From Macrostomum lignano (taxonomy: Eukaryota), in the NCBI GenBank assembly GCA_002269645.1, contig NIVC01001239.1, positions 1 to 64,000 on the forward strand: a stretch of 64,000 nt of DNA, given 5' to 3'. The stretch's first letter is position 1, and every line of letters begins with the position of its first letter. The notes under the pieces were generated by a model. That model did not search any database, was not told where the DNA came from, and saw nothing but the letters and a program-made list of their open reading frames with translations. Below are positions 1 through 64,000 of the stretch, in pieces. The position numbers were made by a program, and so were the translations under genes.

Positions 1-1196
1 ATTAACCGGCTTAAACAAGTAGCCTATGTTATTTGTTTCCTATGCAGTGAGCTGTAGACAGAGAAGACGAATGTTGCTTCAAAAAGAAAGTATAAATTTT
101 TATGAAAGTCATATCTTATCAACTGTTTTTTTACACGGGGCACGTTAGGACGAGAAAATGTTTACGAATTAAGTTCTCTTCTAGAATAGTAGCAGTATAT
201 TTAAAAAATTAAATTGTATTTGAAAATACGGTACCAACTCTACAATAGTTAAGGCGCAAGCCCAAGAGTTGGCCTAGCTATAAACAGCAAAAACAGTTAA
301 CAAACAAGAAAGCGATGTAGTCAAAAATATGTATATAAATTATAGTGGCAATGATAGAATTCCATAATTAACTGAGCAGAGAGGCGTGCAAAGAAACAGA
401 AACGAACTGTCTATCTTCGTGCATACAAAAACTGATAACAAGAATAGCAGTCGATACAGAGAGATAATCTGACTACAAAATAAGCTATATTGCCTAAATA
501 GTTGAGTCGTTTAGTATCAACTATACGACAGCATGTACAATGATACAAGCGGTGGTTTTATCATGCAATTATACTACGGAATAGTAATAGCTACAGGAGA
601 ACAAATAAATCTAATTTTATCTAGCCACATGCCAATGAATTTCGATATTATTAATACGTTTTCCAACCCGAAAAAGCCGCCTTAAACCAACTAAACTAAC
701 AAATAGTTATGCGTCATTGAAACAAATTCTTCATTAGCTAAATTGTGTGAAAAAAAAATGGGGTACAAAAATGGGGGAAAATACAAAGAACTAATTATAA
801 CAAAATATGCAGAAACAAAATAGCAAAGAGCACTGTAAAAAAACAAATGAATAGATATCTTAGGCACTAAACTGTAAGAAAGTGCACAAGAAAAAAACAT
901 TATTTAGAAATTGGTTAGTAACTGTGCTTAATTATCTATATATTGTTTTAGATTAAAATATTTTTTCTAGAATTTATTTCTACGAGCGTATTCTAGTGCT
1001 AGCTTTAATATAGTAGTATATAGAGTAAAAACATTACGAAATTAACAAAATTAGAAAAACATGAGAAAGAATGTACCAACTGCTGACTAATGAATATTGG
1101 CAAACCCTGCATAATTAGGTACTAATGTCTTAACAGAGGACGAGGATACACAATGGGCAAGTGGGGGTTCATAGTGATTGATAAATGGTCATACGG

Positions 1197-1218
1197 AAAG
1201 ACAGACAGACAGACAGAC

Positions 1219-1253
<35 letters not shown>

Positions 1254-1268
1254 CTGAGACAGACAGCC

Positions 1269-1327
<59 letters not shown>

Positions 1328-1328
1328 A

Positions 1329-1377
<49 letters not shown>

Positions 1378-1471
1378 CTGAGAAAGACAGACAGAAAGAA
1401 AGAATGACAGACAGACAGAAAGACAGACAGACAGACAGGCAGGCAGACAGACACTGAGACAGACAGACACA
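1197..1471. repeat. (ACAG)n microsatellite
   Basis: Tandem ACAG with ACAC/AAAG/CTGAG variants. Confidence 0.95.
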
Positions 1472-1630
1472 GAAAATTTAAACTCAGGAATGGCAAACAA
1501 AAGAAAATAGATTTCAGTCTATTTCGCAAAAGTCATGATTAATGATATCAGCGAAAACCTGAAGCCTAAAACTAAACACGAATATTTGAGAATCAGGGAG
1601 CCAATCAACTGTAGCGGCCAGCAGATCAGC

Positions 1631-2082
<452 letters not shown>

Positions 2083-2606
2083 ACGCACGCGAAGGCGTAT
2101 TCAGCATGCCAGTGAAGTATGAGACAGACTAGGCCCATGGGCTAAGGTCTGCGATGCTTCACGCCTGCCCCTATCTTCAGCAGGTCAAGGCTGGTGGGAG
2201 GTCTGCACCCTCTATTTGCCTCTGGCAGCCGCAGACCCCCCCCCCTCCACGCTGTCTCGCAAGTCGACCCAGGGTACTCGTCCCCGCGTGTGTTCAAGGC
2301 AGTCCCTAGGGCTGCTGGACAGACTGGGCTCCGGCGCTGGCGACCCTATCCAGTGGCTTCGGCCGAATTTGGGTATGCGGGTCTGGCTCGCCAACCTGCA
2401 GGCCGTGGTACTGCTCAACGTACTCTCTAATGCCTAAGGTGTTGACCGTGCCGATGGGCTGGAAGGCCGGGGAGTAGTCCGGTCGCAAGCGGTCCCCCTC
2501 CTGGTGTCGGGCCAGCCTTGAGGGTGCTATTGGCCTACTGCCCGGTCAGGTGGAGCGGCCGGGTGGGTACCGCGCCCCTTTGAGGGTAGCCCACCAACCT
2601 TTTATC

Positions 2607-4127
2607 ATGGCCTTCGAGCCGACTATGGATAAACAAGCTATTTCTAGGGACGGGGACCCTTCTAAACCCCAACCTCAGTCCGAAGGACCGGCCGGCCCTG
2701 CTGGCAGATCCCAACCGACTGATTCAACTGTGGCAAAGGAAGGACCGGCTGGCTCTGCTGGCAGATCCGACCAGAGCTACCAAACTCAAAATACCCTAAG
2801 ACCTGCCAGCTCCGCTGGTGGATCTAAGGGAACCGCGAGCTCTGAGCCTAAAGGACCGGCCAAATCTGGCAGATCCGATGAAGCTCAGCGGGCTCGGCTT
2901 GAGCGCAAACGCGCTAAACAACGCGCCAAAAGGCAGGCCAAGAAGGGAGCTGCGGGGGCCAAAGCGGCGGCGTCCACCATGGATGCTGAAGCGACTGGAG
3001 TCCCAAGGCAACCAGGCGGGCCGGCCGGTGGAAGCTCCAGTAGTTCAGCGGCGGCGCTCCCTGGAGCTGCTGCCGCGGCTGCTGAGGCCGAAACCACGGC
3101 GCAACAAATGGCCACTGCCAACAAGGAGGTTCCTTCGGGAGCTACCTTTGCGGCGAAGGCCAAGGCCAAAATCCCGGGAGTGATCATCCAAGGTCGCGAC
3201 CAGGACTGGACCACTGATCAGCTTCAAAAAGTGTGGAGTGCTGTTGACTCCTATCTGATTGAGCTGACTGTCGAGGAGGGAATCTCCATCGGCGTTGAGC
3301 GGATGGTGCTGCGAAGCACATTCGTTCTTATTGCTCCTAGCAGCGAGGAGGACGCTCGGCGGCTGCTCCAGCGGCTACCGACGGTCTCCTTGGATGCTGA
3401 CCTTGGCGGAGCTCTTTTTCTTCGCGAGGGCCAGCGTCCAAAGACGATACCCTATGTGGTTTTCGTCCCTGCTAAGAGCACCGCAGCTGGACCAGACGTT
3501 ATTCGCCGGGTCCTACTGCGTCTGAACCCCGACCTCCCTGCTAGTGGACTGGTGTATCACCGCAAAGTCCGCAGGGGGGAGACGGGCAACTCAATTGTCC
3601 TCGGCCTTTCCAGCACTTGGGCGAGTCGGTACCCTAATGGATCCTCTTTCCAGCTGGGTGCCCTCAAGCTCAAGTTGCGCCGAGGAAAGTCTGCCAAAGG
3701 GAAGGCTACTGCCAACCCCGGCATCTCCGGCAAGAGCGGGGCGCAGTCTAAGGCCCAAGGAAAGGCGCAAGCCGATCCCAAAGCCAAAGCTGCATCTCGC
3801 CCCTCTGCTAGCAGCAGTTCGGCGACCGCGGTAACGGCTCCGGCCGAGCCCCGGGAACCAAACCTGCCAGTCGGAGAAGGAGTTGAGGACGAGGCCGGGT
3901 CTTCGGAATCCGAGCTCTCCTCGGCCACCTTGGTGGGGTCTGAAGGTAAAGATGCAGGTGAGGAAGCTTCCTCCATCCTGTCATCGGAGCCTGAGGACTC
4001 TGCTGGGGGGCCGGTGGGGGTGAGGAGGCCATGGACGTCGACCAACTCCCATCTCCCAGTCAAGCCCCAGCGGCCTGGGACGAGGACGATCTGTTGTCCA
4101 AGTCTCCTTGATGGCCCTGGGCTCTAG
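2607..4127 (+). CDS. LINE ORF1 (gag-like; central domain resembles the DUF4780-type ORF1 of Loa/Lian elements)
   Basis: First ATG at 2607 inside the 2550-4127 ORF; basic/Ala-rich N-terminus, globular core (...LLRLNPDLP...FQLGALKLKLRR), acidic Ser-rich tail. Confidence 0.75.
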   Translation: MAFEPTMDKQAISRDGDPSKPQPQSEGPAGPAGRSQPTDSTVAKEGPAGSAGRSDQSYQTQNTLRPASSAGGSKGTASSEPKGPAKSGRSDEAQRARLERKRAKQRAKRQAKKGAAGAKAAASTMDAEATGVPRQPGGPAGGSSSSSAAALPGAAAAAAEAETTAQQMATANKEVPSGATFAAKAKAKIPGVIIQGRDQDWTTDQLQKVWSAVDSYLIELTVEEGISIGVERMVLRSTFVLIAPSSEEDARRLLQRLPTVSLDADLGGALFLREGQRPKTIPYVVFVPAKSTAAGPDVIRRVLLRLNPDLPASGLVYHRKVRRGETGNSIVLGLSSTWASRYPNGSSFQLGALKLKLRRGKSAKGKATANPGISGKSGAQSKAQGKAQADPKAKAASRPSASSSSATAVTAPAEPREPNLPVGEGVEDEAGSSESELSSATLVGSEGKDAGEEASSILSSEPEDSAGGPVGVRRPWTSTNSHLPVKPQRPGTRTICCPSLLDGPGL

Positions 4128-4150
4128 CCAGATATTGCATTTAATACAGT

Positions 4151-7100
4151 ATGACTAAGCTCCACGCTGCCAAAGGAGCGACATTCTGTCTGCAAATAAA
4201 TTTACAGCATTGCGTATCTGCGTCAGTAAATCTGATGAAGATTGCTGAGCTGTACAGGCCAGGCCTCATCCTGATCCAGGAACCCTGGATGCGCAACGGT
4301 AAGTTGCCCAACATTCCCTCTGGCTACTCTGATTTTTATGTGTGTGGCCCGGGGAACAGCCGCCCTAGAGCGGCTATCCTCGCTGCTAGCCATCTCCAGG
4401 CTTGGCTGAGGACTGATCTCTCTGATGGAGACCTTTGCGTCATCCAATCTAATCATTTCTCTCCGCGTACGTGTCTTGTTGCCTCGGTTTATATCCCAGG
4501 CGACAGAGACCCTGCTCCGAGAGTTTACTGCGCCTTGCGCAGTACTGCGAGTCCCAGAACGCTGAGCTGTGCTTAGGGGGCGACCTCAACGCGCACCACA
4601 AGCACTGGGGCAGCAAAGATACCAACACTAGAGGAGAGGAGCTTCTGGCCCTCATCTCTAACACAAACCTCATGCTCTGCAACCGCGGCAGCACTCCTAC
4701 CTTTAATAATGGCAGATGGACCGAGGTCCTCGACGCCACACTCGTCACCCCAAGACTCTTTGACAGAGTCAAGGAGTGGAGAGTCTGGTCTGAGGAGCCC
4801 TCCCTGTCTGACCACTGCTTTATCGCCTTTAATATCGCGGACACTAAAACCCAGTCTCCGATCACTTGGAGACGCAATATCCGCAACACTGATTGGGCGG
4901 CCTACAAGGCTGCCCTTGATCTGCACCTGCAGGAACTCACGGACTTACGTCCGATTGAGACCTGCGAGGATGTGGATCATATGGCTGAGACGCTGACAGG
5001 TTGCATTATTGCAGCCTACGAAGCGGCTTGTCCTGCTCGCGCCTACAGAGGCAAGATCTCGGCGCCGTGGTGGAACCCGGAGCTGGGGAAACTCAGGCGG
5101 AAGGCCAAAAGCCTTCATCGCCGTGCCATGAAGACCGGAAACCCGGAGGACATGGAGCTTTTCCGGCAAGCCTCCCGCAATTTCAAATCTGAAGTGCGCA
5201 AGGCCAAGGAATGTAAGTGGCGCCAATTCTGCAATGAATTGGATCAAGACAGACCTACTTCTAGGCTTGTCAAGGCCCTTACAATGGACAAAATGTCCAA
5301 ATTAGCCATGATCAAAAAAGATGATGGCTCTCTTACTAAAGACCCTGAAGAAGTGCTTCAGCATATGCTTAGCACATTCTTCCCGAGGGTACCTACTGCT
5401 AGACCGGAGCCCAACCATTCGATGGATGGAGCCACCCTAGCGGCGGGCATTGTCACTGAAGACCTAATCGCTCGTGCGGTCAGAACCTTCAAACCCTTCA
5501 AATCTCCTGGACCTGATGGTATCTACCCTGTTCTCCTTCGTGAAGCAGCCAAGATACCCTCGTTCCTGAGACTCACCCGCAATCTTATGCGGGCCTCTAT
5601 CCAGCTGGGATACGTTCCCAAAAGCTGGACTGAAGCTCGAGTAGTCTTTATTCCCAAACCTGGGAAGGGTGACTACCAAAGCGTCAAGGCCTTCCGGCCA
5701 ATTAGCTTAACGTCAGCAATGCTTAAGCTCACTGAGAGGCTTATTCTCTGGCGGCTGCTCTCCTGCGAGCTGACAGCGATGCCCCTCAGCAATAATCAGC
5801 ACGCCTTCCGTACCGGGAGGTCGACTGACAGCGCCCTGCATGCGATTGTCGAAAAGATTGAACGGGCGGTACTGGGTGACGGTTACGCCCTGGCTCTCTT
5901 TCTTGACATTGTTGGCGCCTTCGACAACGTTATCTTTGAAGCGTTTCAGAGGGCCCTTCAAAATCGCAAAGCTCATGCTACCCTCATACGGTGGATCATG
6001 TACATGATCTCCAACCGTACGGTCACTGCCCAACTTCTTGGGCAAACTGCCTCCACCAGAGTCTGTAAGGGTGGACCCCAAGGCGGAGTCCTCACCCCGA
6101 CGCTCTGGAACCTGGTCATGGACGCTCTTCTGAGTGACTCCCGACCTGACCCCGTCTTCAAAGTCGGGTATGCTGATGACGTCACGGCCATTGTGGCAGG
6201 ACCGTCTCCCAGCACGCTCAGGGATCTGATGCAGAGCTTTATCCGCAAAGCAGAATCCTGGGCCAATGACAATGGTTTGGAACTCTCTGAGCCCAAAACC
6301 GTTGCCATTATGTTTACCAGCAGACTACGCTGGAACATACGTCCTCTGCAGCTCTACGGCAGAGATATTGCCTTCGCGCACCAGACCAGATGTCTCGGGG
6401 TCACACTTGACCACCGGCTCAACTGGTCCTTCCACGTGAAAGCAAAAGCTAAGCGTGCCTCAGCCATCCTGGCCCAGCTCCGACGAGCACTTGGCACTTC
6501 TTGGGGTCTATCCCCAAAGCGGCTTTGGTGGATCTATACTTCCGTAGTTAGACCTGCCATTACGTACGCCTCTGTTGTCTGGGTTAGCGCTACCCAGGTC
6601 AAAAGCCATGCAGACCTGCTCAACACGATCCAAGGCAGAGCGTGTAGGCTCATCTGCAACGCCACCAGGTCCACGCCCTTTGCTGGCATGGGGGCCTTTC
6701 TTAATCTTCCGCCTCTTGACCTCTTCATCAGGGGTGAGGCGGCTAGAACGACGCGGCGTCTAATTGATGCCGGCGTCAAATTCATTTACATGAGAGCACC
6801 TGCTAAGCGGAACCTTGTCCCGCATAGCGATCTGTGCCTCAACTTTCTCAACGAGTGTCAGGCCAATCGCGTCTTCACCGATGGCATTGCCTCAACGCTC
6901 AACCTGAGACAGCGCTACTCCGTAGCTATCGACTCGCGCGATAACATCAATGACCATTGGAACCCTGGTGAGCTTCATTGCTACACCGACGGTTCTAAGC
7001 AGTCAGCCAACACCGGCTTTGGTGTTGGAATCTTTCTGAACGGGAGGGTCATCGCTACCCACGCTCAATACACTGGGGTCAACTCCAGTGTTTTCCAAAA

Positions 7101-7890
7101 TGAAGTTCTGGCCATCAGCTCCTGCACTGCAGAGCTTCTCGCCACTGGCGTTACTGGTAAGAACATCATTTTCCATTCGGACAGCCAAGCTGCCTTGCAC
7201 GCCATCAGTGGCTGCAGCACCAACTCTGCTACAGTCCTTGACTGTATCAAACTCCTCAATGTGTTGGGTTCCGCCAACAAAATTACCCTTAAGTGGGTTC
7301 CGGGGCATGTGGGGATCCGAGGAAATGAGTTGGCTGACACCCTTGCAAAAGTTGGTGCCTCCGGCTCCTCTCTCGGCCCCGAACCTCTTGTCCCGATTCC
7401 TGGCTGTGTCATCGACTCGCGCATCAAAGCGTGGATCAGGACTCAGCACCGCTCGACTTGGGCGAACCGCACGAACTGCAGGCAATCCAGAGGCGCTGTC
7501 CCTCAGCCCTCTCACCAGCTCCGGAAGCTCCTCTTGCGCCTCTCGCGCAGAGACATCCGGGCTGCCACCATGACCCTCTCTGGTCACGGCTGCTTCTCCA
7601 GGCACCAGTACCTGCAGGGCAACGCCACCAACGCCACCTGTAGTTTCTGCAACTCAGGTGACGAAACCGCTGAGCATTTCGTCAGCATCTGTCCCGCCTT
7701 CACGCAGGCCAGACTCACTTACCTCGGGCCACACACATCTATTACTGAAGCGTGCAAACCCGAAAACTTTAATCAGCTCATGCGCTACCTTCGGGCCACC
7801 CGCAGGGCTGAACTCTCCTTTCCAGAGAGCACCATAGCTGCTGGCGACACTGGGGGACCTCCCTGGGCGGCGCCAACCCTCCGTCCATAG
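4151..7890 (+). CDS. LINE ORF2 polyprotein (APE endonuclease, RT, RNase H, Zn knuckle), split by one frameshift near 4518
   Basis: QINLQH, LIQEPW, GGDLNAHH, VLDATL, LSDH (APE); FRPISL, GGPQGGVLTP, YADD (RT); YTDGSK, SDSQAAL, WVPGHVGIRGNELAD (RNase H); CSFC...ETAEHFVSIC. 4151-4576 and 4471-7890 join if one base is restored at CCT GCT CC^GAG. Confidence 0.92.
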
Positions 7891-7987
7891 CGACGCGTCG
7901 GCCGTTCAGGGACTAGCGGAATAGGCGCCCGCGCCTTCCCGCTGTGTCCCCTCCGGGACAGCCCTGCAGCTAAGTCAAGTAAGTCAA

Positions 7988-8092
7988 AGCGGAGGACAAA
8001 GCAGTCTTAGAGTCGGTCTCTGTGTCTTACAGTTTGTACAGGCGTATATCGATGTGTCTTTCTCGGTACGATTGTCTGTACGCATCTTATGG

Positions 8093-8119
<27 letters not shown>
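7988..8119 (+). repeat. Right copy of 132-bp target-site duplication
   Basis: Begins immediately after the 3' tail; 131/132 identical to 1951-2082. Confidence 0.93.
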
Positions 8120-8459
<340 letters not shown>

Positions 8460-8474
8460 CTAAGTTTTTGGTCA

Positions 8475-8720
<246 letters not shown>

Positions 8721-8959
8721 TTAGGGTGAAAAAATGTCGTAAAAATTGTTATTGGACTTTTCAAAAATATCGAATAGACTTTCTAGATCTAGAAAAAAAC
8801 TATTCTCAATTCTAAGGATTCTACTAAACGGACTAAAACAACTTTCTAAGAAAGCACCGAGAAAATAGCATTTCCTTTTCTAAGAATGTATCGTTCCGTA
8901 CATACGGCAATAAAATTCAATTTCTATGAAATTTTTCCAAAGAAGAAACTAAAAAACTT

Positions 8960-9140
8960 CACATTTCTAAGAAACTCCAAAGACATCCCTACTTTCTTAG
9001 AAACTCTAAAGACGTCTATATTTTCTAACAAAATTTAACGACATGAATACTTTTTAAGAAACTCCAAAGACATCTCCACTGTCGCAAAACTTTATTGATA
9101 TCCTTTCTTAAAAACGACTTGCACATTTCTAAGAAAATCT
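8960..9140. repeat. Degenerate ~32-bp tandem repeat in an MK2 intron
   Basis: Recurring tttctaagaaactccaaagacat-like units. Confidence 0.55.
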
Positions 9141-9147
9141 AAAATTA

Positions 9148-9381
<234 letters not shown>

Positions 9382-9392
9382 CTAGATTAGAC

Positions 9393-9866
9393 TGAGGTGA
9401 ACTCCCTAGATACTGAGGTAGATTCCTTAGATATTAAGGTAGATTCCCTAGATATTAAGTCGATTTCTCAGATATTAAGGTCGATTTCTCAGATATGATA
9501 GTAGATTTCTCAAATATGAAGGTAGATTCCTCAGATATGAAGGTCGATTCCTCAGATATGAAGGTCGATTCCTCAGATATGAAGGTCGATTCCTCAGATA
9601 TGAAGGTCGATTCCTCAGATATGAAGGTAGATTCCTCAGATATGAAGGTAGATTCCTCAGATATTAAGGTAGACTCCTCAGATACTAAGGTAGACTCCTC
9701 AGACACTAAGGTAGACTCCTCAGATACCAAGGTAGATTCCTCAGATTCCAAGGTAGATTCCTCAGATACTAAGGTAGACTCCTCAGACACTAAGGTAGAC
9801 TCCTCAGATACCAAGGTAGATTCCTCAGATTCTAAGGTAGACACCTCAGACAATAAAGTAGATGAA
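9393..9866. repeat. 21-bp minisatellite filling most of MK2 intron 2
   Basis: Unit gattcctcagatatgaaggta/c with a gradient of variants. Confidence 0.92.
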
Positions 9867-9888
9867 TCGAATACTAATTTAGATTTCA

Positions 9889-10227
<339 letters not shown>

Positions 10228-13200
10228 TTAAGTTCAATGCAATTTCGAGTGATGAGGCAGCAGAAGTTGCAAAAATCAAAACACTACATTAACAGATATA
10301 CTTTAATTTGACAATTGATATATCTCTTGAAATTCTAAGAATCCCAATAACAATATCGTAATTATTGTTAATCAAGATACAAGCACAAAATATGAATTAC
10401 AAACAATATGTAGCCTAAATTAATTGGCACCTAGCATGGAAGTTAGACTTTTTGTTTTCCAAAATTTAAGTTGGTGTGTCACAACACATACTCATACTAT
10501 GACATACAGTTTTGCAACTATAAACTTAAGAACAAAACTACAATAAATTTAAATAAATTTGACACCAAGAACATAATGAAATAGTACTTTGTTGATTTTT
10601 TATGAACTAGAAAACTTAAAAAAATAATCTTCAACACAATGACAAAATAGTAAACAAATTTAATTCTTTAAAAGATTTTTTTAACTTTGTAATAATAAAA
10701 AATTAAGAATTAAAGTAACAACAATTAAAACTTAAAGTATACCTAGTTTTTATCATAGACATAAAATTATAAATATAATACACTCATAGCCTAGATTCCA
10801 CATTCCACATCCACCTAGAGAAATGCAGTAGGGGAAGGATATGCACTTTTTGTATATTTTTACTCTTATTATCATCATTAGAGACCTTCAACAAAAGTGT
10901 AATAATTTGCTAAAATGTATACAGAAAGCATATTCTAATCTATTGCAACTAAGGTCTAAACTGTGTCAGATATCCCATTTCTTGCACCAGACCATGCCTA
11001 TATTAACGAGGGCCAATCTATGCCAGACATTGTTCACAATAATAGCCATTGGCTGCAATAGGGTATTTGAATAAAAAGCAAATATAAACTAGAAAGAAAA
11101 AATACTTAAACAGTAGTCTAACTCAGCAACAGCAGAAAATAACAATAAGTTCTTTTGATTGAATGCACTTAAACTTCATTGTTAGGCTGCTATGATAAAG
11201 AGATGTCTATGGAATAACTGAAATATAAAACTTTTAAAGCAATAGACTATTTTTTAATTGGGCTTTCAGCTTATTGCTAATTGTTCTTTCTTTTTGCTAT
11301 ACTAAAATCTTTGAGGTTTGAGGGTTTGTGTATTGCTTAGAGTTATGATTTATACCCTTTATAAAGGGTATACTTTATAAAGGCTCACCTAAAAAGGCTA
11401 GCAGGTAGAGGGGGTGGGGGCTAGCCCCAACCCAACAAAGATGCACAGAGACTGCAAGGGGCGGGCTGATCACTAAAGCTGGTTTGCACAGGCGCAAGCA
11501 CCCATGCAAACCAATGCCATTCCTGTAAGGATCAAAAAAATTGTATTTACTCAGCTTCTACTAAAGTGATTTGGAAAATTCTTTTTTTCCTGTATACACG
11601 CCACCATGATATATACTTAAGTGTAATTTCATTGTTCTTTGTTGCCTCATAAGCCTACAGGAAGCATTTGATTTGGATGCAAGGTTCACATTTTGTGGTA
11701 CCATTTTTCTACCCCAAAATTTGAAGTCTAAATATAGGCATATTGTATTCACTAATATTATATGAGTTGAAATGAAAGAAAACAACTTAAAGATTTTTAT
11801 GCAACAAGGAATTAGCGGTATATTTACTTTTAGAGAAAGATGTTTGCTGGCAAACTTTGCACTTTAAATTAGTAGGCTTATGAATTTTTGTGGGTTTATG
11901 TGGTTTTATAAAAACTTAAAGGAACTGCTTAGAAATCCTTCATCTTTTTGAATAAAATAAAGAGTAAATCACACAATACTTTCTGTTTTGTAAGTAGTGA
12001 AAAAATCTGCCTTCTCTAAGGTCTACAAGTCTTAAAATTAATTGTTCATTAATGAAAAAAGGGAAACAAAAAATTGTGAATCAGTCAACTTAGACTTTTA
12101 AAATGCTTTTTTGTAGTTTTTTACTCTTTTATTCAATGATGTAAAACATGAAAACAATATGTTTTATCCAGAACTATTTTTAAACACCTATTTGCCCTTC
12201 AAAAAGCTTTTTTAGATATATTACCTTTTATCAAATTTCCGCAAATTATTTTTACTGTTTTATCCTACATTTTTGGATTTTGCCCTAAACTTTACTTTTA
12301 ATATACTCCCTGGTCCAGTTAGACTTTAAAGCTAGACCTAGCCACCTGTCCTTCAAAGTTTTGAAGGCAATATGTATATTAGGATTTCCTAACATATAAG
12401 GGCACTTGCCATTTTTTTAGGTTCTATCAGCATACATCTTAGCAGTCATAACATATTGGAAAATTTTTGGCTTAGATCTATAGCATACCGGCATACATGT
12501 TAGTATCAAAAAGAGTGACTTTGCATAAAATGCACTATATATAATATTATCAACATGGTTTTAAAGAATGAGAAATAATAGGCCTAATTTATAAAAAACT
12601 ATTTTAAACTTTGTGCCTTAAAAACTTTTTTCCCAATGTTTAACAAATAAAAGTATCTAAAGTACTTCTTTTGCAATGTCTCTTCTCAATGCACATTGCA
12701 AAAGTGTGTTTTTTAGGTTTGTTACTCTGAACAAATAATAAAAAATGAAAAAGTGTATAAATAATCTTTGTGTCTTGTCTTCTTTGTTCATTGAATTGCT
12801 GCTGCTGTTGCTGCTGCTGCTGCTGGCATATACATGCCAAATAAACAGGTTTTAAAGGCCATAGCTGCTCACTAATGGGCAATCAACTTGTCCTAATTAC
12901 ATAAAAACTCTTTAACTAATGAGTTAAATCATTTTGCTATGTTTACCTCACCAGAATGAATATCTGATTGCATAGACCTATTTTGATGCAAAAGACCGTA
13001 CATGTGCCTCTGAGAAGGCTGATTCTGGATAAAAAAAATCTGAATTTGGGGGGTCAGAGACTGGATTTGGGAAAGTTTATTAACAAAATTGAAAACATTT
13101 TTATAGTCCTAGTGTATAAACTTGGTCCTGTGTTAGGTTGATAGAAAGTTTTTGCTGTTTCTAGAAAATTCCAGAAACTTTTTTCCAGAATGTTCTGGAA

Positions 13201-13373
13201 CTTTCTGGAACTTTTTTTCTAGAATTACTGAATAACTTTGTTTGAATTACTTTGTTGAATAACTTTGTTGTTATAATTGTGAAATCTCAATTTGTTGAAA
13301 TAAAGAAAAAAGGGCAAGAACTTTCTAATCAACCAGATAATTTTTCCTACTGGACCCAGCATACGCTAATATA

Positions 13374-14058
13374 TGAGGGGTGTCCCAAAAGTTGGTGCAC
13401 TTTTTTCACTATAGCCTTTTCTGATCAATCAGAAATATTAAGTCTGTTGCAATTGAAAAGAGAATTATCTGCCCATTAAATGACTTTCTGTTTAGTTCTG
13501 TATTTGCTGGCATTCTTGAGATATGAGCACTTTTCTGCCCTACCCCCTGTGCTACTTTTACAAATTGCCATAGACCAAAGCTTTGTACCTGATGCACAAA
13601 ACAACAAAACATTCAACAAATCAATAAAACATTGGCAACATCAAAGCTGAGGAAAGAACAGATTTTGCTGATTGACAACATTGACAACATGCATAGCCAA
13701 TACCAGAAGTGTGCAGCACACCCAGTGGTGACTTTGGAGAAGCCTCAGGACAATGTTGATTAACTTTTAACTGTTCTTTCCTCAGCTTTGATGTTGTCAA
13801 TGTTTTGTTGATTTGTTGAATGTTTTGTTGTTTCCTGCATCAGGTACAAAGCTTTGGTCTATGGCAATTTGTAAAAGTAGCACAAGGGGTAGGGCAGAAA
13901 AGTGCTCATATCTCAAGAATGCTAGCAGATACAGAAATAAACAGAAAGTCATTTAATGGGCAGATAATTATCTTTTTAACTGCAACAGACTTGATATTTC
14001 TGATCAGTCAGAAAAGGCTATAGTGAAAAAAGTGCACCAACTTTTGGGACACCCCTTG
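13374..14058. mobile_element. Tc1/mariner-type MITE (685 bp, ~288-bp TIRs, TA TSD)
   Basis: 13374-13661 is the inverted complement of 13771-14058; termini ta|tgaggggtgtcccaaaagttgg ... ccaacttttgggacaccccttg|ta. Confidence 0.9.
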
Positions 14059-14103
14059 TACAATCCAAATTTTGGCCTGCCCTAGCTAGGTCTTAAACTT
14101 ATA

Positions 14104-15414
14104 TGAGGGTTGTTAGGAAAGTCCGCGATCAAACATGCATATCTTTTTTTGAGTCACTACTTTGTCTTGAAACTTTATACCATAGACAAATATCATACCC
14201 TGAATGTTTTAAATCAAGAGTGGTCTTGTTTGAGCCAGGAATTTCCTTCTTGCAGTGTTTTTAGTCACACACGGATTCCATCACTATGCTGAATAACGAA
14301 GAAGCAAAGCGAAGTGTCATTTGGTTTTTGTGGAAACAAGGAAAGCGACAGGCAGAAATTCTTTGCGAGTTGCAAGCAACGTATGGCGAATGCGCACCAT
14401 CAAAAACAATGGTCAACAAGTGGGTGCAACATTTTGAAGATGGCTAGGAGACAGTCTATGACCTTCCACGGAGTGGCCGGCCTGCCACCATGGTCAACAG
14501 GTCAAACATTGAGCTTGTGCATTGTGCTCTAGATGTTGACTGCCAAGCTACAGTGCGAGAGTTGTCAACCATTACTGGCATCTCATCAATGGCCATTCAT
14601 TCAATCCTGACGGTTGAGCTCGGTATGTCACACATTGTTGCTCGTTGGGTCCCGAAACTTCTGACTGACCAGCAGCAGCGAGAGCAGGTCCAGGTGTGTC
14701 AGCAGCTCCTCCAGTCATATTGCAATGATCCCAACTTTTTGGACCGGATTGTGACTGGGGATGAATCCTGGTTTCATTATAGTGAGCCAGAGTCTAAGAT
14801 GCAGAGCAGTGTGTGGAAGGCCAGCCATGAGCCCACACCTGTCAAGGCCCTGACTGCACCTTCAGCTGGCAAGCAAATGGCCACCGTCTTCTAGGACAAG
14901 GAGGTTATTCTGCTCATCGAATGGCTTCCTCGTGGTGCCACAATAAACAGTGAGTACTATATCCAAGTCTTGCAGAAGTTGCGTGAAGCCATCAAGGCCC
15001 AGCGGCGTGGCAAGCTGAGCCGTGGCATCCTGCTTTAGCACAACAATGCCAGGCTGCACACCAGCCAGGCAACAATGGCTGCCATTTCAGACCTTGGCTT
15101 CGAAGTGTTGCCACACCCGCCCTACTTGCCAGACCTCGCACCCAGTGACTTCTGGCTGTTTGGAGAGATTAAAAAAACCCTCCGAGGTCGCCAGTATAGC
15201 TCCTTATAGACCCTGGCATCGGCCATCAACCAGTGGGTCAGGGGGTCACCTGCCAATTTCTATGCTGCCGGCATTGAGAAGTTGCCTGAGAGGTGGCACA
15301 AGTGCATAAGTCTCAAGGGTGCCTACATTGAGAAGCAGGAAGAGTAGCGTTATATTTGTTCAATCCATTAAACTATTAGACACGTTTGATCGCGGATTTT
15401 CCGAACAACCCTCG
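14104..15414 (+). mobile_element. mariner (DD34D) transposon, 1311 bp, TA TSD, inactive
   Basis: ~30-bp TIRs (t/c)gagggttgtt(a/c)ggaaa(g/a)tccgcgatcaaac; TA at 14102-14103 and 15415-15416; YGAGGG-type termini suggest irritans-like subfamily (inference). Confidence 0.92.
14286..15347 (+). pseudogene. mariner transposase pseudogene (354 codons, four in-frame TAG stops, no frameshift)
   Basis: WVPKLLT, IVTGDESWFHY, LL*HNNARLHT (HDNARPH), HPPYLPDLAPSDFWLF. Confidence 0.9.
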
Positions 15415-15572
15415 TACTTTACCTATAAAAATCAAAACTCTATGTGTCTATGTGTCTGTCTGTAAACAATTTTGATTGCTATGGACTCCCAAACTGCTCA
15501 AACAAATTACACCAAATTTTGCACCCACCCTAAACTCACTATGGAGAATTTCTTACACTAACTTTAAATTTA

Positions 15573-15763
15573 GTAGAGAGAAAAGAGGAAAGATAAGAAA
15601 TAAGAGATGAGTGATGAGACAAAAGGAGAGAGAAGTGAGTGAGGAGAGAGAAGGGGAGAAAGAATTGAGAAGACAGGGGAGAGGGGAAAGGGTGAAAAAG
15701 GAGAGGAAAGAGGAGAGAGATTACAGAGGAGAAAAAGAGATAAGATAGGAAAAGCAGCGAGAT

Positions 15764-15795
<32 letters not shown>

Positions 15796-15910
15796 TGAGA
15801 AGAGATAAGAGAGAAAAGAGAAAAGAGAAGAAAGAGAGGAAAGGAAAGACAGGAGAGAAGAAAGAAGAGATGAGAGACAAGAGAGAAGAGAGGGAACAGA
15901 AGAGAAAATA
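15573..15910. repeat. AG-rich low-complexity tract
   Basis: Irregular GAGA/AAGAG runs. Confidence 0.8.
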
Positions 15911-16687
15911 GAAGTTTCAAAGGATGCAAGGGACATAGGCAGAGGCAAAGATAGAGTCCAGAGTTTGCCTGATATTCTACGCAGAACCCTAGCCAACAAT
16001 ATCAATATTTGCCTCAAATCCTAATTTTACACAAATGTATTCTATTTTATATTTAACTCTATCCTAACTATTAACAATTTTTTTGTTTGAGTTTGACCTT
16101 AGATGTTAGAATACATGCAAAAATAGTTCTGGGGATTAGAATTCTGGTTCTTAGTCATTTTTTCATCTGCCATTTTGTCATCTGGGTGTCATGTCTGGGG
16201 TGCTTACCTTGACTATGGTCACTTAATCATCTTAATTAACATGCACTACTTGAAGAGTGCCATTTTGTCATCTACCAGTCATAGCTCGTATTAGTTCCAA
16301 CTTCAAGTGAATTATTATGGCAATCAAATATATTTATTTGGAATCCTAATGATCCCAGTCATTTTGTTATCTTAATTGATAAAACCTGTCAAGTGATTGG
16401 TTCTGCTTACCATAGCTTATGGTTATTAAAAAAATAGTTTACTTTAACTCAAATCACACATAGATTGATTGGTTGATGACCAGGATGGAATTCTTGCTTG
16501 GGGGTAGGAAAATGCGCACGCACGTTTTTTGAGCAGTGTGCAAGCTGTAAAATAAGTCATAATGCAGATCATTATAGCGGGCCCATGCGCTAAAAAATGA
16601 AATTTCTAGTTTTTAAATTTTTACGCCAACATAAATTAGAAAGTTGTACTTTAAGTGTAAAGTAGCTTGAACACTATAATTTTTAGC

Positions 16688-17478
16688 TAGGGGTCAGACG
16701 ATATTGAATTTTCGAGACTTGAGATTGGCCTCTTCGAGATATTCGAGATTTGATTGAGATTTGAGACATATAGTGGAACAGCAAAAAATATTTAATATGT
16801 GAAATAAAGTAAATCCTCTAAATCTGCTACTGGCGGTAGGTCTATTAGACAAGCTCCCGGGATCCCAAGAACCGTCTCCAAAGGCACAGAATTCAAAATG
16901 TTAAATAAAATTTTGCCAACCCAGTAAAACAAAGTATCTGCTAACCATCATTAGCAAACAAAAATACAACTCATTGAAATAACCGGATTACACATTAAAT
17001 ATTCCCATGTGGATACGAGGTACCTAACTGACGAACTAGCAAGACAAAAGAAACCATCAACGTCACAATATGTTGAGTGTTGATCTTGGACGTCAACTTT
17101 AAGTAGCCGATGAATTGCTGGAAAATTAATTGTTTGAAGCAGAAATGCATTACATTACAAATAAATTGAAAATAGTAAATATATTGTTCAAAACAGTGCA
17201 CATTCTCTAATGCAAGCCATGACCATCAGCATCTGTATGCCAGCTATATATAAACTATACATTCTTTGTAACATGCAAAATTTAAACAAAATATTAACAT
17301 TGACACCATCAGGCTTTATGATATGATATTGCATGCTTCTTATAGATTGAAATGTTTTTTTGAACATTTAATTTTTATCTCGAATCTGGACATTTTTTTG
17401 AGATCGTGAAGTTGAGATCGAGATTTGAGAAAACCCTAAGATCTTGGATCTTGAGATCGAGATCTTGTCTGACCCCTA
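16688..17478. mobile_element. Non-autonomous hAT-type element (791 bp)
   Basis: 12-bp TIR TAGGGGTCAGAC / GTCTGACCCCTA; exact 8-bp TSD TTTTTAGC at 16680-16687 and 17479-17486; subterminal (C/T)GAGAT repeats at both ends. Confidence 0.85.
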
Positions 17479-18162
17479 TTTTTAGCAATTTCTTTAAAAA
17501 TTATAAGAGTTTCACTAAACTTTAAAGTAACTTTTTTTGATAAAAAACTATTATTCTTTGTTTTACTTTTGTTTAAAATTCTCTGGCATAAAAACAACCT
17601 TCCAGACTATGAAAAGTAGGAGAACTTAAGTGCGCATACATTACATGGCACATAGCCACGTAGAATGCATGTAAAAGTCAAATCCTATCTATGATTCTGC
17701 GGCAAACAGCTTCTTTGCAAGCGAATACAATGGAGTGTGCACACCTTCTTTAAGAGTGCATAAGTAGGCTCCTTTTCAGTGCACAAGTGTGCACGAATTT
17801 ACCAATTGCGTACAAATGTATAACAACCTAAAGACAAAGTATTCAGCATAACTAAATATTTAGCCACTTTGTCATATTATTTTTCAATCTACTTTGCTTC
17901 TGGTCTTTTTGTTATCTAATATGACAAAATGGAATATGACAATCTGACCAGTGACCAGAATTCCCTGGGTTTAAAATCCACGGGTTTCAACAACTTATTA
18001 GAAAACAAAAATAGTAAAATAGGCCTATTTATTTTTCAAAATTGGATACAAAAATTAATTTGTTGCTTTCTGTAAATAAGGCAAGAAGCTAAAATTAAAA
18101 AATAAGACTTTATTAGGCTAGGTCTATACTATTAAGAGTAAGAGGTTAAAATGTTTATTTAC

Positions 18163-18306
18163 CTTAAGTGCACATTTTTCATTTGTTTTCTTGTTGACAC
18201 ACTCCACAACTTTTCCATTGATACCTAAGCCTAAAACATGATTTGTGAGATTATAATCCTCTGAGATGGAAGTCTTTTTGGGCAATAAAGGACGAGCTAC
18301 TGCCAT
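18163..18306 (-). CDS. MAPKAPK2: MAPK-activated protein kinase 2 (MK2), coding exon 1 of 6 (spliced CDS 1095 nt, 364 aa)
   Basis: MAVARPLLPKKTSISEDYNLTNHVLGLGINGKVVECVNKKTNEKCALK = MK2 glycine loop and VAIK-equivalent Lys; AAG|gtaaat donor in phase 0 joins exon 2. Confidence 0.9.
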
Positions 18307-19121
18307 TTTACTGAGCTATATGGATTTAGGAAAGGAAAGACTAAATTAAATTAATGTTTTAAACTAAACCAGTCTGTCAGTTAATTGGTAGGGCCTAGGC
18401 CTAATAGGCTTTCTAAAGATTCTGTTTCAGATAGGACAGTAGGCCTATAAGCAACAAATCAAAACCTCTGCGGCAACCTCGGCCTCAAGAAAAAACTAAC
18501 TTGGACTATAGTAGAGTGAATATATCTATTCCTATATCTATATCTATATCTATTCCTATTGTAACCAAATTCTCCTACAACAGAAAAACTTAAAGTAAAG
18601 TGCTTCTTAAATGTGCTAAATACGATATTTATATGGTAGATGAATCCAAGATAATTATATTATATGATTGATTGTTTGCCTGATTGCAGTCGATAACGTA
18701 ATAAATTTAATTAAATTTCTATAAGGTAACTAAATTTTAGTTCAATTGTGTAATGAAACTGATATTTCATTGATTTGCAAAACTAAAAAAATTGCCACTA
18801 AGGCCGACCTACTAAAACAAAAATTTCTTTACTTTTAGCGCTACGGTAATGTTTTGCGAAAAGTTTCTGAGGAAAGTTATGTTTTAATACAAAACTCGCA
18901 TTATTTCAGTTCAGGACTTTTTAAATTTAACTTTTACAATTAACAAGTGAAAACTTTTTAACGCATTGTCATCTCGTCTATCTCTGTTGTATTAACCTAT
19001 TGCACGGAAGCACGACTATTTCCCCCAGATGAATTGCCCATCCGAGATTTTCCCTCAGGAGATTTGCCCACCGATGTTTCCCCCCCCCCCGAGATTTGGC
19101 TGCTGAGAGATTTTTCCCGCA

Positions 19122-21417
19122 ATAATGCTTAATTTTTCCTCAAAGAAGGCGACGGAACGCACGCGGGCGGAACGCCGGGGAAGACTGGCGCAACTCGATC
19201 ATGCGCTGGTTCGCACTCGCAAGCGCCGCCGCCGCGTCACCAACTGCGACACAATGGCTCTGCTGGCTCTTCGGTCAGACCCACAGATACTAGATCTAGT
19301 TCTAGTATCTGTGGCTCTGTGCGAGACTTGCGGCTCCACGACCATGCCTAGCTCTATAACAACCGCCAAAGAAGCGGCCTCGCGCTCTGTCGGAGACCCG
19401 CGTCAAGCGTCAATTCGCGGGTGCCTTCGTCGGCGCGCTTGGAGACCAGCGCGAGGCGGAGTATTCCGACATCATATCAGCATCGCCGCTAGAGCCGCTG
19501 CGGAGCAGATGGGCCCGCTGATGCGGCCAGCGCAGAAATCGCTGCCTATTTGGCAGAGCGACCCGACCATCAAGCAGACGCGGCTCAACATCGAGCGACT
19601 CCGCAGAAACCGGCGGCCCACGGGCGACGCTGAAGACGCCTTTCTCAGATGAGCGGCAGCAAGCCGCTGTCGACGACGCCTTCCGGTCCATCACTGCAGC
19701 CGGCCCCGACGTGAAGAGCCGCGGGCAGTGTGAACGGCCGTCCGGACCCTGACGGGGCGCAAAAAGCGCGTGGCGCTGGACCTTGCCGGCGACACCCCGG
19801 AGGAGCGCAGGAATGAATTGCGCGACTTCTTTCCCGGCATCGTGAACGCGCCCGCGTTGCCGCTCCTGCCAGTTTTGCGCTCTCTCTTGACACGCCGCTC
19901 CCAGCTGAGGAGGACTTCTTCACCAGCCCAGTCACCACTGAGGACGTTGCTGTTCGCTCGGAAAACATCAGGCGGCAAGGCGCTCGGCCGCGACGAAGTT
20001 CCGGTCGAAGCGCTGCGGCTCCGCTGTGTGGCCTCCCAGGTCACAGGCGTCATGAACCGCGTGCTCACCGGCGCCCCCGCGCCTACCGAGTGGACCGTCG
20101 TGCACATCGTGCCAATCCCGAAGAAGGCAGGGACAACGCGGAAAGAAGACCACCGCGGGATCTCTCTGATGTCCTGCGCCGCGAAGCTCTTCAACAGGCT
20201 GCTGCTCGATCGTCTGCAGTCGGTGCTGGACCCGTACCTGCGGTACGAGCAGAACGGATTCCGGCCGGAACGCGGTACAGTGACACAGATCCTCGAACTC
20301 CGCCGGGTCATCGAGGAGGCGCGCATCCGCCAGTCTACGCTGATCATTGTCTTCGTTGACTTTCAAAAGGCGTTTGAATCGGTGTTAAGAGCCGCGCTTC
20401 CATTTGTCCTTCGAGCCTACCGGGTCCAGCAGCTAATCGACGCTGTCATGGCGCTGTATCACGACACTCGAGCTGCTGTGGTGACGGCGGACGGCCTGTC
20501 TGACCTGTTCGATACTTCATCAGGAGTTTTGCAGGGCGACACGCTAGCGCCGTTCCTCTTCGTGCTTCTGCTGGACTGGGTGCTTCGGACCGCACTCCCC
20601 TCGGCTGACGAAGGCTTCCTGCTGCGCAGACGTATCGGTCGCCTGAGCGTGCTTGGCTACGCTGACGACCTCGCCCTCCTGTCCTCGTCCATTTAAGGCG
20701 CCCAGCACCAGATCGACAGGCTGGTCGAGGTGGCATCGAGAATCGGTCTGGTTGACAACACTCTGAAGACCGAGGTGCTGACAGGGACGACATCACAGCG
20801 GACCTGACGTGCCGCGGCGCAGACGGGCAGACGACCAGGCTCGCACGCTGCCAGCGGTTCACCTACCTCGGCGGTCTGGTGCCTCACGTGGAGAAAGACC
20901 TCCGGCGGCGCAGAGGACTTGCCTGGGCGGTCTTCCGTTCGATCCGGGTTGTCGTCCAGTCCGAAGCGCTGCCCGACCGCCAGAGGGCTTGCGGCTGTGG
21001 CAGGCGGTGGTCGAAACCGTCCTGCTCTACAACGCCGAAACGTGGACGCTGACGGCTACGCTAGAGCGGCAGCTGGACTCGGCGCACTCAGGGCTGCTCT
21101 GTGCGGCCTTTCGAGCTGATGAGACCGTCGGGACCGAGGCCCTGCGCTGCGCCTTGGTCGTATTAAGCTGCAGCGCCCATCCATCAGCATGCGCCGGCGG
21201 CGACTTCAACTGGCGGGTCACGTAATCCGGGCCGAGGGCTTCTGCCCCCAACCTGTTCAGGACGTTCTGCTGCTCACCTTGCAGGGCCCGTTCAGGCGGG
21301 GGATCAGGCCCAAACCCGTCGCGATACGTGGACTGCCTCCTACGCGACGCAGGGGCGCCCGACACTGCCAACGGGGCGGACTTCGTTCGCTCTCAGGCTC
21401 TGCGGCGCGCCATCTGA
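19122..21417 (+). mobile_element. Degenerate, 5'-truncated RTE-like LINE (end of APE + RT + C-terminal region), many frameshifts
   Basis: AQLDHALV...VTNC...RSD (APE end); IVPIPKK, HRGISLMSCAAKLFNR, EQNGFR, VDFQKAF, GVLQGDTLAPFLF, GYADDLALL; VETVLLYNAETWTL; very GC-rich; no TSD found. Confidence 0.85.
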
Positions 21418-22400
21418 CACACCCTGCTCTAACTGTGACCTTGTCACATTGCATGTGGGGCTGCGTAATTTGTTTTTGTTTTTTCTTGCGGCGTCCCCTG
21501 CATTGCCCCCCCACCAATGCTTTGTACTCTAAGTCTTAAGAAAGAGATTTAGGGGACAAAGCAACATTACAGATGCATGAATTAATCTTTCACAGATGCA
21601 CCTCTGTATGTGATTGTACATCTGTTATACATGTACCCCAATCCTAATGTATGTGTATTGAGCAATATGTGTACATGTACCCGGTTCCCCAGCTAACCCT
21701 AAAAAGAAATGAAAACCTACAAAAATATGCTTTTTATATTCAGCAGTTATCATCGAAACGTTTTGATCGGGTAAATCTCTTTTATTAAGACTTACGGATG
21801 TATTGTACTAAGCAAATGGGGGGCAAGAGAAAATCTAGCTCTGTCGCGTGGAAAAATGCGCTGCAGTAAAAAAGCATTGCCTGGAAAACCTTATTTCGCG
21901 CCGACAAATCTCGGCAGGAAAAGCTTGGCTTCTTGGACAATAAAAAATGATGACTTCATCGCATGTATATGTATCCCTGAACGTCGATGTGATGCAAAAG
22001 TAAATAAATGTAAAAAAGAAATGTAGAGGCCAACTTTTGAAGATGAAAGTCTCTAGTAAAACATTTACTTGACGGCTTTTGTATTTTAAATGTTTATTAC
22101 TGTAAAACGCCTTGACCTTCTATTGATACCAAATGAGAATCTTTCACGGGGATGGGATAGTTTATTGTAGATAATGTTTCTGTATAATCAGTTACTGCAA
22201 GTTTATCTGATATTGCCCGAATCGGTCTACAAAAAGGTCTTATCTGCATGGGCATTAATTTCAGAACTATAAAAGCGACTTCAACTATACGAAAGAAAAA
22301 ATGAGTAATGAATGGGTAAACCGTAGGAAGCTTCCGCTACGAAAGTAACAAAGGAAAAACAAGATGGAGTTCCAACAATTCGCCACTCCGTAAGCATGGC

Positions 22401-22724
22401 CTAGTTGCGCTGGCTCTCGCGGCCGGCCCACAGCTGACCTTTGATCAGCTCGTCGCAGTCGATGCCGATCATGGCTTCGCCCAGGTCTTCGCTAACTCGC
22501 GCCAGAAACTCCGGATCTCTGTAGTGCGTCACCGCCTGCACCATAGCCTCGGCGCGCTTCTGCGGATTGGCGCTCTTGAAGATGCCAGAGCCGACGAACA
22601 CACCGTCCACGCCGAGTTGCATCAGCATCGACACGTCGGCCGGGGTGGCCAGACCGCCGGCGGCGAAATTCACTACGGGCAGGCGGCCCTGACGCTTCAC
22701 TTCTTTGAGTAGGCCGTGAGGCAC
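22401..22724 (-). CDS. PDX1: PDX1 exon 4
   Basis: VPHGLL...[38 protein letters not shown]...LGEAMIGI; TAG stop at 22401. Confidence 0.96.
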
Positions 22725-22975
22725 CTTGAGGGGTTGAAATAGTAGTGCAATATAGGTTTATGAGATTTATGAAATACATATTGCGCTACTAGAAATCATA
22801 TAGATATTGTTCAAAAGCTTCTTTAGATATTCTTCAGAGATTGCCTAGGGATTAATCAGAGACTTATCCCAAAGAGTTCCCAAGGGATTGCGCAGAGATT
22901 ACTCCAGCATCAATCTTTGCCCCTTGTTGCATAGAGTTAGTTCGCCTCCAGTCACAAGAACCAAATTCCGCGCAC

Positions 22976-23229
22976 CTGCAGCTGCTTAGCATATGAGTAC
23001 AGTTCGTCGTCGTCCATCACTTTAGCCGCGCGCATCTCCCGATTCAACGCCCTAGCGTGACGCACCGCCTCGATGACGTTGCCGGTACCGGCCTCGCCTT
23101 TGGTGCGCATCATGGCTGCGCCCTCCGCGATGCGACGCAGCGCTTCGCCGAGATTCCGACAGCCGCAGACGAACGGGATCTTGAAACTGTGCTTGTCAAT
23201 GTGGTTCTCTGGATCGGCTGGTGTTAGAA
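22976..23229 (-). CDS. PDX1: PDX1 exon 3
   Basis: (V)[57 protein letters not shown]...; second catalytic Lys in RTKGEAGTG; cag/gtgcg. Confidence 0.96.
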
Positions 23230-23479
23230 CTGTAGAGATTGATCACATTTTTTCAACAGTTAAAAGTGGATTCGATTACTGGTGGATTTGGATAATGGTG
23301 ATCGAAATATGGCGGGAGGCTTTACGTAAGATTTACGCTGATGAAGGTCAAACATCAAGGAGCAGAGCGTGTACATGCACACGCTCCGTGTCGGCCCGAT
23401 GAATTTATATTTTTGCTTCTTTGCCTAACGCCTATTTGCTACAGGGATGTACAGGATAAGGTCATATGACGCAACTCAC

Positions 23480-23681
23480 CCTCCGACTCGTCGATCATGT
23501 CAACTCCGATAGCTTGCAGAATCTGCGCCTCAGCAAAGTGGCCAATTCTGGCTTTGGCCATCACCGGAATTGTGACGGCGCTCATGATCTCTTTGATCAG
23601 CTTTGGATCCGTCATTCGAGCGACGCCGCCCTGCTTGCGAATGTCAGCCGGCACTCGCTCCAGAGCCATCACTGCGCACGC
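23480..23681 (-). CDS. PDX1: PDX1 exon 2
   Basis: [26 protein letters not shown]...[30 protein letters not shown]; catalytic Lys in VMAK; cag/gtgag. Confidence 0.96.
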
Positions 23682-23770
23682 CTGCAACGTAACGGTGGAT
23701 AGAAATTAGTCGACCATAGATTTGCTAAAACCATATGAAATCTTTTATAAATACTGCACTACCATCTTAC

Positions 23771-23899
23771 CCCCGCTTCCTCGGCAATCTTTGCCTGCTC
23801 CGCATTTACAACATCCATGACGAGTCCTCCTTTGGTCATCTTGGCTAGGCCAGTCTTTACCGTGTAGGTGCCAATCACTGAATCGCCGTTGCTGGTCAT
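23771..23899 (-). CDS. PDX1: PLP synthase subunit PDX1 (SNZ/PdxS), exon 1 of 4 (spliced CDS 909 nt, 302 aa)
   Basis: [43 protein letters not shown]; catalytic Asp in MDVV; GGG|gtaag donor. Confidence 0.95.
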
Positions 23900-24572
23900 T
23901 GTTCCGGGAATAAGGTGAAGCTGATGATAAAGGTGAAGTCTAAACTAACGACACGAAACGAATATCGAATGCAGTAGCAGCGACTCTCGCCTAGCGCATG
24001 TGCCGCCTCTTTAAATACTAGCCGTGCATCAGCGCAAAAGTTTTAGCAGCGTTTCTGGCCTGTCTCGCAGCTCATTGGGTCTGCAAATGTCAAGGGGCTG
24101 AGCAAACTTTCGCACTGTACAAACAGGGCTGCCCTCTCCCCCACCGAGAGAAAACGTGGGAAACTCTGCAACTAAATGCAGCCTTTCTCTACACCTGGCC
24201 ACTGTGCTGGGTGAGAGTGCTAACGAACTAGCGAGCAAATAATAGAAAAAACTGAGGGAGCTGAGGTTGTCTGTAATATGCGTTCCTGTGCGCAGAGGCA
24301 GAGAATTTCACCGGGAGTGAACAGTTAATAGCCTTCTGTACCGAGCGGTGCACAACACGCAGACAAATCGCCCAGTCCCAGCTGAGAGGACAGGAAAGTT
24401 AGCCAGCCACAGGTCCCAAGAATTCCGACGGAGGACCGCGTGTTGACTTAACCTGCCAATCTCACAAAGTCTGCTTCTTAAATTTTAATCGTGAGAAAGT
24501 GAGAGAAACTTTTCCATCCGACAGAACCCGAAGAGCAAACATCTGAGCAGAGTTTTCGGAGAACGCGGAGCC
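23900..24572. promoter_or_regulatory. Putative bidirectional promoter and 5' UTRs shared by PDX1 and PDX2
   Basis: 673 bp between divergent ATGs; TATTTAAA on the minus strand near 24012-24019; function inferred from geometry only. Confidence 0.6.
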
Positions 24573-24849
24573 ATGCCTCAACTAAAGATCGGATTGCTAG
24601 CAATTCAAGGTGCATTCATTGAGCACAGGAATCTGCTGGAGTCGGCTGTTGAACAGCTTCAGCAAGAGCAACGGCAGAAGCAGCAGAACTCGAAGGATTG
24701 CTACTCAGTTGAAGCAATCGAAGTCCGCAGGGGCGACCAGCTCACTGAGGACCTTGACGCGCTCATCATCCCGGGCGGAGAGAGCACCACAGTGGCAAAG
24801 TTTATGCAACAAAATGGACTGCTTGATGCATACAAAGTCTGGTTCAGCG
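24573..24849 (+). CDS. PDX2: PLP synthase glutaminase subunit PDX2 (SNO/PdxT), exon 1 of 4 (spliced CDS 693 nt, 230 aa)
   Basis: KIGLLAIQGAFIEH...DALIIPGGESTT; 3' end placed at a GC donor (G|gcaagt) that restores frame with exon 2. Confidence 0.9.
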
Positions 24850-25172
24850 GCAAGTGTACTTTAAATGCTATGGGCAAGGTTGCAAATAATTTTAGTAGCG
24901 CAAAAATATAGGAATTTACCTAGCTTAGCTCTAGAGTTGGGCGCTGTACTATTATTACTCTCAGTCACGTCTTTAGGCTTTGACGAGTCTCAGGTACAGA
25001 TTTCAGAAACATTTCTTAGCATAGACATGTCCATAATTTCCACTGTTTTGAAACAGCAGAAAAAATTTCCACTTTATACGTAGAAAAGAACTCAGATCAG
25101 TTTTTTAAAAGAGTAACAAGCTACATGTAAGCTTCACTGACATCCATGTATGCTACCTGCACTGAACTGCAG

Positions 25173-25267
25173 AGACCAACCCCAGAGCGGTTGTCTGGGG
25201 CATCTGTGCCGGCCTCATTGCTCTGTCAGATCGAGTGGTCGATATGAAAACTGGCGGTCAGACTTTG
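25173..25267 (+). CDS. PDX2: PDX2 exon 2
   Basis: (E)TNPRAVVWGICAGLIALSDRVVDMKTGGQTL with catalytic Cys (WGxCAG); ctgcag acceptor, TTG|gtaag donor. Confidence 0.92.
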
Positions 25268-26389
25268 GTAAGAGTAATTTTGGTTCGAATTCTTTGACGA
25301 CAAAGGCTTTCTCAATCCTTGCTCAAGGGGTCAGCGAAAGGTGGACGGTCATTTCATCGAAAACCTTTTCGTCAGTTATTCGTCATTTCGGAAAGTAACT
25401 GTGTGCATGCTTTGAAAGTTGGATTTTAATAAATATTTTTAAATCATAAATTTGATGAATGATGCCTTGTTAAAACAGGTCAGTATCGGAAAGTAACTGT
25501 ACGAGTACCTGTTGTTTTAAAGTGAAGTGTTTCTAAGAAAAATCACGTATATTCAAATACCTGGGGGAATCCAAGGACTGTACTTACGATGAGCACTGGA
25601 TCTGCCTCCTATAAAAAGCAATAACAAGTTTGTGCTAAAGAAATGAAAATCTCCTATCCGTAATTTTTTTCGGAAAACCTGCCTCCTAAAATTTTCCAAG
25701 AAACGAGGTTAACCGTCCAACTTGAGTAGTCTTTGGGGGAACCGTGTTGCATTATTTTGATCATCTGATTGCAAAAAATATTCATTACAACTTACTTAAT
25801 TATGCTTTTTCCTCTTAATTTTTTACACTAGTATCAGTCTAAAGTATTTACTTCAATTTAACTTTGAAATTACGCTCATGACTACTTTTTACCATTTGAC
25901 GAAATTTTCCACATTGGTTTTCTCATTATTATTAATTTAATCTAAACCCATGTGGAGACACGTTGCAGGAATAAAAGTCTCTCGGAAACTTCTGTTCAAG
26001 TATATGTAAAATAGCTACACTGTGTAGATTTGAAAGTCAATCTAGTTTTATAAAACATCAAAGAGATCTGCCGACCCGATTATAGAACTGTTCAACTGGG
26101 GCTGACACTAAAACCTTATCAACTAAGTAAGAATGTAATTAAGAATGCACAGGTGCCTCGCGCTGGTGCTACCTGACGAAACGGCTAACCAAAAACGTGT
26201 TTATCCAACTAACTAAAGAATTGCATTAATTATCGCATTACAATTTGGATACAAGCGCGTTGGGGCAAGAAAGCTTAAATTAGGCATAGCCAACTACCTA
26301 GGGGTGCAAATACAATCTGCTATCAGTTTATTCGTAGTTATTTTTTTCCAATTAAAATGCAACACTCAATGCTGAACTCTCGCTTACAG

Positions 26390-26498
26390 ATCCAAGGACT
26401 GGCAGTCACAACCGACCGAAATTTTTATGGAAGGCAAAGAGAAAGTTTTGAGTGTCAAATCGAACTCAAACCTGTTGAGGACATTTCCGATTGTAATG
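26390..26498 (+). CDS. PDX2: PDX2 exon 3
   Basis: IQGLAVTTDRNFYGRQRESFECQIELKPVEDISDCN (RNxxGRQxxSF motif); ttacag/gtgag. Confidence 0.93.
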
Positions 26499-26545
26499 GT
26501 GAGAGTATGGAGCGGTTTCAAATAGCAAATTAGATCAATTCTTTA

Positions 26546-27252
26546 TCTGGCGCCTCAATTCCTCATCTGGCGCGTCACTTCCTCATCTGGCGCGTCACTT
26601 CCTCATCTGGCGCGCTAATTCTTAATCTGGCACCTCAATTCCTCATCTGGCGCGTCACTTCCTCATCTGGCGCGCTAATTCTTAATCTGGCGCCTCAATT
26701 CCTCATCTTGCGCCTCAATTCCTCATCTGGCGCGTCACTTCCTCATCTGGCGCGCTAATTCTTAATCTGGCGCCTCAATTCCTCATCTGGCGCGTCACTT
26801 CCTCATCTGGCGCGCTAATTCTTAATCTGGCGCCTCAATTCCTCATCTTGCGCCTCACTTCCTTATCTGGCGCCTCACTTCTTCATCTGGCGCCTTAATT
26901 ACTCATCTGGCGCCTCAATTCCTCATGTGGCGCCTCAGTTGCTCATGTGGCGCCTCACTTTCTCATCTGGCGCCTCACTTCTTCACATGGGGCCTCACTT
27001 TCTCATCTGGCGCCCTAATTCTTCATCTGGCGCCTTAATTACTCATCTGGCGCCTCAATTCCTCATGTGGCGCCTCAGTTGCTTATGTGGCGTCTCACTT
27101 TCTCATCTGGCGCCTCACTTCTTCACATGGGGCCTCACTTTCTCATCTGGCGCCCTAATTCTTCATCTGGCGCCTTAATTACTCCTCTGGCGCCTCACTT
27201 CTTCGTCTGGCGCCTTATGGCACCTCAGTTCCTTATCTGGCGCCTCACTCCT
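26546..27252. repeat. 20-bp minisatellite filling PDX2 intron 3
   Basis: Unit ctggcgc(c/g)tca(a/c)ttcctcat with higher-order blocks. Confidence 0.92.
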
Positions 27253-27372
27253 TAATTCGTAATCTAAATATGGGACATACGCTCGTATATAATGTCATCA
27301 CAATAAACATCAGTTAACTTAAGCGAATATGCTTCTAAATTTAAATCAATATCCAATTAACCGATTCTGCAG

Positions 27373-27584
27373 AATCTTTTCCTGGAGTGTTCATTCGAGC
27401 GCCAAAAATACTCAGCGTTGAAAAGCCAGAGTCCGTTCGCGTACTCGCCACGGTCAACTCCTATCCCGTTGCGGTGGCCCAGGATCGAATCCTTGCCTGC
27501 AGCTTTCACCCGGAGCTCACGGAGGACCCACGGCTGCACCTGGTGCTGCTGAAGATAGTTCTGAGGAGCAAGGGCGAGCTTTAG
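27373..27584 (+). CDS. PDX2: PDX2 exon 4
   Basis: (E)SFPGVFIRAPKI...ILACSFHPELTEDPRLH; catalytic His-x-Glu (FHPE); TAG stop. Confidence 0.95.
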
Positions 27585-27766
27585 CTTGACTCACATTTTT
27601 GTCTTGCAATGGGAACTGTTTTTGTTAGTTACATTGCAAGCCTGCATCGGGACGTTGGATTTTGCACTTTTATGATAGCTAAAATATTCTCAAATAAAGT
27701 TATCAAAATCCGCATTTTTTAGACTTGTTTTTTTATTTAAAGTTATCGAATCAGATTTTCCGGTAT

Positions 27767-27793
27767 GTCTTAGTGTCTGTCTTAGTGTCTTAG

Positions 27794-27866
<73 letters not shown>

Positions 27867-27870
27867 GTGT
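27767..27870. repeat. (GTCT)n microsatellite
   Basis: Tandem GTCT preceded by gtcttagt variants. Confidence 0.9.
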
Positions 27871-28279
27871 TGTCTATTCTCGTCTATTCTATTGCCAATA
27901 TCTATTCTCACTTTACAAAATGACAGTCATTGCAAACAGAAATATCTTTACCATATTAGGACGATACACCATCTGAATTTTTTCGCGTTCCAATTCATCC
28001 GAATCCCATATCTGGGTTACTCCAACGTCTGTCTAGAGGTGAAGCAGGTGCATGATGCCCAATGTGCCATGTTGGTCGTGATTAACATCTGTCTCAGCAG
28101 CAACTCTTCATGGTAGATTGAATCGTGCAGCATTTGATGCAAACAATGGAACGAAAATTGCATTCAATCAAAGCTTCCAGCCGGTTGAATGACCCCAGTG
28201 AATGGTGCTCAAGAATCTCATTAATTTTTGCCTCTTTTGCTGCTCATATAAAAAGAGCATTTTTGAGGGAATGAGATGA

Positions 28280-29264
28280 ATGAGAAGATTTTTGGCTTCG
28301 ATCTCAGTAAGAATCATGGCGGACTATTGGACTTTGGCTAGCAACAGGAGTTCGTTGGGAACGGTGTCTCCGACGTCTTTTCCTACAGCCGACTGGGACA
28401 CCCACGGCAGAGTGGTGCCGCTAACTGTGCTGCTCGTTCTGCTCATCTTCATCATAGTGTTTGGCAACAGTCTGGTCGTTCTAGCCGTGTTCTACGAAAG
28501 GCGCCTAAGGCTGCCCAGTAACTACTACGTGGTGAGCCTTGCAGTGGCGGACCTGGCCATTGGAATCGCGGTTGTGCCAATATCGGCCGTGTACGAAATC
28601 GCAACCCGTTGGCTCCTGGGACAGGCCCTCTGCAGGATGTGGATTAGCGCCGATATCACCTGTTGTACAGCGTCAATTATCAATCTGTGCGCCATCAGTT
28701 TTGATAGGTACCGAGCACTGTCGCAGCCCATGCTCTATCCGCAGTACTCGACTGCTAAGCGGTCCTGCATCACCATCACGGGAATCTGGGCTGCCTCTCT
28801 GGCCATCAGCACTCCCACACTGTTTGGAGTTGGCATTGAGAAGCGCCAATCTAATCAGTGCCTACTGGCTAAACGATCCCCGTTTGTAGTGTTCTCAGCC
28901 TGCGGCAGTTTCTTCATACCGCTCTGCATCATGCTAGTATTATATCGGCTGATTTTTAAAATAGCCAACAAACAGAGAAGAAAGATACAGCGCGGTCAGT
29001 CGGTTGGTTTCAGCCACTTGAACAACGATATGTACGCCGATAGCGGGTCTGAGATGTCGCTAAATCACAGTCCCTGTTTGCAATCAGCATCTGGTAGGCC
29101 GCTTTTGTTGAAGCAACAACAACAGCAGCAGCAGCAACAACAACAGCATCCAAATCGGCCTCACAATTTGCCCGCGTTAATCCTTCAGCGAGACTCCTGC
29201 GCCAGTTTCACAGGCATCGGAGTGCCGGCTTTTAAGAGTTCGCCTAAGGGGTCTGTGTCTTCAG
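28280..29264 (+). CDS. Aminergic class A GPCR (alpha1-adrenergic / octopamine-alpha / invertebrate dopamine-type group), exon 1: TM1-TM5 and ICL3
   Basis: FGNSLV, SLAVADL, WISADITCCTASIINLCAISFDRY (Asp3.32, DRY), FSACGSFFIP (Ser5.42/5.46); TCA G|gtgagc donor; start may be 28280 or 28316. Confidence 0.92.
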
Positions 29265-29589
29265 GTGAGCTCATGTTGACTATCGATTTTTAACAGGACT
29301 GGCAGTTATCAAAACCCAAGTTCCAATCCGCTTTAATTTGGGCGTCATTTAGAGTGTTTTCTTATATAAATTATTTTCGGATGACAAGACATTTCTGGCT
29401 TAGGAAATAGAGATTTCAATGTCGGAGCCAACGATCAAGTCTCTGATTTGAACTCAGAGAGTTCAAAAGCGGTCTCATCAGCAAGTTCACACTATTTGAG
29501 AGTGCTACTAAGAGAAATGGTTGTCTATGCTTCAAACTATGCTGCAACAATGCATTTAACTCAAAATTAATCCGATCCACCCGCCGCAG

Positions 29590-30047
29590 GAGACAGCATA
29601 GCGATTGCGTCGTCGTCGCACGCAGCCGCCCTCGCCCAGCAGCGACGCCAGAGCGGCAGGCGGCCCAAGCTGCTGGCCAAGAATCCGGTTGCTCAACGCC
29701 TCAGACGTCTCGGCTCGCACACGAAAGCCGCTAAAACTCTCGGCATTGTTGTTGGCGCTTTCGTCTTTTGCTGGGGTCCGTTCTTCTTCACTTACCTGCT
29801 GCACGGCGTCTGTTACTCCTGTCGAGTGCCGGACACCTTGGTGAAGTACTTCGTGTGGCTGGGCTACTGCAACAGCTTCCTGAATCCGATCATCTATCCG
29901 TGCTTAAACAAAGACTTTCGACGAGCATTTCGGAAGTTGTTAACGAGGCATTATTGCAAAAGGAAGTCGTTGGATTATTGGAATAGCAGACGGCAGTCGG
30001 TTACTCAGCTTATTAAGGCGTCGAGGCACCTGCGAGTAAGCATTCAG
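29590..30047 (+). CDS. Aminergic GPCR exon 2: TM6-TM7, helix 8
   Basis: cgcag|(G)DSIA...KAAKTLGIVVGAFVFCWGPFF...WLGYCNSFLNPIIYPCLNKDFRRAF; donors at 30036 (gtaagc) or 30048 (gtgagg), both phase 0. Confidence 0.92.
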
Positions 30048-30224
30048 GTGAGGATTGCAAAATAACTTCAATAAGTTTGTTAAAACTACTTCCAATAGTT
30101 TGTAGCGCACTATACTGCTTTCTAGTTTGTATGATTGTGATGAACGGACAATGTGGCTCTTACATTACACGTCCAATGTTTACTAGATGTTTTATGACTT
30201 CAACTGCTAATCCCCGAACTTCAG

Positions 30225-30553
30225 GACACTAACTACACCGGTTCATCGGGCACTCCGCCGGAATCGCCCTACAGTTCCAGCCGTTCGCCTAGCTTCTTTT
30301 CCAGTCGCTCCGGCTCGTTTCTGTCCCCAATGGACGCCCTAAAACGGTCGCGAGCCGACAGTCGCCAGTCGTCAGAGGACGACGGCGCGTCGGCTTACCA
30401 AGAGCTGCTGCCGGGCGGTCACTCTGCTTCCTGGCGACGCCGGCTGAGTAGTCGACGATCGAGCAGTCGGCGATTCTCGTTTCTGTCGTCGTCAAGTGGG
30501 TACACCTGTAATCGCACCGATCAGCGACTGTCGTGCGCGTCCACGGATACCAG
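30225..30553 (+). CDS. Aminergic GPCR exon 3 (Ser/Arg-rich C-tail)
   Basis: ttcag acceptor phase 0, open frame DTNYTGSSG...STDT(R), AG|gtggat donor phase 2; GC-rich exon-like composition. Confidence 0.7.
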
Positions 30554-30784
30554 GTGGATACTTTGTGGATATACAAGACTAATATTCACATTTTATCGGA
30601 TTTTTGTCCCGTTCATTGTATAGACACAGTTTTAATCAGACAACTATCGGGCTACGTACACAGTTCACTGAGGTACTGTACCCTATGACCCATAATTAGA
30701 CTTTCCAATCAGCTACCCTCTAAACAAAAGTTCAACAGAAAACTTTAAACACAAAGTCCCTTTCAACTCCGATTATCTTCTCAG

Positions 30785-32234
30785 ATCCACCGATATGACC
30801 GATAAAGTTGACGGTGGACAGGGCGGATCGAATCTTACATCGGCAGCAGCGGCGGCTGCAGCTGCAGCAGCTTCAACTCTCGGCGGCGGTGGCGGTGGCG
30901 GAGGCAGCGGCGGCGGAGGCTGCAGCATCGACAGCAAAGATCCGGGCTTGAGCTCCGGTGTGTACTTCCATCATCATCACCAGCCCTTGCATCGCAGGCA
31001 GAGCAGTTTGAAGATAATACAGAAGCAGCAGAAGCACCAGCAACAGCAGCAGCAGCAGTACCATCCATCTCAGGCTTCGGCTAGTTCAACCGCCTATCAG
31101 CACCATCATCAGCAGCAACATCAGCGTCACCATCAGGAAGATCCAGACGCAATCATCTGCGAAGACGACGATCAAGAAAGCCAGCAGCTGCAACAGCCGG
31201 ACCAGCCTGTTAAGAAGAGAAAATCTCGAACCAACAGTCTACCGGCAATATTCGAGAAAATCGAAGTAAAGCTCTGGCAACGACGTCGGACTAGAAAGTC
31301 AAAAAAGATCCGCGACTGGCTCGCCTCAGACCAGTCGTCTACTGGAGTCAAGGACACCACGTCCTCGGTCACTGACATCAGCGACTCGGACGCTTTCGAC
31401 GATTCCGGGCCGCACGTCGGTTCGCGCATGAAAGAATCGGCGCTGTTCCACCACCCCATCAGACAGGCCAGCCATCCGGCCTGCGGCATGACCCGCCGGA
31501 ACACGGTCAGCGGAAATCGCCCAGAGCCACACCGACGACCGAGCCTGCTGGTCAACGACACGCTGATTGACTTCAACAACAGCCAGGACCATCGGCTCAG
31601 CATCTACACCATTGAAGAGAGTCCGCGCCGGGAGAGCGGCTCCTCCTGCAGCGGCTTCAGCTTCTCGCGCACCAGCGGCTTCCGTCTGGACAAAGCCGCA
31701 GCTTCATCTAGCGGTGGCGGCGGCGGTGGCGGCGGAAGCAGCACAGGGGGCGGCTTTGACCGTGAGGGCAGCGAAGTGTCGCAGGGCTCGCAGGGCGACG
31801 TCAGCGGCCAGACGAGTCCCAGATGCGGCCGGACGGCAAAGCGCGAATCGCTAACTGTCGAGTCCGTGTGGAGCCGAGTCAACAAGCAGCGACCAAGCGC
31901 CGATTCCAGCAACTCGTCGGCTAACGGTCACGAGAGGACGCCGAGCCCGTCGCAAAGTGTCATCAGTCAGAGCAGCGGCTTTGGTCTAGAGCATCTGTAC
32001 AGCGGCTCCAGTCCAGGTGGCGGCACAGGTGGAGGCAGTGGCGGCGGCGGAGCCAGCGGCGTCGGGTTCAACATCAGCCCGCCAGCGAGCAGCAAGACCA
32101 GCGCTGTGGTTGAATACGCGGACGGAGCAACGCAGACGGACGATCTGATTGAATGTCAGGCGAATCAGGACAGCGCCACGGAGCCCATTGCCAATCCCGT
32201 GTGCTACTTTGTTTACGAAGAGTCGTTCGTGTGA
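30785..32234 (+). CDS. Aminergic GPCR exon 4 (482-aa disordered tail ending YEESFV)
   Basis: cttctcag acceptor phase 2 is in frame with the 30795-32234 ORF; polyA/G/Q/H tracts, many RRxS/T sites. Confidence 0.7.
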
Positions 32235-32278
32235 GACTGGGAGACCTGTTTAAAAGGAGGCAAGTTCATACATCAAGA

Positions 32279-32550
32279 AAGTCAACCCACCCGTTCTTAA
32301 GTCAATCTTCCTTTTCTGAAGTCAATCCAAAAGTCAACCCACCCGTTCTTAAGTCAATCTTCCTTTTCTGAAGTCAATCCACCTGTTCTGAAGTCAATCA
32401 ACCTGTTCTGAAGTCAATTAACCTGTTAAAAAGTCAATTAACGTGTTATAAAGTAAAATTACCTGTTCTGAAGTCAATTAACCTGTTCTGAAGTCAATTA
32501 ACCTGTTTTGAAGTCAATCCACCTGTTCTAAGTCAACCCACCTGTTCTGT
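32279..32550. repeat. 20-bp minisatellite just downstream of the GPCR stop
   Basis: Unit aagtcaattaacctgttctg. Confidence 0.85.
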
Positions 32551-33124
32551 AAAAACACATGCAAGTTCCAGTAAGTTTTTTTCTAACTAAGTGTACATTA
32601 AATAAAGTTCGTAATAGCTACTAAAAAGTTTGCTTATATTCTGTATATAAAACGTAACTAAAAATCCATATACTAAAAATTAATCACTTAAAATTTACTT
32701 ACCTTGTTACCCTTAGACTGTTATCATATATATTTATTCAAGAAGTATTGCACCTCATATTCCATTTTCGTATCGTTATTTGAATGAACTTTATGATAAA
32801 AATGCGAATACACTACTTAGAGTAAAATTGATTTCTAGAACCAAACGTTCTATTACGTTTTATTCCATGGTCTTGCTTACCTTTCGTTGACTGACTAGCT
32901 GTAGGTCAAATATTGAATTATTGACAGCATCTATACATGCGAATACTAACGACCCTTCCGTTCGTTCCTCTGCTTCGTCCAGCTATTTTTATCGTCGATA
33001 ATTTTTTTAGCAATCAGAATTTGAGTTACAGATGGAGGGGGCTGTTATTAACTTAGAACTTTTTGAGAAAATGTGGGAAGACACCGGCACGCAAGTATGA
33101 GTATGCATTTTGGAACACCAAGAT

Positions 33125-34620
33125 TGTGTCTGTAACACCAAAGAAAATGTTTTTTTCTTAGAATTCCTGTCTGTAAAACCCATGTGATAGTGTCTGTGTC
33201 ACCAATATGATAGTGTCTGTGTCACCAATATGATCGTGTTTGTAAAACCAATATGATCGTGTCTGTAACACCAATATGATCGTGTTTGTAAAACCAATAT
33301 GATCGTGTCTGTAACACCAGTATGATCATGTCTGTAACACAAATATGATCGTGTCTGTAACACCAATGTGATTATGTCTGTAACACCAATATGATCGTGT
33401 CTGTATCACCAAGATGATCGTGTCTGTAACACCAATATGATAGTGTCTGTAACACCAATATGATCGTGTCTGTAACACCAATGTGATAGTGTCTGTATCA
33501 CCAATATTATCGTGTCTGTAACACCAATATGATCGTGTCTGTAACACCAATACGCTCGTATGATCATGTCTGTAACAATAATGTGATCGTGTCTGTAACA
33601 CCAATGTGATTATGTCTGTAACACCAATATGATCGTGTTTGTAAAACCAATATTATCGTGTCTGTAACACCAGTATGATCATGTCTGTAACACCAATATG
33701 ATCGTGTCTGTAACACCAATGTGATTATGTCTGTAACACCAATATGATCGTGTCTGTATCACCAATATGATCGTGTCTGTAACACCAATATGATCGTGTC
33801 TGTAACACCAATATGATCGTGTCTGTAACATCCATTGTGATCGTGTCTGTAACACCAATATGATCGTGTCTGTAACACCAATATGATCGTGTTTGTAAAA
33901 CCAATATTATCGTGTCTGTAACACCAGTATGATCATGTCTGTAACACCAATATGATCGTGTCTGTAACACCAATGTGATTATGTCTGTAACACCAATATG
34001 ATCGTGTCTGTATCACCAAGATGATCGTGTCTGTAACACCAATATGATAGTGTCTGTAACACCAATATGATCGTGTCTGTAACACCAATATGATCATGTC
34101 TGTATCACCAATATGATCGTGTCTGTAACACCAATATGATCGTGTCTGTAACATCCATTGTGATCGTATCTGTAACACCAATATGATCGTGTCTGTATCA
34201 CCAATATGATCGTGTCTGTAACACCAATATGATCGTGTCTGTAACACCAATATGATCGTGTCTGTAACATCCATTGTGATCGTGTCTGTAACACCAATAT
34301 GATCGTGTCTGTAACACCAATATGATCGTGTCTGTATCACCAATATGATAGTGTCTGTAACACCAATATGATCGTGTCTGTAACAGCAATATGATCGTGT
34401 CTGTATCACCAATATGATCGTGTCTGTATCACCAATATGATCGTGTCTGTAACACCAATGTGATCATGTCTGTAACACAAATGTGATCGTGTCTGTAAGA
34501 TCACTATGATCGTGTCTGTAGCACCAATATGATCGTGTCTGTAACACAAATGTGATCGTGTCTGTAACATCCATTGTAATCGTGCCTGTAACACTAATAA
34601 TTGTGTCTGTAACACCAAAA
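33125..34620. repeat. 23-bp minisatellite (~1.5 kb)
   Basis: Unit atatgatcgtgtctgtaacacca. Confidence 0.95.
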
Positions 34621-35253
34621 TTGAGTCTATACTACTAAGATTGTGCTTTTAACGTCAAACTAAAGTGACGTACATTTCAAAGCTGAAAATCATGTGACAG
34701 ACAGACTCAGGCTGTTGTATCGCTGATGGCTCGGGCCAATACACTACATTAGTGACCCTTGTTCAGTGTGTGATATAGTTTGTTTATAAATTCATACACA
34801 AAAAGTCTCTAGTTGTCATTCATGAATAAGTTTCTCCCATGGTAAAGATAATGAGACATGATACGACATTAAAGCTAGACCCAGCCCTATGGAGCCGCTA
34901 TCCAACAGAATCAACAACTGTCCCATTTGAGCCTGAGAGCCAATCAAGGAACCGGGTACAGAGCCCACAGCCCACAGAAGCCACTAGCATGCGTCTCACT
35001 CAAGCAACTCAACAATTTCTCATATAAAAAAGCAACAAATAGCGTGCTAGCTTATAGCTTACCAAGGCATTGCCAGTTTCCCTGTCGCAGGATTGTTAAT
35101 AATTCAATTCTAAAAAAGCTTTCTAGTTGGCAGATAGACCGACAGACGGTGAGAGAGGGACAACAAGTAATCTACCGCTTTAGAAGTGTCTGCTAGAGCG
35201 CCACCATAATTGTTCTTTTAACGAGGACTGCTTTACGTCGCCCTGCTAACAGA

Positions 35254-35772
35254 ATGCTCCAGCGGTACAGATGCTTTCTGTTACTTAGAGTCTGCTTTTG
35301 CCTGATCATAGCATTGAAGACGTCATCAACCGCCAATGGATTGTCGTTCGATCAGCAGCCGTCGACGCAGCGCATGAACATCACCGGTGACCTGCTGCTG
35401 GGCGGTCTCTTCCCCATTCACGAGTCGGGGCCGGCTGAAGGGCCTCGGTGCGGGAAGATCAGCGAGAATCGGGGCATTCAACGGCTGGAAGCCATGGTGT
35501 ACGCTCTCCGGCTGGTCAATGAGAGGCGTAGCAAGTTGGGAATGCCGTTGCTGGGAGCTAAACTACTGGACACCTGCACTAGGGATACTTACGCACTGGA
35601 GCAGAGCATGGACTTCGTTACCGACCACCTCAGCTCCTTGGACGCCTCCTACGAGCATCATTGCCCGCAGTCTGCTTCCAGACTAAAGACCAGGCAGCCC
35701 GTTGCTGGTGTCATTGGAGCTGCTGACTCCTCAGTCAGCATCATGATTGCCAACATCCTGCGGCTGTTCAAG
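35254..35772 (+). CDS. Metabotropic glutamate receptor-like class C GPCR, exon 1 of 8 (predicted 1048 aa)
   Basis: Signal peptide; GDLLLGGLFPIH, RGIQRLEAM, LDTCTRDTYALEQS, GVIGAADSSVSIMIANILRLFK|gtaagc. Confidence 0.95.
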
Positions 35773-35782
35773 GTAAGCGACT

Positions 35783-35898
<116 letters not shown>

Positions 35899-36313
35899 TT
35901 TACAAAAAGTACAAAAGTACTTTTTATTCGCAAAAATGAACAAAAGGCTAATGATTGACAAAATGCATAACCAAGCAACATGAAGAACAGCTAAGTGCAG
36001 CTGATGGACAGTTCATTGATCTGTTGTGCACAGAAATGGGCGTATTCCAAACCCTTCCTTACCTATTTTATTTCATATCACTTTCTCTCCAAAGTCGTTC
36101 AAAAAACTGTACCCTACAGATGCATTTTAGTGACTCTCAAATTCATCTGCTGAGCAGTGAGAACAGGTGCAGCTCAAAACTGACCCCGCCCTAAAGCAAT
36201 GCGACTGAGCAGCGGTCTGGGTATAGCGGCTTTTGAACGCACGCAATGACTGCTGATGAGCCACTGATAAGGACAAGCTGGTTGAGCTGCCTGGCAATGA
36301 CTAGCCATTTTCT

Positions 36314-37905
36314 GCCTCACTCTCTCCCTCACTCTCTCCCTCACTCTCTCCCTCACTCTCTCCCTCACTCTCTCCCTCACTCTCTTCCTCACTTTCTCCC
36401 TCACTCTCTCCCTCACTCTCTCCCTCACTCTCTCCCTCACTCTCTCCCTCACTCTCTCCCTCACTCTCTCCCTCACTCTCTCCTTCACTCTCTCCCTCAC
36501 TCTCTCCCTCACTCTCTCCTTCACTCTCTCCCTCACTCTCTCCCTCACTCTCTCCCTCACTCTCACCCTCACTCTCTCCCTCACTCTCTCCCTCACTCTC
36601 TCCCTCACTCTCTCCCTCACTTTCTCCCTCACTCTCTCCCTCACTCTCTCCCTCACTCTCTCCCTCACTCTCTCCTTCACTCTCTCCCTCACTCTATCCC
36701 TCACTCTCTCCCTCACTCTCTCCCTCACTCTCTCCTTCACTCTCTCCCTCACTCTCTCCCTCACTCTCTCCTTCACTCTCTCCCTCACTCTCTCCCTCAC
36801 TCTCTCCCTCACTTTCTCCCTCACTCTCTCCCTCACTCTCTCCCTCACTCTCTCTCTTACTCTCTCCCTCACTCTCTCCCTCACTCTCTCCCTCACTCTC
36901 TCCCTCACTCTCTCCCTCACTTTCTCCCTCACTCTCTCCCTCACTCTCTCTCTTACTCTCTCCCTCACTCTCTCCCTCACTCTCTCCCTCACTCTCTCCC
37001 TCACTCTCTCCCTCATTCTCTCCCTCACTCTCTCCCTCACTCTCTCCTTCACTCTCTCCCTCACTCTCTCCCTCACTCTCTCCTTCACTCTCTCCCTCAC
37101 TCTCTCCCTCACTCTCTCCCTCACTCTCTCCCTCACTCTCTCCCTCACTCTCTCCCTCACTCTCTCCCTCACTCTCTCCCTCACTTTCTCCCTCACTCTC
37201 TCCCTCACTCTCTCCCTCACTCTCTCCCTCACTCTCTCCCTCACTCTCTCCCTCACTTTCTCCCTCACTCTCTCCCTCACTCTCTCCCTCACTCTCTCTC
37301 TTACTCTCTCCCTCACTCTCTCCCTCACTCTCTCCCTCACTCTCTCCTTCACTCTCTCCCTCACTTTCTCCCTCACTCTCACCCTCACTCTCTCCCTCAC
37401 TCTCTCCCTCACTCTCTCCCTCACTCTCTCCCTCACTTTCTCCCTCACTCTCTCCCTCACTCTCTCCCTCACTCTCTCCCTCACTCTCTCCTTCACTCTC
37501 TCCCTCACTCTATCCCTCACTCTCTCCCTCACTCTCTCCCTCACTCTCTCCCTCACTCTCTCCCTCACTTTCTCCCTCACTCTCTCCCTCACTCTCTCCC
37601 TCACTCTCTCTCTTACTCTCTCCCTCACTCTCTCCCTCACTCTCTCCCTCACTCTCTCCTTCACTCTCTCCCTCACTTTCTCCCTCACTCTCTCCCTCAC
37701 TCTCTCTCTTACTCTCTCCCTCACTCTCTCCCTCACTCTCTCCCTCACTCTCTCCCTCACTCTCTCCCTCACTCTCTCCCTCACTCTCTCCCTCACTCTC
37801 TCCTTCACTCTCTCCCTCACTCTCTCCCTCACTCTCTCTCTTACTCTCTCCCTCACTCTCTCCCTCACTCTCTCCCTCACTCGCTCCCTCACTCTCTCCC
37901 TCACT
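36314..37905. repeat. 12-bp polypyrimidine minisatellite (CACTCTCTCCCT)n, ~1.6 kb
   Basis: More than 100 units with recurring variants. Confidence 0.95.
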
Positions 37906-38399
37906 CTTTCACTTATCATCCCCATTTCTCTCTCTCCCACCCTCCTTTATTATCTCCAACCACTCTCTCCCTCATTATCACCCCAATTAACCACAAGCAA
38001 AAGCAAGCTCAGAAGCCAGAAAAAAACAATAGAAAGGAGCAACAAGAATCCTCCACAGAGCATCCGTGGCTTCTGTGACTTGTCAGCCACGCCCAGAAGA
38101 CAAGAGACAAATAAATAGAGTATTACACAGTTGAAGTCAACATAGCTGAGCTAGTATGGGCGTTCTTAAATGCACATATTCAATAAAGAAGAGTTTCTTT
38201 ATTCTCGGGAATAATAATTATTATTACTATTTCTTTTCTAATAATATATCCGGGGAAATTCACGATCAAATAGCCATTACCGGTCGGCATTATTCGAATG
38301 CTGTAAATTATAAATCCTATTTTATTGTCGATTTTCAACTAAGAACTAAACACAGTTTAGAACGAAATTATTTTGGGTAGAATATTTTCTAGCACTATA

Positions 38400-38770
38400 G
38401 CCTCAAATTTTGGCATCACAGCCTCAAATTTAGGCGCCACAAGCCCAAAGTTAGGCGCCACAAGCCCAAATTTAGGCGCCACAAGCCCAAAGTTAGGCGC
38501 CACAAGCCAAAATTTAGGCACCACAAGCCAAAATTTAGGCGCCACAAGCCCAAATTGAGGCGCCACAAGCCCAAATTTAGGCGCCACAAGCCCAAATTTA
38601 GGCGCCACACCTGAAATTTAGCGCCACAAGCCCAAATTTAGGCGCCACAAGCCCAAATTTAGGCGCCACAAGCCCAAATTTAGGCGCCACACCTGAAATT
38701 TAGCGCCACAGCTCAAATTTAGCGCCACACGAGAAATTTAGCGCCACATCGCGTAGGTTGACGCCAAATT
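38400..38770. repeat. 21-bp minisatellite
   Basis: Unit ttaggcgccacaagcccaaat. Confidence 0.9.
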
Positions 38771-39299
38771 TAGAAAAAGGCAAAGACAGAGGCTGAAAAA
38801 AGAAGCAAACAATGGAGCCAGAGAGCGTCTCCTCCATCTCTCTGGCTAATTGTATCGAATCAGTTAGGACTATCCTGGAAGCGGGGTCACCAGGCTAATC
38901 TAAAGTGTGTTGGTGCCCAAACAGAAAAAAATATATTTGAGGAAACCTGGAGTACCCAGGGCAGGAGCTGCAATTTGAGATAGAGAAATGGAGGATAGGG
39001 AGAAGGTTAGAGGCTCACTCGAACTTGTCCAGCAGCAGAAAGTTGCAGATTGCAGAACTTCGGGCCTTCTCGTCTCTCCTCTCCATCAGTGTGCGACAGT
39101 AAGAGTCGGCTCCGTAACTGGGGAGTTTTAGTACTATAGCTGACTTACTGACCGAATTTGATTAGCAACTGCCAACTACTGCAACCCTGGGGCCTGAGTG
39201 ACTACCCCGCTCACTCTAGTGTAGTTTGCTGGGCTCCCCCATCTCAACTCTACTGTTTTCGTATCTTTGCAACAGTGCAGTTATTTTTCTGCATTGCGA

Positions 39300-39495
39300 A
39301 GTGTTCTTTCGATACATATCGGATTTTTAGTCAGTAACTTTCTCACATTATCGAGTTCTACGACATTTATCTTTTTCTGCCTCGCAAAGCGTTATTTCGA
39401 TACATATCGGATTTTTTAGTCAGTAGCTTTCTCACATAATCAAGTTCTACAGCCTCTAATTTTTCTGCAAAGCAAAGCGTTCTTTCGATACATGG
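39300..39495. repeat. ~88-bp tandem duplication (~2.3 copies)
   Basis: Repeated ttcgatacatatcggatttttagtcagta(a/g)ctttctcacat. Confidence 0.7.
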
Positions 39496-39540
39496 TTAAA
39501 ATTGTTAATTTGATGGTTAAAATTAGTAATTAAATAGCTA

Positions 39541-39614
39541 CATTCCGCAGCCGCGATCGAACCAATAGACCTTGCGCTTAGTGGTGAAAATCGCTAGACC
39601 GCTATGCCACTGCC
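39541..39614 (-). mobile_element. Degenerate tRNA-derived sequence (probable SINE head)
   Basis: Minus strand has A-box-like TGGCATAGCGG and B-box-like GGTTCGATCG; no intact cloverleaf. Confidence 0.45.
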
Positions 39615-40389
39615 TTACAGTCGCCAATCGAATTCAAATTTAACATTTTAAGTAGCAGGGAATTTCTAGTGATGGTTTAGTTTTCAGCCGCCTTGTCCCT
39701 CCATCGGCCAATTTATTTTCCATTAATAAGTCGCAACTCAAGCTCGGCATGGAGGCGCATCATGCCGGCCTCGCAAGACTCCGGGCACAATTATTGCAGA
39801 AACTCAATCCTGAAGGAGGCCGGCAAGGAACTGAGCGCTATATAAGCCAGAAAAATGAATCAGATAGCGATACACCGCGCCAATCTGGGATGAGGAGAGA
39901 GGAAGGGAAGGGAGAGGGTAAATAAGTACAAACTAAGTGAGCTCGGAGGAGGAGATAAATGAGAATAAGGCAAGGTGGGCCGGAGCTCTGGCCAAGCTAC
40001 GTCAGATTGAAATGGCAGGTCCTATATATACACCCACTGCAGATAAATAAGCCGGCCAGAGTTCATCCAGTGGAGCAAAAAAAGTTTTGCTTGGGCTTGA
40101 TTTGCAAATTGAATCCTTATATAATAACCGAAGCCTGAAAACTCCTTCAAGTCAATCAACCTAGAGCTCCTCAGTTGTGCGACCGCAACGAGTTTCAACT
40201 GTAGGGGACAAATTTCGGTCAAGCAAATACAGAAAAACAAACAGGATTGAACAATAAGGCCAAGAATTGATGCTAACTTTGAAGAGAAGCGCTTCAAGAA
40301 CGAATTTTATGAGCAGAATATACTTTATTTATAGAATAAAGCGTCTATTATATTAACAACTGATTACAACTGCCCCAATTGGGCCAGAT

Positions 40390-40666
40390 GTGCAACCGAC
40401 AGCTCAGCCGCAGCTATTTGTGCGGTGCATCTGAGGGCTGCGTACGGCTGTTCAGTCCAAGGACTGGGGGGGGGGGGGGTCGCCACACAGCCTCAATTAC
40501 CCCAGCTAATGCTGGCACCCATTTTACAGCTGGGGTGAACTGAAGCAATGCAGAGTTAAGTGTCTTGCTCAAGGACACAAACTGTTCCGAGTGGATCGAG
40601 AATCGAACCTCCGACCTTCCAGTCGTGAGTGAGTCCGACGCTCTAACCACTAGGCTACAACAACCC
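40390..40666 (-). mobile_element. tRNA-derived SINE with CORE-like central domain
   Basis: Head TAGCCTAGTGGTTAGAGCG...GGTTCGATTC, then TTTGTGTCCTTGAGCAAGACACTTAACTCTG...CTTCAGTTCACCCCAGCTGTAAAATGGG, close to the MIR/CORE consensus as I recall it; 3' end approximate. Confidence 0.75.
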
Positions 40667-41764
40667 TAGCGTAGAGTTAGCGTCTCACAATCTTAAATTA
40701 ATTGCGGTCAAAGTCAAATGGGGCCATGCAGTCGAATGTCGAAAAACATTCCTCCGCAATCAATCTATCTATAGACAAAGGAAAAACACGGGATACAGAT
40801 CCTAGTCATCGACGACAGATGATGGAGAGAAAGAGTTAAGGAAACTGCAGACTCGATGTTGTTTATCGCGCTGCCATATCGTAACAAATGACGACGGAGA
40901 GTCTGTCCCCAGACAGCTGAGAGTAGGTAGAAAGGAAACCGGTTTTCCCCTAATTCCCAACGCAATTGATCAAACATATACAAGAAGATTAGTAGTTTGT
41001 CCAGCAGCCAACTAGCTAACGGTATATAAGCAAAATCAGTGACTCTGAAGGAATCATTTGTCAAAGCGAGCGAGCTGGCTGACAGATGCGCTCACTTGTA
41101 TGCAGTTAATTATGAGCTTGGCTCCTCCGTGCTACTCTAGTATTTGAAGATCTTTGGAGCAGTCTAAGTAAACCACCGCCCGCTGTTTCCAAGTCTCCAA
41201 ATAACGCACGGGAGTTCCTCATAAATAAGTGCGTTCGTACTTGCTGAACCCCGTGTACAATCTAATCAGCAAAATGACTATAAACCATTCACAGAGCTCA
41301 TTCGGTTTTGAATCGCTAATCAAACATTTAGGTTCATATCAATGGCATTACTGCTATCCGTTTTGCCCGTTGGCTAATGACCTCGAAAACCATTCCATTG
41401 TGTTATTAACCGTACTCATATCTACTGCTATTTATTGTTCCCAAACTATCAGGGATAAACTCAGCCAACTCGAATGCGTCAATGGCCACTTTTTACAGAA
41501 ATCATTAGTTCTATTTAGTTCTTTTTGAAGGGGGAAAACTGCAAGAGAAATTCATGATATCCTTACATGCGTTCTTTTGGTTTCTTTGGTTAGTATCGAG
41601 GTGAACTCGCCCTTGACTTGTATAAGAGAATGCGACGCTTTCTTTGCCTTCTCAGGGACTTAGATGTTTTTACCATAGACGATTAAAAAGGATAGCTACA
41701 AGCTTGAACGACTTGGCTAAAATCTAAAACTAGCCTTGCTAAAAAACCCTTCGTTGTTGCTTCT

Positions 41765-42920
41765 GACTTGTAGCTATTCAGCTTGTGACTTGTAGCTATT
41801 CAGCTTGTGACTTGTAGCTATTCAGCTTGTGACTTGTAGCTATTCAGCTTGTGAGTTGTAGCTATTCAGCTTGTGACTTGTAGCTATCCAGCTTGTGACT
41901 TGTAGCTATTCAGCTTGTGACTTGTAGCTATCCAGCTTGTGAGTTGTAGCTATTCAGCTTGTGACTTGTAGCTATCCAGCTTGTGAGTTGTAGCTATTCA
42001 GCTTGTGACTTGTAGCTATTCAGCTTGTGACTTGTAGCTATCCAGCTTGTGACTTGTAGCTATCCAGCTTGTGACTTGTAGCTATCCAGCTTGTGAGTTG
42101 TAGCTATCCAGCTTGTGACTTGTAGCTATTCAGCTTGTGAGCTGTAGCTATCCAGCTTGTGAGTTGTAGCTATTCAGCTTGTGAGTTGTAGCTATCCAGC
42201 TTGTGAGTTGTAGCTATCCAGCTTGTGACTTGTAGCTATTCAGCTTGTGAGCTGTAGCTATCCAGCTTGTGACTTGTAGCTATCCAGCTTGTGACTTGTA
42301 GCTATCCAGCTTGTGAGTTGTAGCTATCCAGCTTGTGACTTGTAGCTATTCAGCTTGTGAGCTGTAGCTATCCAGCTTGTGAGTTGTAGCTATTCAGCTT
42401 GTGAGTTGTAGCTATCCAGCTTGTGAGTTGTAGCTATTCAGCTTGTGAGTTGTAGCTATTCAGCTTGTGACTTGTAGCTATTCAGCTTGTGACTTGTAGC
42501 TATCCAGCTTGTGACTTGTAGCTATTCAGCTTGTGACTTGTAGCTATTCAGCTTGTGACTTGTAGCTATTCAGCTTGTGACTTGTAGCTATCCAGCTTGT
42601 GAGTTGTAGCTATCCAGCTTGTGAGTTGTAGCTATTCAGCTTGTGACTTGTAGCTATCCAGCTTGTGACTTGTAGCTACTCAGCTTGTGACTTGTAGCTA
42701 TCCAGCTTGTGACTTGTAGCTATTCAGCTTGTGACTTGTAGCTATTCAGCTTGTGACTTGTAGCTATCCAGCTTGTGAGTTGTAGCTATTCAGCTTGTGA
42801 CTTGTAGCTATTCAGCTTGTGACTTGTAGCTATCCAGCTTGTGACTTGTAGCTATCCAGCTTGTGACTTGTAGCTATCCAGCTTGTGACTTTTAGCTATT
42901 CAGCTTGTTGATTTTAGCTT
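41765..42920. repeat. 22-bp minisatellite (~1.15 kb)
   Basis: Unit cttgtagctat(t/c)cagcttgtga. Confidence 0.95.
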
Positions 42921-43411
42921 GTAAAATCTATGAAACATCCCCCAAGTAGTAAACAAGAAGTAAGTGCCCCTCATACTCGTAGGTGATTTTCAAGCGATAG
43001 ACATCTCCAGCGGGAGGGCTGCAGTGCTTTCAACCTCGGTTTCAACACTCTTAGACTCGACGGCAACCCAAGCTAATCAACAAGTTTTTCCAGACTTTCA
43101 TTATCCAACTAACATGGAAAGCCTAATAGACTATGAAAATTAGGAAAAAAACGCAAGCTTGAATTAGGAGTCTTGAGCAATGTTTTGATGAGAATAATGA
43201 CATGAATTTCGGCGGAAGCCGCGAACCGCTGGAGAAATTGCTTTGATTGAGTCAAGTCAAGCGTGACGTTTGCCTTTTATCAACATCGTAGTCTGCTGTT
43301 GCTGATGGCTGTAATTAAGCATCACGGAGGCCAAAGCCATATTTTATATTATGCATGTTTATAGTATGTATTTTACTGCTGAGGAAGTATGCTTTTCTTG
43401 TAGACTTTGCT

Positions 43412-44165
43412 CAAAGTGGACACTCTCAATCTCCAAGCGGACACTCTCAATCTCCAAGCGGACACTCTCAATCTCAAATTGGACACTCCCGATCTCAAAG
43501 CGGACACTCTCAATCTCAAATTGGACAATCTCAATCTCAAAGTGGACACTCTCAATCTCTAAGTAGACAGACACTCTCAATCTCAAAGTGGACAATCTCA
43601 ATCTCAAAGTGGAGACTCTCAATCTCCAAGCGGACACTCTCAATCTTAAAGTGGACACTCCCGATCTCAAAGCGGACACTCTCAATCTCAAATTGGACAA
43701 TCTCAATCTCAAAGTGGACACTCTCAATTCTCAAAGTGGACACTCTCAATCTCTAAGTAGACAGACACTCTCAATCTCAAAGTGGACAATCTCAATCTCA
43801 AAGTGGAGAATCTCAATCTCCAAGTGGACACTCTCAATCTCAAAGTGGACACTCTCAATCTCAAATTGGACAATCTCAATCTCAAAGTGGACAATCTCAA
43901 TCTCAAAGTGGACACTCTCAATCTCTAAGTAGACAATCTCAATCTCAAAGTGGACACTCTCAATCTCTAAGTGGACACTCTCAATCTCTAAGTGGACACT
44001 CTCGAGCTCAAAGTGGACACTCTCAATCTCTAAGTGGACACTTTCAATCTCAAAGTGGACACTTTCAATCTCAAAGTGGACACTCTCAATCACTAAGTGG
44101 ACACTTTCAATCTCTAAGTGGACACTCTCAATATCTAAGTGGATACTCACAATCTCAAATTGGAC
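43412..44165. repeat. 21-bp minisatellite with higher-order duplication
   Basis: Unit aagtggacactctcaatctca. Confidence 0.92.
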
Positions 44166-45220
44166 AGCTTTATACCTCGAAGTGGATTCCCTGCAAGAAA
44201 GTCACACTAGTTAAACAAGTTCCAATTTTAGTATGAATATAAAAGTACCAATCATAATGGCTGGTCAGCGATCCGTTGAACTTAAACTAAAAAATCAATA
44301 AATCTTTCTCATTAAAAATGGCTCAACTTACAACTAAACGAAAAGTTATAATAAAACTATTTAAATGCAACATGAGAGTGCAACATTGTGTGCAATTAAA
44401 GAAATTTACATTATTGCTCATTCTAAGCAACTAATGGGTTCTAATTAGTTTTACCTGTGTTAGTGCTGAAAATGTACTTTTCAGCTTTACGGTAATGTGA
44501 AATGTTTGCCGAACAAGAACGTGACACAGCTGGAAAAATATGAAAAATTTATCCAACAAGCTTACACGTTAAAAGCTTAAATTGCACTTAGTTTCTGATC
44601 TTGATTCAAGAGCATGTCACTCGTTTGCTAGTCTGTCAATATTGATTTAACTAATTGATTGATTGATTCTTTATCATTAGGCCTGTACACTTCACTGTGC
44701 CTTGGGGGTTGGCCCTCAAGGCCGTTAATTGCACGAGCAGAGCCAAGCCAAGATTCCAATTTAGCCTCAAATCAATGTAACTGCCTGGGCCACTGACCAC
44801 TGGGCTACCCCCATGACTGATGATTCACTCTAATATAACTGACTCGGCGAACCCCAAGGCACAGACAGTGCCTGATGATTGGAAAGTCAAAGGTCCCCTG
44901 TACACCCTGTGTGAGCGTGTGCGTGAGTGCGTGATTGTGTACAGTATTGGCGCGCTTGCATGTTCTCAGTAGTCAGATGAATGGGCAGAATTGCCGTCAG
45001 CACCGGTTGAAGGACAATGTCCCCAAGTAACCAGTCGTTTTGACAATATATTCACCTATTTTCACTTAATTAGAATTCACTCTAATCTTATTAAGATTCA
45101 CTAAAGCGTTCTTTTAGCTTTACTTGTTCTTTCTATATACATCTTCTTTCCTAATTTCTTGTCTAATCCTTCGAGAAGTGTTTGTATTTCTCGAACTCCA
45201 ACTTTTCCGCCTCGTCGCAG

Positions 45221-45437
45221 ATACCCCAGATCAGCTACGCATCGACGAGTCCAGAGCTGAGCGACGTCAATCGGTTTGACTATTTCTTCCGGGTTGTGCC
45301 GTCGGACATCGACCAGGCTAAGGCGATGGCCGCCATCGTGCGCCGCATGGGCTGGGACTATGTGGCCGCCCTGCACGACGGCGGCACCTACGGAGAGCGC
45401 GGCATTCAAGAGTTTAAAACGCACGCGTCAAATCAAG
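45221..45437 (+). CDS. mGluR exon 2
   Basis: IPQISYASTSPELSD...FFRVVPSD...WDYV...GTYGERGI; cgcag/gtgggc. Confidence 0.95.
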
Positions 45438-45504
45438 GTGGGCGGCTGTGGGTTAATCTGTGCCGCGAGTAATTAATATGTTAATTGGATAGTAAAGATA
45501 GGAG

Positions 45505-45973
45505 TTACCTGTCTGTTAGACACAGATAAGTCACTTGTAGGAAGTCACCTGTTAGACACAGAGGAGTCACCTGTTAGACACAGAGGAGTCACCTGTTAAA
45601 CACAAAGGAGTCACCTTTTAGACACAGAGGAGTCACCTGTTAGACAGAGAGGAGTCACCTGTTAGATACAGAGGAGTCACCTGTAAAACACAAAGGAGTC
45701 ACCTGTTAGACACATAGCAGTCACCTGTTAGACACAGATGAGTCACCTGTTAGATACAGAGGAGTCACCTGTTAGATACAGAGGAGTCACCTATTGGAGA
45801 CAGAGGAGTCACCTGTTAGACACAGAGGAGTCACCTGTTAGATACAGAGGAGTCACCTGTTAGATACAGAGGAGTCACCTGTTAGATACAGAGGAGTCAC
45901 CTATTGGAGACAGAGGAGTCACCTGTTAGACACAGAGGAGTCACCTGTTAGACACAGACGAGTCACCTGTTGG
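45505..45973 (+). repeat. 22-bp minisatellite (family shared with 58148-58534)
   Basis: Unit gtcacctgttagacacagagga. Confidence 0.92.
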
Positions 45974-46417
45974 ACATTTCCCTAGCAAAGCAAAGGCTTG
46001 ATCTCTTCTCTACGGCTCGTGGTTGTGATTAAAAGTCATCAAATAATGCTTGGCTTTTAGCCTCATCCAGAAGGAAAATCTTCTGGATTAGCCTAATCCA
46101 CCTGCCTTTGTTGGAAGGCCTTTTTGTCAGCTTTTTTTATACCCACTGTTTAAGAAATAAGTGCATTTTTATGAAAGTTTGCGTTAGCCCAATTTAACCT
46201 CAGGTTATAATGCACTGGCGGCAAATAAGTTTGTCATTCTACAAAGAAGAAATTCGTCAACAAAGCCAAAAAGGACAAAGAAGACGGGAGGCAGAGTTTG
46301 AGGGCACACAGGATTTTAAAAGACGATCTAATCTGGACAAACTGAAGTAGTGGATAGATCACTCATTCCAACCCAATTTTGTGGATGAACTAGCCACTCT
46401 TTTCAGCATAATCTAGT

Positions 46418-46556
46418 CCCTCCGATGTACTCGGATGTACAAAATCTAGTCACTTGGATGTACACAATCTAGTCACTCGGATGTACACAATCTAGTCACT
46501 CGGATGTACACAATCTAGTCATTCGGACGTACACAATCTAGTCACTCCGATGTACA
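46418..46556. repeat. 23-bp minisatellite (~5-6 copies)
   Basis: Unit ggatgtacacaatctagtcactc. Confidence 0.85.
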
Positions 46557-46789
46557 GACTACATTTATTTTCACTTCAATTCAAACAATGCAGTCGCTTC
46601 AATTTACGAAATCTACTTACTCTGATCCACACAATATGATTCCCTATCCACCCTTGTCTACCTTGTCTAGTCATGTAGTCACTCTGATCATCTTATTCTA
46701 GTCACACCTAGACTAGAATGAGAATCTATACTCTAAAGAAACTTTTATTTGCTCAAATCCAACCATTCGTTCCATTCTTTTTTGCCCAG

Positions 46790-47098
46790 GCGTGTGCATC
46801 AGCAAAGTTCTGATCATTCCTCGTAATCCGAAAAACGGCAGCCTCAATCTGATAGTCGAAAGCTTGTTGAACTTGCCGAAGTCTCGCGTTGTGGTCGCAT
46901 TCTGCCAGTCTGAGTCGCTTCGCTCACTGTTCCGTCTGTTAAACCAGCAACAACAGCTGCAGAGTGGACTTACTCAGCAAAACAGACTGTTCTGGGTGGC
47001 CAGCGACGGCTGGGGCCGGAAAACCGACCATCTGGTTGGCAATGAGGCCATGTTTGAGGGAGCGATCAGTCTGCTACCTGAAAGACGAGTAGTTGACG
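46790..47098 (+). CDS. mGluR exon 3
   Basis: (G)VCIS...RVVVAFC...FWVASDGWGRK...GAISLLP; cccag/gtgag. Confidence 0.93.
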
Positions 47099-47112
47099 GT
47101 GAGCCATGGCTG

Positions 47113-47935
<823 letters not shown>

Positions 47936-47968
47936 CGGTCAGTTTTTATGTGCAACTGTATCGAACAG

Positions 47969-48100
47969 GTTTCGACGCGTACTTCAAAAGTCTAACCCTC
48001 GAGCATCGGCGACTCAACCCGTGGTGGTCCGAGTTCTGGGCGACTCATTTTCAGTGCAGGCTGGGGCCCTACAACCCAGCTGCATCTAAAGATTGCACAG
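47969..48100 (+). CDS. mGluR exon 4
   Basis: (G)FDAYFKSL...NPWWSEFWATHFQC...DCT; aacag/gtaag. Confidence 0.93.
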
Positions 48101-48879
48101 GTAAGCTAATCTATTTGCTCAAAATAATTAGATCCGGTAATCGATACTCTTTATCTGCAGTCAATTTTAGGTATGAATATTAAACTTGATACAATTCCCA
48201 GTTATCCGTGAGCCGAGCTTTGACGTCTTTTCGTCGTTTTCTTTGCTACAGAGAAGCGGTTAAAATTTTGGAGAATAACCGCTACATTTTTGAGACCCGT
48301 TTGGAATCAATGCGGATTTACCTTGTGTCAGTTTATTTTTAATTGCAAGATGCATCCTGTTTTGCTGAAGAATAGTCGATAAGGAAGAGAATGAGAGACT
48401 CAAAGACGAAGGCTATGAGTATCCTACTTAGATGGCATGGGCCGATTGACTAATCTTGACGAAGCGATAAGATTCTACCAGCTTCCTGCCGATGACACCG
48501 ATGGTCGGCCATCTGCCTGGCCTATTGCAGATTCATTAATTAGATGACTTTCTGTCTTCTACAAATAAAACTTGTACTCGACTTTTCTCATTTGAAGTTA
48601 GTGCCTTGATGACGTCAATAGAATAGGACTTTTAACTGAATTCTTGAAGCTTGCACATGTACGCTCGTATGAGTACTGTATCTGATTTAGCGATCGTCAA
48701 GACCAATTTGCAACTGCGAATTCCAAGTCGCTTTGAATTCATTTTTGATCATTTTCAAATACATCAAAACATGCATCTGCACCACCAACCTCCGAACCCC
48801 ACTCATTAATTTTAAAACTGCACTCAATAACCTCGAAACATCTGTAACCAATCTCGAAACCTTCGTCAAAACCTCAAAA

Positions 48880-49010
48880 ACGCCATAATGAACTTCAAAA
48901 CCTGCATCACCAACTTTGAAACCTGCATCACCAACTTTGAAACCTGCATCACCAACTTCGAAACCTGCATCACCAACTTCGAAACCTGCACAAATGTCGA
49001 AACCTCCGTC
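48880..49010. repeat. 21-bp minisatellite just before mGluR exon 5
   Basis: Unit ctt(c/t)gaaacctgcatcaccaa. Confidence 0.85.
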
Positions 49011-49039
49011 AGTAAATCTCGAATAAACCAAATCCGCAG

Positions 49040-49551
49040 GTCGGGAGAGAATCGGAGTCAACAGTCGATACGAGCAGGAGGGCCTCGTCCCAATGGTTTT
49101 GGACGCTGTCCAGGCAATGTCGCGGGCCATTGAAGACATGCACAATAGCCTGTGCAAAAACGTGACCCTAAGCAAATGTCGATGGCTCAATTCCACCATA
49201 AATGGTACTCAACTTCGCGACTTCATCAGATCCGTGAACTTCAGTGGTACGTCGGGAAATCCAGTCAGATTCAACATGTTTGGCGATCGCGAGTCGCAGT
49301 ACGAAGTATTTCAATACCAACGGATTCGGAGCGGTGCCGAGGGATCTTCTGGCGGTTTTCGCTACGTGAAAATTGGAATTTGGAATAACCAGTTGGAGCT
49401 GGTGAATTCCAGCATTCGATGGGGCACGAAAAACGAAGCTGTGCCTAGATCCGTGTGCTCTGAGCCATGCCACTACGGCTACAGAACTGTGGTGCTGAAC
49501 AAGGAGGCAGCCACATGCTGCTGGGATTGCGTTGCCTGCGACAAATACCAG
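49040..49551 (+). CDS. mGluR exon 5 (end of VFT, start of cysteine-rich domain)
   Basis: (G)RERIGVNSRYEQEGLVPMVLDAV...SVCSEPC...TCCWDCVAC; cgcag/gtttga. Confidence 0.95.
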
Positions 49552-50085
49552 GTTTGAATTGATTTAATTACCCATTGTGACATGATTCCTGACTCCTGCG
49601 CAAAAGAACATGCGGCTTGTCGTGCGATTCGCGCCCATTAGGGTCAGTCAACCATCTGAGAGACACAGAATATGTACACTTACTCTCGATGAGAAATCAG
49701 GGCCTCTGTACATCTACATCCTGCTTGAACGTGTGCCTGTGGTTTTGCTCAACTTCTACTCGTAGGAGCTTATTTTGCAGGGGAGCATAGCTACACACCG
49801 AAATGTGCATACCGCGTGTCTTAAGGCTCGTTGACGTCATCATCAAATACGCTACAAGCTTTCGTACAAACCGTGTGATCACGTAAATCCCGGCCTTGTT
49901 TGATGGAAGCATGAACAAACCTTTAAGACAATCAGCCCTTTAAAAGTTCTAATCGTACAGGAAAACAAGCCAACTGAAGTACATTATATAGTGGCACCGC
50001 CATTTAACCATTTAACTATTAATGATTAGGACCTGTTGCGTAGAACCACGCGACAAACAACACTAATTCCCTCCTAATTAACCAG

Positions 50086-50859
50086 GTGGTAATCAACAGC
50101 AGCCTGTGCTCGGACTGTCAGCCGGGCTATGTACCCAATCGATTTTACAACGCCTGTCAGGAGCTGCCGGTGGACACAATCAGGCTCACCAGCGTGTGGG
50201 CCGTCCTGCCCATGGGCTTCAGCCTGGTCGGTCTGGCCTGGACCGCCTTCGTTCTAACCGTGTTCATCCGCTATAACCAGACGCCACTGATTCGAGCATC
50301 CGGTCGGGAGCTCTGCTACGTGATGCTGGCTGGCATATTGATGTCCTACTGCATGACCTTCATCATGCTGGCCCCGCCAACTCCATTCACCTGCGGTGTG
50401 TTGCGAATTTTCAACGGGCTCAGCTTGAGCATTGTCTACTCGGCAATCTTCACCAAGACTAATCGGTTGAGTCGAATATTTAATCGTGGCATTAAATCGT
50501 TGATGAAGAAGCCATCTTACACTAGTCCGAAGTCGCAGCTGATCCTCTGCTCCTGTCTGGTGTCCGTGCAAGTGATCGGGGACATCACCTGGCTGGGCAT
50601 GGATCTGCCCAAGACCAAGTTCGACTATCCCGATCGAGACCACAAGGTGTTGCGCTGCGCAGTTGACGACGTTGCAATTGTGGTGTCGCTGCTGTACAAC
50701 ATGATTCTGATTGTCCTCTGCACCCTCTACGCCTTTAAAACGCGAAACATACCAGAGAATTTCAACGAAGCCAAGTACATCGCTTTTACAATGTACTCAA
50801 CGTGCATTGTGTGGCTAGCTTTCATTGCTATCTACTTTGGCTCGCTGAGGAACTTTCGG
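50086..50859 (+). CDS. mGluR exon 6 (CRD end, TM1-TM6)
   Basis: TPLIRASGRELCY, YSAIFTKTNRLSRIF, YAFKTRNIPENFNEAKYIAFTMYSTCIVWLAF; accag/gttagt. Confidence 0.96.
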
Positions 50860-50989
50860 GTTAGTTTCTTGCATAATTAACTACTTGTACTAGTAGTAAG
50901 AGATTTTTTCGTTCTAATTGATAGATAGGCATGAATTCCTAGTAAATTAAGACTATCTATTCGAAAATCAACAAAATTAAGCACCCACC

Positions 50990-51630
50990 ATTCAGCATCA
51001 AGCACCCAACATTCAGCATCAACCACCCACCATTCAGCATCAACCACCCACCATTCAGCATCAACCACCCACCATTCAGCATCAGCCATTCACCATTCAG
51101 CATCAACCACCCACCATGCAGCACCAACCACCCACCATGCAGCACCAACCACCCACCATGCAGCACCAACCACCCATCATGCAGCACCCACCACCCACCA
51201 TGCAGCACCAACCACCCACCATGCAGCACTCACCACCCACCATGCAGCACCCACCACCCACCATTCAGCATCAGCCATTCACCATTCAGCACCAACCACC
51301 CATCATGCAGCACCCACCACCCACCATGCAGCACCAACCACCCACCATGCAGCACCAACCACCCATCATGCAGCACCCACCACCCACCATGCAGCACCAA
51401 CCACCCACCATGCAGCACTCACCACCCACCATGCAGCACCCACCACCCACCATTCAGCATCAGCCATTCACCATTCAGCACCAACCACCCATCATGCAGC
51501 ACCCACCACCCACCATGCAGCACCAACCACCCACCATGCAGCACCCACCACCCACCATGCAGCACTAAACACCCATCATTCGGCATCAAGCACCCACCAT
51601 TCAGCATCAGCCATTCACCATTCAGCATCA
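50990..51630. repeat. 21-bp minisatellite filling mGluR intron 6
   Basis: Unit caccatgcagcaccaaccacc with block duplication. Confidence 0.92.
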
Positions 51631-51648
51631 ATTCCCCTTAACCCGCAG

Positions 51649-52000
51649 ATCAAGCTGACCTCCCTGTGCATGTGCATCAGCATCAGCGCAAGCGTCACCC
51701 TCTGCTGCATGTTCGCGCCCAAGATCTACATCGTGCTGTTTCAACCGCATAAAAATGTTCGACGCACGAATTCAACAGTTGGAGCCGGCGCAGTCAGCGG
51801 CGGTTGCGGACCATCCGGAGGAGGCGGCGGAGGAGCTCGAGAACTTTTCTCCTCGCCATCGACGAGGCAACCGTTAATTCGACGAGCAACCTCGGTGCCG
51901 CCGGAGCTGACCTCTCCGTCGCCATCGCCGCGCCTGTCGAAATTTTCTCTCGCCGATAACGCAAAATCGGATGAAGTGACGACAACCAGCGCGGCTAATG
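51649..52000 (+). CDS. mGluR exon 7 (TM7, proximal tail)
   Basis: IKLTSLCMCISISASVTLCCMFAPKIYIVLFQPHKNV; 3' end uncertain (GC donor at 52001, or read-through to stop at 52137). Confidence 0.85.
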
Positions 52001-52227
52001 GCGAGTGTCGTCAACAGGTTCTGTGTCACGTGACTGTTGAAGCAACCGAGTACGCAAATCGAGGCGGAGTGCGCTGGTTCCTAGATGGTCCCGAGCCGAC
52101 AGAACGTCATTCAAGGGCAACTAAACAGCAGTGTTAGTTTTGCGTTTGCTTTTCTTTGTCTGATGATCTGCAAGAAAATTTACTCGCGAAGCGTCTGGGT
52201 ACTTTTAGGATTGTGGGTTGTGAATGG

Positions 52228-52445
52228 TAAAAGGTAGATGGTAGACGGTAGTTGGTAGACGGTAGATGGTAGACGGTAGATGATAGACGGTAGATTGTAG
52301 ACGGTAGACGGTAGACCGTAGTTGGTAGACGGTAGATGGTAGACGGTAGATGATAGACGGTAGATAGTAGACGGTAGATGGTAGATGTTAGACGGTAGAC
52401 GGTAGATGGTAGACGGTAGACTGTAGATGTTAGACGGTAAACGGT
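52228..52445. repeat. 7-bp tandem repeat (AGACGGT/AGATGGT) in mGluR intron 7
   Basis: Tandem tagacgg/tagatgg. Confidence 0.85.
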
Positions 52446-52540
52446 GTATGGCTCTTAGAGAACAAGAATCGTTTGACACCCCTACGCGCCACAGCGTATT
52501 ATTGAATACCTCAATGAAACATTTCATTTTACCTCTACAG

Positions 52541-52872
52541 GCGTCGCGGTTTTAATCGCAAACGCACCGGCCGACCCCGATCTAAACAACAGTTCACCAA
52601 CATCGCCGCAGCCTGCGTCAAAGTGGCCAGCAGCACGCAAACACACGACAGCGGCGGCGGCAACGGCGGAGGCGCCCGCATCGGAAGAAATCGGCATCAA
52701 GGAGCCGCCAGTCTGGCTGACCGTCGAGCAGTTGAACCGGCTGGAGGAGGCGCGCAAATCGGCGCCAAGTCAGCCGTGCAGCAGCTGCGGATGCGATGAC
52801 CACCAGGCTGAGGACTGCCAACTGCCCGGGGAGATATTCGCCAACCCCAACGTCAGGGAGACGGCGCTCTGA
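52541..52872 (+). CDS. mGluR putative exon 8, ending in PDZ-type motif -ETAL
   Basis: Strong acceptor tttacctctacag; 110-codon open frame, GC-rich; in frame only with the phase-1 GC donor. Confidence 0.6.
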
Positions 52873-53094
52873 GTCGGACTAAAGAGACCTAAACAGTGCG
52901 GAAGCATCCTCTGAGATGTTCAACTTATGCACGCATTAAGACGTGCGCTCGTACTTGTTTGCTGTCTTCCTGCGTTGTCGTACAGTACTGAAATGTAGAT
53001 AAACAATTGTGACAGGCTGGTATTATACTGATCGCTTCTCTGCCCGTCTGTTCCGGCATCTGTAATACTGAACAGTTTATGACTTGCTTTGTTT

Positions 53095-53102
53095 TGTCTG
53101 AC

Positions 53103-53159
<57 letters not shown>

Positions 53160-53250
53160 CGGTATTTCTCTGTCTGTCTGTCTGTCTGTCTGCCTGTCTG
53201 TCTGTCTGTCTGTCTGTGTGTCTGTCTTGGTGTCTATCTGTCTGTCTGTG

Positions 53251-53289
<39 letters not shown>

Positions 53290-53300
53290 TCGTCGTCTGT
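53095..53300. repeat. (GTCT)n microsatellite
   Basis: Tandem GTCT. Confidence 0.92.
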
Positions 53301-54702
53301 CTTAGAATCGTCTGACTGCTTGTTGTGAGCATCGAATTATGCCCCAAATCAAGATTCGATCTCGCGAGAGCGATTTCGCACTTTATATAATATTTTTTTT
53401 TCATTCTTTTTAACTACTTGTTAGTAGTTAACTCCCGTTGTCTCTTATTCACTCTTTCACTGTAATTCATTCATTCGCTCTCACAATCAGTTTGTCGGTC
53501 ACAAAGGCGTTGCTTTCTCTTTGCAGTGCTGAGACAGCATAATCTAATTTAGCTAAGTGCAGAGGGTCGGAAATTATGCATGTAGAGCTCGTATAATAGA
53601 ATCGGTATGACCGTCTCTTAGCAGATTAATGAATTCTGAGAATGTCAGAGGGGTTACTATGAATAGATTAAGCGAAAAGCATAGGGAAAAAGCAGACGGT
53701 TAGAAATTAAGGTCTTTTCCAAGCCTGTTGCAATGCAGATAATGCTACGTTAATGTTTTTATGCGTATGGTACGGCATTAAACACTTCAACCTACAGGCA
53801 CGCACGCAGACAATTTTTGGTGCAGATTCTGTATCAACGAAAAATCATCTTGGAATTTCACTTATTTTTAAGCTTGGCATTCAGTCAGAAGCTTCTTCTT
53901 TAGCCGACGTAAAACAGTTGAAGGCGACCTACCGAAGTTGTTCGCTACTGTTTTAAGACTGCAACCTGTTTTCAATATTTCGACTGATTGTCATCTTTCG
54001 AGTCTATCATCTGTATTTGAAGCATTCTCACTGCTGCATAATTCTATCTGATAGCTATCAGGTCATAGTCAGTCCATAGTCAGTCAACGTTTTGCCACTT
54101 GCGAAAGGAGACAGTCAGTCAAAGCCCTTCCTCGCGCCATATTTTGAACCATTGACTAGATGCGTTTTTAGTCCTCTGAGCAAGTAGATGTTCGTAGCAT
54201 GCTAGGTACCTTTACACAGGCCTACTGGATATACTAGCTAGAAAGCAAGTCAGGTGAGTCAACGCCTATGAAATTTGAAACCTATCTGTTAAGTAAAGAA
54301 GCATTGCCAAGTGCTTTGACACCTCACGCTCGCTCTGAAGAAATGACACGCGACAGGGCACTATTCTAGTCTGGTTTTCTTCTGCACTCCGAGCTTCAAT
54401 TATTACGATCCGGTGCTTGACACCACTTGGATTTGCCAAGCTACAGTACATTCGAATCGAGCTAGCAAAGGTTCACGACGGAGTAATTAACTTCGCGTGC
54501 GGCAACAAACTCGTGATGCATGCAGATACTCGTAAGCCATTCGGCTGGCAACTCAATTTGATGCAGAGCCACTGAATGGCTTTGGGGTTTGAGCTGAGCA
54601 TAAGGCCGATGCGCCTCCTCTGTCACCCCGCCCTCAGCTGCTAATGAGCGAAATGGAATCTTTGTTCGCGAGTTTTTGGGCGGACTGAAGTGCTTCGTGA
54701 CC

Positions 54703-55110
<408 letters not shown>

Positions 55111-55970
55111 TTTGTTTATATTACGAGCTAATATCTTGGTTTTGGTTCTTCTGTCCATACGGTCCTGGAGCGACACACAAGAAGTATCGTTATTTTCTAA
55201 ACTTCATTTTCTTTCGAAACGATTCTAAAACAGGATGCAAAACTTTTTGTAAAATAAACTAGAATCTACCCAACCGTGAGTCAACCCGCACTCGAACCAA
55301 AGCAGGCCAAGAGGTAAGTCATCGTCTACGCCCAGTTTAAAGTCCTCTTAAGTCTCTCAGCCCTCGCCAGCCACAGAGCAGACGACTCACCCCCCCCCCC
55401 CAAAGTCATGCCCCACCCGCCTCATCAGTACAATTAGGTACACCAAGCAACGCTTTTTGAGCAGACAAGCTCCGCTGTATCCAATTTTAGACCGGATTAG
55501 AGCGAGCGATGTGAAAAAATGATGACGTGCTATAGAGATGCCTGTGTGCACGGTGAGGCTGGATAGGGAGGACGCAGTGCGGGTAGAGAAACTGCATGTG
55601 TGACGCTTTCATAAAGGTCTTGGGCTAACACTCTGCCTGTATCTATGCCAGTTGACTGACTGCTCTGGGAAGGAAGATAGAGAATGAGAGCTGTGAGAAA
55701 CAGAAATTCATTCTATAGAAGGACCAAATGCGGAGGGCGCATGCGTGCAACCTCTCTGCTGAGGATGAGGAAGGCCTGAGTAGCCGCTATTTTTTATTTC
55801 AACAATGGAACTCAGTCCTATTGTGTGTCGCTGGCTGTATTTTTCATCATCAGGGAACCCTCTTCTCCGAGTATTGCTATTGTTATTTTTATTAATGTTA
55901 TCAATGCTCTTCCATACCTTCTCTAAGAATCTGCTTAACAAAAATTGTAACAAGTATTCATAGAGAGCGG

Positions 55971-56275
<305 letters not shown>

Positions 56276-57678
56276 TTTGGTTAGAGTTTAGCTAACGTGG
56301 TGCGTTAGCTTGTGCGTGAAAATTTCTGTATTGAAACCTAAAAAACAGAAAGGTAGAGTGACAGATTGATTAATGGATGGTCGTAGTGTTGCATATTCAA
56401 GTATAATTGTAGTGACAGATTGATGCATGGAGTGAAATGGAGTGATAGATGGAGTGACACAGGGAGTGAAAAATATTAAAAATACATTCAGTGACAGACC
56501 GACAAACGAGATAAAACGAAATTCATTGACAAATACGGACAGATTCCTATTAAAACAGAGAGCTAGAAGGATGGAGCAGGCGGAGACAGAGGCGAAGGCA
56601 CACGCAGCGGGGAAGGCAGAGAGTCGCAGGTGACACTGCTTCTGAGTGAGGGCGATTAACCAACCAAACCCTGCGCTATAGCACGCGCGGCCCTGCCTGA
56701 ACTGAAGACTTCAGTGCAGCCCGAGACACATACCCTGCAAACGTACGCTTTTGAATCAGTCGACCCCTTCCCCTATACTCTTCTCTCCCCTCTGAGCATG
56801 CAGAGGCTCATCTGCTTCCCCCATAGCTACAATTCCCTCACCCTGAACCGGTCCCCCTGCCTATCTTACCGTCCTACACGTTTGCCATTTGCCCATTGTA
56901 AAATCCTGCTGGCACTTCTTCCTGGTTTGGGCTCATAAATACGGTCTGAGCTTGAAGTAACTTGTGGACCAACTGGTTCTCTCTGAACTGCTATCGAACA
57001 ATTGTCAAATTGCAACGCATTCAAAGACTGAAATCGCGCCCAAGGCCATGCGTCTATCGGGCCTCCAGTGCCTTCGTTGATCGTCAGATATTTTTCAGTT
57101 TTTTTGAGTATTTTTTGCAACAAATCAAGTCCTGTAGCTCAACTTTGCTTTGTTCGTCTCTGCTTGTTTCGCCCGAAAGAAGAAGAAAAAGCGTGTTTTC
57201 GTCCTAACAAAAGAGAAGTACCCAGGGTCCTCCTCTTACTTCTCTCGTCTGTTTACTTTCTATCAATTTTTCTTTATACTTTCTTAATTTTCGCAGGAGA
57301 CTCGAAAAAGAGTTTTGTTTCTTTCTTTTTCGTTTCTGCCTTTTCTTATACAAAGTTCGGTTCTCACTTTTCTTACCTGCGCTTAGGAATATTTGCTTTA
57401 TTATCACGCAGAACCAGCTGTGCTGATTACTGCTTTCAGTTCATCTTCAACACATCGTTCACAGTTTCTCACAGTGACGGAGCAGACCTGAGCTTCATTT
57501 ATCTTGAGTAGCCATTCCTACCCCCTGAGCCAGCCTTGGACAGACAAAGAGAAAGTAATTTATTTTGTGTATAAAAGAGAGACAAAACGGTCAGTCTACT
57601 GCTAATCTGCTTCTAAAAGAAGAAGAAACCAGACTAAGAAAAGGAGACAAGGAACAGGATTAAAGAAATTAAAAGACA

Positions 57679-58113
57679 ATGACGGCAGTTTTGTGCGGTT
57701 GCTTCGGCCGTAGGAGCCGATTTTCGCCCGGCGGTGCTTCGGAGCGTTCAAGACGACGACAGAATTCGCGGCGGCCGATGACCCTCATCGACGAGGACCT
57801 GATGCGTCAAGAACCGACTGTGGAGGTCCGACTGAACAAAGATGACCAGCAGCAGCAACAACAGCAGCTGGCTGCTTCCGTTGCAGTCAAATCAATGTCA
57901 CTGCCATCTCGTCTGGTGGACACTGGAGCCGGCGGCTATGAAGCTCATGGCACGACGTCAGATCAGCAACAGCAGCAGCAGCAGCCAACTAACGAAACTG
58001 CAGCTGTTGTTGAAGATCCGCAGCCCCAAGTTATTCAGCAGTCATCGGCAGAAATTGTCAAACCGACTGAACTGCCTCTGAATCTCACCGCATTGAATGC
58101 TTTCGGTATGGAG
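57679..58113 (+). CDS. First coding exon of an unidentified gene (N-terminal LCGCF motif, polyQ tracts)
   Basis: ATG in aaagacaATGa context, 145 open codons, GC-rich with polyQ like other exons here, GAG|gtgagt donor; strong upstream acceptor at 57296. Confidence 0.55.
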
Positions 58114-58147
58114 GTGAGTAGATCTTTTGTGGTGCTGATTTTCACTG

Positions 58148-58534
58148 TCTGACAGGTGACTCATCTGTGTCTAGCAGGTGACTCATCTGTGTCTAACAGG
58201 TGACTCCTCTGTGTCTAACAGGTGACTCATCTGTGTCTAACAGATGACTCCTCTGTGTCTAACAGGTGACTCATTTGTGTCTAACAGGTGACTCCTCTGT
58301 GTCTAACAGGTGACTCGTCTGTGTCTAACAGGTGACTCCTCTGTGTCTAACAGGTGACTCGTCTGTGTCTAACAGGTGACTCGTCTGTGTCTAACAGGTG
58401 ACTCCTCTGTGTCTAACAGGTGACTCCTCTGTGTCTAACAGGTGACTCATCTGTGTCTAACAGGTGACTCCTCTGTGTCTAACAGGTGACTCCTCCGTGT
58501 CTAACAGGTGACTCCACTGTGTCTAACAGGTGAC
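58148..58534 (-). repeat. 22-bp minisatellite, inverted copy of the 45505-45973 family
   Basis: Unit tctgtgtctaacaggtgactc(c/a/g), reverse complement of ggagtcacctgttagacacaga. Confidence 0.92.
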
Positions 58535-59479
58535 TAACCTTGGGCTAAAAACAAAGTTGCAATTTAAAAACTAACAGGACCTTAGGCAAGTATCCGGATT
58601 CGAAAAGAACCATGCAAACTGTAGCAGAATACTTTGATGCAGTTTTGCATTTTTGGAACCGCGCATCGCTAAATTAATTAGCAAATTAAAAAAAAAACAC
58701 AGCCGAGCAAGCCAAGGCCACTGAGCAATCTAAACCCATCTAAAACTAATTTAGGCCAAAAATTGACTTCATGTTTCATTTATCATTTTTCTGTTTTACT
58801 AAATCAATTTGAATTATTGATTTCATTGTCAGAGGTGATAACACATTACTGCGGGGATTTTGTAATTCAATTTCAGTGTCACGCCATCCGTCAGCAGATA
58901 TTTTTTTCTCACGTTAGCTCTGATTTTTTAGCTCTACTAATTCTATTTCTCCTACTCATGAGTAGTCTAGTTTGGATATTCCATTAAAATTATCAATCGA
59001 ATTTTGACTACCCTCGTTATTAACGACGACGCGCGAATGCAAATCACGGCGAAATGGAGATTTCGCTTTGAGTTAAACAGAGCGTGAAATTGAAGCAGTG
59101 GCAAGGTCAATGGAAGTCTGACTGACATTGCTGGAAGCGCCACTTTAAGCTCTACAAGGACCCTAGAAAATGAGTCACTTTGAAACCCGAGTTTACAACT
59201 TCTACATTCCCATTTTTCGCTACTCAAAGTAGGTTAAATGAACATTGCATCTTAAGTAGCATTCGCAGACTAAAGCAAAATCGACATTTTCAGCGCCATC
59301 AAAATACAAACCTGTTTCCTACCAAACTCTGGGTTGCAATTTCTGGGCCAACCATATTAACGTCTGACTGATTTCCCACTCCCGGAATCTGGGTGCCCTG
59401 TTTTAGCGACAGCACAACTGCTCCAGTTAATTATTTATATTGGAATATTGCCGAGAGCAATATGGCTGCATTTTAGTCA

Positions 59480-60137
59480 TCCACTTTCTCCACCTCCCTA
59501 CTCTCCCCCTCCCCACTCTACCCTTCTCCACTCTACCTTTCCCCACTCTCCCTCTCCCAACTCTCCCCACTCTCCCCACTCTCCCTCTCCCCACTCTCAC
59601 CACTCTCTCTCCCTACTCTCCCCACTCTCCCTCTCCCCACTCTCACCACTCTCTCTGTCTCCCTACTCTCCCCCCACTCTCCCTCTCCCCACTCTCACCA
59701 CTCTCTCTGTCTCCCTACTCTCCCCCCACTCTCCCTCTCCCCACTCTCGCCCCACTCTCCCTCTCCCCACTCTCGCCCCACTCTCCCTCTCCCCACTCTC
59801 GCCCCACTCTCCCTCTCCCCACTCTCGCCCCACTCTCCCTCTCCCCACTCTCGCCCCACTCTCCCTCTCCCTACTCTCCCCCTCCCACTCTCCCCTCTCT
59901 CCCTCTCCCCACTCTCACCACTCTCCCTCTCCCTACTCTCCTCACTCTCCCCCCACTCTCCCTCTCCCCACTCTCGCCCCACTTTCCTCCTCTCCGCTCT
60001 CCCCACTCTCCCTCTCCCTACTCTCCCCCTCCCCACTCGCCTCACTCTCCCCCCACTCTCCCCACTCTCCCTCTCCCCACTCTGCCACCCCTCTCCCTCC
60101 CCCCACTCTCACTCTCCCTCTCCCCACTCTCCTTCTC
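59480..60137. repeat. C/T-rich mosaic minisatellite (ccccactctccctctc)
   Basis: Irregular CCCCACTCTC units. Confidence 0.85.
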
Positions 60138-60411
60138 ACTAGGCTATAAACTGCAGTGCTAAGCTTCCCAATGCAGACAGCTCTCATCCCATTGGATAAG
60201 GCACTCGCTGGCCTTGTTTCACTACTAGGGAATCAGGATTCCTGCATTCGAAATCAACGTTGGTACTCCTAGGGTCGCAGCTATTTTAGCTGCCAGAAAA
60301 AGTGGAGATTGAAATTCCACACGAAGGCAAAAATCTGTTGCGGCATAACAGGGCAAAGTCAATAAACTGACATTGCCAAAAAATAGCTCAAAAACATGAG
60401 TATTTAGCTAG

Positions 60412-60570
60412 AAAACTGCATCAATGGAGCTTGAAAATCACGAATTCGGCACTGGCTCAGCATTTGAGTTGGACGAGCAGGGCTTCAACAGGCAGGACAG
60501 GCAGTTAAGCTTGCTGTTGTCCGCTGGAAGAATTGTGGCCTCACAGACTATTGGCGATCTGAAGGCCGAG
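60412..60570 (+). CDS. Candidate exon 2 of the unidentified gene
   Basis: Phase-0/phase-0 open block KTASMELENHEF...GDLKAE with GAG|gtgagg donor; acceptor weak. Confidence 0.35.
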
Positions 60571-60617
60571 GTGAGGCATCGGTCTCTGGTGCTTTTAGGA
60601 TGGGGAGGGGATGATAG

Positions 60618-60677
60618 AGGAAAGAGGGAGAGAGAGAGGGTGAGAGGGAGGGTGTTAGAGAGGGTAAGAGAGACGAT

Positions 60678-60711
<34 letters not shown>

Positions 60712-61490
60712 AAGGGTGATAGAGAGGGTGAGAGAGAGGGTGAGAGAGAGGGTGAGAGAGAGGGTGAGAGAGAGGGTGAGAGAGAGGGTGAGAGAGAGGG
60801 TGAGAGAGAGGGTGAGAGAGAGGGTGAGAGAGAGGGTGAGAGAGAGGGTGAGAGAGACGATGAGAGAGAGAGTGAGAGAAAGAAAGGGTAATAGAGAGGG
60901 TGAGAGAGGGTAAGAGAGAGGGTGAGAGAGAGGGTGAGAGAGAGGGTGAGAGAGCGAGAGGGAGGGTGACAAAGATTGTGAGCGAGAGGGTGATAGAGAG
61001 GGTGAGAGAGAGGGTGTTAGAGAGGGTAAGAGAGACGATGAGAGAGAGAGAGTGAGAGAGAGAAAGGGTGATAGAGAGGGTGAGAGAGAGGGTGAGAGAG
61101 AGGGTGAGAGAGAGGGTGAGAGAGAGGGTGAGAGAGAGGGTGAGAGAGAGGGTGAGAGAGAGGGTGAGAGAGAGGGTGAGAGAGAGGGTGAGAGAGAGGG
61201 TGAGAGAGAGGGTGAGAGAGAGGGTAAGAGAGAGGGTGAGAGAGAGGGTGAGAGAGAGGGTGAGAGAGAGGGTGAGAGAGAGGGTGAGAGAGAGGGTGAG
61301 AGAGAGGGTGAGAGAGAGGGTGAGAGAGAGGGTGAGAGAGAGGGTGAGAGAGAGGGTGAGAGAGAGGGTGAGAGAGAGGGTGAGAGAGAGGGTAAGAGAG
61401 ACGATGAGAGAGAGAGTGAGAGAAAGAAAGGGTGATAGAGAGGGTGAGAGAGAGGGTAAGAGAGAGGGTGAGAGAGGGAGAAGAGGGAGT
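60618..61490. repeat. 12-bp polypurine minisatellite (GAGAGAGGGTGA)n with a larger internal duplication
   Basis: Tandem 12-mers; flanking block (gtgttagagagggtaagagagacgatg...aaagggtgata) occurs twice. Confidence 0.92.
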
Positions 61491-62090
61491 GAGGATGAGA
61501 GAGGATTAGGAGAGAAAAGACAGCCAAGCGAGACAAAGGATCATTCATTTTTTAGCACAAATTCAGCACAAACACGCGGAAAGCAAAGACGAAATGATAA
61601 AGAATTTACTCAATCGAGTGCCGCCAGTTTCTACCCAAGCCCCGAACCGCTCCGCTCTAATCTCAGTCTAGAAAGTCCACCCTAAAGCCCCAAGAATTAG
61701 AAAGTAATTTAGGAAGAATTTCGGCTACGACAGGGGAGAAGAGATCGAAACAGGAGCAGAAAAGTAGCCGGTTGAGCTTGAATTGAATCAGTTTGGCCGG
61801 GGCCAAGGCCGGGGCTCGCTGTTGGACTTGGGTTGGCATCGATTTTTGACTCCGGCTTAAATCCCCAGATACCGCCTTGCTCTGTACGAAACTGATAGAT
61901 ACAGAGGTTGATCCTATATGATACTTCACTGTCTGGAAGATTAAATTGCGCACGAATAATTGAGTTACACTTGCTTCTTGTACACTGGATTCCCGATGCA
62001 CTGATTTCGTATTCGACACTGTATTTGAATCTCAACTGCATCTACCTGTCTGCGGTTATCATACCGTGTACTGGCTGTCTCTTACAGTGC

Positions 62091-62091
62091 C

Positions 62092-62133
<42 letters not shown>

Positions 62134-62135
62134 CC

Positions 62136-62232
<97 letters not shown>

Positions 62233-62303
62233 GCCTGTCTGTCTGTCTGTCTGTCTGTCTGTGTGTCTGTCTGTCTTAGTGTCTGTCTGTCTGTCTGTCT
62301 GCC

Positions 62304-62368
<65 letters not shown>

Positions 62369-62371
62369 GCC

Positions 62372-62432
<61 letters not shown>

Positions 62433-62433
62433 T

Positions 62434-62480
<47 letters not shown>

Positions 62481-62499
62481 GCCTGTCTGTCTGTCTTAG

Positions 62500-62564
<65 letters not shown>

Positions 62565-62590
62565 GCCTGTCTGTCTGTCTGTCTGTCTCG

Positions 62591-62631
<41 letters not shown>

Positions 62632-62663
62632 TAGTGTCTGTCTGTCTTGTGTCTGTCTGTCCT

Positions 62664-62728
<65 letters not shown>

Positions 62729-62748
62729 ATGTCTGTCTGTCTGTCTCG

Positions 62749-62809
<61 letters not shown>

Positions 62810-62880
62810 TTCTGTCGGATCTGATTTTCCCTCCCCATCGATATGTCTGTCTATCGATGTGTCTGCCTGTCTGTCTGCCA
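62091..62880. repeat. (GTCT)n microsatellite
   Basis: Tandem GTCT with cttagt/ctcgt variants. Confidence 0.95.
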
Positions 62881-63904
62881 ATAGGTCTATAATTTCCCGC
62901 CAGCAGCCTTCCCAAAGTGTCCCCAGCCAGGACAAGTGTGCATCTCAGTAATAGAATTTGCCTGTCTGAGGTTGGAGGGCGGCTCCAACAGGAGGGGGCG
63001 GCACCCCAGGAAGGAAGGAAAGTCAAGAACTCGTCGACGCCCTGCAAAGTGAAATTCCTTAATGAGCAGCCTGCGTCTCGGGGACTCTCTCCAGATCCGA
63101 GTGGATCTCGAATAAAAAAATCGATAAACAGACTGGACTGGAAAACAGAAGTGAATTGGGAAGGATTTCCTCTCACAAAGTGAGCTGATTTTCTAATGGT
63201 CAACAAAGTCCAAAAATGCCATGTTTAGCAGTGTTTTCGCGTTGAGAAATACCAGCAATTTTTGTAACAAAACTACTTATATAAAACAAAAAAGTAGTGC
63301 AAATAGCATCTTCATGGATTTTTTAGTCAAGTAGAAAATATGAGCAGACTTTAGATGACTTCACACCACCGTCTGGAAATCGATTTTATTTCATTTTAGC
63401 GTTTTTTCGAAAGTAAATTAAATGAAATTGAAGTTAGTTAATATTTAATCAGATGGTTTTCACAGACTCGATTCACTTAATGGCACACGGGTTTGCCCCG
63501 CGGGCTCAGTCAGTCTTCATTGCCGGTGAGTTCTAACTCAAAACCAAACTGAGACTGACATCCCCGATTCTCTGGGGATATTTCCCTCAAGAGTGCACAT
63601 GACGACTGGGATGCTGGGGCGCAGGCACGCTCCAGACGAGATAAGGGACATATGGATGTGTTAAGGGGATGAAATTTGTCGGCGAATAAAGTTACAGGAA
63701 ACGCGCCCAGGAAATATAAAACGCCCAGTCATCCTCAGCGTTCGCTATCTCCGTCTGAGTCTGCGCCATCGCTGCACTCTGCATTCTGCTGCCAGCTGGG
63801 TAGAGGAATTTTAGTAGATGGGGAGCGAGAAGGACTGCTTGGGGAGCATTGGGGATGACAAATCGCTGACTCAGATATGAGTGCTGCTGGGTGACTAACC
63901 AGGG

Positions 63905-63953
<49 letters not shown>

Positions 63954-64000
63954 CACAGACAGACAGACAGACAGACACACAGACAGACAGACAGACAGAC
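63905..64000. repeat. (ACAG)n microsatellite running off the window
   Basis: Tandem ACAG. Confidence 0.95.

Follow-up and report, generated by a model that had tools for sequence, protein, structure and literature searches.

Can an animal make its own vitamin B6, and if it carries the necessary genes, were they inherited from its ancestors or taken up from elsewhere? Reviews state that animals, or most animals, are unable to make this vitamin (PMC7954711, PMC6071262). The question is raised by a pair of genes, here called PDX1 and PDX2, in the free-living flatworm Macrostomum lignano. We analysed them in a window of 64,000 nucleotides, the first 64,000 positions of contig NIVC01001239.1 (GenBank assembly GCA_002269645.1). 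The evidence makes it very probable that this is a nuclear, vertically inherited locus for pyridoxal 5'-phosphate (PLP) synthase. The pair is real but ordinary: it is an ancestral animal pair such as many invertebrates possess, and it brings no new enzyme, pathway or mechanism.

PDX1 is encoded on the minus strand by four exons, with GT-AG borders at every intron (Table 1), and its coding sequence of 909 nt translates into 302 amino acids. The range of this coding sequence is that of a called 302-aa SOR_SNZ gene on the same contig, and the protein is the deposited PAA70401.1 of M. lignano. Against the Pfam profile SOR_SNZ (PF01680, curated cut-off 27 bits) it scores 362.9 bits (E=6.8e-109) and spans profile positions 2-207 of 207. 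Solved chains of PdxS and of Arabidopsis PDX1.3 match its residues 11-295, the alignment with the PDX1.3 structures reaching E=7e-133. The catalytic residues D29, K86 and K154 are present in the motifs MDVV, PVMAKAR and RTKGEAG, and correspond to D24, K81 and K149 of B. subtilis.

PDX2 lies on the plus strand, also in four exons, with a coding sequence of 693 nt for 230 amino acids. It matches the Pfam profile SNO (PF01174, curated cut-off 27 bits) with 157.6 bits and E=4.4e-46, and solved PdxT chains, that of Geobacillus included, with E=1e-34. The Cys-His-Glu triad (C104, H206 and E208) is present and, in the alignment, falls on the corresponding motifs of Geobacillus PdxT. Its introns have a GC content of 36-49%, and intron 1 is of the GC-AG type in the 230-aa model. 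A splice from a GT donor after position 24853 breaks the reading frame, and the GC donor was used instead. Another GT donor, after 24878, combined with an acceptor at 25174/25175, gives an alternative protein of 239 aa. We prefer the 230-aa model because it is 100% identical to the deposited M. lignano protein PAA70402.1 (model P0121) and because the position of its phase-1 intron 1 matches that of annelids. Both subunits are therefore complete and intron-containing, with their catalytic residues intact, as a preliminary sequence-only reading of this DNA had held.

Table 1. Features of the PDX1/PDX2 locus and its surroundings, with positions counted from the first nucleotide of the window.
Feature	Position	Strand	Remarks
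Protein kinase exon	9889-10227	-	
PDX1 exon 4	22401-22724	-	stop codon included
PDX1 exon 3	22976-23229	-	carries K154 in RTKGEAG
PDX1 exon 2	23480-23681	-	carries K86 in PVMAKAR
PDX1 exon 1	23771-23899	-	start codon at 23899; residues 1-43; carries D29
Inter-gene spacer	23900-24572		673 bp from one start codon to the other; presumed 5' UTRs and bidirectional promoter serving both genes
PDX2 exon 1	24573-24849	+	GGESTT motif; 3' end at GC donor G/GCAAGT
PDX2 exon 2	25173-25267	+	catalytic C104 in GICAG
PDX2 exon 3	26390-26498	+	RNFYGRQ motif
Minisatellite	26535-27215		within PDX2 intron 3; 20-bp unit, 34 copies; 140-bp higher-order unit
PDX2 exon 4	27373-27584	+	H206 and E208 in FHPELT; stop codon
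Rhodopsin-type GPCR	28280-30062	+	
Class C GPCR	35197-50877	+	ANF_receptor, NCD3G and 7tm_3 domains

The head-to-head arrangement seen in that first reading is equally real, the two start codons facing each other across the 673-bp spacer. This spacer presumably acts as a shared bidirectional promoter, and divergent transcription from it would put both subunits of the enzyme complex under common control. By its family, PDX1 (SNZ/PdxS type) would be the (beta/alpha)8-barrel synthase that forms pyridoxal 5'-phosphate from ribose 5-phosphate, glyceraldehyde 3-phosphate and ammonia, while PDX2 (SNO/PdxT type) would be the class I glutaminase releasing that ammonia from glutamine. As members of these families, PDX1 would assemble into a dodecamer and PDX2 would need to bind PDX1 for its glutaminase activity. 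With such a gene pair it is plausible that M. lignano makes its own vitamin B6. There appear to be three copies of the pair in the assembly: three contigs each carry one copy of each gene, and the protein accessions are consecutive within each PDX1/PDX2 pair.

Host genes might nevertheless be decaying relics, or serve some purpose other than B6 supply, for instance in stress or singlet-oxygen protection, with the vitamin still needed from the diet. The state of PDX2 lends itself to such a reading. Its closest matches outside Macrostomum, chytrid fungi among them, are just 38-44% identical, and the protein carries a Gln-rich insert of 20 residues in addition to the GC-AG intron of its gene. Against this, both frames are intact with all catalytic residues in place, and the two further copies, for which a second PDX2 sequence is deposited, likewise keep a 230-aa frame. 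PDX1 moreover is maintained by selection. An uninterrupted 302-aa PDX1 orthologue is present in five Logan contigs (SRR28338163 to SRR28338167, 1.25-1.36 kb long) from a close relative; they are 85% identical to the M. lignano DNA and colinear with it over all three predicted junctions, and the comparison gives a dN/dS of 0.019. These intron-less, transcript-like contigs and the low ratio support the predicted splicing of PDX1 and purifying selection on it. They cover PDX1 only, and no transcripts of PDX2 were found. A role in stress would in any case still act through PLP synthesis and be compatible with B6 supply, and we consider decay or a role apart from B6 quite improbable.

The sequence-only reading had left two origins side by side, ancestral retention and horizontal acquisition followed by intron gain. 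Transfer from a bacterium, a fungus or an alga would agree with the lack of the pathway in the best-studied animals, and the low identity of PDX2 to its nearest matches, chytrid proteins included, could be read in the same way. There is also a precedent among animals: the B6 genes of the cyst nematode Heterodera glycines have been reported as bacterial acquisitions, according to the account of Craig et al. 2008 given in PMC4901422. What decides between the two origins are the intron positions and the tree of PDX1.

All three introns of PDX1 match sponge, annelid or tunicate genes in both position and phase. Intron 1 (phase 0) is common to Owenia, Capitella, Clavelina and Dysidea, intron 2 (phase 1, in ESE/VLT) to all five other animals compared, and intron 3 (phase 0, after QLQ) to the tunicate Clavelina. 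In PDX2, intron 2 (phase 0, before I(Q/G)G) is common to all six animals compared, and introns 1 and 3 match annelid positions. PDX2 models entered the comparison only after a check of their splice signals and of their lengths against the annotated products; those of Capitella (223 aa, annotated as 228) and Clavelina (235 aa, annotated as 246) are approximate, either at the N-terminus or at a single junction. The trees, built by neighbour-joining with limited taxon sampling, are of unequal strength. For PDX1 the flatworm gene falls within an animal clade of 100% bootstrap; for PDX2 the animals group together with less than 50% bootstrap, on a tree with a long flatworm branch. Many invertebrates have annotated PDX1 homologues, and the named top matches of the flatworm PDX1 are animals.

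Since introns are shared with other animals (all three of PDX1 and at least intron 2 of PDX2, with sponge, annelid, mollusc or tunicate genes) and PDX1 sits in a fully supported animal clade, horizontal transfer is without support. The same divergent gene order in five other animals also stands against it. The flatworm pair resembles that of cyst nematodes in that an animal genome encodes the DXP-independent pathway, but differs in having introns and gene order shared with animals and a PDX1 placed among them; neither nesting in a non-animal donor clade nor a lack of animal-shared introns, the marks of a cyst-nematode type of acquisition, was found. An origin by transfer with later intron gain is therefore highly improbable, and of the two origins ancestral retention is the one that stands. 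The pair persists in numerous lineages of invertebrates and has disappeared from vertebrates, insects and C. elegans.

PDX1 and PDX2 are genuine host genes of M. lignano. Exons of a kinase, a rhodopsin-type GPCR and a class C GPCR, together with retrotransposons, are found on the same contig and rule out contamination, in agreement with the first reading of the locus; its more specific naming of two of these neighbours as MK2 and mGluR was not confirmed. Although M. lignano cultures are fed diatoms and the PDX1 exons are GC-rich (60% in the coding sequence, 72% at third codon positions) beside AT-rich introns at 35-43% GC, a contaminant (food diatom, fungus or protist) or a chimeric contig is scarcely credible, as the pair is flanked by multi-exon animal genes on one contig of 248,763 bp, a (TGTC)n repeat directly downstream of PDX2 recurs across the window, three contigs carry the paired copies with their consecutive accessions, and the introns and the PDX1 clade are those of animals.

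The vertically inherited pair is thus to be compared first with those of other invertebrates. The B6 pathway is recorded in sponges (PMC7954711, in a passage citing Seack 2001) and is host-encoded in a snail (PMC7895826). The SNZ/SNO genes of sponges (Suberites domuncula SNZERR; Seack et al. 2001, Biochim Biophys Acta 1520:21), like the invertebrate genes annotated as "SNZERR-like" or "PdxT-like", belong to the same two families as the flatworm pair, and the invertebrate homologues are 74-80% identical to flatworm PDX1. Besides intron positions, these animals share its gene order. SNO on the minus strand and SNZ on the plus strand are divergent neighbours in the annelids Owenia and Capitella, the tunicate Clavelina, the sponge Dysidea and the abalone Haliotis; the spacer of Haliotis measures 5722 bp, and those of the other four range from 228 to 1067 bp. 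In Amphimedon, Capsaspora and a chytrid the two genes are not linked. The flatworm differs from the other invertebrates in several respects. It has kept three PDX1 introns, against about 7-8 in Dysidea, the annelids and the tunicate and 6 in Amphimedon; its PDX2, with the Gln-rich insert and the GC-AG intron, is far more divergent than theirs; and its assembly contains three copies of each gene with paired consecutive accessions.

Beyond animals, the yeast SNZ/SNO genes resemble the flatworm pair in encoding a two-subunit PLP synthase from head-to-head genes; Capsaspora and the chytrid, as noted, have the two genes apart. The yeast genes are without introns, are present in multiple copies and have partly thiamine-linked roles. 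Their head-to-head order is described for SNZ1-3/SNO1-3 (PMC3303733), and the title of PMC6385983 connects SNZ3 with thiamine. The Bacillus subtilis pdxS-pdxT and plant PDX1/PDX2 genes share the catalytic residues of the flatworm pair and its predicted chemistry. Bacterial pdxS-pdxT forms a co-directional operon and plant PDX1 and PDX2 are unlinked; the flatworm genes, in contrast, are divergent and carry spliceosomal introns. Divergent PDX2/PDX1 might be a very old conserved gene-order unit that the flatworm has in common with sponges, annelids, a mollusc and a tunicate, and perhaps also with yeast, and in which a presumably shared promoter balances the subunits. We advance this proposal tentatively, doubting it somewhat more than we believe it.

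These comparisons reduce the novelty of the locus, since the exact models were already deposited, invertebrate homologues are annotated, the divergent pair recurs and the pathway is in the literature. The sequence-only reading overstated it in this respect: it had itself allowed that a linked pair common among invertebrates would make the finding less new, and five other animals have the pair. The M. lignano locus is a further clear case of invertebrates keeping the ancestral two-gene pathway, and it cautions against presuming B6 auxotrophy in models of invertebrate nutrition or symbioses. The literature searched contained no paper linking M. lignano with vitamin B6. This flatworm is genetically tractable, and it is a possible animal model for B6 prototrophy and for its loss in most model animals.

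Two minor observations concern PDX2. Older UniRef models splice the gene differently, and the apparent UniRef paralogues P0122 to P0124 are really mis-spliced models of a near-identical copy and not divergent paralogues. The minisatellite noticed on first reading is real and lies wholly within intron 3 of the gene.

The PDX1 and PDX2 genes of Macrostomum lignano, encoding the synthase and glutaminase subunits of a pyridoxal 5'-phosphate (PLP) synthase, lie head to head with facing start codons 673 bp apart, and both splice into full open reading frames with intact catalytic residues, as the sequence-only reading had claimed. PDX1, on the minus strand, joins four exons into a 909-nt frame of 302 aa, with introns of 89, 250 and 251 bp, each GT-AG. 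Its product covers the whole Pfam SOR_SNZ profile (E=6.8e-109), aligns over residues 11-295 with solved chains of Arabidopsis PDX1.3 (E=7e-133) and retains D29, K86 and K154. On the plus strand, the four exons of PDX2 form a 693-nt frame of 230 aa, which matches the SNO profile (Pfam, E=4.4e-46), aligns with PdxT chains of solved structure (E=1e-34), retains C104, H206 and E208, and carries an extra Gln-rich stretch of ~20 residues close to its N-terminus. GC content at third codon positions is 0.72 in PDX1 and 0.48 in PDX2, despite their being neighbouring genes with the same origin, a gap that may reflect expression-linked codon bias.

Two in-frame solutions exist at the exon 1/2 junction of PDX2: a GC donor (G/GCAAGT) after 24849 yields 230 aa, and a GT donor after 24878, with acceptor 25174/25175, yields 239 aa. 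The 230-aa form was adopted as the predicted model because it is 100% identical to the deposited M. lignano protein PAA70402.1 and because its intron 1, in phase 1, coincides with an annelid intron. Intron 1 of the deposited model (24849-25173) is thus of the GC-AG type, and its GCAAGT donor is perfect. For a near-identical PDX2 copy, older UniRef models give three other splicings around this intron, including the skipping of exon 2 or exon 3; these models (P0122 to P0124), like a 938-aa PDX1 fusion in UniRef (P0244), were rejected as mis-spliced or fused predictions.

Features of the PDX1/PDX2 pair and of the surrounding window
Feature	Position	Strand	Basis
PDX1 exons	23771-23899, 23480-23681, 22976-23229, 22401-22724	minus	spliced gene model
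PDX2 exons	24573-24849, 25173-25267, 26390-26498, 27373-27584	plus	spliced gene model
Minisatellite, 20-bp unit, 34 copies (PDX2 intron 3)	26535-27215		
Non-LTR retrotransposon (endonuclease, reverse transcriptase, RNase H domains)	4453-7887	plus	domain match
Protein kinase exon	9889-10227	minus	domain match
Second reverse transcriptase fragment	19734-20693	plus	domain match
Rhodopsin-type GPCR	28280-30062	plus	domain match
Class C GPCR, multi-exon (ANF_receptor, NCD3G, 7tm_3)	35197-50877	plus	domain matches
(TGTC)n/(GACA)n microsatellite arrays	1125-1532, 7925-8331, 27794-27868, 52923-53336, 54465-55259, 62029-62948, 63695-64000		
Very long simple repeats, extreme strand skew	36177-38115, 59361-61682		

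The pair was already in the databases. A 302-aa SOR_SNZ gene had been called at identical PDX1 coordinates on NIVC01001239.1 (assembly GCA_002269645.1; 248,763 bp), whose first 64 kb make up the window and where PDX2 likewise occupies 24573-27584; PDX1 is deposited as PAA70401.1 and named pyridoxal 5'-phosphate synthase in UniRef. The UniRef cluster listing holds three deposited copies each of PDX1 and PDX2, with consecutive accessions for each copy (PAA70401/70402, PAA74998/74999, PAA87169/87170), which implies three copies of an adjacent pair, the adjacency of the other two being deduced from the order of their accessions.

A contaminant origin can be rejected, in agreement with the sequence-only reading, since the same window holds animal-type GPCRs, a kinase and retroelements, and the (TGTC)n repeat directly downstream of PDX2 recurs throughout it. 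The host-type minisatellite described in that reading was also recovered, in PDX2 intron 3.

Spliced relatives of PDX1 were found in five transcript-like Logan contigs of 1253-1355 bp (SRR28338163 to SRR28338167), most plausibly from a related macrostomid, each with an uninterrupted 909-nt PDX1 frame. The encoded 302-aa protein differs from the window PDX1 at 10 residues (96.7% identity). BLAST matches of a contig on the window break at or near the predicted exon borders, and an ungapped comparison of the two coding sequences is continuous over all three junctions. Overall the DNA is 85% identical; the first two codon positions agree at 97-98% of sites and the third at 60%. dN/dS is 0.019, with dS about 1.0. 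Because they run intron-less across the junctions and show so low a dN/dS, these contigs, from a probable relative and not from M. lignano itself, support the predicted splicing of PDX1 and strong purifying selection on it. The homologue matches included no PDX2 counterpart from these five runs, and no PDX2 transcript comparable to the PDX1 contigs was found.

Two origins had been proposed, ancestral retention or horizontal acquisition followed by intron gain, and the proposed comparison of introns and trees favours the former. Named PDX1 matches (74-80% identity) are annotated proteins from annelids, a tunicate, copepods and sponges. Each protein was aligned exactly to its own locus and its introns mapped onto the protein alignment. 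Each of the three PDX1 introns of the flatworm has a counterpart of the same position and phase in other animals: the first is common to the annelids Owenia and Capitella, the tunicate Clavelina and the sponge Dysidea, the second to all five species compared, and the third to Clavelina. The remaining four or five ancestral introns have been lost in the flatworm. PDX2 intron 2 (phase 0, immediately before the conserved I-G/Q-G) is shared with Dysidea, Owenia, Capitella, the abalone Haliotis and Clavelina, and absent in Capsaspora; introns 1 and 3 agree with annelid introns in phase, their agreement in position falling within gap-rich loops. In a neighbour-joining tree rooted on Caldilineaceae PdxS, flatworm PDX1 lies inside an animal clade with 100% bootstrap, in which sponges form a sub-clade and whose sister group is a chytrid fungus. 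Animal sequences also group in the PDX2 tree, though with <50% support and a long flatworm branch. Transfer followed by intron gain is contradicted by these shared introns and trees, and the pair appears to be vertically inherited, retained from an ancestor. As for the Caldilineaceae metagenome-assembled genomes (P0212 and P0069), whose PdxS rooted the PDX1 tree, their PdxT groups with Capsaspora, Creolimax and a chytrid in the PDX2 tree (100% bootstrap); bin contamination, gene transfer or an artefact of the tree could each account for this.

The proposed synteny survey found the same divergent layout, with SNO upstream of an oppositely oriented SNZ, in five other animals, with spacers of 780 bp in Owenia, 427 bp in Capitella, 1067 bp in Clavelina, 228 bp in Dysidea and 5.7 kb in Haliotis. 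No such neighbouring pair occurs over 10 kb in Amphimedon or Capsaspora, or over 8 kb in Gaertneriomyces, a chytrid. Since Dysidea and bilaterians share it, the arrangement would be at least as old as their common ancestor. Yeast SNO/SNZ pairs are likewise head to head (PMC3303733).

Judged by homology with the enzymes characterised in bacteria, plants, yeast and Plasmodium, PDX2 would hydrolyse glutamine and hand the ammonia to PDX1, and the two subunits would stay co-expressed through divergent transcription out of the short spacer between their genes. On the basis of these enzyme steps, M. lignano may be a B6 prototroph. A review describes 'most animals' as without the B6 genes (PMC6071262); the pathway is recorded in 'some sponges' in a passage of PMC7954711 citing Seack et al. 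2001, and in the vent snail Gigantopelta B6 synthesis is by the host only (PMC7895826). Cyst nematodes acquired their B6 genes horizontally, according to a passage of PMC4901422 citing Craig et al. 2008, whereas the flatworm pair shares introns with other animals. No paper linking M. lignano to vitamin B6 was found in the literature searched. The sequence-only reading of the gene pair was correct, and its novelty is reduced: these are already annotated, ancestrally retained genes that recur in other animals, an example from flatworms that is new to the literature and not a new kind of system.

Minor observations concern the flanking sequences. In the Dysidea avara locus (L004; features at 1113-2927, 9009-9772, 10001-17715 and 22490-27217), a second SNZ copy lies nearby in convergent orientation, and SNO is separated by 6 kb from the gene of a PLP-dependent decarboxylase (PF00282), which places a PLP-using enzyme beside the PLP synthase pair. 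In the flatworm window, the retrotransposon region (2478-7887, plus strand) is apparently intact, its three domains being held by a 1145-aa ORF preceded by a 549-aa ORF without Pfam match, possibly ORF1. The second reverse transcriptase fragment lies ~1.7 kb past the PDX1 3' end, and the GC-rich block at 19-21.5 kb resembles a decayed retroelement. Directly downstream of the rhodopsin-type GPCR exons, a 512-aa open frame (30696-32231, plus strand) contains a stretch of alanines and matches no Pfam family. The simple repeats at 36-38 kb, with a GC skew of -0.87, translate as SEGE/LSPS-type repeats in every frame, and the array at ~60-61.7 kb is related to them.
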